Part shown: one piece after another, positions 1 to 64,000 of the stretch
Layout: the number at the start of each line of letters is the position of its first letter
Position numbering within the stretch: the stretch's first letter is position 1
Source: Octopus sinensis
Taxonomy: Eukaryota
Assembly: GCF_006345805.1 (NCBI RefSeq)
Contig: NC_042997.1
Coordinates: forward strand, 43,710,001 to 43,774,000
DNA: 64,000 nucleotides
Reading direction: 5' to 3'
The notes under the pieces: model-generated
The model's input: only the letters and a program-made list of their open reading frames with translations
What the model was told of the DNA's origin: nothing
Databases searched by the model: none
Made by a program: the position numbers and the translations under genes

Positions 1-40
1 GGGATCGTAAAAGGAGAGAAAGAGGACAAAAAAAAGGGGG

Positions 41-100
41 GTTAGATAGATAGATAGATAGACAGCTAGATAGATAGATAGATAGATAGATAGATTGATT
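41..100 (+). repeat. (GATA)n microsatellite in a purine-rich tract upstream of the gene
   Basis: Direct tandem GATA/GATT repeats; bases 1-500 are strongly GA-biased. Confidence 0.9.
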
Positions 101-727
101 GAGTGACATATTGAAAAGAAGTGAATGAGAAAGTAAGCGAGGAAAAGGGAGAAAGAAAGAGAGAGAGGGTAAGTAAATGTGGAAGAAAGGAATAAAATAA
201 GAGAAAAATTACAAAAAGGAAAAGAGATGTGAGGGGAAAGAGGAAGAGAATTGCTGTTTGACAAGAGGGAGATAAGGAAAAGGTGGAGTGATTGATCGAG
301 GAAAAGGAGGAGGTGAAAAGAAAAAGAAGAAAAACAATAAGGGAGGAGGAAGAGGTATGAGAAAAAGGAGGAGGAGGATGTTGGTGTGATGAAAGAGAAA
401 GAAAGAGGTGGATAGAAAGTAATAATAAAGAGATAGGTAAGCAGATAGGAGGGGGATGAGGAGAGAGAGGTAGAGAGAGAGAGAGAGTGAGTGAGTGAGA
501 GAAACAAGTTGAGTGTCGTTTTGGAATATTAAGCAGAACGGTGCAAGTTTTAAGGAGCCGAGACAGAGGCAGCAGGACGCACCGCTGTCAATAGAGAAAG
601 ACTTTTACTGATAAAAAAAGGGGAAAAAATCTATCTACAGACAGGAAAATACATAAAATTCTATAGAGAATAAACAACATTAACATCGAAGAATTTGCAG
701 GAGAAAAATAGAATAAAATAAAGAATT

Positions 728-961
728 ATGTCTTTTCATTTTAGTCAACGAACATTTTGTAACCACTTGTTGAATAATTTCATCAATAGACGGACGTTTT
801 CTAGTTTCTCGTATGTTATAAAAAATGTTCTAAACAGTCAACATAGATCATGTGTGAATAATCTACTGCGACCAACACGGCAAGTAGTGCAGGTGTCCAC
901 CCGAAGACATATACACTTGCAGAAGATCGGGGTTGTCGGAGTGCCATTAAATAAAGGACAG
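728..961 (+). CDS. arg: Arginase, coding exon 1 (putative mitochondrial presequence plus IGVVGVPLNKGQ)
   Basis: ATG at 728; 78 codons ending IGVVGVPLNKGQ, matching the arginase N-terminal strand (human ARG2 VAVIGAPFSQGQ); strong donor CAG|GTAAGT at 961/962, phase 0 at the same position as vertebrate intron 1. Confidence 0.9.
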
Positions 962-3900
962 GTAAGTTAGTATTTTTTTGCTTACCTTGTCTTTCAACCA
1001 GAGGAGAGCCAGTTTATGCATCGGAACGGTCAGGTGTGATAATTCTTGATCTCAGATACACATACACACGCACACACACACATTTCACTAATTACCAAAA
1101 AAATATTGTCAGATAAATTGTTTTATTTATGTACATTCGTTTGCTGAAGCAGTTTACCTATTTCTTCATTTCTAATTACAAAATCGACCGGTTATTATTA
1201 TTTTGTTTTGATAGTAACACCAAAAGCTTGAAAATGACTTAGCAAATTTACCCATACCGAGTTAACGAACCACACCAATTAGGCGAATGCACCAAAAGCT
1301 TTACAAATCTTTGGTATTATTGATAAAAGCATTATACATATATATGTATATATATATATGTATATATATATATATGTATGTATGTCACATTTAAACTGTA
1401 TTATAAAATCTCTTACACAGCATAAAATGAGTAAAGCGACTACATAATCTATAGATAAAATATCTCATCCAACTTTCAAAGGTTCCCTACATAGTTCCCA
1501 CCACACTGTAAAAGTTTGTTAGTATTTTAAATAAGTTGCATCTTCAGTGTTCCCTTCAGCAATACAATTCATTTTAGTGGTGGATCTGCGACATGAAGAT
1601 CTCTATGCTTCTTTTTCCATTTATTTTGTTCGTTTTCCTACTCATATCCTGGTGATGACAAATTTCTTTTCATCAACCACCAACACGTGGTTCCTTACAA
1701 CTCACCCAAGTCCGCTTCATTTAATATTATCACGTTTTAAAAAATCACTTTTTATAATTAAAATCGGTGGTATTAATAATCAATTTTAACCCTTAAGGCA
1801 ATCCTTTCGCTTAAATAGAGCAAGAATTTATGAGTTTCTACTATTTTCATTTACCGGATCCGATTCTATTTTAACTCGGCGAGCTACATAACTCTACTTG
1901 CACTCAACACACAAGAAGCATTCGAATTTAACAGCTGCTGTCGCTATTTTATGTATATGTACATACGTATGTACATATATAATTTATATTCTATTTCTTG
2001 AAATTAAGGCTGTGCAGACGACGGAACGAGAGACCATCAAACCAGATGCCCTGTCCATCTTCCTTCGTGGTTCTTAATACAGATCACATTAGTCATCTGT
2101 CGACTTCGTAATTCAATTTTTCCCTCTGGAGAGTTGTTGAATTAAATGCCGGAGTGAAGTGAATCGCTTAGGTGGCCTCGTGAGGCGGATCGAGTCGGCC
2201 CTGATCGATGAGAGTTTTATATCATCAGAGACGTTCCAGCTGTGACCATATCGCATGCTTAGATATCAAGGAATGCATAATCCAATATATCAATCCATTT
2301 ATGACTGTAAGATTTGATGTAATGGAGATCTGGTTGCTGTTTTGGAGCTCGTCGAGCGAATTGTCTCGTCTCCTGTCTTGTCGTTTAGTCCTAGGTCAAC
2401 ATAAATCAAGCAGACTAGTGATCACAGCCATTCCATCTGTGATCATCCTGTCGAAAAAAGTAGAGAACCGCAGCACAATTTCTCGTCATAATACAAGTGT
2501 TTTAAAAATGAAAGTAAAATTAACAAAAACAAATATTAAACAATCTATTTTTGTTTCTGATGTTTTTATACATTCTTCATCTCTTTCTTTTATTTAAATT
2601 ACGCCGCTATTCTCTTAATTAAATAACATGTATCTTTCCTTATATGCAGGGACCTAAACTATATTATCGTTGTTCAAAACTGTAGGGTGTGAGTTGAGGG
2701 AGATTTAGCTGTTATTTTTAGCAAAATGAACTTCCTCGTAAAGGGCCCCTTCGCTGGTTCTGGCCTTGAGCGATACCTGTATGGAGTATAAGTAGAAATA
2801 GCATCAAGGTTGTAAATGTATCGGAATGATTAACGTGTCGAATAGGAAACCTCCACGAAATAGCAGCCAGCTTCTGAAAGCAACGGATATATGGCATAAA
2901 AGTAGTTTTAAATTTGGTCTCAAAAGAGAGAGGGACAACACTCAAGATCCACCAATACCTATATAAGTTAATACAGCATCGAACACGGTCGGGAGCCTTG
3001 GAATCATATGTTTGTTCGACCGGTTAAATAACAGCAGGTGAAAGGAAACGTTTCTTCTGAAAACGATGAACTTCGTGTAAATGAATGAAAATAAGCACAT
3101 GATTAAAATTGTTATAAATGCGTGCGGAATGAATGGATGCCTTTGTAGTCTCTAAGAATCGCCAGTTTTGTCGTTTGATTACAAATAAGAATATTATTCT
3201 CTCCAAATGTTTCAGAATTCCAGGGAGATGAAAAATAGTTGCAGGAAGATTATTTATATTCATTTCATTACAAGTCATTAGATCTGAATATAAGAAATAC
3301 GTGTAGACAATATTTTTTCTTCTGACTGTAGAGTAAGGTAAACTCCGTGAGGTAAATTGAATTCTTCGGTCGAAGCTCTCATCAAGCATTTCTGTGTCTC
3401 TCTATTTATTATCCACCCATTCAATCACCCATTTAGCAGTCAGCTGATAAACAAAAGTAGTGCCTCTACTCGTGCAGACATAATACAGAAATTGCTCAGC
3501 CTGCCATCATATTGCACCGAAAAGTATTCAGTTAAATGGTGTTTCCGAACCTATATTGCGAAATTGTCAAAACATGGGGATATTTTAATTGTGCTTTTCA
3601 TAATTGCAGATCAAAATTAAACCTAACCAGCTTGACCGCGCATGCCCGAATAAATTGCATTTAATGGCAATGTTTAATCAAATAAAGAAGAGGTGGTGGG
3701 AAGCATATTTATAGTGAATCGTGCTATTTTTAGTGAATCAGAAACGGGTCACCATCCTTAAATGGTTGGAAATATCCTGAACTAGGCAGATAAAGAAAAG
3801 TATATCCAGAAAAATGAAGTTATAGATCGCGCTAAGCCATTTGACATCCTACGTGTGTGAACAGAGAGGCAGCTAGACAATAAACAACATACGCATTATG

Positions 3901-4484
3901 GATTGCATAATATATTTTTAAACTAAAATATCCTATATTCTTTGTTCCTATCGCTGATTGTGGCTCAGCGACCGCAGTATTTATTTTATTGAAATTCTAC
4001 GTTGCCGTTTGTGATAAAGAGGGGGCGAGGAACACCGGCAAACTCCCCCTCGCACATATATATACATGCAATTGTTTCACATAAGTTTTTTAGAACAATA
4101 ATTAAACATTTAAATAAACAATATAAAAATTAAAAAATAAATTGAATTGGCGGGAAAGAAGTGAGAGGATGGCTGGAATGTGTGAATCGGTGTCACCCAG
4201 TGCAGTAACTCATCTTAGCACAGACCTCCTCCTCCAATACCAGGCTATGCAGAATTCCTAACTAGTGTCTTTTGGACTGATTCCGGTAAACCATAATACC
4301 CGTATATCACCAGGATGTAAATGTCATAAACCACGCGAAAATTTTGAATTACACCCTTTAAATTACAATATCATGTGCGCAGCTTAAATGTCTTTTAAAT
4401 ACCTTGGAGTGTAACGTCTAAAAAACAATTCAGAATTAAAAAAAGCACGTTTGATTCATTTACGTTTGGATATTTTTGGGAGAC

Positions 4485-4718
4485 TCTCTTTTACTCTTTT
4501 ACTTGTTTCAGGCTTTTTACTGTGGCCATGCTGGAGCACCGCCTTTAGTCGAGCAAATCGACCCCAGGACTTATTCTTTGTCAGCCTAGTACTTATTCTA
4601 TCGGTCTCTTTCGCCGAACCGCTAAGTTATGGGGACGTAAACACACCAGCATCGGTTGTTAAGCGATGTTTGGGGGGGGGGTCAGACACAAGATACACAC
4701 AAACACATATATGTCGGA

Positions 4719-4756
<38 letters not shown>

Positions 4757-4917
4757 CGACAGGCTTCTTTCAGTTTCCGTCTACCAAATCCACTCACAAG
4801 GCTTTGGTCGGCCCGAGGCTATTGTAGAAGACACTTGCCCAAGGTGCCACGCAGTGGGACTGAACCCGGAACCATGTGGTTGGTAAGCAAGCTACTTACC
4901 ACACAACTACTACGCCT
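4485..4917 (-). mobile_element. tRNA-derived SINE family A
   Basis: Reverse complement of the ggcgcaggagtggctgtgtggtaag...gggttcagtccc head (A/B boxes), central (TA)/(TG) tract and (taaaagag)n tail; more than 12 copies in the window. Confidence 0.9.
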
Positions 4918-5322
4918 ATGTTTTTTTTCTTCTTTTCTTTTTTATGGGAACCCACTATATCGAGTGCGGAGATTCCGAATCTGCAAAAAGAACCTGCATT
5001 TCAAAATTTAAATACCTCCTCCCCACTTTTGGTAATTCGTATTTAGAAAGTTGATCCTCCGTTTGGCTGTTGTTTCTAGCTTGTCAGATTTCCGGTTGGG
5101 GCGGGTTTCAGTTTTGAAATTTTTTCTTCTTTGGTAACTCGTATTAAAATTTTGAAAACGTGTTCCTAGCATATCGGGTTTTTCTGTTTAGATACTTTTT
5201 GCGTCTGCTATTCTATGCATGCGTGAAACATTAATAGAGAAACCACTTTAATTTCACTTCTTGTCATAGGGCGGATGGGGGAGGAGTGTTTACTTAGTTA
5301 TTAAGATTTTTTTTCTAAAAGA

Positions 5323-5495
5323 TAGGCGCAGGAGTGGCTGTGTGGTAAGTAGCTTGCTAACCAACCACATGGTTCCGGGTTCAATCCCACTGCGTGGCAT
5401 CTTGGGCAAGTGTCTTCTGCTATAGCCCCGGGCCAACCAATGCCTTGTGAGTGGATTTGGTAGACGGAAACTAAAAGAAGCCTGTCGTATATATG

Positions 5496-5526
<31 letters not shown>

Positions 5527-5744
5527 GTGTGTTTGTGTGTCTGTGTTTGTCCCCCTAGTATTGCTTGACAACTGATGCTGGTGTGTTTACGTCCCCATCA
5601 CCTAGCAGTTCGGCATAAGAAACCGATAGAATAAGTACTTGGCTTACAAAGAATAAGTCCCGGGGTCGATTTGCTCGACTAAAGGCGGTGCTCCAGCATG
5701 GCCGCAGTCAAATGACTGAAACAAGTAAAAGAGTAAAGAGTAAA
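5323..5744 (+). mobile_element. SINE family A
   Basis: Full head to tail copy ending gaaacaagtaaaagagtaaagag. Confidence 0.9.
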
Positions 5745-6350
5745 TCCATCCGTAAATGAACCAGACATGCTATTTTAATATGCCTCAGCAGTTGATAATC
5801 CTCTTTAATATACCAAATGAAATATTATTATTAGCAGTCTTCAGCTGTATATTTTCAATATTTATAACATTAGTTTAAGGCAGCAAGCTGGCAGAATTGT
5901 TACCATGCCAGGCAAGATGCTTGGCAGCATTTCGTCCGTCTTTATGTTTTAAGTGCAAATTCTGTCAAGATTGGCTTTATCTTTCATCTTTTCAGCTTTC
6001 TGGTTTCTGTCAAACCATCCAAACTATCCAAGCATGGAAAATGAACGGCAAATCTTTAAAATGATTTGCTTTCCTCACTGCTCAAACTTAATCCACCGAT
6101 GGTTCTTACTTATATCGATAAAAGTTGATATTTTATGTTAACTAAAGAGAATGAAGGAAGTTGAATGTCTTTTGTAGACTTACATTCTATCTTTAGCTTT
6201 TAAACTGACCACATTCAGTCTGAATATTCCACTTGTTTTATGTTCAAACTGACCAGATCTGGCCTCTCACACCTACTCTGCAATGTCATTCTAAAAATAA
6301 ATGATCACATCATTGAAATCTCAAAGCTGTGAGATAATGCATGGTTCATA

Positions 6351-6955
6351 CAGTTCTGCATTTGAGAGATGAGGAATTAAGTACATTATTTACATTTGAT
6401 GGATATTTGTTCTCATCTTGTTTCTTGTTAACACAAAGTTTCAGCTGATATATATGGAAGCACTCCGTCGGTTACGATGACGAGGGTTCCGGTTGATCCG
6501 AATCAACGGAACAGCCTGCTCGTGAAATTAACGTGTAAGTGGCTGAGCACTCCACAGACACGTGTACCCTTAACGTAGTTCTCGGGGATATTCAGCGTGA
6601 CACAGAGAGTGACAAGGCCGGCCCTTTGAAATACAGGTACAACAGAAACAGGAAGAAAGAGTGAGAGAAAGTTGTGGTGAAAGAGTACAGCAGGGATCAC
6701 CACCACCCCCTGCCGGAGCCTCGTGGAGCTTTTAGGTGTTTTCGCTCAATAAACGCTCACAACGCCCGGTGTGGGAATCGAAACCGCGATCCTATGACCG
6801 CGAGTCCGCTGCCCTAACCACTGGGCCATTGCGCCTCCACGCTGATATACTGATATACACTCCTGGCTGGAGAGTATATCAGCTGAAATGTTGTGTTAAC
6901 AAGAAACAAGGTGAGGACAAATATTCATCAAATGTAAATAAATGCTTGATTTATT
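6351..6955. mobile_element. Inverted dimer of the hammerhead-bearing family D, interrupted by a family B SINE
   Basis: 6351-6452 is the reverse complement of the family D tail; 6864-6955 is the forward tail; compare 45849-46225 and 58243-58545. Confidence 0.7.
6455..6840 (-). mobile_element. tRNA-derived SINE family B
   Basis: Reverse complement of gtggaggcgcaatggcccagtggttagggcagcggactcgcgg...gacggagtgcttcca; flanking duplication gctgatata. Confidence 0.92.
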
Positions 6956-6959
6956 CAAA

Positions 6960-7401
6960 ACAATGAAAATCAAATCAAATCAAAATCGATGAACATCAAT
7001 GGACTTTGTATTTTTGCGGTACCAGTGCCGGTGACACATAAGAAAACCATCCGAACGTGGCCGTAGCCAGTACCGCATCAACTGGCCTCCATGCTGTTGG
7101 CACGTAACAAACACCATCTGATTGTTGCCGTGCCAGCCTCACCTGGCCTCCGTGCCGGTGGCACGTAAAAAGCACCATCCGAGCATGGCCGTTTGCCAGC
7201 CTCATCTGGCACCTGTGTCCGTGGCACATAAAAAGCACCTACTACACTCTTGGAGTGGTTGGCATTAGGAAGGGCATCCAGCTGTAGAAACACTGCCAGA
7301 TCTGACTGGCCTGGTGCAGCCTTCAGGCTTCCCAGACCCCAGTTGAACCGTCCAACCCATGCTAGCATGGAAAGCGGACGTTAAACGATGATGATGATGA
7401 A
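6960..7401 (+). mobile_element. RTE-tail-type retroelement family C with internal ~60-nt tandem repeats and (GAT)n tail
   Basis: Repeated gtgccggtggcacgtaaaaagcacc units, then ...catgctagcatggaaagcggacgttaaacgatgatgatg. Confidence 0.85.
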
Positions 7402-7529
7402 TGTAAATAAACAAGCTGTACATTTGCCAGTGTTGCACAGCTGGCACATAAAAAGCTCTCCTTCGAATGTTGAACAATATGCTGGGTTTGAGAAGACCCA
7501 TCAAGCCAAGCGAAATGATTGTCGAGGCC

Positions 7530-7915
7530 GACGCCAGTGTCGCGTAACTGGCACCTATGCTGGTGGCACATAAAAAGCACGGTTCAAATGTTGGGCCTCC
7601 CGGAGCCAGTGACAAGTGACTGAGACCTTAGGCAATATACCATGATTGGGAAGACCTGTCAAGCCAAGTGAGATTGTAGTTGTGTTATGTAACTGGCACC
7701 TGTGCCAGTGGCACATAAAATGCACCCACTACACTTCTTGGAGTAGTTAGTATTAAGAAGGGCATCCAGCTGTAGAAACCATGCCAAATCAGAGTGGAAC
7801 CTGTTAGAGCTCCCCAGCTTACCAGTTTTCAGTCAAAGCATCCAAACTATCCAAGCATGGAAAATGGACATTAAATGATGATTATGATGATGATCATACA
7901 TTTAACAATAATCTG
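7530..7915 (+). mobile_element. Family C variant copy
   Basis: Same cactacact...aggaagggcatccagctgtagaaac core and gatgat tail, more diverged. Confidence 0.7.
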
Positions 7916-8469
7916 AATACTTAAGGGTTGAATCATTTGTTTTCCTACACTTAAAGCAAGTTTTAATAAACGCAGAGTATTTTGATGTTTTCATGTCCAC
8001 ACAAGTGACATTTATAATCAAGTTTCGTACTTGTGACAGTGATGTAATCAACATCATTCTCATTTCTTTTTTTCTTTTTCTGTTTCAACTATCTGAAATT
8101 TAGAAATTACTTCAAGCTGTTGAATGAATTCAATGCGTGTATTAAGTTTCAGATCATCTGATGGAAGGATTTTTTTTATGCTTTCACACAGTAATACCCA
8201 GATGATTGCATGGTGTCTGTGAATCTCATTTAAAACATATTATCTGAATTCGGTCATTTTGTTCCAATTTTATCAAAATTGCAGAAAATTAGCTATTTCA
8301 CGTGATCTTTGTGAATAACCTTGAATAAATTCAGTCAAATTTGGATTTTGTAACAAGAATCTGAACTTTTCTGCAATTATAATGCCATCACAGATTCCTA
8401 TTACTTCAAATTCTTGTGATTTACTTTTACCAAACCTTTTTTTGTGTGGCCATTATATCTCCCTTACAT

Positions 8470-8887
8470 ACTCTTTTACTTGTTTCAGTCATTTGACTGT
8501 GGCCATGCTGGAGCACCGCCTTTAGTTGAGCAAATCAACCCCAGGACTTATTCTCTGGAAGCCTAGTACTTATTCTATCGGTCTCTTTTGCCGAACCGCT
8601 AAGTTATGGGGACGTAAACACACCAGCATTAGTTGTCAAGCGATGTTCGGGGGACAAACACAGACACACAACCATATACACACACACATACACACACACA
8701 TATATATATATATATACATATATACAACAGGCTTCTTTTAGTTTCCGTCTACCAAATCCACTCACAAGGCTTTGGTCGGCCCGAGGCTATAGTAGAAGAC
8801 ACTTGCCGAAGGTGCCACGCAGTGGGACTGAACCCGGAACCATGTGGCTGGTAAGCAAGCTACTTACCACACAACCACTCCTACACC
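8470..8887 (-). mobile_element. SINE family A
   Basis: Full reverse-complement copy. Confidence 0.9.
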
Positions 8888-9039
8888 TATGAAAAGAAAT
8901 ATTTTAAAGTATGCCGGGCCACTTGGATTTAATTTTTAAATTTAAAACTTTAAAATCAAATAAAATGTGATAAAGTTTTATTAAGAGAAGAGTGATATGT
9001 TTATGTATCAAATATATAAATATAATCATTATATGACTA

Positions 9040-9688
9040 GAGACCGAGACCTATGGATGTATGCTGTGCGTGAGAAGACCCGGCAAGACTAGTGAGACCA
9101 TAACCCGTGGCCTCTACCTGGTATGTAGCCAGTCGACTTATACATCCCTTTCCTTCTTGGGATACAAAACTCCACTTGTGAAGACCCGTTGAGGTAAGTG
9201 AAAATCAAAATCAAAATCAAAACAAAACAAATCAAATCAGATATCAGAAAGCAGAACCAAAATCGAAGCCGATCAACATCAATAGAAATTGCAGCTGTGA
9301 TACCAGTGCCAGTGACAAGTAAGCGAACCATCCGATCATGGCCGTTGCCAGCGCCGCCCTGACTGGCCTCCGTGCCGGTGGCACGTAAAAAGCACCATCT
9401 GTTCGTGGCCGTTGCCAGCCTCGCCTGGCCCCCGTGCCGGTGGCACGTAGCACCATCCGTTCGTGGCCGTTTGCCAGCCCTGTCTGGCACTTGTACGGGT
9501 GGCACGTAAAAAGCACCCACTACACTCACGGAATGGTTGGCGTTAGGAAGGGCATCCAGCCGTAGAAACACTGCCAGATCAGACTGGGCCTAATGCAGCC
9601 TTCTGGCTTCACAGATCCCAGTTGAACCGTCCAACCCATGCTAGCATGGAAAGCGGACGCTAAATGATGATGATGATGATGATGATTA
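9040..9688 (+). mobile_element. Family C, long copy with extra 5' segment
   Basis: Four ~60-nt internal repeats at about 9305-9510, (aaaatc)n spacer, (GAT)n tail. Confidence 0.85.
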
Positions 9689-10130
9689 TAATTGTTTTTA
9701 CATCCACTTTTTCATGCTATCATGGGTTAGGTAAGACTTCTATGGTTAGATGCCCCAACTGCATCAAGTCTTGCTGTGGATACCCAATCTGAGGAAATGG
9801 TTAAAAATGCTAAAACTGACAGAGGCCAATCTTCCTTATTCTGGTTGTGAAGCGACAAACATAGTTTAAACCCATTGTGTACATTTCACAGTGAGGCTAA
9901 GAATGTGTTTATGAAAAAAAACCCAACTAATTAACCTTACATCTCTCTCTTTCTCTCTCTCTGATGCTGTGTGGTTAAGAAGTTTTCTTCCCAACCACAG
10001 GGTTTTGGGTTCAGTCCCACTGCATGGCACCTTGAGCAAGTGTCTTCAACTATAACCCCAAACTGACCAGAGCCTTGTCACTGAATTTGATAGATGGAAA
10101 CTGAAAGAAATGTGTGTGTGTGTATGTGTA

Positions 10131-11207
10131 TTTGATCATCCCATAAATAATGCATTTTTTTCAATTGCATGAACTGAAAGTTGGAGGGGGGGGGGCATCA
10201 GCTTGCTTTAAAAGCAGGTAGTAATTTTACCTTGTAACTTATTCTTAGTGCAAGTTTTGAAAAGTGCAGTTTGATTTTAATAGTTATTTTTTCAAAGCTA
10301 TAATGGAAGTGACAAAGGAACATATTCAGCATATTTTGCTGCAAAACCTGGTGGAACTAAAACCCATCATAATTGTTGAAGAATTAGCAGATGAGCTTGG
10401 ATTTGCTCATTCAACCATTCATTGACACCTGTGTGCCATTGAAAAAGTCAACAAATTGGATCAATGGGTTCCTTACAAACTTTCCGAGTCTAAGCACATG
10501 CAGAGAGTGAATGTATGCTCTTCTGTGCTGCCATGTCTTACGAATGAACCTTTTTTTGGACCAAACAGTGACTGGTGACGAGAAATAGGCCCTCTATAAA
10601 ATGTCAAGCACCAGAGACAGTGGGTAGGGAAAGGAGAAACACTGGCACCCCAGGCTAAAGAAGGTCTTCACTCACATACAGTGTTGTTATCTGTTTGGTG
10701 GGATATGAAAGGTTTAGCCCACTTTGATCTTTTAAACCCAAACCAAATGATAACAAAGGAGATCTACTGTGAGCAGCTTGAGTGGCTTAAGTCAGCGCTA
10801 GAAGAAAAACGACCATCTTTGGTTTCAAGACGAAAGGTGTTCTTCCATCAGGATAATGCTTGGCCACATACAATGAGGATGACATTCCAAAACGCTGGAG
10901 CAGTTTGAAAAGGAAAAGATTCCCCATCCACCATATTCACTGGGCATTGCCCCATCAGATTATCATTTATTCCGCAGTCTTCAAAATCATTTGAACAGAA
11001 AAAATATGAATTCTGTAGACGAAATCAGTACTGGATGAGTATTTTTCATCACAGACAAGTGAAGTTTGGAAGAAGGAGCTTGCAAGTCTACCAGATAGAT
11101 AGAAGAACATTGTAGAAAATGAAGGAGAGTATATTTTAGATTTAAAAAGAATTTTGTTTATCTTAATTTTGAAAAATAAAAGAAGTATTATTTCTGGGAT
11201 GATCCAA
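10131..11207 (+). mobile_element. Degenerate mariner (Tc1/mariner DD34D) transposon, internally deleted
   Basis: Motifs WVPYKL, TGDEK, LLSVWWDMKG, FHQDNAWPH, HPPYS..IAPSDYHLF with stops and frameshifts; ~23-bp TIRs (tttgatcatcccataaataatgc vs reverse complement ttggatcatcccagaaataatac), TA on both flanks. Confidence 0.9.
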
Positions 11208-11985
11208 TATATATGAATGAATGAATGAATGTGTGCATAAGAGGGTGTGTGTGTGTAGGCTTGTTTCCTTGTTGTGAAATCTCATGATGGTAGGAGATGA
11301 GTCACTGTCATGTCAGTCATTTCCAAAATTCTGCACAAACATGTCCAGCCATAAGGAAACATTACTTTACTTGGAAGCAGGTGATGGTTGGCAACAGGAA
11401 GGGCATCTGGTTGTATAGCAAAGGTGCCTCATTAAACTTTGACCCATGCAAGAATGGTAAAGTGGATGTATAAATCAATAATGATGAATGTGTGTGTGTG
11501 TGTATTTTTCCTTCTATTGTAATCAGCCGTTGCAACTATGACTGCTCATGGCTTTGGCAGAACGACGGGATAAGTTTTCTCCACATTGGATTGTTTTTCA
11601 CTTGAGTTTGCCGTTGATTATGATCAATTCCTTTCCCCTTTACATTGCCTTTTGCTCCATGTTTTTTCCCCTGTTGAATGGAGCTGAAACATGGACAATC
11701 TATAAAACCCAAATAGACAAAATTACATACATATATGATGAGACAGATTATGAATATCGCTCTGTTTGATATACATCTATGTGTGTGTGTGTATGTATGT
11801 GTGTGTGTGTGCGTGCGTGCGTGCGTGTGTGTGTGAAATAATTATTTTTTGGAATGGTGGAACCTGAAGCAAAGCTCCACATAACAGCATGTAAATATTG
11901 AGTGAAAGAATCTTTTGAACAGAAAAAGTCAAAGGCTGTCTGCAGGACTTCAATCCACCTTTAATCTGTGTGTGTGTGTGTGTGT

Positions 11986-12271
11986 ATATCCAAGATTAGG
12001 GAATGGAGTAGAAAAAACCCAGGCTACATATGTTTCATAGATAGCAGAATCTCGGAAGTAGTAATTATCTAAACAAGGGGTAGACTGCAAGCTGCTCTTC
12101 AGGTCAAGGGTACCTTGATTACATAAGCTTCATGTAATCACAGTATCCTTGGCCTGAAGAGTAGCTTATGGTTGATCCCTTGTTTGGATAATAGCTAGTT
12201 CCCAGGTTCCACAAGCTATGAAACATATGTAGCCTGGATTTTATCTACTCTATTCCCTAATTTTTGGATAT
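11986..12271. repeat. ~285-bp foldback palindrome (MITE-like hairpin)
   Basis: Arms pair almost to the centre, e.g. caggctacatatgtttcatag/ctatgaaacatatgtagcctg, aagctgctcttcagg/cctgaagagtagctt, tgattacat/atgtaatca. Confidence 0.85.
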
Positions 12272-13284
12272 TTATTCACATCAGCCTCAGTTGCTAACCT
12301 TTTTCAGCTTCTCATACTTTAATAAGGGACAAATTCACAACCTTTTGCACCAATAAACTACTAGTGTTCCTGAACGTGGATTTTTATATCTTCTACGGAC
12401 TACTTGAAGCTCACTAACTTCCCACACCTTAATCCTTGGATCTTTTACATACTCACACACACACGTATGTTGGTTTATGTTGGATGAATAAGAGAGGAGT
12501 GCTCAATATATATTGTAGACAATTTGGCTTTTTCTTATAACTAAAACTGAGTGTTTACCTCATGACTCGAATTTCATACCACTGTGTTCGCACTTGAAGT
12601 CCACTCTGGCATATATCCATGCCAGCATCGAACACGGATATTAAATCATGATCATAAATATAAAAACATTCTATGTTTCTCCATAACTTTTACAACAGGA
12701 GCTATTTCTCTTTGTTTCATTGTCATCACCATTTTGTAATGCTTGTAGAAGCATAATCAAAAACTGCAGAGGAATATAATGGGATGAAATATATACATTT
12801 TAAATGTGCCTCTATTCTGAAATGTAAAAGTTTATGTTGAACTTTAACTGCTGCACTTTCTGGCATACAAGTTGGTGTAGTATATACTGTGAACTTGTAG
12901 TGTTAACTTCATTAGTGTCTTTCTAAATCTTGCTGCATTCCACATGGAATTTTTGGTCCTCCAGAGTCATCTCGGTGTATAAATTGACCTACCTTTTTGG
13001 TGTGAAAACTTTGACTTGTATGCCTGAAATTATGGTATATCCTTTCTTTGAGACACACTAATATTGCAAAGCATTTTGTCTAGCACTCCAATAATTCTTC
13101 CAGTTCCTTACCCTTATTGCTCTTTTAATATTAATTCTCATTGATAGAATCATTACAGGGTCAGACAAAATTTATTGTATTTAATTGCTTAATCAATTAT
13201 AACCTTAATCCATGATGTGTGACCTTGTGCTGATATTGGAAGTGATTATTAATAGAATATCGAATGTGGTAGAATGAGAGAAGT

Positions 13285-13480
13285 ACATCATCATTGTTTA
13301 ACGTCCGCTTTCCATGCTAGCATGGGTTGGACAGTTCGACCGGGGTCTGGGAAGCCAGGGCTGCACCAGGCTCCAGTCTGATCTGGCAGTGTTTCTACAG
13401 CTGGATGCCCTTCCTAACGCCAACCACTCCGCGAGTGTAGTGGGTGCTTTTTACGTGCCACCTGCACAGGTGCCAGGGGG
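13285..13480 (-). mobile_element. Family C, 5'-truncated
   Basis: catcatcattgtttaacgtccgctttccatgctagcatgg... is the reverse complement of the family C tail. Confidence 0.85.
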
Positions 13481-14154
13481 GTCTGGCACTAAATGATTGT
13501 CAGTAATTAGTTTCATTCTTCAGCACTTTTAACTTTTTACTGGGGTTGATTAGATCAGCTACTCTAAACAGATTTTGTGTGTAATTAACAAATCATTACA
13601 ATACAGTAATGTAATTAATATTGAAGAATAAGAGTTAGTAGGCTACGATTACAGTTTTGTTTCAATTTATGGATGAATTCTGATCTTTCTATTTGTGATT
13701 GGCATGAATACCAAATAAAATCCTATAATTCACATTATTGAAATTTTGATTTTATCTAGAAAAATAAACATATCAGCAAAACATTGTGTTCTTGAAACAT
13801 ACAGTAAAGGTTTAATGGTCCAGTTTTATTGTTTCATGGAAATAGGATTACTGGAAAAAAAGTTATACACAGAATATGTAGAATATGTTGTAGTGTTTGG
13901 GGGGTTTTTTGTTGTTGTTTTATTGGCATTATTTACTAGATGTTTAATGGGTGGGTAAATAGTTGATAGAGCAGAATTTCTTTGTTAATATATGCAGTAA
14001 CATGGTATATTCATTGACATTTGGTGATAAGAGAAGAAAAGAGAAAATAGGCAGCCCATTAATATAACAGTAAAACTGGAATGGAAATAGACAACAATAT
14101 GTATTATAAGGTTTGATTTAGGATCTGCCGCAATAAATATATATGGTTTGATTT

Positions 14155-14543
14155 GTGGAGGCGCAATGGCCCAGTGGTTAGGGCAGCAGACTCGCGGTCA
14201 TAGGATCGCGGTTTCGATTCCCAGACCGGGCGTTGTGAGTGTTTATTGAGCGAAAACACCTAAAGCTCCACGAGGCTCTTGCAGGGGATGATGGTGATCC
14301 CTGCTGTACTCTTTCACCACAACTTTCTCTCACTCTTACTTCCTATTTCTGTTGTACCTGTATTTCAAAGGGCCGGCCTTGTCACTCTCTGTGTCACGCT
14401 GAATATCCCCGAGAACTACGTTAAGGGTGCACGTGTCTGTGGAGTGCTCAGTCACTTACACGTTAATTTCACGAGCAGGCTGTTCCGTTGATTTGGATCA
14501 ACCGGAACCCTCGTCGTCGTAACCGACGGAGTGCTTCCATCCC
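14155..14543 (+). mobile_element. SINE family B
   Basis: Full copy; 14-bp TSD atatgg(t/c)ttgattt at 14141 and 14544. Confidence 0.93.
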
Positions 14544-16242
14544 ATATGGCTTGATTTAGCTTCTGAAGAAATAACTATGTCAGTGAATTTGACTTGGAAT
14601 TGATATTGGTCCTGGGACTAAGTTCACTAAGAATTTACTATTACACCTTTGATTTTACTCCACCCAACATTATTGGGATGTATGTTTATTTCTGACAATG
14701 ACTGTTTCTATTTGTGCTGTACATATAAGCCTGTGTTTTCATTTATGATGTTTTGATACGTTAAAATACCTAAGTTACGCATTTGTATCAAGTCCTATAG
14801 CTTGCTTATATATTAATTTTTTATATTTATTACTTTAGGTGTAGTTAACTGGGTATGATTAAAATGGTTAGAGATCCTTCTTTTAGTGTATATTTTTGTC
14901 ACTTTAATCCACCACATGTGACTTTGTCCCCCATCTCTCTGGGACTGAAAAAATAAATACTTACTTGTATGAGACTTGATTCAATTAACTCTTTTTACCT
15001 GAAGAAATGCATGGCCTTGTGTCAATCTAAGTTTTATTATTCTATCTTACATTTCTCTCGGTGCCAATCCTATGATGTCTAGAGCTGGTGTCAGCAACAA
15101 GAAATCTAACGGTCTATCACTGAGTGCATGATTGATCAGATAAATGCCACAACAAAGTTTGGAATATATAAATTATCAATTTGAATACATTTTAATTACA
15201 GTTTTCATCAAACCAATAATTGATACATGTTGGAAAATCCTGTTTCTTTACCAAAGGATGCCAATTATTAATCAAAGAACTTGAGTTAAATCTATTTTAA
15301 TTAGGACATAACTAAAATCTATTAAAAAGCAGTAAAGAATATTTAAAACTTCAAAAATGAACCTAATACTCTGAATAGTGGTTAATTAAATATCATGAAA
15401 AACAAAATTGCTTAATTTTAACGCAAAGAGTCCATAAATCAGTGTGAAACCTGATATTGTTAGCTGCATGAAAGCCCTTCGGTATTGGCTGCCAGGCTTG
15501 TTGATACTAATACATTATCCAAAGGAACATCAGTCAATTTTGTTTTCAGATGATTCTTGATAGGTTTCATTTTTAAAATAATTACTGAGACAAGATAAAT
15601 GTATGATCTCATTTTTTTTTTCTCATGGATATTTCCCTCTTGGAGGAACATATTTTCCACAGAAGTCAAACATTGCTACTTTGATAGCCTAGTATTGCAA
15701 AACATGTCAAGAAATTGCATGACATACTTATCGGTACATAAACTGTTCCTTTTGTGTTCTATTTAACTACCAAATTACTCTACAGTGAGCATAGAAAAGA
15801 GATGATTAGTCCTAAATATTCCTTGCAAATCATTTACACATATTCTGTGGTGAAGCACAAAAGATTTGATAAAATATCTGCCTTCCTAGAATGGATTATA
15901 TTTTCTTTTTCAAGTAGATATGTAGCATGCCTTTCTTGTTAAATTGCATTAATGTTTCTGTTTACAAATTTGAATGATTTCACTTGAAATGTGTGCATGA
16001 AGAAAATATCTTGTTCATATTAACAAATGGTTCTACTTCTTGAGATTTGGTTTGGAACAAAATAGGACCCTTGACCAGTGTAACAAGCTGTTCATGTTCA
16101 TGATTCATCACTGAAGTTGTAGGAAATATTTAGAATAAGGAAAAATTGTTCACAGGTTGAAGAAGCAGTTTGTCTTTTAGTGGTGGATCTCGAGTCTCCC
16201 TTGCTTTTACCATGGAATCTTGTATACCATTGTAAAATATAT

Positions 16243-16495
16243 TCTGTGCCGGTGGCACGTAAAAAGCACCATCCGATCATGGCCATTTGCCAGCCTCGCC
16301 TGGCACCTGTGCAGGTGGCACGTAAAAAGCACCCACTGCACTCTCGGAGTGGTTGGTGTTAGGAAGGGCATCCAGCTGTAGAAACACTGCCAGATCAGAC
16401 TGGGCCTGGCGCAGCCTCCTGGCTTCCCAGACCCCAGTTGAACTGTCCAACCCATGCTAGCATGGAAAACGGACGTTAAACGATGATGATGACGA
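16243..16495 (+). mobile_element. Family C, 5'-truncated
   Basis: Two internal repeat units plus core and (GAT)n tail. Confidence 0.85.
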
Positions 16496-16749
16496 TCAAG
16501 CAAGTCTCTATGAGGTTGCACACAGGATATAGTGGTGGTCTAACATATTTTAAGTTAAATCATTTGAATGTATGTGCTTGTGAAAGAAAGTAAAAACAGA
16601 TGAGGTTCTTGCTTAGCTCAAATCAACCCGGATTGAATAGATCTGGGATCTAAGGCATTTCACAATCAATGTGTTCTTTTTCAAAGACACAAAGATGTGA
16701 TGTGAAATAATTTAGTTGAAATTTCCAGTTGGTTGAATGACCCATATTG

Positions 16750-16835
16750 AGATGGCTATTATACTTTACATCTCTAAAAATCCTTATATAGTTATTTCCC
16801 TTACAAACCCGAGCAATGCCAGGCGATACTGCTAG
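16750..16835 (+). mobile_element. Probable Helitron 3' terminus
   Basis: cccgagcaatgccaggcgatactgCTAG|T resembles the GC hairpin plus CTAG end of Helitrons, with the hairpin eroded by CpG-type changes. Confidence 0.5.
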
Positions 16836-17642
16836 TAACATATAATTGAGATATCTTCCTCAGGATATCTTCCTCGGTAGCACTGTCCCATATAGGACAC
16901 CACACTTTGTTGGCAATTATATGTTATGATTGCATATTGCTACTGTTTACATCTCGCTCAGAGATTTAATATGGCTTATAAATATATATAAGGTATTTGT
17001 GTGTGCCTTTTGAGAGTGGGTTTGTTCTTCTCAAGTCTCAAGTCTGTTTGCTGGTCTCTAAACAGTGTCATCATAAATGGTATCATTTGTTTCCAGTGCT
17101 CCATTAAGGTTTGTCTGGATCATTTGTTTGATCAACTGGAAGCTTGTTATCTCCTGTCAAAACAGGAGTTGACCTCAGGAAGGACATTCAATTATAAAAA
17201 AAAAAAAAAAAACTCTGCCCCAACATAGAGATAGGATCCTTTAGACCCTGTTGAGCCGTCTAGCCTGTGCCAGTATGGAGAACAGTTGTAAAATAACGAT
17301 TACATTGATCTTGTAAAGGAGGTCAACTTTTTAATTCTTTCAATCTTATAGACTGACACTCACCTCTCAAAATTGCTGGCTTTATGCCTAAATCAGAAAC
17401 AATTATTTTTAGCATAATTATTGTATTTGTTCTTTTCTTTTCCACTGTCTGTAAGTAATTTTTATTAATTCTAGATAGATATTTGTGCATTCTCAATACT
17501 TAAAGCCACTCCTCACGCTGGGAATGACCTACAACACTACTTTATATATCATATGAGCTTTCCTTGATGGAAAGCTTTCCGTATGTTTTATAGGTTGATG
17601 ACTGTTTGGAGTTTTTGTGGGAACTTTTTAGTTCTGGTTTAA

Positions 17643-17860
17643 CCCTTTAGTGTTCAGATTACTCTGTTAAATGTCATACTTTTCCACTCAAATTGTTTTG
17701 AATTAATCCTGGATCATCTTACAGCTTTGAGGTTTCAATGATGTGATTACTTATTTTTAGAATGGCATGTAGGTAGGTGTGGAGGCTAGATATGGCCAGT
17801 TTGAATATAAAATATGTAGAATATATTGGGCCAGATTTGGCCAGTTTAAACACTAAAGGG
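17643..17860 (+). mobile_element. piggyBac-type MITE
   Basis: TTAA|CCCTTTAGTGTT...AACACTAAAGGG|TTGA; same family at 40251, 46877 and 62991. Confidence 0.8.
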
Positions 17861-17910
17861 TTGAAATAACTGTAAGTCAAAGGATTTTGTTTTGTGTGTT
17901 ACTTGGTGAC

Positions 17911-20900
17911 CCTGGTGCCATATAAAAAACATCCACACTGTAAAGTGGTTGGCATTAGGAAGGGCAAAACAAACCTTGTCAGTGCTGGTGCCATGTAAAA
18001 TGCACTCAATTCCCTCTGTAAGGTGGTTGGCATTAGGAAGGGCAAAACAAACCTTGTCAGTGCTGGTGCCATGTAAAATGCACTCAATTCCCTCTGTAAG
18101 GTGGTTGGTATTAGGAAGGGCAAAACAAACCTTGTCAGTGCTGGTGCCATGTAAAATGCACTCAATTCCCTCTGTAAAGTGGTTGGCATTAGGAAGGGCA
18201 AAACAAACCTTGTCAGTGCTGGTGCCATGTAAAATGCACTCAATTCCCTCTGTAAGGTGGTTGGTATTAGGAAGGGCAAAACAAACCTTGTCAGTGCTGG
18301 TGCCATGTAAAATGCACTCAATTCCCTCTGTAAGGTGGTTGGCATTAGGAAGGGCAAAACAAACCTTGTCAGTGCTGGTGCCATGTAAAATGCACTCAAT
18401 TCCCTCTGTAAGGTGGTTGGTATTAGGAAGGGCAAAACAAACCTTGTCAGTGCTGGTGCCATGTAAAATGCACTCAATTCCCTCTGTAAAGTGGTTGGTA
18501 TTAGGAAGGGCAAAACAAACCTTGTCAGTGCTGGTGCCATGTAAAATGCACTCAATTCCCTCTGTAAGGTGGTTGGTATTAGGAAGGGCAAAACAAACCT
18601 TGTCAGTGCTGGTGCCATGTAAAATGCACTCAATTCCCTCTGTAAGGTGGTGGTATTACGAAGGGCAAAACAAACCTTGTCAGTGCTGGTGCCATGTAAA
18701 ATGCACTCAATTCCCTCTGTAAGGTGGTTGGTATTAGGAAGGGCAAAACAAACCTTGTCAGTGCTGGTGCCATGTAAAATGCACTCAATTCCCTCTGTAA
18801 GGTGGTTGGTATTAGGAAGGGCAAAACAAACCTTGTCAGTGCTGGTGCCATGTAAAATGCACTCAATTCCCTCTGTAAGGTGGTTGGCATTAGGAAGGGC
18901 AAAACAAACCTTGTCAGTGCTGGTGCCATGTAAAATGCACTCAATTCCCTCTGTAAGGTGGTTGGTATTAGGAAGGGCAAAACAAACCTTGTCAGTGCTG
19001 GTGCCATGTAAAATGCACTCAATTCCCTCTGTAAGGTGGTTGGTATTACGAAGGGCAAAACAAACCTTGTCAGTGTGCTGGTGCCATGTAAAATGCACTC
19101 AATTCCCTCTGTAAGGTGGTTGGTATTAGGAAGGGCAAAACAAACCTTGTCAGTGCTGGTGCCATGTAAAATGCACTCAATTCCCTCTGTAAGGTGGTTG
19201 GTATTAGGAAGGGCAAAACAAACCTTGTCAGTGCTGGTGCCATGTAAAATGCACTCAATTCCCTCTGTAAGGTGGTGGTGGCATTAGGAAGGGCAAAACA
19301 AACCTTGTCAGTGCTGGTGCCATGTAAAATGCACTCAATTCCCTCTGTAAGGTGGTTGGTATTTGGAAGGGCAAAACAAACCTTGTCAGTGCTGGTGCCA
19401 TGTAAAATGCACTCNNNNNNNNNNNNNNNNNNNNNNNNNNNNNNNNNNNNNNNNNNNNNNNNNNNNNNNNNNNNNNNNNNNNNNNNNNNNNNNNNNNNNN
19501 NNNNNNNNNNNNNNTCAATTCCCTCTGTAAGGTGGTTGGTATTAGGAAGGGCAAAACAAACCTTGTCAGTGCTGGTGCCATGTAAATGCACTCAATTCCC
19601 TCTGTAAGGTGGTTGGTATTGGATAAGGGCAAAACAAACCTTGTCAGTGCTGGTGCCATGTAAAATGCACTCAATCCCTCTGTAAGGTGGTTGGCATTTG
19701 GAAGGGCAAAACAAAACTTTGTCAGTGCTGGTGCCATGTAAAATGCACTCAATTCCTCTGTAAGGTGGTTGGTATTAGGAAGGGCAAAACAAACTTGTCA
19801 GTGCTGGTGCCATGTAAAATGCACTCAATTCCCTCTGTAAGGTGGGTTGGTATTAGGAAGGGCAAAACAAACCTTGTCAGTGCTGGTGCCATGTAAAATG
19901 CACTCAATTCCCTCTGTAAGGTGGTTGGTATTAGGAAGGGCAAAACAAACCTGTCAGTGTCTGGTGCCATGTAAAATGCACTCAATTCCCTCTGTAAGGT
20001 GGGTTGAGTATTAGGAAGGGCAAAACAAAACCTTGTCAGTGCTGGTGCCATGTAAATGCACTCAATTCCCTCTGTAAGGTGGTTGGTATTAGGAAGGGCA
20101 AAACAAACCTTGTCAGTGCTGGTGCCATGTAAAATGCACTCAATTCCCTCTGTAAGGTGGTTGGTATTAGGAAGGGCAAAACAAACCTTGTCAGTGCTGG
20201 TGCCATGTAAAATGCACTCAATTCCTCTGTAAGGTGGTTGGTATTAGGAAGGGCAAAACAAACCTTGTCAGTGCCTGGTGCCATGTAAAATGCACTCAAT
20301 TCCTCTGTAAGGTGGTTGGTATTAGGAAGGGCAAAACAAACCTTGTCAGTGCTGGTGCCATGTAAAATGCACTCAATTCCCTCTGTAAGGTGTTGGATTA
20401 GGAAGGGCAAAACAAACCTTGTCAGTGCTGGTGCCATGTAAAATGCACTCAATTCCCTCTGTAAGGTGGTTGGTATTAGGAAGGGCAAAACAAACCTTGT
20501 CAGTGCTGGTGCCATGTAAAATGCACTCAATTCCCTCTGTAAGGTGGTTGGTATTAGGAAGGGCAAAACAAACTTGTCAGTGCTGGTGCCATGTAAAATG
20601 CACTCAATTCCCTCTGTAAGGTGGTGGTATTAGGAAGGGCAAAACAAACCTTGTCAGTGCTGGTGCCATGTAAAATGCACTCAATTCCTCTGTAAGGTGG
20701 TTGGTATTTAGAAGGGCAAAACAAACCTTGTCAGTGCTGGTGCCATGTAAAATGCACTCAATTCCCTCTGTAAAGTGTGGTTGGTATTAGGAAGGGCAAA
20801 ACAAACCTTGTCAGTGCTTGGTGGCCATGTAAAATGCACTCAATTCCCTCTGTAAGGTGGTGTGGTATTAGGAAGGGCAAAACAAACCTTGTCAGTGCTG

Positions 20901-23900
20901 GTGCCATGTAAAATGCACTCAATTCCCTCTGTAAGGTGGTTGGTATTAGGAAGGGCAAAACAAACCTTGTCAGTGCTGGTGCCATGTAAAATGCACTCAA
21001 TTCCCTCTGTAAGGTGGTTGGTATTAGGAAGGGCAAAAACAAACCTGTCAGTGCTGGTGCCATGTAAAATGCACTCAATTCCCTCTGTAAGGTGGTTGGT
21101 ATTAGGAAGGGCAAAACAAACCTTGTCAGTGTGGTGGTGCCATGTAAAATGCACTCAATTCCCTCTGTAAGGTGGTTGTATTAGGAAGGGCAAAAACAAA
21201 ACCTTGTTGTCAGTGCTGGTGCCATGTAAAATGCACTCAATTCCCTCTGTAAGGTGGTTGGTATTAGGAAGGGCAAAACAAACCTTGTCAGTGCTGGTGC
21301 CATGTAAAATGCACTCAATTCCCTCTGTAAGGTGGTTGGTATTAGGAGAAGCGGCAAAACAAACCTTGTCAGTGCTGGTGCCATGTAAAATGCACTCAAT
21401 TCCCTCTGTAAGTGGTTGGTGGCATTAGGAAGGGCAAAACAAACCTTGTCAGTGCTGGTGCCATGTAAAATGCACTCAATTCCTCTGTAAGGTGGTTGGT
21501 ATTAGGAAGGGCAAAAACAAACCTTGTCAGTGCTGGTGCATGTAAAATGCACTCAATTCCCTCTGTAAGGTGGTTGGTATTAGGAAGGGCAAAACAAACC
21601 TTGTCAGTGCTGGTGCCATGTAAATGCACTCAATTCCCTCTGTAAGGTGGTTGGTATTAGGAAGGGCAAAACAAACCTTGTCAGTGCTGGTGCCATGTAA
21701 AATGCACTCAATTCCCTCTGTAAGGTGGTTGGTATTAGGAAGGGCAAAACAAACCTTGTCAGTGCTGGTGCCATGTAAAATGCACTCAATTCCCTCTGTA
21801 AGGTGGTTGGTATTAGGAAGGGCAAAACAAACCTTGTCAGTGCTGTGGTGCCATGTAAAATGCACTCAATTCCCTCTGTAAGGTGGTTGGTATTAGGAAG
21901 GGCCAAAACAAACCTTGTCAGTGCTGGTGCCATGTAAAATGCACTCAATTCCCTCTGTAAGGTGGTTGGTATTAGGAAGGGCAAAACAAACCTTGTCAGT
22001 GCTGGTGCCATGTAAAATGCACTCAATTCCTCTGTAAGGTGGTTGGTATTAGGAAGGGCAAAACAAACCTTGTCAGTGCTGGTGCCATGTAAAATGCACT
22101 CAATTCCCTCTGTAAGGTGGTTGGTATTAGGAAGGGCAAAACAAACCTTGTCAGTGCTGGTGGTGCCATGTAAAATGCACTCAATTCCCTCTGTAAGGGG
22201 GTTGGTGTTGGTTAGGTATTGGGAAGGGCAAAACAAACCTTGTCAGTGCTGGTGCCATGTAAAATGCACTCAATTCCCTCTGTAAGGTGGTTGGTATTAG
22301 GAAGGGCAAAACAAACCTTGTCAGTGCTGGTGCCATGTAAAATGCACTCAATTCCCTCTGTAAGGTGGTTGGTATTAGGAAGGGCAAAACAAACCTTGTC
22401 AGTGCTGGTGCCATGTAAAATGCACTCAATTCCCTCTGTAAGGTGGTTGGTATTAGGAAGGGCAAAACAAACCTTGTCAGTGCTGGTGCCATGTAAAATG
22501 CACTCAATTCCCTCTGTAAGGTGGTGGTATTAGGAAGGGCAAAACAAACCTTGTCAGTGCTGGTGCCATGTAAAATGCACTCAATTCCCTCTGTAAGGTG
22601 GTGGTATTAGGAAGGGCAAAACAAACCTTGTCAGTGCTGGTGCCATGTAAAATGCACTCAATTCCCTCTGTAAGGTGGTTGGTATTAGGAAGGGCAAACA
22701 AACCTTGTCAGTGCTGGTGCCATGTAAAATGCACTCAATTCCCTCTGTAAGGTGGTTGGTATTAGGAAGGGCAAAACAAACCTTGTCAGTGCTGGTGCCA
22801 TGTAAAATGCACTCAATTCCCTCTGTAAGGTGGTTGGTATTAGGAAGGGCAAAACAAACCTTGTCAGTGCTGGTGCCATGTAAAATGCACTCAATTCCCT
22901 CTGTAAGGTGGTTGGTATTAGGAAGGGCAAACAAACCTTGTCAGTGCTGGTGCCATGTAAAATGCACTCAATTCCCTCTGTAAGGTGGTTGGTATTAGGA
23001 AGGGCCAAAACAAACCTTGTCAGTGCTGGTGCCATGTAAAATGCACTCAATTCCCTCTGTAAGGTGGTTGGTATTAGGAAGGGCAAAACAAACCTTGTCA
23101 GTGCTGGTGCCATGTAAAATGCACTCAATTCCCTCTGTAAGGGTTGGTATTAGGACAACCACAAGGGCAAAACAAACCTTGTCAGTGCTGGGCCATGTAA
23201 AATGCACTCAATTCCCTCTGTAAGGTGGTTGGTATTAGGAAGGGCAAAACAAACCTTGTCAGTGCTGGTGCCATGTAAAATGCACTCAATTCCCTCTGTA
23301 AGGTGGTTGGTATTAGGAAGGGCAAAACAAACCTTGTCAGTGCTGGTGCCATGTAAAATGCACTCAATTCCCTCTGTAAGGTGGTTGGATTAGGAAGGGC
23401 AAAACAAACCTTGTCAGTGCTGGTGCCATGTAAAATGCACTCAATTCCCTCTGTAAGGTGGTTGGTATTAGGAAGGGCAAAACAAACCTTGTCAGTGCTG
23501 GTGCCATGTAAAATGCACTCAATTCCCTCTGTAAGGTGGTTGGTATTAGGAAGGGCAAAACAAACCTTGTCAGTGCTGGTGCCATGTAAAATGCACTCAA
23601 TTCCCTCTGTAAGGTGGTTGGTATTAGGAAGGGCAAAACAAACCTTGTCAGTGCTGGTGCCATGTAAAATGCACTCAATTCCCTCTGTAAGGTGGTTGGT
23701 ATTAGGAAGGGCAAAACAAACCTTGTCAGTGCTGGTGCCATGTAAAATGCACTCAATTCCCTCTGTAAGGTGGTTGGTATTAGGAAGGGCAAAACAAACC
23801 TTGTCAGTGCTGGTGCCATGTAAAATGCACTCAATTCCCTCTGTAAGGTGGTTGGTATTAGGAAGGGCAAAACAAACCTTGTCAGTGCTGGTGCCATGTA

Positions 23901-26900
23901 AAATGCACTCAATTCCCTCTGTAAGGTGGTTGGTATTAGGAAGGGCAAAACAAACCTTGTCAGTGCTGGTGCCATGTAAAATGCACTCAATTCCCTCTGT
24001 AAGGTGGTTGGTATTAGGAAGGGCAAAACAAACCTTGTCAGTGCTGGTGCCATGTAAAATGCACTCAATTCCCTCTGTAAGGTGGTTGGTATTAGGAAGG
24101 GCAAAACAAACCTTGTCAGTGCTGGTGCCATGTAAAATGCACTCAATTCCCTCTGTAAGGTGGTTGGTATTAGGAAGGGCAAAACAAACCTTGTCAGTGC
24201 TGGTGCCATGTAAAATGCACTCAATTCCCTCTGTAAGGTGGTTGGTATTAGGAAGGGCAAAACAAACCTTGTCAGTGCTGGTGCCATGTAAAATGCACTC
24301 AATTCCCTCTGTAAGGTGGTTGGTATTAGGAAGGGCAAAACAAACCTTGTCAGTGCTGGTGCCATGTAAAATGCACTCAATTCCCTCTGTAAGGTGGTTG
24401 GTATTAGGAAGGGCAAAACAAACCTTGTCAGTGCTGGTGCCATGTAAAATGCACTCAATTCCCTCTGTAAGGTGGTTGGTATTAGGAAGGGCAAAACAAA
24501 CCTTGTCAGTGCTGGTGCCATGTAAAATGCACTCAATTCCCTCTGTAAGGTGGTTGGTATTAGGAAGGGCAAAACAAACCTTGTCAGTGCTGGTGCCATG
24601 TAAAATGCACTCAATTCCCTCTGTAAGGTGGTTGGTATTAGGAAGGGCAAAACAAACCTTGTCAGTGCTGGTGCCATGTAAAATGCACTCAATTCCCTCT
24701 GTAAGGTGGTTGGTATTAGGAAGGGCAAAACAAACCTTGTCAGTGCTGGTGCCATGTAAAATGCACTCAATTCCCTCTGTAAGGTGGTTGGTATTAGGAA
24801 GGGCAAAACAAACCTTGTCAGTGCTGGTGCCATGTAAAATGCACTCAATTCCCTCTGTAAGGTGGTTGGTATTAGGAAGGGCAAAACAAACCTTGTCAGT
24901 GCTGGTGCCATGTAAAATGCACTCAATTCCCTCTGTAAGGTGGTTGGTATTAGGAAGGGCAAAACAAACCTTGTCAGTGCTGGTGCCATGTAAAATGCAC
25001 TCAATTCCCTCTGTAAGGTGGTTGGTATTAGGAAGGGCAAAACAAACCTTGTCAGTGCTGGTGCCATGTAAAATGCACTCAATTCCCTCTGTAAGGTGGT
25101 TGGTATTAGGAAGGGCAAAACAAACCTTGTCAGTGCTGGTGCCATGTAAAATGCACTCAATTCCCTCTGTAAGGTGGTTGGTATTAGGAAGGGCAAAACA
25201 AACCTTGTCAGTGCTGGTGCCATGTAAAATGCACTCAATTCCCTCTGTAAGGTGGTTGGTATTAGGAAGGGCAAAACAAACCTTGTCAGTGCTGGTGCCA
25301 TGTAAAATGCACTCAATTCCCTCTGTAAGGTGGTTGGTATTAGGAAGGGCAAAACAAACCTTGTCAGTGCTGGTGCCATGTAAAATGCACTCAATTCCCT
25401 CTGTAAGGTGGTTGGTATTAGGAAGGGCAAAAAACCTTGTCAGTGCTGGTGCCATGTAAAATGCACTCAATTCCCTCTGTAAGGTGGTTGGTATTAGGAA
25501 GGGCAAAACAAACCTTGTCAGTGCTGGTGCCATGTAAAATGCACTCAATTCCCTCTGTAAGGTGGTTGGTATTAGGAAGGGCAAAACAAACCTTGTCAGT
25601 GCTGGTGCCATGTAAAATGCACTCAATTCCCTCTGTAAGGTGGTTGGTATTAGGAAGGGCAAAACAAACCTTGTCAGTGCTGGTGCCATGTAAAATGCAC
25701 TCAATTCCCTCTGTAAGGTGGTTGGTATTAGGAAGGGCAAAACAAACCTTGTCAGTGCTGGTGCCATGTAAAATGCACTCAATTCCCTCTGTAAGGTGGT
25801 TGGTATTAGGAAGGGCAAAACAAACCTTGTCAGTGCTGGTGCCATGTAAAATGCACTCAATTCCCTCTGTAAGGTGGTTGGTATTAGGAAGGGCAAAACA
25901 AACCTTGTCAGTGCTGGTGCCATGTAAAATGCACTCAATTCCCTCTGTAAGGTGGTTGGTATTAGGAAGGGCAAAACAAACCTTGTCAGTGCTGGTGCCA
26001 TGTAAAATGCACTCAATTCCCTCTGTAAGGTGGTTGGTATTAGGAAGGGCAAAACAAACCTTGTCAGTGCTGGTGCCATGTAAAATGCACTCAATTCCCT
26101 CTGTAAGGTGGTTGGTATTAGGAAGGGCAAAACAAACCTTGTCAGTGCTGGTGCCATGTAAAATGCACTCAATTCCCTCTGTAAGGTGGTTGGTATTAGG
26201 AAGGGCAAAACAAACCTTGTCAGTGCTGGTGCCATGTAAAATGCACTCAATTCCCTCTGTAAGGTGGTTGGTATTAGGAAGGGCAAAACAAACCTTGTCA
26301 GTGCTGGTGCCATGTAAAATGCACTCAATTCCCTCTGTAAGGTGGTTGGTATTAGGAAGGGCAAAACAAACCTTGTCAGTGCTGGTGCCATGTAAAATGC
26401 ACTCAATTCCCTCTGTAAGGTGGTTGGTATTAGGAAGGGCAAAACAAACCTTGTCAGTGCTGGTGCCATGTAAAATGCACTCAATTCCCTCTGTAAGGTG
26501 GTTGGTATTAGGAAGGGCAAAACAAACCTTGTCAGTGCTGGTGCCATGTAAAATGCACTCAATTCCCTCTGTAAGGTGGTTGGTATTAGGAAGGGCAAAA
26601 CAAACCTTGTCAGTGCTGGTGCCATGTAAAATGCACTCAATTCCCTCTGTAAGGTGGTTGGTATTAGGAAGGGCAAAACAAACCTTGTCAGTGCTGGTGC
26701 CATGTAAAATGCACTCAATTCCCTCTGTAAGGTGGTTGGTATTAGGAAGGGCAAAACAAACCTTGTCAGTGCTGGTGCCATGTAAAATGCACTCAATTCC
26801 CTCTGTAAGGTGGTTGGTATTAGGAAGGGCAAAACAAACCTTGTCAGTGCTGGTGCCATGTAAAATGCACTCAATTCCCTCTGTAAGGTGGTTGGTATTA

Positions 26901-29900
26901 GGAAGGGCAAAACAAACCTTGTCAGTGCTGGTGCCATGTAAAATGCACTCAATTCCCTCTGTAAGGTGGTTGGTATTAGGAAGGGCAAAACAAACCTTGT
27001 CAGTGCTGGTGCCATGTAAAATGCACTCAATTCCCTCTGTAAGGTGGTTGGTATTAGGAAGGGCAAAACAAACCTTGTCAGTGCTGGTGCCATGTAAAAT
27101 GCACTCAATTCCCTCTGTAAGGTGGTTGGTATTAGGAAGGGCAAAACAAACCTTGTCAGTGCTGGTGCCATGTAAAATGCACTCAATTCCCTCTGTAAGG
27201 TGGTTGGTATTAGGAAGGGCAAAACAAACCTTGTCAGTGCTGGTGCCATGTAAAATGCACTCAATTCCCTCTGTAAGGTGGTTGGTATTAGGAAGGGCAA
27301 AACAAACCTTGTCAGTGCTGGTGCCATGTAAAATGCACTCAATTCCCTCTGTAAGGTGGTTGGTATTAGGAAGGGCAAAACAAACCTTGTCAGTGCTGGT
27401 GCCATGTAAAATGCACTCAATTCCCTCTGTAAGGTGGTTGGTATTAGGAAGGGCAAAACAAACCTTGTCAGTGCTGGTGCCATGTAAAATGCACTCAATT
27501 CCCTCTGTAAGGTGGTTGGTATTAGGAAGGGCAAAACAAACCTTGTCAGTGCTGGTGCCATGTAAAATGCACTCAATTCCCTCTGTAAGGTGGTTGGTAT
27601 TAGGAAGGGCAAAACAAACCTTGTCAGTGCTGGTGCCATGTAAAATGCACTCAATTCCCTCTGTAAGGTGGTTGGTATTAGGAAGGGCAAAACAAACCTT
27701 GTCAGTGCTGGTGCCATGTAAAATGCACTCAATTCCCTCTGTAAGGTGGTTGGTATTAGGAAGGGCAAAACAAACCTTGTCAGTGCTGGTGCCATGTAAA
27801 ATGCACTCAATTCCCTCTGTAAGGTGGTTGGTATTAGGAAGGGCAAAACAAACCTTGTCAGTGCTGGTGCCATGTAAAATGCACTCAATTCCCTCTGTAA
27901 GGTGGTTGGTATTAGGAAGGGCAAAACAAACCTTGTCAGTGCTGGTGCCATGTAAAATGCACTCAATTCCCTCTGTAAGGTGGTTGGTATTAGGAAGGGC
28001 AAAACAAACCTTGTCAGTGCTGGTGCCATGTAAAATGCACTCAATTCCCTCTGTAAGGTGGTTGGTATTAGGAAGGGCAAAACAAACCTTGTCAGTGCTG
28101 GTGCCATGTAAAATGCACTCAATTCCCTCTGTAAGGTGGTTGGTATTAGGAAGGGCAAAACAAACCTTGTCAGTGCTGGTGCCATGTAAAATGCACTCAA
28201 TTCCCTCTGTAAGGTGGTTGGTATTAGGAAGGGCAAAACAAACCTTGTCAGTGCTGGTGCCATGTAAAATGCACTCAATTCCCTCTGTAAGGTGGTTGGT
28301 ATTAGGAAGGGCAAAACAAACCTTGTCAGTGCTGGTGCCATGTAAAATGCACTCAATTCCCTCTGTAAGGTGGTTGGTATTTGGAAGGGCAAAACAAACC
28401 TTGTCAGTGCTGGTGCCATGTAAAATGCACTCAATTCCCTCTGTAAGGTGGTTGGTATTAGGAAGGGCAAAACAAACCTTGTCAGTGCTGGTGCCATGTA
28501 AAATGCACTCAATTCCCTCTGTAAGGTGGTTGGTATTAGGAAGGGCAAAACAAACCTTGTCAGTGCTGGTGCCATGTAAAATGCACTCAATTCCCTCTGT
28601 AAGGTGGTTGGTATTAGGAAGGGCAAAACAAACCTTGTCAGTGCTGGTGCCATGTAAAATGCACTCAATTCCCTCTGTAAGGTGGTTGGTATTAGGAAGG
28701 GCAAAACAAACCTTGTCAGTGCTGGTGCCATGTAAAATGCACTCAATTCCCTCTGTAAGGTGGTTGGTATTAGGAAGGGCAAAACAAACCTTGTCAGTGC
28801 TGGTGCCATGTAAAATGCACTCAATTCCCTCTGTAAGGTGGTTGGTATTAGGAAGGGCAAAACAAACCTTGTCAGTGCTGGTGCCATGTAAAATGCACTC
28901 AATTCCCTCTGTAAGGTGGTTGGTATTAGGAAGGGCAAAACAAACCTTGTCAGTGCTGGTGCCATGTAAAATGCACTCAATTCCCTCTGTAAGGTGGTTG
29001 GTATTAGGAAGGGCAAAACAAACCTTGTCAGTGCTGGTGCCATGTAAAATGCACTCAATTCCCTCTGTAAGGTGGTTGGTATTAGGAAGGGCAAAACAAA
29101 CCTTGTCAGTGCTGGTGCCATGTAAAATGCACTCAATTCCCTCTGTAAGGTGGTTGGTATTAGGAAGGGCAAAACAAACCTTGTCAGTGCTGGTGCCATG
29201 TAAAATGCACTCAATTCCCTCTGTAAGGTGGTTGGTATTAGGAAGGGCAAAACAAACCTTGTCAGTGCTGGTGCCATGTAAAATGCACTCAATTCCCTCT
29301 GTAAGGTGGTTGGTATTAGGAAGGGCAAAACAAACCTTGTCAGTGCTGGTGCCATGTAAAATGCACTCAATTCCCTCTGTAAGGTGGTTGGTATTAGGAA
29401 GGGCAAAACAAACCTTGTCAGTGCTGGTGCCATGTAAAATGCACTCAATTCCCTCTGTAAGGTGGTTGGTATTAGGAAGGGCAAAACAAACCTTGTCAGT
29501 GCTGGTGCCATGTAAAATGCACTCAATTCCCTCTGTAAGGTGGTTGGTATTAGGAAGGGCAAAACAAACCTTGTCAGTGCTGGTGCCATGTAAAATGCAC
29601 TCAATTCCCTCTGTAAGGTGGTTGGTATTTGGAAGGGCAAAACAAACCTTGTCAGTGCTGGTGCCATGTAAAATGCACTCAATTCCCTCTGTAAGGTGGT
29701 TGGTATTAGGAAGGGCAAAACAAACCTTGTCAGTGCTGGTGCCATGTAAAATGCACTCAATTCCCTCTGTAAGGTGGTTGGTATTAGGAAGGGCAAAACA
29801 AACCTTGTCAGTGCTGGTGCCATGTAAAATGCACTCAATTCCCTCTGTAAGGTGGTTGGTATTAGGAAGGGCAAAACAAACCTTGTCAGTGCTGGTGCCA

Positions 29901-32445
29901 TGTAAAATGCACTCAATTCCCTCTGTAAGGTGGTTGGTATTAGGAAGGGCAAAACAAACCTTGTCAGTGCTGGTGCCATGTAAAATGCACTCAATTCCCT
30001 CTGTAAGGTGGTTGGTATTAGGAAGGGCAAAACAAACCTTGTCAGTGCTGGTGCCATGTAAAATGCACTCAATTCCCTCTGTAAGGTGGTTGGTATTAGG
30101 AAGGGCAAAACAAACCTTGTCAGTGCTGGTGCCATGTAAAATGCACTCAATTCCCTCTGTAAGGTGGTTGGTATTAGGAAGGGCAAAACAAACCTTGTCA
30201 GTGCTGGTGCCATGTAAAATGCACTCAATTCCCTCTGTAAGGTGGTTGGTATTAGGAAGGGCAAAACAAACCTTGTCAGTGCTGGTGCCATGTAAAATGC
30301 ACTCAATTCCCTCTGTAAGGTGGTTGGTATTAGGAAGGGCAAAACAAACCTTGTCAGTGCTGGTGCCATGTAAAATGCACTCAATTCCCTCTGTAAGGTG
30401 GTTGGTATTAGGAAGGGCAAAACAAACCTTGTCAGTGCTGGTGCCATGTAAAATGCACTCAATTCCCTCTGTAAGGTGGTTGGTATTAGGAAGGGCAAAA
30501 CAAACCTTGTCAGTGCTGGTGCCATGTAAAATGCACTCAATTCCCTCTGTAAGGTGGTTGGTATTAGGAAGGGCAAAACAAACCTTGTCAGTGCTGGTGC
30601 CATGTAAAATGCACTCAATTCCCTCTGTAAGGTGGTTGGTATTAGGAAGGGCAAAACAAACCTTGTCAGTGCTGGTGCCATGTAAAATGCACTCAATTCC
30701 CTCTGTAAGGTGGTTGGTATTTGGAAGGGCAAAACAAACCTTGTCAGTGCTGGTGCCATGTAAAATGCACTCAATTCCCTCTGTAAGGTGGTTGGTATTA
30801 GGAAGGGCAAAACAAACCTTGTCAGTGCTGGTGCCATGTAAAATGCACTCAATTCCCTCTGTAAGGTGGTTGGTATTAGGAAGGGCAAAACAAACCTTGT
30901 CAGTGCTGGTGCCATGTAAAATGCACTCAATTCCCTCTGTAAGGTGGTTGGTATTAGGAAGGGCAAAACAAACCTTGTCAGTGCTGGTGCCATGTAAAAT
31001 GCACTCAATTCCCTCTGTAAGGTGGTTGGCATTAGGAAGGGCAAAACAAACCTTGTCAGTGCTGGTGCCATGTAAAATGCACTCAATTCCCTCTGTAAGG
31101 TGGTTGGTATTAGGAAGGGCAAAACAAACCTTGTCAGTGCTGGTGCCATGTAAAATGCACTCAATTCCCTCTGTAAGGTGGTTGGTATTAGGAAGGGCAA
31201 AACAAACCTTGTCAGTGCTGGTGCCATGTAAAATGCACTCAATTCCCTCTGTAAGGTGGTTGGCATTAGGAAGGGCAAAACAAACCTTGTCAGTGCTGGT
31301 GCCATGTAAAATGCACTCAATTCCCTCTGTAAGGTGGTTGGTATTAGGAAGGGCAAAACAAACCTTGTCAGTGCTGGTGCCATGTAAAATGCACTCAATT
31401 CCCTCTGTAAGGTGGTTGGTATTAGGAAGGGCAAAACAAACCTTGTCAGTGCTGGTGCCATGTAAAATGCACTCAATTCCCTCTGTAAGGTGGTTGGTAT
31501 TAGGAAGGGCAAAACAAACCTTGTCAGTGCTGGTGCCATGTAAAATGCACTCAATTCCCTCTGTAAGGTGGTTGGTATTAGGAAGGGCAAAACAAACCTT
31601 GTCAGTGCTGGTGCCATGTAAAATGCACTCAATTCCCTCTGTAAGGTGGTTGGTATTAGGAAGGGCAAAACAAACCTTGTCAGTGCTGGTGCCATGTAAA
31701 ATGCACTCAATTCCCTCTGTAAGGTGGTTGGTATTAGGAAGGGCAAAACAAACCTTGTCAGTGCTGGTGCCATGTAAAATGCACTCAATTCCCTCTGTAA
31801 GGTGGTTGGTATTAGGAAGGGCAAAACAAACCTTGTCAGTGCTGGTGCCATGTAAAATGCACTCAATTCCCTCTGTAAGGTGGTTGGCATTAGGAAGGGC
31901 AAAACAAACCTTGTCAGTGCTGGTGCCATGTAAAATGCACTCAATTCCCTCTGTAAGGTGGTTGGTATTAGGAAGGGCAAAACAAACCTTGTCAGTGCTG
32001 GTGCCATGTAAAATGCACTCAATTCCCTCTGTAAGGTGGTTGGTATTAGGAAGGGCAAAACAAACCTTGTCAGTGCTGGTGCCATGTAAAATGCACTCAA
32101 TTCCCTCTGTAAGGTGGTTGGTATTAGGAAGGGCAAAACAAACCTTGTCAGTGCTGGTGCCATGTAAAATGCACTCAATTCCCTCTGTAAGGTGGTTGGT
32201 ATTAGGAAGGGCAAAACAAACCTTGTCAGTGCTGGTGCCATGTAAAATGCACTCAATTCCCTCTGTAAGGTGGTTGGTATTAGGAAGGGCAAAACAAACC
32301 TTGTCAGTGCTGGTGCCATGTAAAATGCACTCAATTCCCTCTGTAAGGTGGTTGGTATTAGGAAGGGCAAAACAAACCTTGTCAGTGCTGGTGCCATGTA
32401 AAATGCACTCAATTCCCTCTGTAAGGTGGTTGGTATTAGGAAGGG
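17911..32445 (+). repeat. 78-bp tandem satellite, about 185 units as assembled, inside arginase intron 1
   Basis: Unit gtgctggtgccatgtaaaatgcactcaattccctctgtaaggtggttggtattaggaagggcaaaacaaaccttgtca; 26-aa periodicity in the ORF track; contains a 100-N gap. Confidence 0.98.
19415..19514. other. Assembly gap (100 N)
   Basis: Run of exactly 100 N. Confidence 1.
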
Positions 32446-32563
32446 AATCCAGCCGTAAAATCCGTGCCAAAACAGACAGTTAAGCCTGCTGCAGGTTCTT
32501 TGCAAGCCAGTTTCTGTCAAACCATTTAACTCATGCTAGCATGGGAAATGGACATTGAATGAT
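32446..32563 (+). mobile_element. 3' half of the family C-like element that hosts the satellite
   Basis: aagggaatccagccgtaaaa...catgctagcatgggaaatggacattgaatgatg continues the family C core directly after the last unit. Confidence 0.8.
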
Positions 32564-32954
32564 GGCATAGGAGTGGCTGTGTGGTCAATAGCTTGCTTAC
32601 AAACCATATGGTTCCGGGTTCAGTCCCACTGTGTGGCACCTTGGGCAAGTGTCTTCTATTATAGCCTCGGGTCGACCAAAGCCTTGTGAGTGGATTTGGC
32701 AGACGGAAACTGAAAGAAGCCCTTCGTATATATGTATATGTATATGTGTATGTTTGTGTGTCTGTCTTTGTACCCCCAACGTCGCTTGACAACTGATACA
32801 GGTGTGTTTACATCCCCGTAACTTAGCAGTTCAGTAAAAGGGACCGATAGAATAAGTACCAGGCTTACAAAGAATAAGTCCTGGGGTTGATTTGCTTGAG
32901 TAAAGGCGGTGCTCCAACATGGCCACAGTCACGTGACTGAAACAAGTAAAAGAG
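32564..32954 (+). mobile_element. SINE family A
   Basis: Full copy abutting the satellite host tail. Confidence 0.88.
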
Positions 32955-33433
32955 ATCCCATGTATAGATGTGATGCAGGCATGACTGTGTGGTAATAAGA
33001 TTGCTCCCTGATCACATGATCTCAGGTTCAGTCCCATAGTGTGGCATCTTAGGCAAGTGTCTTTTACCTTAGGCCTTAGGTCTACCAAGTCTTGTGAGAG
33101 GATTTGGTAAACAGAGCCTTAAAGAAGCCCGATGTGTGCGTGTGTGTGTGTGTGTTTCTATCTCCTTGCTTTGACCTCACGTGATATGTGTAGACAAGTG
33201 CCACTCTTGTGCAAATGGTGTGCTTCATTAGCAGTCTTTTGTGAAAGCATATCTGACCCTGGGGAAATATTACTTTGCTTGGAAACAGGCAACGGGTTGG
33301 CACCAGGGTCAGCATCTAGCCCAGAAAATTTGCCTCAACACATTCCGTCTGACCCATGTGAGCATGGAAAACTGGATGGTAGATGATGTTGACAATGATG
33401 ATGTTCTTTTGTATATAGCGATGTTGGGGGTAC

Positions 33434-33836
33434 ATAGGTGCAGGAGTGGCTGTGTGGTAAGTAGCTTGTTTACCAACCACATGGTTCCGGGTTCAGTCCC
33501 ACTGCGTGGCACCTTGGGCAAGTGTCTTCTACTATAGCCTCAGGCCGACCAAAGCCTTGTGAGTGGATTTGGTAGACGGAAACTGAAAGAAGCCCGTCGT
33601 ATATATGTATATGCGTGTGTGTGTTTGTGTGTCTGTGTTTGTCCCCCTAGCATTGCTTGACAACCGATGCTGGTGTGTTTATGTCCCCGTCACTTAGCGG
33701 TTCGGCAAAAGAGACCGATAGAATAAGTACTGGGCTTACAAAAGAATAAGTCCCGGGGTCGAGTTGCTCGATTAAAGGCGGTGCTCCAGCATGGCTGCAG
33801 TCAAATGACTGAAACAAGTAAAAGAGTAAAAGAGAG
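33434..33836 (+). mobile_element. SINE family A
   Basis: Full copy with few mismatches to the other copies. Confidence 0.9.
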
Positions 33837-34243
33837 CCCACTGACACATTGTCCAACCGTTATTGGGCCGTTGGACATTCTGCTGTGATATGCCCAATTG
33901 TTTCAACATTCTGAGCATATTACAGAGTTTTTTGTTTACTGCTGGTCTTGAAAGATTTTGCTAATATGTGTGGCTTGTGGTAAGAATTACATTTCATATT
34001 GCTACTTGAATTTTTTGTGCAACCATATTTTTTTTATTTTTTTACAACCATATTTCTAATTCTTGTTAGTCAAAAGATTTAGGCATGGGCATGGCTGTGT
34101 GGTAGGAAGATTTCTTCTCAACCACATGGTTTTGGATTCAGTCCCATTGCATAGCACCTTGGGCAAGTGACTTCTACGATAGGTCTGGGTTGAATAAAGC
34201 CCTATCAGTGGATTTGGTAGATGGAAACAGAAAGGAGCTTGCC

Positions 34244-34298
<55 letters not shown>

Positions 34299-35087
34299 CA
34301 CTCTGTTTTGAACTTGGCCCACTGAAAGGAACTTATAACCTTATGATCATGAGCTGAATACCTTAGCCACTAAGTCACAATATATACATTGTGTGTCTTT
34401 GTGTTTGTCTCCATCACTGCTTGACAACTGGTGTTAGTTTGTTTACATCCTAGTAACTTAGCAGATCAGCAAAAGAGACCAATAGAATAAGTAGCAGGAT
34501 TAGGAAAAAATAAGTACTGAGATCAATTTGTTCAACAAAAATGCCTCAAAGCAATGTTGTAGTATGGCCAAAGTCTTCTGAATGAAACAATTACAATTAG
34601 TAAAGGAAGTAAATACATAAAAAAAATTAATTAGCAGAACATAGAATTGTCTGTCAGTGACTTGATGGAGAAGATGAGTGACTGAATATTCTTCATTTTG
34701 CACTTTGGTGAACTTGGTAGATATGATTAGTGTAATTTGGATGAAAATATCTTATGTTGAGGTGTTTACATTTGTTGAATGTTCAAACAGAAATGAAGAT
34801 TATTTATATCTTTGTAGGTAGGGCAAGGAGTATTTTTTTTTCAGAGTGTGAGAATGCAGATTTAGCTCAGCATATTGAAATATCAAAAGGAATTTTTCAT
34901 TTGCATCAGTTGTGTTCCTCTTTCATGTTTAGTGTTGTACACCTCAGCTGACATGTGCTTGGGATGACATTCTACAGATGGTGAGCAATTTTACGGTTGC
35001 ATTATACATTCCAATGAATTCACTCGTCAAACTGTTAATTATAGTGTCAGCTAATTGTAGGAAATAACTACAAACTATAATTATTAA

Positions 35088-35310
35088 CCCTTTCGTTACC
35101 AACCTGGCTGAAACTGGCTCTGGCTCTGTAGTACAAATGTTTTGTTTTCATAAGTTCTGAATTAAAATCTTCCACCAAACCTTAGTCACAATTTATGCTC
35201 CTAACACTAGCTTAATGATAACATAAGTTATTTTACTAAATTCTTTGTTATATTTAAAAGTAATTGAAAGAAACAGAGAGCATCTCAAAATAAATACAGT
35301 AATGAAAGGG
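35088..35310. mobile_element. piggyBac-type MITE, second family
   Basis: TTAA|CCCTTTCGTTAC...GTAATGAAAGGG|TTAA. Confidence 0.8.
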
Positions 35311-36887
35311 TTAATGTTAGTTTAATTTCAAAGCCTTTTTCTTGCACTCCTGAACGTAAAAGTGGAGGCCTATTTGGGCTGGATATGACTGGTTTAAATG
35401 CTAAAGGGTTAAAGTTTGGTAATCATTCTTTCAGTCTCTTTTGCCAAACCAATAAGTTATAGGAACATGAACAAACCAACAACTGTTGTCAAACAATGGG
35501 GAGAGGAACAGACATGCACAACCACACACACACACACGCACATGCATGCACACAAACACATACACAATGAGCTTCCACACAATTTCCATCTGATAAATTC
35601 ACAAAGCTGTAATCAGGGGTAGTGCTATGGTAGAAGACATTTGTCCAAGATGCTGTACAGTGGAACTGAACCTGAAACCACATGGTTGAAGCACGAGCTT
35701 TTTAACAACACAGCCATTTATTTGCAATGGCTTTGTTATGTTTATTTTTGCCTTTCTTGTTGTTGTTAACGCAGTGAACTGGCTGAATATTTAGAGTAGC
35801 AAAATGCATTGTGGTATTTGTTCTGGGCCTTTATTTCCTAGTGCAAATCTTATTGAGGTCGACTTTCCTTTTGTTGACTTACATTTTACCAACTGATCTG
35901 GGGTTGATAAAATAAAGTACTAGTCAAGTACTGGGTTGATTATGTAATTTAATAACTCCTTTTCCTCAAAAAATTGTTGGGTTTGTGCTCCAAGTAGAAA
36001 CAAATATCACTGTTGTCAGAAAGCCTTGGCACTAATGGGGCTCTACTGGTTTAAGATAAACCCTACTGGCACGGAAACGCAATCAAGATGTCCTTGACAC
36101 ATGCAGTGTGATGAATTTGTTCTGCTCTAGCCTGTTCAGACAATTGTCGACATGAAAAGTTATGTCAAGCACATGTCGCATGTGGGACATATCAGCTATC
36201 TGTAGATCAGGCAGTTTTCCTTTGTTTGATGGTGTAAAACAAAAAAGGTTGTGTGATGGATGAGATTGAAAGGTCTGAGATAAGACCTTTTCCTCTTTGG
36301 TTGAACCCACACTGATTTGTTTCGAGTTTTTCTTGGAAAGGAAGGTCAGGGTAGAGAGGAAGGGACTGTTCTCAAAAGAATTTATTGAAAGGTGGATCAG
36401 AGTTTAAAAAACAGCAAGACTGGATAAGGGATCACTTGCAAATCAGAGAACTTAATCCGTTTGTCTGTCCTTGTTTGTCCTCTCTGTGTTTAGCTCCTTG
36501 TGGGTAGTAAAGAAATAGGTTTTTCACCCGTTGCTCCATTCTGAGTTCAAATTCCTCCAAGGTCCACTTTATCTTTCCTCCTTTCAGGGTCGATAAAATA
36601 AGTACCAGTTGAACACTGGGGTCGATGTAATCGACTCATCCCCTCCCCAAAACTGCTGCCCTTGTGGCAAAATTTGAAACCATCATTATTATTATTACAG
36701 TGGCGAGCTGGCAGAATTATTAGCACGCCGGACAAAATATTTAGCAGTATTTTGTCCATCTTTATGTTCTGAGTTCAAATTGTGCTGTGGTAGACTTTGC
36801 CTTTCGGGGTCAGTGAAAAGAGTACCAGTTACATACTGGTCCTCTCCCTCAAAATTTCAGGCCTTGTGCCTTATTATTTTTTTTCCT

Positions 36888-37280
36888 TTTATTCTTTTAC
36901 TTGTTTCAGTCATTTGACTGTGGCCATGCTGGAGCACTGCTTTTAATCAAGCAAATTGACCCCAGGACTTATTCTTTAATGCTTATTCTATTGGTCACTT
37001 TTGGCAAACTGCTAAGTTACGGGGATGTAAACACATCAGCATCAGTTGTCAAGCGATGTTGGGGGGGACAAACACAGATACACATACATATATACATGTG
37101 TGTGTTTGTGTGTGTATATGATGGGCTTCTTTCAGTTTCCACCTACCAAATCCACTCACAAGGCTTTGGTCAGCCCGAAGCTAAGGTTGAAGACAATTGC
37201 CCAAGGTGTCATGCAGTGGGACTGAACCCAGAGCCATGTGGTTGGTAAGCAAGCTACTTACCACACAGCTATTTCTGCGC
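36888..37280 (-). mobile_element. SINE family A, diverged
   Basis: Reverse-complement copy followed by (ATT)n. Confidence 0.85.
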
Positions 37281-37281
37281 C

Positions 37282-37327
<46 letters not shown>

Positions 37328-37687
37328 GAATGTAGTGAGCTTACAGAATGTTCAAGCATTGTAAAAATGCCTTGTGGTTTTTCTTCCAGCTCTTTACCTT
37401 CTGAGTCTGAGTCCTGCTATGATAAACTTTCTGCCTCAGCCTCAGTGTCTGGAGCTGACAACGAGCAAGTTGAGGGTCTCTTATCGGCCTGTTGTCTGTA
37501 GCACTGCATCTTGCATCTTATAACAATGGGTAGACATATAGGATGAGCAGGAGTGTCAGGGGCATTGGCGCTGGGGTGAGAAGTGGGAGGAAAACACAGA
37601 AAAGACAAAAGAGAAACCAAACCAAAGCCAAGTGAGTGAGTTGGGGAGGAATTCATCTACTCCTAGAACTGCATGGAACATCCACGA

Positions 37688-38091
37688 GTCGCAGGAGTGG
37701 CTGTGTGGTAAGTAGCTTGCTAACAAACCACATGGTTCCGGGTTCAGTCCCACTGCATGGCACCTTGGGCAAGTGTCTTCTACTATAGCCTCGGGCCGAC
37801 CAAAGCCTTGTGCGTGGATTTGGTAGACGGAAACTGAAAGAAGCCCGTCGTATATATGTATATATATATCTGTGTGTGTGTGTCTGTGTTTGTCCCCCTA
37901 GCATTGCTTGACAACCGAAGCTGGTGTGTTTATGTCCCCATTACTTAGCAGTTCAGCAAAAGAGACCAATAGAATAAGTACTGGGCTTACAAAGAATAAG
38001 TCCCGGGGTCGAGTTGCTCGACTAAAGGCGGTGCTCCAGCATGGCTGCAGTCAAATGACTGAAACAAGTAAAAGAGTAAAGAGTAAAAGAG
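37688..38091 (+). mobile_element. SINE family A
   Basis: Full copy. Confidence 0.9.
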
Positions 38092-39098
38092 AGTCCTTTG
38101 AACAGCCAACAAGGAATGGTTGGATATGGTAAACAAGTTGAAGAAAGAATAAAACTGTGTTGACTGAAGAGATGAACTCTGAGTCTTGTAGAACATCTGA
38201 AGGATAAGCTGTTGGTGGGAACCACCAATGCACTTTATGCAGTCAGAGTGCAACTGCCTACCTGAAGGATTTTGGAGAATTCTAGCTATTTCTCTCTCTC
38301 TATCTCTCCCCCCCCCCTCTCTCTCTCTCTCTCTCTGACACCAGAGATATTCAGGGGCACCTTTGAAAAATATTACTTTCTTAGGGGTGGAAGGTGTTCA
38401 GTGTCATGGGGTTGTTCTCATCTTACCTAGATTGAAGCCTCTCTCTCATATGTGGGTAGGTTGCCTTTGTTTGTTTTTTTTAATATTTATATATGTGTAT
38501 ATTTATTTATTTTTTACAAAATTTATGTTTTTATGTACCAAGTTTGATTTGATATATTGTATAACATTTGCTGCACCCCTGTTTTGGTGTATATATATAT
38601 ATATATATATATATGCTGATGTTAAACGATGATGATGATATATATGTGTGTGTGTGTGTATGTATGCATGCATATATATACATATATATATTTTGTTGTT
38701 TCAGCTCAGAGCTACGGCCATGCTGGGGCATATATGATGATGATATATATCATTTTTAGAAAACATAAATCTGGTGGAGAAGCACACTCTAAGAAGTGGA
38801 GCAGTCTGTGTATTTTTTTTTCACTGGGGAAGGCTGGTTTATGGGATTATCCTGGGTTTCCTGTCCAGGGTTAATGGCATATCATCAGACCCTAAGACCT
38901 CTTTAAAATATGAGGTGGTGGGGGGTAGCCTCATTGCATATATGTAACTATGTACATCATTTCACATCCAGTAAACCCTTTTCCTAACACGCATGTGCTT
39001 GTGGCATACAATGAAAGAGTCATCACTCCATTCTGAGTTCAAATTCTGCTGAGGTCAACTTTGCCTTTCGTCCTTTCAAGGTCAATAAATTAAGTACC

Positions 39099-39332
39099 TA
39101 TTTCTTTATTACCCACAAGGGGCTAAACACAGAGGGGACAAACAAGGACAGACATAGGTATTAAGTCGATTACATCGACCCCAGTGCATAACTGGTACTT
39201 AATTTATCGACCCCGAAAGGATGAAAGGCAAAGTCGACCTCGGCGGAATTTGAACTCACAACGTAACGGCAGACGAAATACCGCTAAGCATTTCGCCCGG
39301 CGTGCTAACGTTTCTACCAGCTCGCCGCCTTT
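39099..39332 (-). mobile_element. tRNA-derived SINE family E nested in an older family E copy (about 39030-39420)
   Basis: Reverse complement head ggcgagctggtagaaacgttag...gagttcaaattcc; 15-bp TSD aataaattaagtacc at 39084 and 39333. Confidence 0.88.
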
Positions 39333-39692
39333 AATAAATTAAGTACCAGTTAAACACTGGGGTTGATGTAATCAACTCGCCCCCTCCCCCAAAAATTTCA
39401 GGCTTTGTGTCCTATAGTAGAAAGGACTATTATCATCCCCTTTATACATTTCCTCATATTCATATTGTAACACACTTTTATTATCTTGTGTTACTGTATC
39501 GGATTACTTTCTGCATTCTTCACTTGGCACTGAATTGTTTCTCAATCTATCAACTTGCTTGCTTGTTCATCTAATTGTCTATTTCTTCATCTCTCTCTCT
39601 CTCTCTCTCTCACACACATACACACACATAAACACATGTATGTGCACTCACGCACATAAATGCATGTACACACACACACACACACTCACATG

Positions 39693-39729
<37 letters not shown>

Positions 39730-39869
39730 ACCCTTGCTTGTGTTCACTGACTCCTGATTAATTACGCATCCTTACTTTAACCTACTTTTCTTCATGTGGT
39801 GCCACAATAAAGCTTGCTTGTGAAAACCTGCTATCAAATAGAACAAGGGTCTGATAACCCTAACCCTAA

Positions 39870-40205
39870 CCCCCTCTCTTCCAGGTTTTCCAGGCCTGTT
39901 TCTTTGATCTAATGGCTTTGTCTACTGTATTATTCCACCACCACGTTACTCTAGGTCTGGAAGGGACTTTGCACCATCCGCAGACTTGGTCTGTGGCACT
40001 TAGTAAGCTGTCCCATAGGAATTTCCAGATATTTTCTATGTCCAAGGTCTGTAGTTCCTACTCCCACTCATTAAATTTCTTGATGAGGATGTACCTAAAT
40101 TTCTTACCATGTGAAGGGTTCTTTAGCTTCCAAATCCTTCTTTTCTGGATTGGTCTGCTTCTTGGCATCTTTCTGGCCTCAAGTCTAAAGTCATTAATGA
40201 CTAGT
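39870..40205 (-). mobile_element. RTE LINE fragment
   Basis: Reverse complement matches about 53740-54070. Confidence 0.85.
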
Positions 40206-40250
40206 TTGTTCAGCTTTAAGTCATCTTCAATAAAGCAAATCTACATTCAA

Positions 40251-40457
40251 CCCTTTAGCATTTAAACTGGTCATATTCTACTTGTTTTATGTTCAAACTG
40301 GCCAAATCTGGCCTTTCACACTTATCCTACAATGTTATTCTAAAAATAAATAATCACATCATTACAATCTTGAAACTTTGAGATAATGCATGTTTAATTC
40401 AAAATAATGTGAATGAGCAAGCATTACATTTGACAGAATAATCTGAATGCTAAAGGG
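40251..40457 (-). mobile_element. piggyBac-type MITE (family of 17643)
   Basis: CCCTTTAGCATT...AATGCTAAAGGG ends; TTAA flanks degenerate. Confidence 0.75.
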
Positions 40458-40670
40458 TAAACCATATCATCTCTTAGTGGGATATGGCTAGAGGGAATTT
40501 GGCTGGTAATAGAGAAGACATACTGCACAGAAATTTCCTCACTAACGCATATCACCAGGTGAAACTAAGTGTGCTTTGAAATTTTAAGATGTTCAGAAAA
40601 TATGAAAAATACAAACTGAAATTGTAAATAGAAGGTTGCAATGTGTGTATGTATTTATGATATACATGTT

Positions 40671-40744
<74 letters not shown>

Positions 40745-40751
<7 letters not shown>

Positions 40752-41034
40752 AATAGTAAAAAGTGAAAAAACTACAGAAGGCTTGTTTTAGAAGGTTAAA
40801 AAATATATATTTGAGTCATTATGTCTGAAGAATGATATAAATTTTTTTCATACAATGACATAATTTTTTAAGAAAGACCGGTTTCGCGTTCAGCTTTTCA
40901 AATTTCTTACATCATTATGTTTACGTTGAGAAGTGTGTTATAAATTTTTTTCATACATATTGACTCAAATATATATTTTTTAGCCTTCTAAAACAAGCCT
41001 TCTGTAGTTTTTTCACTTTTTACTATTTTCTATA
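40745..41034. mobile_element. 290-bp element with 74-bp terminal inverted repeats in a (TA)n context
   Basis: 40745-40818 and 40961-41034 are reverse complements with one mismatch. Confidence 0.85.
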
Positions 41035-41072
41035 TATTCAACCACGCGCTTTCACACACCAACTTTCTCACC

Positions 41073-41134
<62 letters not shown>

Positions 41135-41645
41135 AGTTATACTCCCTATAGTATTAGGGAGTATAACTCCAAACTTACAGGGAAAAATTCAATTTAGTAT
41201 TAAATCAAGTTTCACAATATATATATATGTGTGTGTGTGTGTTGTGTGTGTGGTTTAAAAGTTTGCTTCTTAACCACATGGTTTTAACTTTAGTCTCACT
41301 GTTTGGCATCTTGGCAAATGTCTTCTATAGCCCAGAGACTAACCAAAGTATTGTTATTGGACTGATTAGCTAGATGGGAAATGAAAGCCCGTTGTGTGTG
41401 TGTGTGTGTGTGTGTCAGTGTATTAGTTTACAATTACTTTTGCTTCCATGAAAGTCATGACCTGTGAACTGTGAGGTCACTTCTATCAACAAATCAGCTG
41501 CTCACTTCACGTGTGGAATAAGAGATCCCATACTTGAAAAAGGGAAGGGTCAGTGACAGGAAGGGATTGTACATGTAGAACAATGTTTCAATAACATTCA
41601 TGTAACCCTTACCAGCATGGAAAAGTGGACACAAAATAGATGAAG

Positions 41646-41676
<31 letters not shown>

Positions 41677-41772
41677 CAAATGGTGGTGCCCCAGCATGGC
41701 CACAGCTCGTGAGCTGAAACAAGATAAAAATTTTTTAAAAATTAAAAAAAACACACACATACATACATATAC

Positions 41773-42178
41773 ATACTCTTTTACTTGTTTCAGTCATTTG
41801 ACTGTGGCCATGCAGGAGCACTGCCTTTAGTCGAGCAAATCGACGTCAGGACTTATTCTTTGTAAGCCTAGTACTTATTCTATCAATCTCTTTTGCTGAA
41901 TCGCTAAGTTACGGGGACGTAAACACACCAGCATCAGTTGTCAAGCGATGATGGGGGGACAAACACAGACACACAAACATACACACACACACACACACAT
42001 ATATACATACATATATGATGGGCTTCTTTCAGTTTCCATCTACCAAATCTACTCACAAGGCTTTGGTCGGTCCGAGGCTATAGTAGAAGACACTTGCCCA
42101 AGGTACCATGCAATGGGACTGAATCCAGAACCATGTGGTTGGTAAGCAAGCTACTTACCACACAGTCACTTCTGTGCC
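41773..42178 (-). mobile_element. SINE family A
   Basis: Full reverse-complement copy. Confidence 0.88.
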
Positions 42179-42195
42179 TATACATATGTATATAT

Positions 42196-42515
42196 ATCAT
42201 CATCATCATCGTTTAACGTCCATTCTCCATGCTAGCATGGGTTGGACGGTTCGACCGGGGATCTGGGAAGCCAGAAGGCTGCACCAGGCTCCAGTCTTAT
42301 CTGGCAATGTTTCTACAGCTGGATGCCCTTCCTAACGCCAACCACTCCGTGATTGTAGTGGGTGCTTGTTACGTGCCACCTGCACTGGTGCCAGGCGAGG
42401 CTGGCATCGGCCACAGTCGGATTGGTGCATTTTACGTGCCACCTGTATGGAAGCCAGTCGAGGCGGGACTGGCTTCGCCCACGATTCGGATGGTGCTTTT
42501 TACGTGCCACCGACA
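42196..42515 (-). mobile_element. Family C
   Basis: (CAT)n tail, core and internal repeats; nearly identical to 57115 and 60591. Confidence 0.88.
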
Positions 42516-42538
42516 CGTATATATATATATATAGACAC

Positions 42539-42578
<40 letters not shown>

Positions 42579-43226
42579 GTGTGTGTGTGTGTGTGTGTAT
42601 TAATCAAAGTATACTGTTTTATAGATCTATTATGGTCAATTTTTGGTACCAGATATTAGGTAACTAAGCTGGTTTCGGAAAAATAGCAAACAGGTTTTTT
42701 TGACGGGGATTAGGCTTGTGCCCAAACCTTCAATCTGATGTGTGGTTGCATGTGTGCCTGTGCATATCTGGTCAAAACTCCGCTGGGTTCTCAAGATGTG
42801 ATGGTGGATGTTTATAATCAAGGTAGAGCCTCTCTCTCTTTCTGTTATAGTGACAATTAGCGAGGCAGGTGTTGTTGCCTCTGCATGAGCTTGTTTCCTG
42901 CTACTTGAGTTCATTTTTTTCACAGCACCCTATATTAAATGTGACACTTCTTTTCCTTCAGTAACAGAAGCAGTTACCATTTTCCCCATACTTGCCATCT
43001 CTGACGAGCACAGTGTTTTGCTAGCCCTCCAGTCACCTAATATCTGGTGCAAAATAAAATGCTAAGAGATTGGCTGTAATGAATCTGTAATATTGTATAC
43101 TTCGGTTAATAGACCCACATTTTTGACAAATATACTATTATACTATTATTTATTTTATTATGTTTCAGTCTTAAGGTTGTGGTCATACTGGGGCACTGTG
43201 ACTTACAGACTCTGAAGTGACTGTGT

Positions 43227-43276
<50 letters not shown>

Positions 43277-43423
43277 TGATTCATTCACTCAATGCTCTCC
43301 TATGCAGGGTCATTCCTTCCAGCAGAACCTCCTTCCACACATTCCTTGTTAGATGTTCTGCCATCTGCTGTTGTAAATGCAAATCCTGCACCTCCACATA
43401 TGTGAGAAACCCACCTTTTAGGT

Positions 43424-43840
43424 TATCATCATCATCATCATCATCATCGTTTAGCGTCCGTTTTCCATGCTAGCATGGGTTGGACGGTTCTACTGGGGTC
43501 TGTGAAGCCAGAAGGCTTCATCAGGCCCAGTCAAATCTGGCAGTGTTTCTACGGCTGGATGCCCTTCCTAACGCCAACCACTCCGTGAGTGTAGTGGGTG
43601 CTTTTTACGTGCCACCCGCACTGGTGCCAGACAGAGCTGGCAAACGGCCACGAACGGATGGTGCTTTTTATGTGCCACCGGCACGAGGGCCAGGCGAGGC
43701 TGGCAACGGACACGAAACGGGGCGGTGCTGGCAACGGTCGCGAAACGGAAAGTTCTCTTACATGCCACCGGCACTGGTAACACATCTGCAATTTCCATTG
43801 ATCGATTTCCATTGTAAATATCATCATCATCATCATCATC
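43424..43840 (-). mobile_element. Family C, ending about 120 bp before exon 2
   Basis: (CAT)n tail, core and several internal repeats. Confidence 0.85.
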
Positions 43841-43956
43841 TTAATTTAAGGGGAATTTTTTTGTTGAATGTTTATAATTAAAATTGTTTTTAATTTCAAA
43901 TATAAATTTCAAATGTCACTTTAATTTCAAATTGCAATTTTATTTTCTATCCTTAG

Positions 43957-44029
43957 GATAAGCAAGGTGTGGAACTTGGGCCCAAAGCTCTGAGAGATAA
44001 TGGTCTCATCACTTCTTTAGAAGATTTAG
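43957..44029 (+). CDS. arg: Arginase, coding exon 2 (DKQGVELGPKALRDNGLITSLEDLG)
   Basis: Acceptor ttttctatccttAG, donor G|GTATGG; 73 nt, the same length and phase as vertebrate ARG1/ARG2 exon 2; GVE.GP..LR..GL motif; joins exon 1 in frame. Confidence 0.93.
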
Positions 44030-44676
44030 GTATGGGTATAACTTTAATAATTTCATTGATATTTTTCGTCTATTTCATGTAAATAAATGTAATACCATCT
44101 CAAGAAAGCTTTGAAAATGTCTCATCAATAAAATTTCATCATCATCATCATCATCATCACTTTCATGTCTACTTTTCCATGCTTGCATGGGTTCAGCAGA
44201 TTTTCTGTAGCTGGATGCCCTTCCTGGTGCCAACCCTCACCTGTTTCCTAGCAAAGTGATATTTCTCACAACTAGAATTTCTGTAGTCAGGTGCCCTTCT
44301 TGTCACCAAACCTCACCCCTCTCCAAATAAGGTAATGTTTTCCATGGTTAGACATGTTCTCAAAGAAGATTGGAGACAAAGGATACCACTTGTTTGCTGG
44401 TGTTGCTCATTTTCAACCATCATGTAATGATAAGACAAAGAGAAACTTACACATGCATCCAACATATATGACAAACTTCTTTCAGTCTCCATCTACCAAA
44501 TTAACTCACAAGGATTTGGTCAGCCTAGGACTATAGTAGAAAACACTTATCCAACTTGCCATGCAGTGGGACTGAACCTGAAACTCTATGACTTGGAAGC
44601 AAATTTCATATCCACGCAGTCACAGCTGCATCTTTTAAAGATTTAAAGTGTTTTAATGCAAGTGTAACATATTTAT

Positions 44677-45060
44677 GTAGAGGCGCAATGGCCCAGTGGT
44701 TAGGGCAGCGGACTCGCGGGCGTAGGATCGCGGTTTCGATTCCCAGACCGGGCGTTGTGAGTGTTTATTGAGCGAAAACACCTAAAGCTCCACGAGGCTC
44801 CGGCAGGGGATGGTGGTGATCTCTGCTGTACTCTTTCACCACAACTTTCTCTCACTCTTACTTCCTGTTTCTGTTGTACCTGTATTTCAAAGGGCCGGCC
44901 TTGTCACTCTCTGTGTCACGCTGAATATCCCTGAGAACTACATTAAGGGTACACGTGTCTGTGGAGTGCTCAGCCACTTACACGTTAATTTCACGAGCAG
45001 GCTGTTTTGTTGATTCGGATCAACCGGAACCCTCATCGTCGTAACCGACGGAGTGCTTCC
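44677..45060 (+). mobile_element. SINE family B
   Basis: Full copy; 13-bp TSD aacatatttatgt at 44666 and 45061. Confidence 0.93.
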
Positions 45061-45848
45061 AACATATTTATGTTTTCTAAGATTGGTGAGGTAGACTTAC
45101 AGCCATCTTAAAATTGCTTGTGCTCAATGTGGAGCAGTGGCTCTCAACCATATTTCACCTAAGGATCCTGTTGATTCCTATTTTATCTGTATGGACTCTT
45201 GTAGCCATTTGATTTTTAAAAAAATCATTTTATACTTTTATAACTGAATATTATTAGGAATTGTATAAAAAAAAAAATTGTTAAAATATTTTATGTATTG
45301 TAGAAGTATAACCAGTTTATTGCTCATAAGCTTTAACAACATAATCTCATATAGACCCCAGTTGAGAAAAACTGCTCTAGAGAGTTCCTTCTCTAATCCA
45401 GATGAAATTTGAAAGTTAGTAAAAAACAGAACCCAAGTAATTATAGTTGTGTTTACGGTAAGGAAAGTAGTGATGATGATGATGATCATTATCATCATCC
45501 TTTCAATGTCAACTTTTCCATGTATGTATGGGTCACACACTGGATTTAATATAATCAACTATGACTTTGACTGCCATGCCCCAGAATGGTCATAATTCAA
45601 TGGGAAATCAGCAGAAAGAGTAAAGCAAAAAATAAACTGCAAAAGAAAACAAAATGTTATTATACTAAGTCAATATTGGTTTTACTACATGAATTTCAAA
45701 TATGATAAATTAACAGAAATTTATTTTGATCAGGGAAAAAATTATTATAATTGGTGAATGTATACTTTTAGCTTTTTTCACTTGTTTCAGTCAAGTATCA
45801 GGCTGGGACACCACCTTGAAGGGTTTTGTCAAACAAATCAACTTCATA

Positions 45849-46036
45849 CAGTTCTATGGTTAAGAGATGAAAAATTATGTACAATATTTACATTTGATGG
45901 ATATTTGTCCTCATCTTGTTTGTTGTTGACACAATGTTTCGGCTGATGTACCCTCCAGCCTTCATCAGATGTCTTGGGGAAAGTTTGAACCTGGGTTCTC
46001 ATTCCTAAGGTATTTTTCGATGTTGTTATTATTATT

Positions 46037-46074
<38 letters not shown>

Positions 46075-46225
46075 TAACAACATCAAACAATATCTTAGGA
46101 ATGAGAACCCAGGTTCAAACTTTCCCCAAGACATCAGATGAAAGTTGGAGGGTATATCAGCCGAAACATTGTGTTAACAACAAACAAGATGAGGACAAAT
46201 ATCTGTCAAATGTAAATAATGTAAA
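45849..46225. mobile_element. Head-to-head inverted dimer of family D joined by (TAT)n/(AAT)n
   Basis: About 45885-46030 and 46075-46220 are reverse complements. Confidence 0.88.
45928..45973 (-). ncRNA. Putative minimal type I hammerhead ribozyme fold (Penelope-like)
   Basis: Reverse complement GACAU-CUGAUGA-A-GGCUG-gaggguacau-CAGCC-GAAAC-AUU-GUGUC: intact core boxes, 5-bp stem I and 5-bp stem II, helix III reduced to a decayed palindrome. Confidence 0.6.
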
Positions 46226-46876
46226 TCAATCTCAGTACTTATTTTATTCTATCAGTCCTTTTTACTGAATTGCTAAGTAACAGAGATGTAAACAAACCAG
46301 TTTGCCTTGACAAGTGATGGTGGACACACATATACAATGTCTCTGTCTACACAACTCACTCACAAGGCATTGGTCTGCCTGGGGCTATAGTAAAAGACAT
46401 TTGCCCAAGGTGCTGTATTATGGAACTGAACCTGAAGCCACATGGTTAGGGAGTGACCTTCTTAACCACATAACCTGAGTCTGTGGTTGGTACCTGCTAA
46501 AGTTGTACTTTAATGAGGTGTTCTTTTATCTTCATATTTATAAGTAAATGTATTTTTTATTGGTTTTGACAATGAGTATCATAGTTGTTAATCAACTGGA
46601 CAGCCTGCTCATTGAATTGGTTTGTTAAGTGGCTGAGTATTCCAGACACATGTACCCTTTATATCATTCACAAGTAGAGTCAGTATAAATGTGATGAAGC
46701 TCAATTTTTGAATTGCAGATCCAGTTCACTTGACAGGCTTCTGTACAGTTTCCATTTACCCAAATTCACTCACAGCCCAACACATTACAGTGTGAGACTG
46801 AACCCTAGACCTCATTTGAGATTGAACCTTAGACCTTTCAGATATGTTTGTGCCCTCATTGAATCTTTATCTTTAA

Positions 46877-47095
46877 CCCTTCAGCATTCATATTATTCTA
46901 TCAAATATAATGCTTATTCATTCACATTGTTTTGAATTAATATGCCTTATCTCATAGCTTTGAGATTTTAATGTTGGGATCGTTTGTTTTTAGAATGACA
47001 TTGTAGGATAAGTCTGAGAGGTTGGATCTGACTAGTTTGAACATAAAACCAGTAAAAAACCAGGGCTGGATAAGGCCTTTTTAAATGCCAAAGGT
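46877..47095 (+). mobile_element. piggyBac-type MITE (family of 17643), diverged
   Basis: TTAA|CCCTTCAGCATT...AATGCCAAAGGT|TTAA. Confidence 0.7.
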
Positions 47096-47518
47096 TTAAT
47101 GTAATCTTCAGGGAGAACAAGTGTGACATGATAGTGTCTAGCGAGGCTGGTCCTTGGAATCCCAAGAACTGCCTCTTCCTACAACCTTCCCTACAGTCAC
47201 TGTTTACATAATTTCAATGCTGGTCCTTTGAATTGCAAGAACTGCTCCATCTTACAGCCTTCCATTCAATTTCTGTCAGCATCATTTCAACAGGTGTGTT
47301 TGAGACTATGATAGGTAACATTTGCACCTGGAACATCATTATTGCAAAGCAAACTTCTAGACATAATAATACCCTTGTATGACACCTGGAATGATTAGTA
47401 CCAAGCTTCAAAGGGACAAATGAGGGAAGGTTAGAAATAAACATTGTTGGTTGGCATCCTTTCTGTCTCGGGAGACAATGGAGTTGCGCACAAAGTAGTC
47501 TAGTCCGGCTTTTATATT

Positions 47519-47800
47519 TCATGTCCTGATACATTTCCTGCTGTGGCTGTGTAGTCCTATCCTGGACAAACACTCCCTCTGGCAGGTACTGCAAATGTAG
47601 CGAAGACTGTTCCCGGCTGGTTGTAATGTCATAGTTTCTTGTTGACGTCTCTTCCTTTCTTTCCATTTCTCCTTTCTCTCTCTCTCACTCCTTTGTATTC
47701 CCTCTTTTACGGTACGTCGCCAATCTCCACGGTTGCTGGCAACTGCCTCCCAACCGCTAATATTCATGTCTAAATTATGTCTAAATCGTTGCAGGCCTTC
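47519..47800 (-). mobile_element. RTE LINE ORF C-terminus with zinc-finger motif
   Basis: WEAVASNRGDWRRTVKEG...CSTCQRECLSRIGLHSHSRKC is the typical RTE C-terminal C2H-type motif. Confidence 0.8.
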
Positions 47801-49362
47801 ATGTCCCATTATGGGTATATATAATAGACAACACATACATCAAAGTATACCTAACTTATATCAATTGTTTCTAACTGAATATTAGATAGTTGCTGATCTC
47901 GCTTATGCTAATGTAATGCATGTGGTTTCATTTACCACTGATTCATTCACCACTGATCAGGGATAGCATGGTATGTTCAATTGTGAATCATGTTATGCTT
48001 ATCACAGATTGATGTCATAACACCAGTTGGTGATTAGTCAAAGATTCTGCTTGTACTGCAGAAGTATGCCCTGGCAACCATCCACAATGTTCAGCTACCC
48101 ACGATGCGGCGCTGACTACCACTTGTGTTTCTATTGCTATGCTCCAAATCTACATACTTTTTATACTGATTTATGTACTTGTACGTATCAACATGGGACC
48201 AGTGAGCAGAAAAATACGTTGCCATTTGATCCTAACAAATGATGCAGATGAGTATTTTCTACATGAAAAGGTAGGACTGATCAAGAAAAACTATAATGTT
48301 AGAAGCTTTGCTGCTGTGGTCGGCAAGTTTGATACCAGTGAATCTACTATTCATTCCATTTACAAAGTGCACAGAGATTATTTATTTATCACTGTGTTGT
48401 TTGGAGCCAAAACCTCATGATAAACAGGGATAGATGTACTAGAAACAAGGGTGTCTCTTGACAATGACCTCACTTTTTTGTTTTCCATTCTATATTCTTT
48501 TCCATTCCAAAGGCATTGCCATTATGTTTTATTTTGGTGACTGAAATGATTAGAACATTCATAAATTTTTATATGTTTATTCTTCCTTGTTAGGCTTACT
48601 CTCTCATATTCTGTGAGTGTGTGTATGTGGGCCCAGCAAAATTCACTTGAAATGGAATATGGAACATATGATGTCATATAGATTAGATCTGACATGAATG
48701 TCATTCTCTATAAGAAGTATATATTTTTAAGTACTTTCTTGCAAAATAATGCTTTCTACAATGGGGAAGAGTTAGTTGATTACATCGATCCCAGTTCCAA
48801 ACTGGTACTTATTTTATTGATCCAAAATGGATGAAAGGTAAAGTTAAACTCAGAGTCTAATACTAAGTATTTTTGTCCAGTATACTAATGATTCTGCCTT
48901 ACTTTCTGGCAAATTAGTAAAACCATTTTAATAACATTGTTATTAGTCTTTTTTATAAAAGTATTTCTTTGACATTTAACAAGCACATGTCAGGTCAGGC
49001 TTGATCAGACTTACAATCAAAAGTATTTTTACAAGGACCACAGTTTTTTTGTCCTAGACATATTGAGGAATGATGATGATGATAAGTCAAACCACTTTAT
49101 CCAAAGTGTTTTCCTTTTTGTTCTTTTAAAGATAATAATAATGGGGTGTGAAACGAAGGGGATTTAGCTATTATTACTTGAAGTTTGAGTGACTACATAA
49201 AGTTCTCTCATTTGTGTGACAACTACATGATTTTCATATCATTAAACATCATCATTTTTATATCTGTCTGCATAGGTTGGAGAGGTTCTTTTCTATCACA
49301 GCATCCCACCACTTGTTCTTTCCTTTGTTATTTCCATTTTGTTATTTCGTATTGCTTTGTAG

Positions 49363-49469
49363 GTCACAGAATAAATGACTATGGGAATATTGAGTTTGAG
49401 AATATTGAAGAAGATGATAAACAGCCTCTTATTAAAAATGGACAGTTTTTGAGTCATGCAAGTAAAAAG
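49363..49469 (+). CDS. arg: Arginase, coding exon 3 (GHRINDYGNIEFENIEEDDKQPLIKNGQFLSHASKK)
   Basis: Acceptor ttgctttgtAG in phase 1, completing the Gly codon from exon 2; donor AAG|GTAAAT; similar to arginase CHLKDFGDLSF...IVNPRSVGLANQEL; read-through hits a stop after 3 codons. Confidence 0.85.
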
Positions 49470-49524
49470 GTAAATCTTTAGAGTTTTCATTCCTATTTAG
49501 AAATTTAATTATCAGGAAACTTAA

Positions 49525-49765
49525 CCCTTTCACTGTGGAAATCAGATATATCCACTTGAAATTTCATTACCCTTAACCGTAGAAAGCAGTTTAATATATC
49601 AGTTTATCTTTTGTTGAGGTGTGTCATGTTTGAAACTGTTTTTTGTTGAGATATATCAAGTTTACTGAGGCAACATGACTTGCAGAAAATACCAATTCTA
49701 TTCTTTGGTAGATATTTAACATCGTTTTTGGAATAACCATTAAACTCAATTTCGCAGTTAAAGGG
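49525..49765. mobile_element. piggyBac-type MITE, third family, 55 bp after the exon 3 donor
   Basis: TTAA|CCCTTTCACTGTGGAA...TTCGCAGTTAAAGGG|TTAA. Confidence 0.7.
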
Positions 49766-51904
49766 TTAATTAATTCTGTATTTTAATTGCTTTTAGTATT
49801 AACTAACAGTTTTTCTTAGATTTAATATTGCTATTCTCATTGAATTCATCTGAAACTGTTGTTTTGAGTGCAGCTGTCGCTATAAACTTTGAAATAATAA
49901 ACTACTATTCACACATTTATACAAGCTCTCCTACCCGCTAACAAGGCTTTATTGCTGTACTCTTATACTCTAACAAAGTTTTATTACTGCAATGTTATTG
50001 GATATTATTTTAATAAGCAGCAAACATACCATCATATCTTTGTGGTTAGTGCAACTTGTGTCATTACTAATACAGTAGAATCTTTCAAAGCTAAATTATA
50101 TTCTATATTGTCAGTGGTTGGTTACAATAATACATGATTGATTTCATTTGGCCAAAATCTGTAGTTTATGGGGAATGTATTATGTGAGGAGTTCTTTAAA
50201 ATATATAACTGTATGAATAACATTGTTGTGTTATATTTATCTCTGTCCATAATCATGCTGTGTACAGAATATATTTTGTGTGATACTGAAATGTTTAGGG
50301 AGCTAGCTCTATTGAACTGTATTAAAAACACTATCCATTAAAGAAATGTTAGATGTTATTTCTCTTATATGCCAGTGTGTCAGATATGTAAGGCAAGTGA
50401 AACATTGTTAGAGGATGTAGCCTAGAGCTAAGCTTTCATTCCTGATCAGATGATAATTATTTATTGTTCTGCTGTCTTTCAGAAAACATGTCTACTCCAA
50501 AGTGCCATTTCTTTTCTTAATTCTCAAAACTATCTTTATGAGTGATATAGTTTGTTGCTTTTGATGTTAATATAATCTTTTGAAATGCAAACATTCTCCA
50601 CTCAGGCTTATGTATCAGGTGTATATAAGAGTAATTAAGAGGCTCTTTTCACATGCTGTGTGGCAAGTGCAGAGCAAACCAACAAAGCTGATGATTGCTG
50701 TAACAAAGCCAATAAATAAATAGGGTAAAATAAAAATAAATAATAGAAAAAAAATGAAGTTTAAAACGGTGAAAACTGATGACCTGTTTGGCTTTTAACT
50801 AATAAAAAATGTCAAATTTCATACTCAAGTTATTTGGGTAATGTTTTTCTTCTCTCATTCAAATGCTGTAATGCAACAAATGTCATACTGAATGAGTGTA
50901 GAATTAATTTAATATCCTTTTTCTACTCTTCTTTTAGCTAAAACAACCATAGGAAATCGGTAGTTTGGTTTTAGAGTGCTATAATTACTTTTCATGGAGA
51001 GGTTAAGTGCCTAGTTTGCTTTTATCTATGCTTTGCAATTGCTATTATGTAAATATCCATGCACATAAATCAGCATTGAATTGTCCAAGTAGAGGAAAGT
51101 ACTGAATTATTTATATGTACTGAAATTATATGAATTTATATAAATTTATTTATATGTACTGAAATCCGAGAACAAATTTCACATTTGTATAATTTGTACT
51201 AATTTGTCTATAAAAATGTGGTTAATCGGATTTATTACAATTGCTGTCTAAAATACATTGCAAAAGTTCACACATGCTAAACAATAGAAAAATCAAATTC
51301 AGAAGTGACCTTTGAATATTACTGGTATTACTGGTTAAAAGTGATCGTGTAACTTTATTGGCAAGCATGTGGAGTTACAGTTGTCAACCTTTAGTTAAAG
51401 AAGGATATTACAGCATAATGCAGAATGTAAACACTTAGCAAATGCTTTCATCTAGGTACTTTCATGAAACTGTATTAGAATCAAAATAAACATTTATAAA
51501 TTGATTTTGATCCACTTTTATTTAAAATGTTTTTATAATATCTACACATTGGTTTTATGAACAAGTCATCATGGCCATTTTGCAGACATGAAACTGTCCA
51601 TTTCAGTTCATGAATTGCTGAAATGAATTTCTGAGTAGCTACAAGCTGTTCATGGATACTTGTAAGCTTTCTTAACCTTTGTTCTAAAAGCCATGCAAGT
51701 GATATGTTCATTCATGTGTGATTCCTCTGCCCAAATATATAAATTTTTCTCTTGAGTTCTCAGACCAGGAGACAGTTTAGCACATTTTGTTTTGACATTT
51801 TCTCGAGTGTTTCTTTTTGTTTCCATCAATCCCTTACTCATTTTCCAACGTACAAAATTATCTCTTAGCATTACAATTTCCATGTTCTTCAGCATATTTA
51901 TTTT

Positions 51905-52236
51905 ATTCTTTTATTCTTTTACTTGTTTCAGTCATTTGACTGTGGCCATGCTGGAGCACCACCTTTTTAGTCCAGGACTTATTCTTTGTAAGCCTAGTAC
52001 TTATTTTATCGGTCTCTTTTGCTGAACTGCTAAGTTACGGGGGGGGACAAACACAAACACACACATACATATATATATATATACATACGACAGGCTTCTT
52101 TCAGTTTCCGTCTACCAAATCCACTCACAAGGCTTTGGTCGGCCCGAGTCTATAGTAGAAGACACTTACCCAAGGTGCCACGCAGTGAGACTGAACCTGG
52201 AACCATGTGGTTTGTAAGCAAGCTACTTACCACACT
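51905..52236 (-). mobile_element. SINE family A with internal deletions
   Basis: Reverse-complement tail and head; two internal segments missing. Confidence 0.85.
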
Positions 52237-52408
52237 GCATGGTTGCTCTTAAATACAAAGACCCTCCCTGATGAAGAATGTACCCCACAACATAGACTAG
52301 TTATTAGTGACTTTAGACTTGAGGTCAGAAGGATGCCAAAAAGCAGACCAATCTGGAAAAGAAGGACTTAGAAGCTTAAGAACCCTTCACATGGTCAGAG
52401 ATTTAGTT
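52237..52408 (+). repeat. Short RTE LINE fragment duplicating about 53668-53838
   Basis: gcatggttgctcttaaatacaaagaccc...cacatggtcagagattt occurs at both loci. Confidence 0.9.
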
Positions 52409-53394
52409 GAACAAAATTTTAAACCAACCTCAAAACTTTATCTCCTGCCTTCAGTACTAATAATTTAGATTTCAGTAATTTTTTCTATCATAAATGCAGT
52501 GAAATCTTTGCAACACTTCTGCAAACAAATCTGTGTGTATATAGGTGAAACATTTAGACAGGTATGAGTAAGTGTAACATGCGTATTATCATAGATACTT
52601 TTATATCTTGTTACAAAATTAAATTCCCCATAAGCAGTTGTTTTTTTCCAGACATGTTATCAACATTCTGTGTTTATTTACAAAGCTCATTCATGTAGAC
52701 TGCAGAAGGCCATATATTTAATCATCTGCTAATAGCTTACTCTCAGTTTGTTTGTATATGTTTGTTTGTGTTAAGTTGTCTGTGTTACTATGTGCTGCAA
52801 ATTTGAATCTAGATCAAGGTTCAGTATGTAAGCTGTAGGAGACTTTTCACAGCTTTGTTTTAAAAACAGTGCAACTTTGCTATTAGCATATTACTATCAT
52901 GTTATCACTATTACAGAAAAGTCTTATATCATTGTAGTGATGAGTTGGCCTATTTCCAGTACTGTTGTTTTTTTTTTGGTTATTAAAAAAAAGCAACTTT
53001 ATTAGTAAAATTGAGTTGTCCCAAGAGAGGCTTCACTTTTCTGTGCTATGTTCTCAATAAACAACCCTATGTAGGACTCCTCACTTACTGATGTTCTATG
53101 TGTGTGTGTATTTTATTTCCTATTGTCACTACACTCTCAATATGTTCTTAGGGAACGGCTGAAATTGAAAAACACAACCATAGATGTGTGAGAGCCAGTT
53201 AATAGGTGCATTCCACCTGTGCATCACAAGAGAATTTGGATAACCTGCAAGAAATATTTGAAATGCAGAATTAAACACATTAATATAGCAATCCTTGAGT
53301 TTAGAATATCACTTTCCTTTTTTTGTAACTCAGATTAAAACCATTTCAATTTTGAAATCAAATCTGTTGTTAGCTTGAAATATTTTGTTTTGCT

Positions 53395-55260
53395 GTTCTG
53401 CCTCAAAGATTAGTGACAATGATCTCACCTTTGTGGCTGGAGATTTTAATGGGCATGTCGGACAGCAACATGGTATCTTCCATGGTGTACATGGGGGCCA
53501 TGGAGTTGGTACCAGAAGTGAAGAGAGAACTAGGCTCCTGGAGTTCTGTGATGCAAATAACTTATTGGTCTGCCATACCAACTTCAGGAAGCCAGTCAGC
53601 CACCTGATAACTTACCAATCAGGTGACTCTGCTAGCCAGATTGATTTCATTCTCACCAGACAGCGGGATGCATGGTTGCTCTTAAATACAAAGACCCTCC
53701 CTGGTGAGGAATGTACCCACCAGCATAGACTAGTCATTAGTGACTTTAGACTTGAGGTCAGAAGGATGCCAAAAAGCAGACCAATCTGGAAAAGAAGGAC
53801 TTAGAAGCTTAAGAACCCTTCACATGGTCAGAGATTTTAGGATATCCTTACCGAGAAATTTGATGATAGAGAGGAGTTACAGTCCTGTGACATAGAAGGC
53901 AGCTAGAAATTCCTGTGAGACAGCTTGCTGAGTGCCACAGACCAAATCTGTGGTTGGTGAAAAGTCCCTTCTGGACCTGGGGTAACATGGTGGGGGAACA
54001 ATACTGTAGATAGGGCCATTAGAGCAAAGAGATAGGCCTGGAAGAGTGGGGGAAGCAGGAGACTGTATCAGATAGCAAAAGGGAAAGCTAGAAGACAGGT
54101 ATATATAGTGAAGGGAGTAGCAGAAAAGAGGAAGTTTACCAATGCTCAGCGACATGAGGACCAAAGAATTGAAGTATTTCAGATTGCAAGACAGTGTGTG
54201 AGAAAAAAACCATGATATCACAAGAGAGAAATGTGTCCACATCGATGATGGTGTCTTTGTGTTTAATGACTCTGCAAAGAAAAAGGCTTGGGGATGCCAT
54301 TATGAAAGACTGCTGAATGTGGACAATGAATAGGTGGAGGAGAGTCTGTCAAAGGTTGACCCAATTGAAGGATGAGCTACCTGAATCGACTGTACCCTGG
54401 TAAATAAAGCAATTAAGGATATGAAGACAGGGAAAGCACCTGGCCCATCAGGAATCACCACCAAAATGCTTAAAATATTGGGTGGTGTGGGTTATGGTCT
54501 TGTTACCGGCATCACAAATAAGGTAGTTCATGAAGGAGTCATACCCAATGATTGGTGTAGCAGCACCATAGTCAACTGCTACAAAGGTAAAGGTGATGCT
54601 TTAGATAGAAATAACTACAGGGGTATCAAATTGCTGGATCAGGTGATGAAGGTCACGGAGAGGGTCATAGCCCAACTAATTAGGGAGAGAATTAGACTAG
54701 ATGAGATGTAGTTTGGTTTTCTGCCAGGCAGAAGCAACACTAATGCTATATTCCTAGTTAGGCAACTGCAGGAGAAATATCTAGCCAAAGATAAACCTCT
54801 GTACATGGCTTTTGTTGACTTGGAGAAAGTCTTTGACAGGGTCCCCCGATCCCTTATCTGGTGAGCAATGCAGAAACTGGGGATAGACGAGTCGTTGGTA
54901 AGAGCTGTACAGTGATGCTGTCAGTAAGGTGAAAGTTGGTAACGAGTATAGTGAAGAATTTCAGGTAGAAATAGGGGTTCACCAAGGATTAATCTTCAGC
55001 CCCCTCTTATTCGTCATAGTCCTCCAGGCAGTAACAGAGGAATTCAAGACAGGCTACCCCGGGGAACTCCTCTATGCTGATGACCTTGCTCTAATCGCTG
55101 AGTCACTGCCAGAACTAGAGCCGAAATTTAGAGTGTGGAAACAAGGTCTAGAATTGAAGGGCCTTAGGGTTAACCTAGTAAAAGCCAAAGTGTGTAATAT
55201 CAGTGTGCATAGATGACAGTGTAAGCGCCCTGAGAGAAAAGTTGGACATAAGAAGCATCA
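53395..55260 (+). mobile_element. Degenerate RTE-clade LINE (AP endonuclease plus reverse transcriptase)
   Basis: FVAGDFNGHVG, LLEFCDANNL..CHTNFRK, SQIDFIL; GKAPGPSGI, YRGIKLL, GVHQGLIFSPLLF, LLYADDLAL; several stops and frameshifts. Confidence 0.93.
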
Positions 55261-55389
55261 AATGCATTTTGCTCGTGTATATATATATATATATATATAT
55301 ACAATTTCTATATATATATGTGTGTGTGTAAGGTATATATTTATATAGGATATATATATATAAAATAAAATTTTATTACATCCAATAGA

Positions 55390-56090
55390 AATATTATTAA
55401 AAAAACTTTGAAAACTCTATTTTTGCAAAAATATTTAATGACAAAAAAATCAAATTTGGATTTTCAGTATCTCCAAACCTACTTAGGATAATCTCTTCTT
55501 TATTAATAAGTAACCTGAGCAATTCTGTTATAATAAAACATCTTCTAATATACAAAGTAACTCTATAAATTCTGTAACTAATAATTGCAATTATCAGAAT
55601 AACCAAAACACAATTACACCCAATCCATATAGACATAACAATATAATACCACTAAGAATTCAAATTGTATTTCTAAAATCCCTAATAATTGTGAAGTAGA
55701 TGGAAACTGTAAAATGAACGAAGTAGTATTCCAAGCAACAATTATTATCCATAATCTCTCTAAATTTATTTACATTGGTTGTACGAAGAATTCTCTAAAA
55801 TTAAGAATTAATAATCATAAATCATCATTTAATGACCCTCGTAAAGAGAATTGCACAGGTCTATCCAAAACCGTTTGGCAACTCAAAAGAAGCAATACAG
55901 ATTACTCAATCTTTTGGAAAATACTATCTTCAGCCCCATCTTATGGACATAATAACAAAATTTGTAAATTATGCCTGGAAGAGAATTATAATATAATAAT
56001 AATGAATGGTTCCCTTGTAAATTCTAGAGATGAAAAGGTTTTTTCATGTAGACATGTCAAAATACCTTTTTTTAAATCTTAAATAATATC
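55390..56090 (+). mobile_element. Penelope-like element remnant with GIY-YIG endonuclease
   Basis: KIFNDKKIKFGFSVSPNLLRIISS (followed by stops), then an open frame 55639-56082: NC..C...GNC..NEVVFQA...YIGCTKNSLKLRINNHKSSF...LSKTVWQLK...WKIL..A.SY....CKLCLEE...VNSRDE...CRH, the pattern of PLE GIY-YIG domains. Confidence 0.8.
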
Positions 56091-56175
56091 CCCACCCATC
56101 TAAACTCTTATATTTTTCCTTCTCTTTCTAAAAAAATTTTTTTTTTGTTATAATACCTCTCTCTATATACTATCC

Positions 56176-56555
56176 GTGGAGACGCAATGGCCCAGTGGTT
56201 AGGGCAGTGGACTCGCGGTCATAGGATCGCGGTTTCGATTCCCAGACCGGGCGTTGTGAGTGTTTATTGAGCGAAAACGCCTAAAGCTTCATAAAGCTCC
56301 TGCAGGGATGGCGGTGATCCCTGCTGTACTCTTTCACCACAACTTTCTCTCACTCTTACTTCCTGTTTCTGTTGTACCTGTATTTCAAAGGGCCGGCCTT
56401 GTCACACTCTGTGTCACGCTGAATCTCCTCAAGAACTACGTTAAGGGTACACGTGTCTGGAATGCTCAGCCACTCGCACGTTAATTCCACGAGCAGGCTG
56501 TTCCGTTGATCGTATCAGCTGGGACCTTCATCGTCGTAAACGACGGAGTGCTCCT
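56176..56555 (+). mobile_element. SINE family B
   Basis: Full copy; imperfect TSD atatactatcc/atatactaacc. Confidence 0.9.
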
Positions 56556-57114
56556 AATATACTAACCTTCTCTATCGTATGAGATTATTATTTTATTATA
56601 ATACTCCGTATATCATTTCATCTTATACTATATTCATTACTTATCCATCTCCTCTTATAAATACATGACCCACATTATATTGACCTGACATCCCTTCTCA
56701 ATCTCTATAAACCTTCTTTTCTCTCAATTATATTTCTAGATATTCCCTCAATATATATATACCTTCCTTTTCTGTAATTTCTTTTTTCTTTTGCATAATA
56801 TGTACTGAAGTACACCCCTCTCTTATTTTCATTATTTTCATTATTTAATCTTAATTACCAATTGCCTATCTTAATTACTTCCTACAACTGATATCTGTAA
56901 ACACTTATAAATACTTCTTGGTGTCCAGTTTTGCCCTTATATATTTTTTCTTTATGTTTTCCCTTTTTTTTTCCTTCTTCTCGGTAATCTATTCCATTTG
57001 TATATGTACTTTAAATCATACCTCTCTTAACTATTCTAATTTTATTGTTATTTAAGGTTACTTGCCAAACTTGCATGATATTTAATCACATCTTACAGCT
57101 GATATATGCTTACA

Positions 57115-57440
57115 CATCATCATCATCATCATCATCGTTTAATGTCCGTTCTCCATGCTAGCATGGGTTGGACGGTTCGACCGGGGATCTGGGAAGCCAG
57201 AAGGCTGCACCAGGCTCCAGTCTTATCTGGCAATGTTTCTACAGCTGGATGCCCTTCCTAACGCCAACCACTCCATGAGTGTAGTGGGTGCTTTTTACGT
57301 GCCACCTGCACTGGTGCCAGGCGAGGCTGGCATCGGCCACGGTCGGATTGGTGCATTTTACGTGCCACCTGCACGGAAGCCAGTCGAGGCGGCACTGGCT
57401 TCGGCCACGATTCGGATGGTGCTTTTTACGTGCCACCGAC
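57115..57440 (-). mobile_element. Family C
   Basis: (CAT)n tail, core and internal repeats. Confidence 0.88.
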
Positions 57441-58242
57441 AACCTTGTATCAGACAATCATTATTATAGACTTCCCACTTCTTTTATGCAATACTAGATT
57501 CTCAACTCTTATTCTATCTTTTTATTAGTTATACAAAAACATAGTCAACCTACTAAATACCGATAATTATAATTTTTTCTTTTTAAAACCATCCTTATGA
57601 CTTTGTCTCAGCTTTATCTCCTCTGTATTGTTTATCTCTTTCTTTTTCAAACACCTTACATTTTCATTATCCTGAAAGGGTTTATTCAATATTTTTAGCC
57701 ACAGCAAGTATTTACTTTCTTAATTTCTGTAATATTAACAATTATACTTCTATTTTTATTTGTTTATCTTATATTTAATTCACACAAATTAATATGTTTT
57801 TACACATAAATAAATTTTTCTTCCGTTATTTAGAGATTTTCTCTAATTAACTCCGTTTGTTTTGTTTGCGTTTAAGTAGCCTAATGAAAACTATATTAAC
57901 TCGTTTACATTTCTTTATTCTTGCACAAAATTTCTTTTTTCTCAAAAAATTACTTCTTTAAATATACACTATACCTTATATTACTTATATAAATTATAAC
58001 TGTCAAGACATAAACTGATTCAAATATAACTATGCTATCCCATTGGACATCTCTATCTCACGTCTTGATAAATATGTTATTTGGAGTGTATTTTATTTAA
58101 ATTCTTATTTTTATATTGAGGGAATGTTTCTTAAATATCTTTCACTTATATTTTCAAATTACCGATAGCCACATCACTTTTAATTCATTCACAACTAGAC
58201 AAAACAACACCTTTTTTTTTTTTCGAGTATGCTCATTATCTT

Positions 58243-58545
58243 CCGTGGGTATATGACGTAGTGGTTAGGAGTGCAAGCTAGTAACACCAAGATTCCGAGT
58301 TCAATTCCAGGCAGTGACCTGAATAATAATAATAATGATAATAATGATAATAATAATAATAATAACATCGAAAAATATCTTAGGAATGAGAACCCAGGTT
58401 CGAAATTTCCCCAAGACACCTGATGAAGGCTGGAGGGTGTACCAGCTGAAATGAGTTAACAACAAACAAGATGATGACAAATGTCCGTCAAATGTAAATA
58501 ATGTAAATAATGTACTTAATTCTTCATCTCTTAAAAATAGAACTG
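58243..58545 (+). mobile_element. Family D full-length candidate: tRNA-like head, (AAT)n, hammerhead-like tail
   Basis: A-box-like tgacgtagtggtta and B-box-like gagttcaattcc, (AAT)n, then gacacCTGATGAaggctgg...cagctGAAA and the tail shared with 45849 and 6351. Confidence 0.75.
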
Positions 58546-58568
58546 TAATCATATATATAATGTAAACA

Positions 58569-58733
58569 TAGGCGTAGGAGTGGCTGTGTAGTAAGTAGCT
58601 TGCTTACCAACCACATGGTTCTGGGTTTAGTCCCCACTGCGTGGCACCTTGGGCAAGTGTCTTCTACTATAGCCTCGGGCTGACCAAGTCCTTGTGAGTG
58701 GATTTGGTTGACGGAAGCTGAAAGAAGCCTGTC

Positions 58734-58789
<56 letters not shown>

Positions 58790-58997
58790 ATATGTTTGTG
58801 TGTCTGTGTTTGTCCCCACAACATCGCTTGATAACCGATGCTGGTGTGTTTACGTTCCTGTAACTTAGTGGTTCGGCAAAAGGAACCGATAGAATAAGTA
58901 CTGGGCTTACAAAGAATAAGTCTTGTGGTCGATTTGCTCGACTAAATGTGGTGCTCAAGCATGGCCACAGTCACATGACTGAAACAGGTAAAAGAGT
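58569..58997 (+). mobile_element. SINE family A
   Basis: Full copy. Confidence 0.88.
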
Positions 58998-59027
58998 ATA
59001 TATATGTATATATATAATGTATACATA

Positions 59028-59594
59028 TATTCTTTTATTCATTTCAGTCATTTGATTACAGCCATGCTGGAGCACCACCTTTAGTTGAACAAATTGACCC
59101 CAGGACTTATTCTTTGTAAGCCTAGTACTTATCTTATCGGTCTCTTTTGCCGAACCGCTAAATTATGGGGACATAAACACACCAGCATCAGTTGTCAAGC
59201 AATGTTGGGGGGACAAACACAGACACACAAACATATACATGTATATATATTAGAAATATTGAATTTCTAAATGTTTCAAAGAGACATGAGTGGTGGTGGA
59301 GCGATAGAGTGGTTGTATACTGTCAGCGTAACATGACAGTCCCATAAATGGAATTACACCACCACTATTTAGCCCTAGGAAGCATCAACACTTCCTGTCG
59401 GCTTTGACACATTTCCTGTGTCCTTATATTTGCTAGGACTAGCTGTTGGGGGTGTTTGTCTCCCCTTCGCAAATATAAGAACAGAGGAAATGTGTCAAAG
59501 CCGACAGGAAACGTCGGTGCTTCCTAGGGCTAAACAGTGGTGGTGTAATTCCCTTTACGGGACTGTCACGTTATATTGACAGTATACAACCACA

Positions 59595-59647
<53 letters not shown>

Positions 59648-59796
59648 GCTTTTTTCAGTTTCCATCAACCAAATCCACTCACAAGGCTTTGGTCGGCCTG
59701 AGGCTGTAGTAGAAGACACTCACCCTTAATGCCATGCAGTGGGACTGAACCTGGAACCATGTGGTTCATAAGCAAGCTACTTATTGCACAGCCACT
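59028..59796 (-). mobile_element. SINE family A split in its (TA)n middle by a foldback insert
   Basis: 3' half at 59028-59243, 5' half at 59640-59796. Confidence 0.8.
59307..59597. repeat. ~290-bp foldback element with ~125-bp arms
   Basis: Arms pair, e.g. ttcctgtcggctttgacacatttcct/aggaaatgtgtcaaagccgacaggaa and gccctaggaagca/tgcttcctagggc. Confidence 0.88.
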
Positions 59797-60590
59797 ATAC
59801 ATTATATATATATATATAATGTTCTCAGCTCTGAACTATCTTTTCTGGTTTTCTCTTCTTGCATCTCTGCTTGACTTTGTTGTCGTGAATCTTGCATGCA
59901 TGAAGTGGATTCGATCCACCATAGCCAAATTTCAAGTAACAGTTCAACAACTTTTCTCACGGAGGTACAGCAGATTTTTTTCTCTGACAACAGTTTTACA
60001 TTTGCCAGATGCCTTGGCTAGGCCGAAATAATGTCTTCACCACTTGACCCTTCTAACTTCTTCTACTTCACCAAAAGCTAGAATTAAGATATCACAGGCT
60101 ACCAACTAAATCTATTGTTCTCAACGGTATGTCTATCCTGCTGGATAGTTATAAAAACAAGAACCCCCAAACAAAAATCAGTTAGTGACAACTGAGTTAG
60201 TCAGCTCATGACCACTCAATCAATTAGTTAATGAATGACAAACTTGAGTCAGAGACAACTACTATCAGTTAGGGAACAGAACACTAGAATCATGGTCACA
60301 AGAAGGTGGCTAACTAAAGAGAAATGGTCAGAGGGAGAAATGAAGTTTACAATCAGCAACTATGCGACAATTTCCCACACTCTCTCGCTCTTGCTTTATT
60401 TTCTCTTACAACATCACACTATTTCTATCTGTAATTACTACTACACAATGACAAGAACACAAACAAAGCTATACAAGGAAAATCTACAACACCTATCGAT
60501 ACTTCGCATGCTTTTGGATTTTATCACCTGCCCGTTGAGGCAAGGTACATACAATGTAACGATAAATAAATACTTTCTTCCCAACTTCAA

Positions 60591-60920
60591 TCATCATCAT
60601 CATCATCATCGTTTAACGTCCGATCTCCATGCTAGCATGGGTTGGACGGTTCGACCGGGGGTCTGGGAAGCCAGAAGGCTGCACCAGGCTCCAGTCTTAT
60701 CTGGCAACATTTCTACAGCTGGATGCCCTTCCTAACGCCAACCACTCCGTGAGTGTAGTGGGTGCTTTTTACGTGCCACCTGCACTGGTGCCAGGCGAGG
60801 CTGGCATCGGCCACGGTCGGATTGGTGCATTTTATGGAAGCCAGTCAAGGCAGCACTGGCTTCGGCTACGATTTGGATGGTTCTTTTTACGTGCCACCGA
60901 CACGGAAGACAGTCGAGGCG
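60591..60920 (-). mobile_element. Family C
   Basis: (CAT)n tail, core and internal repeats. Confidence 0.88.
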
Positions 60921-61526
60921 GCATATCACTTACATAATGGCATATCACTTTACATAATGGCAATCAACGAAAATCCAATCCTTACAGATATATTACAGTC
61001 ATCCTGCTGAGTATCAACAATCATTTATTGTATTATTGTTTACTAATTAGCCCAACCGTTCCATTGTTGTCATGGGTTACCTTGAGGAAGGCCTTCCAAT
61101 CGTAGGTTTTGTTTGTTTTGAACTTCCATCAATGTTTCTGAAACTTTGCTTTTTCTAGCTAGGGCTGTTTGCCATACATAAACCCATTTTTACTTCTGAG
61201 AAGAAGTGGTCCGTGTTAGTCTAGCCTCCATTCTTTGACCTATCAAGCATGGGAGGATCTTCAGCAGCTTGTACCTGAAGGGTTAAGCTTAATACTTGTA
61301 AAGCGATCTTTTGACAACAGTTATTGTTATATTCCGAAGTCGTCGACAGAATGGTTCTATCTGGCACTACGATCCCCCCCCAGTCATACAGAGTTATTAT
61401 TCTCAAAAGGTTGGATCGTTATAACGTCCACTCAGCATCACAGTATAATTACTACATTAGCACAGACACGATTATCTGCACAGTCTACATGCCCTTCTGA
61501 CTTTCTTGAACATCTACTGGTCTATT

Positions 61527-61909
61527 GTGGAGGCACAATGGCCCAGTGGTTAGGGCAGCAGACTCGCGGTCATAGGATCGCGGTTTCGATTCCCAGACCG
61601 GGCGTTGTGAGTGTTTATTGAGCGAAAACACCTAAAGCTCCACGAGGCTCCGGCAGAGGATGGTGGTGATCCCTGCTGTACTCTTTCACGACAACTTTCT
61701 CTCACTCTTACTTCCTGTTTCTGTTGTACCTGTATTTCAAAGGGCCGGCCTTGTCACACTCTGTGTCACGCTGAATATCCCCGAGAACTATGTTAAGGGT
61801 ACACGTGTCTGTGGAGTGCTCAGCCACTTACACATTAATTTCACGAGCAGGCTGTTCCGTTGATCGGATCAACCAGAACCCTCGTCATCGTAACCGACGG
61901 AGTGCTTCA
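61527..61909 (+). mobile_element. SINE family B
   Basis: Full copy; 11-bp TSD actggtctatt at 61516 and 61910. Confidence 0.93.
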
Positions 61910-62335
61910 ACTGGTCTATTTATAATGGCTGGCTTCTACTACTTTTACCGGGGGGCACGGTGCACAGTTTCACTATACAACATCACCCCTTTTAATTTTT
62001 TTTTTTCTAACAGTCAATTTCATTTATTCACCCTATCTCCTCTTTTCCCCTTTAAAACTCAATGTCTTTTCTTAGGGTCTACTTTTAGGAATTCATTGTT
62101 CTTCCTTTCCCTTATACATGTGGTTTCGACTTGTAATGGTGTTGGAACCTGAAAAATGTCATTTAGCCAATCCATCAGTATTTCTACTCTTGTTGGCTCC
62201 TTTTCTATGACTTTCTTGAAGCTGATTTCTAGATTTCCTTTCCATTCCATTTCTGCTTCTTACATCTTTCTTCCTAAATATCTTACAATTTCTTCTCCCC
62301 AGTGTTGATTACCATTTTTGTACATTCTTACATAT

Positions 62336-62766
62336 ATAGGCGCAGGAGTGGCTGTGTGGTAAGTAGCTTGCTAACCAACCACATGGTTCCGGGTTCAGTC
62401 CCACTGCGTGGCATCTTGGGCAAGTGTCTTCTGCTATAGCCCCGGGCCGACCAATGCCTTGTGAGTGGATTTGGTAGACGGAAACTGAAAGAAGCCTGTC
62501 GTATATATATGTGTATATATATATATATATATATAAGTGTGTGTGTGTTTGTGTGTCTGTGTTTATCCCCCTAGCATTGCTTGACAACCGATGCTGGTGT
62601 GTTTACGTCCCCGTCACTTAGCGGTTTGGCAAAAGAGACCGATAGAATAAATACTGGGCTTACAAAAAGAATAAGTCCCGGGGTCGATGTGCTCGACTAA
62701 AAGGCGGTGCTCCAGCATGGCCGCAGTCAAATGACTGAAACAAGTAAAAGAGAAAGAGTAAAGAGT
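62336..62766 (+). mobile_element. SINE family A inserted in the Gypsy remnant
   Basis: Full copy. Confidence 0.9.
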
Positions 62767-62990
62767 ATATACCTTACCACTGATTGTATAGAATTTTGGC
62801 ATGTTTTTACTAGCACCTATTTTTTCTGTCACTGGTAACAGTTTATCAAATACTGACTTCACTTTTCTAGCAAATATTTATTCTGCTGGTGAACTTCCTT
62901 CTGGTGCATTTGGGTTTGGAGTTGCCCTGTATACCCTTAAGCATTGTTGGATTGTGACCTCGTCTGTGGCTTCCTTATTAGCTCCTTTAA

Positions 62991-63210
62991 CCCTTTGGCA
63001 TTCAGATTACTCTGTCAAATGTAAAGCCTGTATAACTACATTATTTTAAATTAATTGTACAGCATCTTGGAACTCTGAGATTTTGATGATGTCCCTGTTT
63101 ATTTTTAGAAAGACTTTGTAGGGTAAGTGTGAGAGGTCAGAGCTGGCTGGTTTGAGCATATAACAGGAAGACAATTTTGGCCTGATATGGCCGGTTTAAA
63201 CACTAAAGGG
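62991..63210 (+). mobile_element. piggyBac-type MITE inserted in the Gypsy integrase
   Basis: TTAA on both sides; CCCTTTGGCATT...AACACTAAAGGG. Confidence 0.85.
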
Positions 63211-64000
63211 TTAAAGCCCTCTTAAAATTGTCCACAAACCATTCGGCCCTTCCATTTGATCTAGGATGGTGCTATAGTTTAATGTTCTAATGTGTTCCGT
63301 TACCAGAGACAATTATATCCGGTACACCAAATCTTGCGAACAGCTCTTGTAAGAAGTTTATAGCAGTATATGAGGTCGGTCGTTTATGCCTTGCAATCTC
63401 AGGCTATTCTGTGTATCTGTCCACTACTATTAATTAATAATACCTATTTACTAGGCCTGCAAAATCGATATGCAATCGGAACCATGGTATTTTCACTTCC
63501 AGCCAAGGTTCACATTTTGTAGTTTTGCTACCAGTGCACATCCTCTGCAGCCTTTTACCAAGTTTTCAACTTCTTTGTCCATGTTTGGTCAGTATACGAA
63601 ACTTCACATCAGCCTTTTCATTATAGAGATGCCTGGATGTCCCACATGAAACTCTTTTAGCATTCTCTTCTGTGATGTCTGTGGTATAACCACCCTCTGA
63701 GCATGCATTAGTACACCATTACATATAGAGCACACATTCACATCTTGGCGGTTCTTTGCATCAAACCTTTCTTCATTTCCTTTTGTCGACCACAGTTTTC
63801 ACATTAATAAATTTGTCATTTCTCGCACTTCTTTTATTTCTTCCAAAGTTACTGGTACTTCACGCATGATGTCCCACATTACCTTTTTTTTGTTTCAGTT
63901 CATCAACCTCGTTTGATCGTTTGACTGCTCCGTTTACACTATTGCACAAAGCTCTTATGGGTGAATCCCATAAATTAAATTTCTCCATACATTTGGTGCC

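What the first reader, a model, noticed from the sequence alone, without database searches (positions are those of the whole stretch)
17911..32563. 14.5-kb satellite born from the inside of a single retroelement, in the arginase first intron
The left flank (cctggtgccatataaaaaacatccacactgtaaagtggttggcattaggaagggc) and right flank (aagggaatccagccgtaaaa...catgctagcatgg...gatg) join into one family C-like element. About 61 of the 78 bp in the unit align to its core. The rest, caaaacaaac, resembles ccaaaacagac just downstream, as if a ~21-nt deletion at a GC microhomology created the unit. The units are almost identical, which implies very recent amplification. The array makes up a third of the intron and must be transcribed with the gene. 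This looks like a TE-to-satellite transition caught in situ, probably length-polymorphic and possibly affecting arginase expression.
Basis: partly seen in the sequence, partly recalled or inferred. Interest (0 to 1): 0.75.

Follow-up and report, generated by a model that had tools for sequence, protein, structure and literature searches.

The report
SINE-derived tandem array in arginase intron
A 78-base piece of an old octopus SINE-like repeat is copied head-to-tail about 185 times in the first coding intron of the Octopus vulgaris arginase-2 gene; this kind of transposon-to-satellite conversion is already known in other animals, and the array's true length is uncertain because an assembly gap lies inside it.

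Summary
A 78-bp tandem array runs from 17938 to 32445: 184 full units plus a 27-base partial unit. It lies in the sense orientation in coding intron 1 (962-43956) of Octopus vulgaris arginase-2 and fills 34% of that intron. The two flanks (17912-17964 and 32446-32564) join, in register and without a gap, into one roughly 170-bp SINE-like element that has about 10 other copies in the window.

- The host element is old (JC 0.30 from the family consensus, CpG-decayed). Its left head differs from the in-array heads by 7 substitutions and 7 gap columns, so the first duplication is probably old. Only the homogenisation looks recent.
- The origin proposed for "caaaacaaac" is not significant (p about 0.07-0.09).
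- The parent family itself carries 1-3.4 head repeats of 59-68 bp, so this is an extreme case of a family-wide tendency.
- Length and near-perfect identity are not secure. The N gap sits inside the array and the phase is off by 2 bases. A 4-kb zone beside it has raw long-read-type indels, and the remaining units may be homogenised by polishing.
- Whether the unit is unique to this locus could not be tested.

TE-derived satellites are well documented, so this is a new member of a known kind, of modest interest.

The parts
17912..17937 (+). H': the unamplified 5' head of the host SINE-like element (CTGGTGCCATATAAAAAACATCCACA).
   Evidence: It matches the unit head only over its first 16 nt (score 28 against a null of 12.7 +/- 2.4, 0 of 300 shuffles). 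After that it carries a 5-nt deletion and substitutions. It shares the derived states GGTGCCAT and CTGTAA with the unit against the family consensus.
17938..19414 (+). Array, left segment: 18 full units plus 70 bases. Carries substitution variants.
   Evidence: 9 of 18 units equal the consensus. The variants G7A and T16C reproduce the states of the left flank and the family. 0.68% substitutions per site.
19415..19514 (.). Assembly gap (100 N) inside the array.
   Evidence: The left side ends at unit position 70 and the right side starts at position 69, so the phase is off by 2 bases and the size is unknown.
19515..23460 (+). Array, low-quality zone: 51 units.
   Evidence: 84 indel columns against 7 substitutions; 22 singleton variants. 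This is the signature of a poorly polished long-read contig end. The assembly method is described in PMC10700109.
23461..32445 (+). Array, high-identity zone: 114 units plus the final 27-base partial unit (32419-32445).
   Evidence: 107 of 114 units are identical to the consensus; 6 substitutions in 8,814 sites. Ancestral C16 variants occur only at units 166, 169 and 177, near the right edge.
32446..32564 (+). 3' part of the host element (AATCCAGCC...CATGCTAGCATGG...GAATGATG), with a short GATG tail.
   Evidence: It continues the last partial unit without a gap, in register with the family consensus GGAAGGG|CATCCAGC.
728..961 (+). Arginase-2 coding exon 1 (MSFHF...IGVVGVPLNKGQ | gtaagt).
   Evidence: 100% identical to P0001, 'arginase-2, mitochondrial [Octopus vulgaris]', PF00491.
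962..43956 (+). Coding intron 1 (42,995 bases), which holds the array.
   Evidence: GT..AG borders and exon phases fit.
43957..44029 (+). Arginase-2 exon 2 (DKQGVELGPKALRDNGLITSLEDL, 73 nt, ends in phase 1).
49363..49469 (+). Arginase-2 exon 3 (HRINDYGNIEF...SHASKK).
7222..7392 (+). Example of a young copy of the parent family. It is preceded by 3.4 head repeats of 61-63 bp at 7025-7239.
   Evidence: TRF; identity 0.947 to the family consensus; candidate 11-nt target-site duplication.

Best explanation
This is a locus-bound tandem array (a large minisatellite or young satellite) that grew in place from the 5' part of one old, CpG-decayed copy of a dispersed SINE-like element lying in sense orientation in coding intron 1 of O. 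vulgaris arginase-2.

Proposed steps:
1. Shown: the element inserted long ago (JC about 0.3 from the family consensus).
2. Inferred: a segment made of the head, the 'GGTGGTTGG.ATTAGGAAGGG' body and a 20-nt joint was duplicated in tandem. This happened by replication slippage or unequal exchange, possibly between the imperfect direct repeat CCTGGTGCC (17911) and CCTGCTGCA (32485). The same head region is duplicated 1-3.4 times in ordinary copies of the family.
3. Inferred: much later, unequal crossing-over or gene conversion expanded and homogenised a derived variant (T16) through the centre, leaving ancestral variants (C16, A7) at both edges.

The array is most likely neutral intronic DNA that is transcribed with the pre-mRNA and spliced out. 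Its exact length and degree of identity are not established by this assembly.
For: - The array and its period are real.
- The flanks join gaplessly and in register into one family member.
- The unit's 59-66 nt are homologous to the family core.
- H' and the in-array head share derived states against all other copies (GGTGCCAT; CTGTAA), so they are each other's closest relatives.
- All 10 ancestral C16 variants lie in the outer 22 units on the left and 19 on the right (hypergeometric probability 1.2e-7).
- No copy of the unit junction exists elsewhere in the 64-kb window despite about 10 family copies.
- Family copies carry their own 59-68-bp head repeats.
- The host element has JC 0.30 and 2 of 8 CpGs; the unit has 0 CpG.
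- Gene continuity (exon 1 left of the gap, exons 2-3 right of it, one annotated protein) and element continuity both support the scaffold join across the gap.
- The mechanism and the architecture (array bounded by SINE termini; slippage between short direct repeats) are documented elsewhere (PMC10702118; PMC6947457).
Against: - The rest of the octopus genome could not be searched, so uniqueness to this locus is unproven.
- H' differs strongly from the in-array head. That pattern would also fit a unit imported from another copy.
- The last partial unit carries the derived T16 state rather than the ancestral C16.
- The origin of the 20-nt joint is unresolved: all three models are non-significant.
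- The pattern of edge variants around a uniform centre could partly be a polishing artefact, because reads anchor well only near unique flanks.
- No contig spans the array.
Confidence: 0.62

Rival explanations
1. The 78-bp repeat is a multi-locus, TE-borne satellite. In this reading an old subfamily of the element already carried (head-body-joint)n internal repeats, or a satellite exists elsewhere. This locus is then one of many arrays: it either expanded from a pre-existing internal repeat or was acquired by homologous recombination or gene conversion with the resident element.
For: - The family is built with variable head repeats.
- H' is far more diverged from the in-array head than neighbouring bases are.
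- In squamates, SINE-derived satellites occur at many loci with SINE termini at the array ends (PMC10702118).
- Homologous recombination would also preserve the register.
Against: - No junction copy occurs outside the array in the window although about 10 family copies are present.
- H' and H share derived states not seen in other copies.
- Ancestral variants sit at both edges.
- The stop-free repeat peptides have no match among 5.8 billion predicted proteins. This is weak evidence, because eukaryotic repeats are rarely gene-called.
Confidence: 0.22
2. Assembly artefact: only a few units exist, and the assembler or scaffolder inflated the array or joined unrelated contig ends.
For: - An N gap with a 2-base phase mismatch lies inside the array.
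- A 4-kb indel-rich zone lies to the right of the gap.
- 107 of 114 units are perfectly identical, as consensus polishing would produce.
- Coverage was 27.5x ONT R9.4.1, assembled with NextDenovo and polished with Hypo.
Against: - Long-read assemblers usually collapse tandem arrays rather than expand them.
- 12.9 kb of array is contiguous in one contig.
- The two contig ends complete both the same gene and the same element in register.
- Real substitution variants survive kilobases from the edges, at units 132, 148 and 162.
- A wrong length remains likely (I estimate about 0.5 that the true size differs by more than 10%), but that is not the same as the array being absent.
Confidence: 0.03
3. 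The array is a functional cis-element of arginase-2, for example a repeated binding-site or enhancer array, a small-RNA source, or a transcription or splicing brake.
For: - It lies in sense orientation in a first coding intron.
- It supplies about 185 copies of a GTAAGG donor-like motif.
- The annotated product of this gene is a truncated 141-aa protein.
Against: - No structure beyond chance: a DNA fold of a unit dimer gives z = +0.62.
- No Rfam family matches.
- The truncation arises at the exon-3 donor, 17 kb downstream of the array.
- The unit is decayed TE sequence, and there are no conservation data.
Confidence: 0.06

Closest known systems
SINE-derived satellites (sSats) of squamate reptiles (Vassetzky et al. 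2023, PMC10702118)
   Same: Both are tandem arrays whose unit is an internal part of a SINE. The terminal units run on into the SINE's own ends. Longer arrays are more homogeneous. The proposed route is the same: duplication, then amplification, then concerted evolution.
   Different: Those are multi-locus and often subtelomeric, with up to about 1000 units. Arrays flanked by both SINE termini are a minor variant there. Here one intragenic locus is seen, genome-wide distribution is unknown, and the parent element has no demonstrable small-RNA head.
Minisatellites/VNTRs born inside Alu and B1 SINEs by slippage between short direct repeats (Haber-Louis model, reviewed in PMC6947457)
   Same: A single-locus array is seeded inside one SINE copy, with 5-10-bp direct repeats proposed to bracket the founding unit. 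Here CCTGGTGCC and CCTGCTGCA (7/9 identical) bracket about 93-98 nt of the joined element.
   Different: The unit here is longer (78 bp) and the array much larger (at least 14.5 kb). The direct repeat is imperfect, and the unit needs an extra deletion of about 20 nt. The link is not statistically established.
Mollusc TE-derived satellites: PcH-sat of the limpet Patella from a Nin-SINE (PMC11121367); MITE- or Helitron-borne satellites of bivalves (listed in PMC6947457)
   Same: Same phylum. In each case the satellite monomer contains a large segment of a SINE or MITE.
   Different: Those are abundant, pericentromeric or dispersed satellites (up to 10% of the genome) known from monomers. Here the founding element and both junctions are visible at one euchromatic, intronic locus.
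SVA-type composite retroposons with an internal VNTR
   Same: The parent family carries a variable number (1-3.4) of 59-68-bp internal head repeats that differ between copies.
   Different: The comparison rests on my own knowledge of SVA. There is no sequence relation, and the repeats here lie at the 5' head. The 185-unit expansion is a post-insertion event at one locus.

Membership tests
TE-derived (SINE-derived) satellite / tandem array | Head-to-tail array of a defined monomer | tested here: met
   78-bp period, 185 units, 97-98% matches.
TE-derived (SINE-derived) satellite / tandem array | Monomer homologous to an internal segment of a dispersed element | tested here: met
   59-66 of 78 nt align to the family core. 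Score 58.5 against a null of 16.2 +/- 3.0; BLAST E down to 2e-9 against other copies.
TE-derived (SINE-derived) satellite / tandem array | Terminal units continue into the element's own ends | tested here: met
   Both edges are in register. The joined flanks align gaplessly across the join to 9 copies.
Satellite DNA in the strict sense | High genomic abundance, multiple long arrays, heterochromatic location | not testable with these tools
   No octopus genome or reads are in any searchable collection. There were 0 hits in metagenome contigs and the protein database, which is uninformative.
SINE | 5' head derived from tRNA, 5S or 7SL with a pol III promoter | tested here: not met
   ARAGORN found nothing, and Rfam found nothing at gathering threshold or at E <= 1, on a young full copy (6900-7450) and on the window. 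A- and B-box-like strings seen by eye are not a test.
SINE | Short, non-coding, dispersed in many copies, simple-repeat 3' tail | tested here: met
   About 10 copies in 64 kb, 170-460 bp, (GAT)n tails.
SINE | Target-site duplications | tested here: inconclusive
   1 of 9 copies has an 11-nt direct repeat exactly at the tail end (6932-6942 / 7401-7411). None was found for the others or for the host copy.
Minisatellite born by slippage between short direct repeats | 5-10-bp direct repeats bracketing the founding unit | tested here: inconclusive
   CCTGGTGCC (17911) and CCTGCTGCA (32485) are 7/9 identical. The unit is about 20 nt shorter than their spacing, and the joint alignment gives p about 0.07.
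Minisatellite/VNTR | Length polymorphism among individuals | not testable with these tools
   Only one assembly is available, and it has a gap inside the array.
Arginase (Pfam PF00491) gene, first intron | Flanking exons encode arginase and the array lies between exons 1 and 2 | tested here: met
   The exon 1-3 peptide is 100% identical to O. vulgaris arginase-2 (PF00491). Splice sites and phases fit. An upstream non-coding exon cannot be excluded, so the statement is 'first coding intron'.

The most novel reading that the evidence does not exclude
The head of this octopus SINE-like family is a built-in duplication-prone module that repeatedly seeds tandem arrays. On this reading, the arginase-2 locus is a single-locus, length-polymorphic young satellite with its founder element and both junctions still readable. 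That would make it a tractable natural system for timing each step of satellite birth across O. vulgaris, O. sinensis and O. bimaculoides. Array length might also modulate ARG2 transcription or processing.
Probability: 0.1. Interest if true: 0.5.

Novelty: new member of a known kind. Interest (0 to 1): 0.3.

Why it matters
It gives a clean cephalopod example of a tandem array with the founding transposon copy and both junctions preserved. The searched literature held no report of an octopus satellite. With the sister genomes it could date the separate steps of duplication, expansion and homogenisation.

In practical terms it flags three things in the O. vulgaris reference:
- an unresolved region, with a gap and unpolished sequence inside a gene;
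- spurious ORFs of up to 3112 aa across the array;
- a truncated arginase-2 gene model.

It does not change what is known about how satellites arise.

Tried and rejected
- Orthologous or other loci through the gene's protein: the only hit was the O. vulgaris product itself, and no encoding contig is on record.
- The satellite through its stop-free 26-aa repeat peptides in the 5.8-billion protein collection: none found.
- Exact junction 31-mer in metagenome contigs: 0 hits. The prokaryotic, viral, plasmid and E. coli collections were not scanned because they are irrelevant here.
- Full-text search for six diagnostic k-mers of the unit and both SINE families: 0 papers. No literature on octopus satellites was found.
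- tRNA or Rfam ancestry of the parent element: none.
- A further degenerate unit upstream of H': none (score 15 against a null of 16.4).
- Three models for the 20-nt joint were tested against shuffles:
  - homology to the family's 'pre-motif' CCTGGCACCAGTGC;
  - a collinear AAACC[A/T]TG[C/T]CA after a 7-11-nt deletion.
  All were non-significant (p = 0.09 to 0.8).
- Secondary structure as a driver of slippage: z = +0.62, rejected.
- Higher-order repeat: the TRF 234-bp row is only 3 x 78, and no periodic variant pattern was seen.


Full report
**What is there**

Tandem Repeats Finder reports a 78-bp period at 17938-19414 (18.9 copies, 97% matches) and 19515-32445 (165.5 copies, 98% matches). 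The two stretches are separated by the only N run of the window, 19415-19514. Anchoring on CCCTCTGTAA splits the stretch into 185 units, counting the gap-spanning unit and a last partial unit of 27 bases (32419-32445). Of the 183 complete units, 133 equal the consensus:

CTGTAAGGTGGTTGGTATTAGGAAGGGCAAAACAAACCTTGTCAGTGCTGGTGCCATGTAAAATGCACTCAATTCCCT.

A 31-mer that spans the unit-specific joint occurs 172 times with up to 3 mismatches. All hits are between 17958 and 32391, none is elsewhere in the window, and 0 are expected by chance. The array is real in this sequence.

**The gap, tested first**

Both sides of the gap are the same repeat in the same orientation. The left side stops at unit position 70 (...ATGCACTC) and the right side starts at position 69 (TCAATTCC...). 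The letters are therefore not continuous: removing the Ns would duplicate TC. The true gap is 76 modulo 78 bases, or else the contig ends overlap.

The array falls into three zones:

| Zone | Coordinates | Units | Variation |
|---|---|---|---|
| 1 | 17938-19414 | 18 | Mainly substitution variants, 0.68% per site |
| 2 | 19515-23460 | 51 | 84 indel columns against 7 substitutions; 22 singleton variants |
| 3 | 23461-32445 | 114 | 107 perfect units; 6 substitutions in 8,814 sites |

The exon peptides identify the source as Octopus vulgaris. The published chromosome-level assembly was built from 27.5x ONT R9.4.1 reads with NextDenovo. It was polished with Hypo using 10x Illumina and ONT reads, and scaffolded with Tigmint/ARKS/LINKS and YaHS (PMC10700109).

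I read zone 2 as a poorly polished contig end. I read the perfection of zone 3 as at least partly a consensus or polishing effect. Both readings are inference.

No contig spans the array, so 14.5 kb is not a measurement. The scaffold join itself is credible. Exon 1 lies left of the gap and exons 2-3 lie right of it, all in one annotated protein. The two flanks also complete one element in register.

**Gene context**

Three exons lie on the + strand:
- exon 1, 728-961 (MSFHF...IGVVGVPLNKGQ | gtaagt);
- exon 2, 43957-44029 (DKQGVELGPKALRDNGLITSLEDL; 73 nt);
- exon 3, 49363-49469 (HRINDYGNIEF...).

They have canonical splice sites and matching phases. The joined peptide is 100% identical over its full length to 'arginase-2, mitochondrial [Octopus vulgaris]', which carries Pfam PF00491. 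Coding intron 1 is 42,995 bases, and the array is 33.7% of it, in sense orientation. An upstream non-coding exon cannot be excluded.

**The flanks and the parent family**

Left flank plus the first 27 bases of unit 0, joined to the right flank, aligns across the join and without a gap to nine other places in the window. The hits run at 68-73% identity with E values of 1e-10 to 1e-24 (alignment A1). The host element is therefore 17912-17964 | 32446-32564.

Ordinary copies of the family have three parts:
- a variable number (1 to 3.4) of 59-68-bp head repeats, each beginning GGTGGCACGTAAAAAGCACC;
- a core of about 170 bp;
- a (GAT)n tail.

Seven copies are young: 94-98% identical to their consensus, JC 0.02-0.06, with 4-9 CpGs. 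The host element (75%, JC 0.30, 2 of 8 CpGs) and the copy at 7712-7884 (78%, 0 CpG) are old.

One copy has an 11-nt candidate target-site duplication exactly at its tail. No tRNA or other Rfam family is detectable. 'SINE-like retroposon' is thus an inference from tail, size, copy number and one target-site duplication. It is not a demonstrated membership.

**What the unit is made of**

Read in the element's phase, the unit has three parts:
- H, 31 nt: CTGGTGCCATGTAAAATGCACTCAATTCCCT;
- B, 27 nt: CTGTAAGGTGGTTGGTATTAGGAAGGG;
- X, 20 nt: CAAAACAAACCTTGTCAGTG.

H plus B plus the following C (59 nt) align to the family core at 81% identity, with a score of 58.5 against a null of 16.2 +/- 3.0.

The origin of X is not resolved:
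However, 22 of 300 shuffles score as well, and p = 0.087 in a second test.
- Homology of the 3' half of X to the family's 'pre-motif' CCTGGCACCAGTGC gives p of 0.24 or more.
- MAFFT's collinear placement after a 7-11-nt deletion gives p = 0.2-0.4.

An imperfect direct repeat, CCTGGTGCC (17911) and CCTGCTGCA (32485), brackets about 93-98 nt of the joined element. It would suit the slippage-between-short-repeats model for the birth of minisatellites in SINEs (PMC6947457). This remains a hypothesis.

**Age and mode**

The unamplified head H' (17912-17937) matches H only over its first 16 nt. After that it has a 5-nt deletion and several substitutions. Over H'B0 against HB there are 7 mismatches and 7 gap columns in 52 aligned sites, giving JC 0.15. 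The 47 bases immediately to its right (B0 and X0) differ from the array consensus at only 2 sites, both of them polymorphic within the array.

H and H' nevertheless share derived states against every other copy (GGTGCCAT; CTGTAA). They are therefore each other's closest relatives. No decayed unit lies further upstream. All ten units with the ancestral C16 state lie in the outer 22 units on the left or the outer 19 on the right (probability 1.2e-7). C16 is the state of the left flank and of the family.

Together this fits the following sequence:
- an old element;
- an old founding duplication;
- a much later spread of a derived variant through the centre.

I applied the calibration quoted in PMC13282606 (JC 0.09 is about 25 My and 0.2 is about 56 My). 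The resulting dates are rough inferences from few sites.
- Zone 3 (0.07%) would be on the order of 0.2 My.
- Zone 1 (0.7%) would be about 2 My.
- The H/H' split would be tens of My.
- The insertion would be older still.

They are subject to two caveats. Polishing can erase central variants, and array edges may decay faster. 'Very recent amplification' may hold for the bulk of the array. 'Birth caught in the act' does not.

**Function**

Nothing points to a function:
- A unit dimer folds no better than shuffles (z = +0.62).
- No RNA family matches.
- The unit is decayed TE sequence with no CpG, so CpG methylation has no target in the consensus unit.

Sense-strand transcription with the pre-mRNA follows from the array's position. 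An effect on expression is speculation. The truncated 141-aa annotated product arises from read-through of the exon-3 donor, 17 kb downstream of the array, and is not linked to it.

**Comparison with what is known**

Conversion of transposons into tandem arrays is well documented. Examples are:
- SINE-derived satellites in 56 squamate genomes, where terminal units run into the SINE termini and longer arrays are more homogeneous (PMC10702118);
- minisatellites derived from Alu and B1 elements, and many TE-derived satellites (PMC6947457);
- a limpet satellite that contains 118 bp of a Nin-SINE (PMC11121367).

The locus meets the architectural criteria of a TE-derived array. Whether it is a satellite in the strict sense (many loci, high abundance) could not be tested, because no octopus genome or read set is searchable here. 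I rate it a new member of a known kind. It is the first such case I could find for a cephalopod in the searched library, and it is of modest interest.

**Verdict**

My confidence estimates are:

| Reading | Confidence |
|---|---|
| In-place expansion from one old SINE-like copy (best explanation) | 0.62 |
| Multi-locus, TE-borne repeat (main rival) | 0.22 |
| Array is a pure assembly artefact | 0.03 |
| Stated length (14.5 kb) is off by more than 10% | about 0.5 |

Noticed in passing
window 49363-49481: The annotated O. vulgaris 'arginase-2, mitochondrial' protein (141 aa) equals exons 1-3 plus read-through of the exon-3 donor (AAG|gtaaatctttag gives VNL*). It is a truncated model or isoform. 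The catalytic exons (GGDHS region and onwards) are not in the window.
   Followed up: partly
window 17638-17865: A MITE-like element with 17-nt terminal inverted repeats (TTTAACCCTTTAGTGTT / AACACTAAAGGGTTGAA, 94% complementary) lies 46 nt to the left of the host element's head.
   Followed up: partly
window 32565-32740 and 16 other places (e.g. 33442-33613, 37693-37863, 8712-8882): A second and much more abundant SINE-like family has 17 copies in the window at 75-94% identity. One copy abuts the GATG tail of the array-bearing element. Neither ARAGORN nor Rfam finds a tRNA-like head in it.
   Followed up: partly
window 7025-7239, 9327-9517, 42361-42511, 43597-43716, 57287-57437: Young copies of the parent family carry 1.9-3.4 tandem head repeats of 59-68 bp. 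The head region is therefore duplication-prone across the whole family, not only at the arginase locus.
   Followed up: yes
window 23182-32520 (-), 25437-32483 (+), 25418-32470 (-): 78 is a multiple of 3 and the unit is stop-free in 3 of 6 frames. The array therefore yields spurious ORFs of up to 3112 aa, which a prokaryote-style gene caller would report. None is present in the protein collection.
   Followed up: yes
window 6932-6942 and 7401-7411: An 11-nt direct repeat, ATGTAAATAAA, flanks one family copy exactly at the end of its (GAT)n tail. This is a candidate target-site duplication. It would include about 75 nt of AT-rich sequence (6943-7015) as the element's true 5' end.
   Followed up: partly
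window 17938-32445: The consensus unit contains no CpG, whereas the family consensus has 8. All CpG sites of the amplified segment had decayed before amplification.
   Followed up: yes
window 32734-32816: There is a weak Rfam mir-297 match (23.7 bits against a gathering score of 90; E = 0.089) on a (TG/TA)-rich microsatellite. It is almost certainly a chance match.
   Followed up: no
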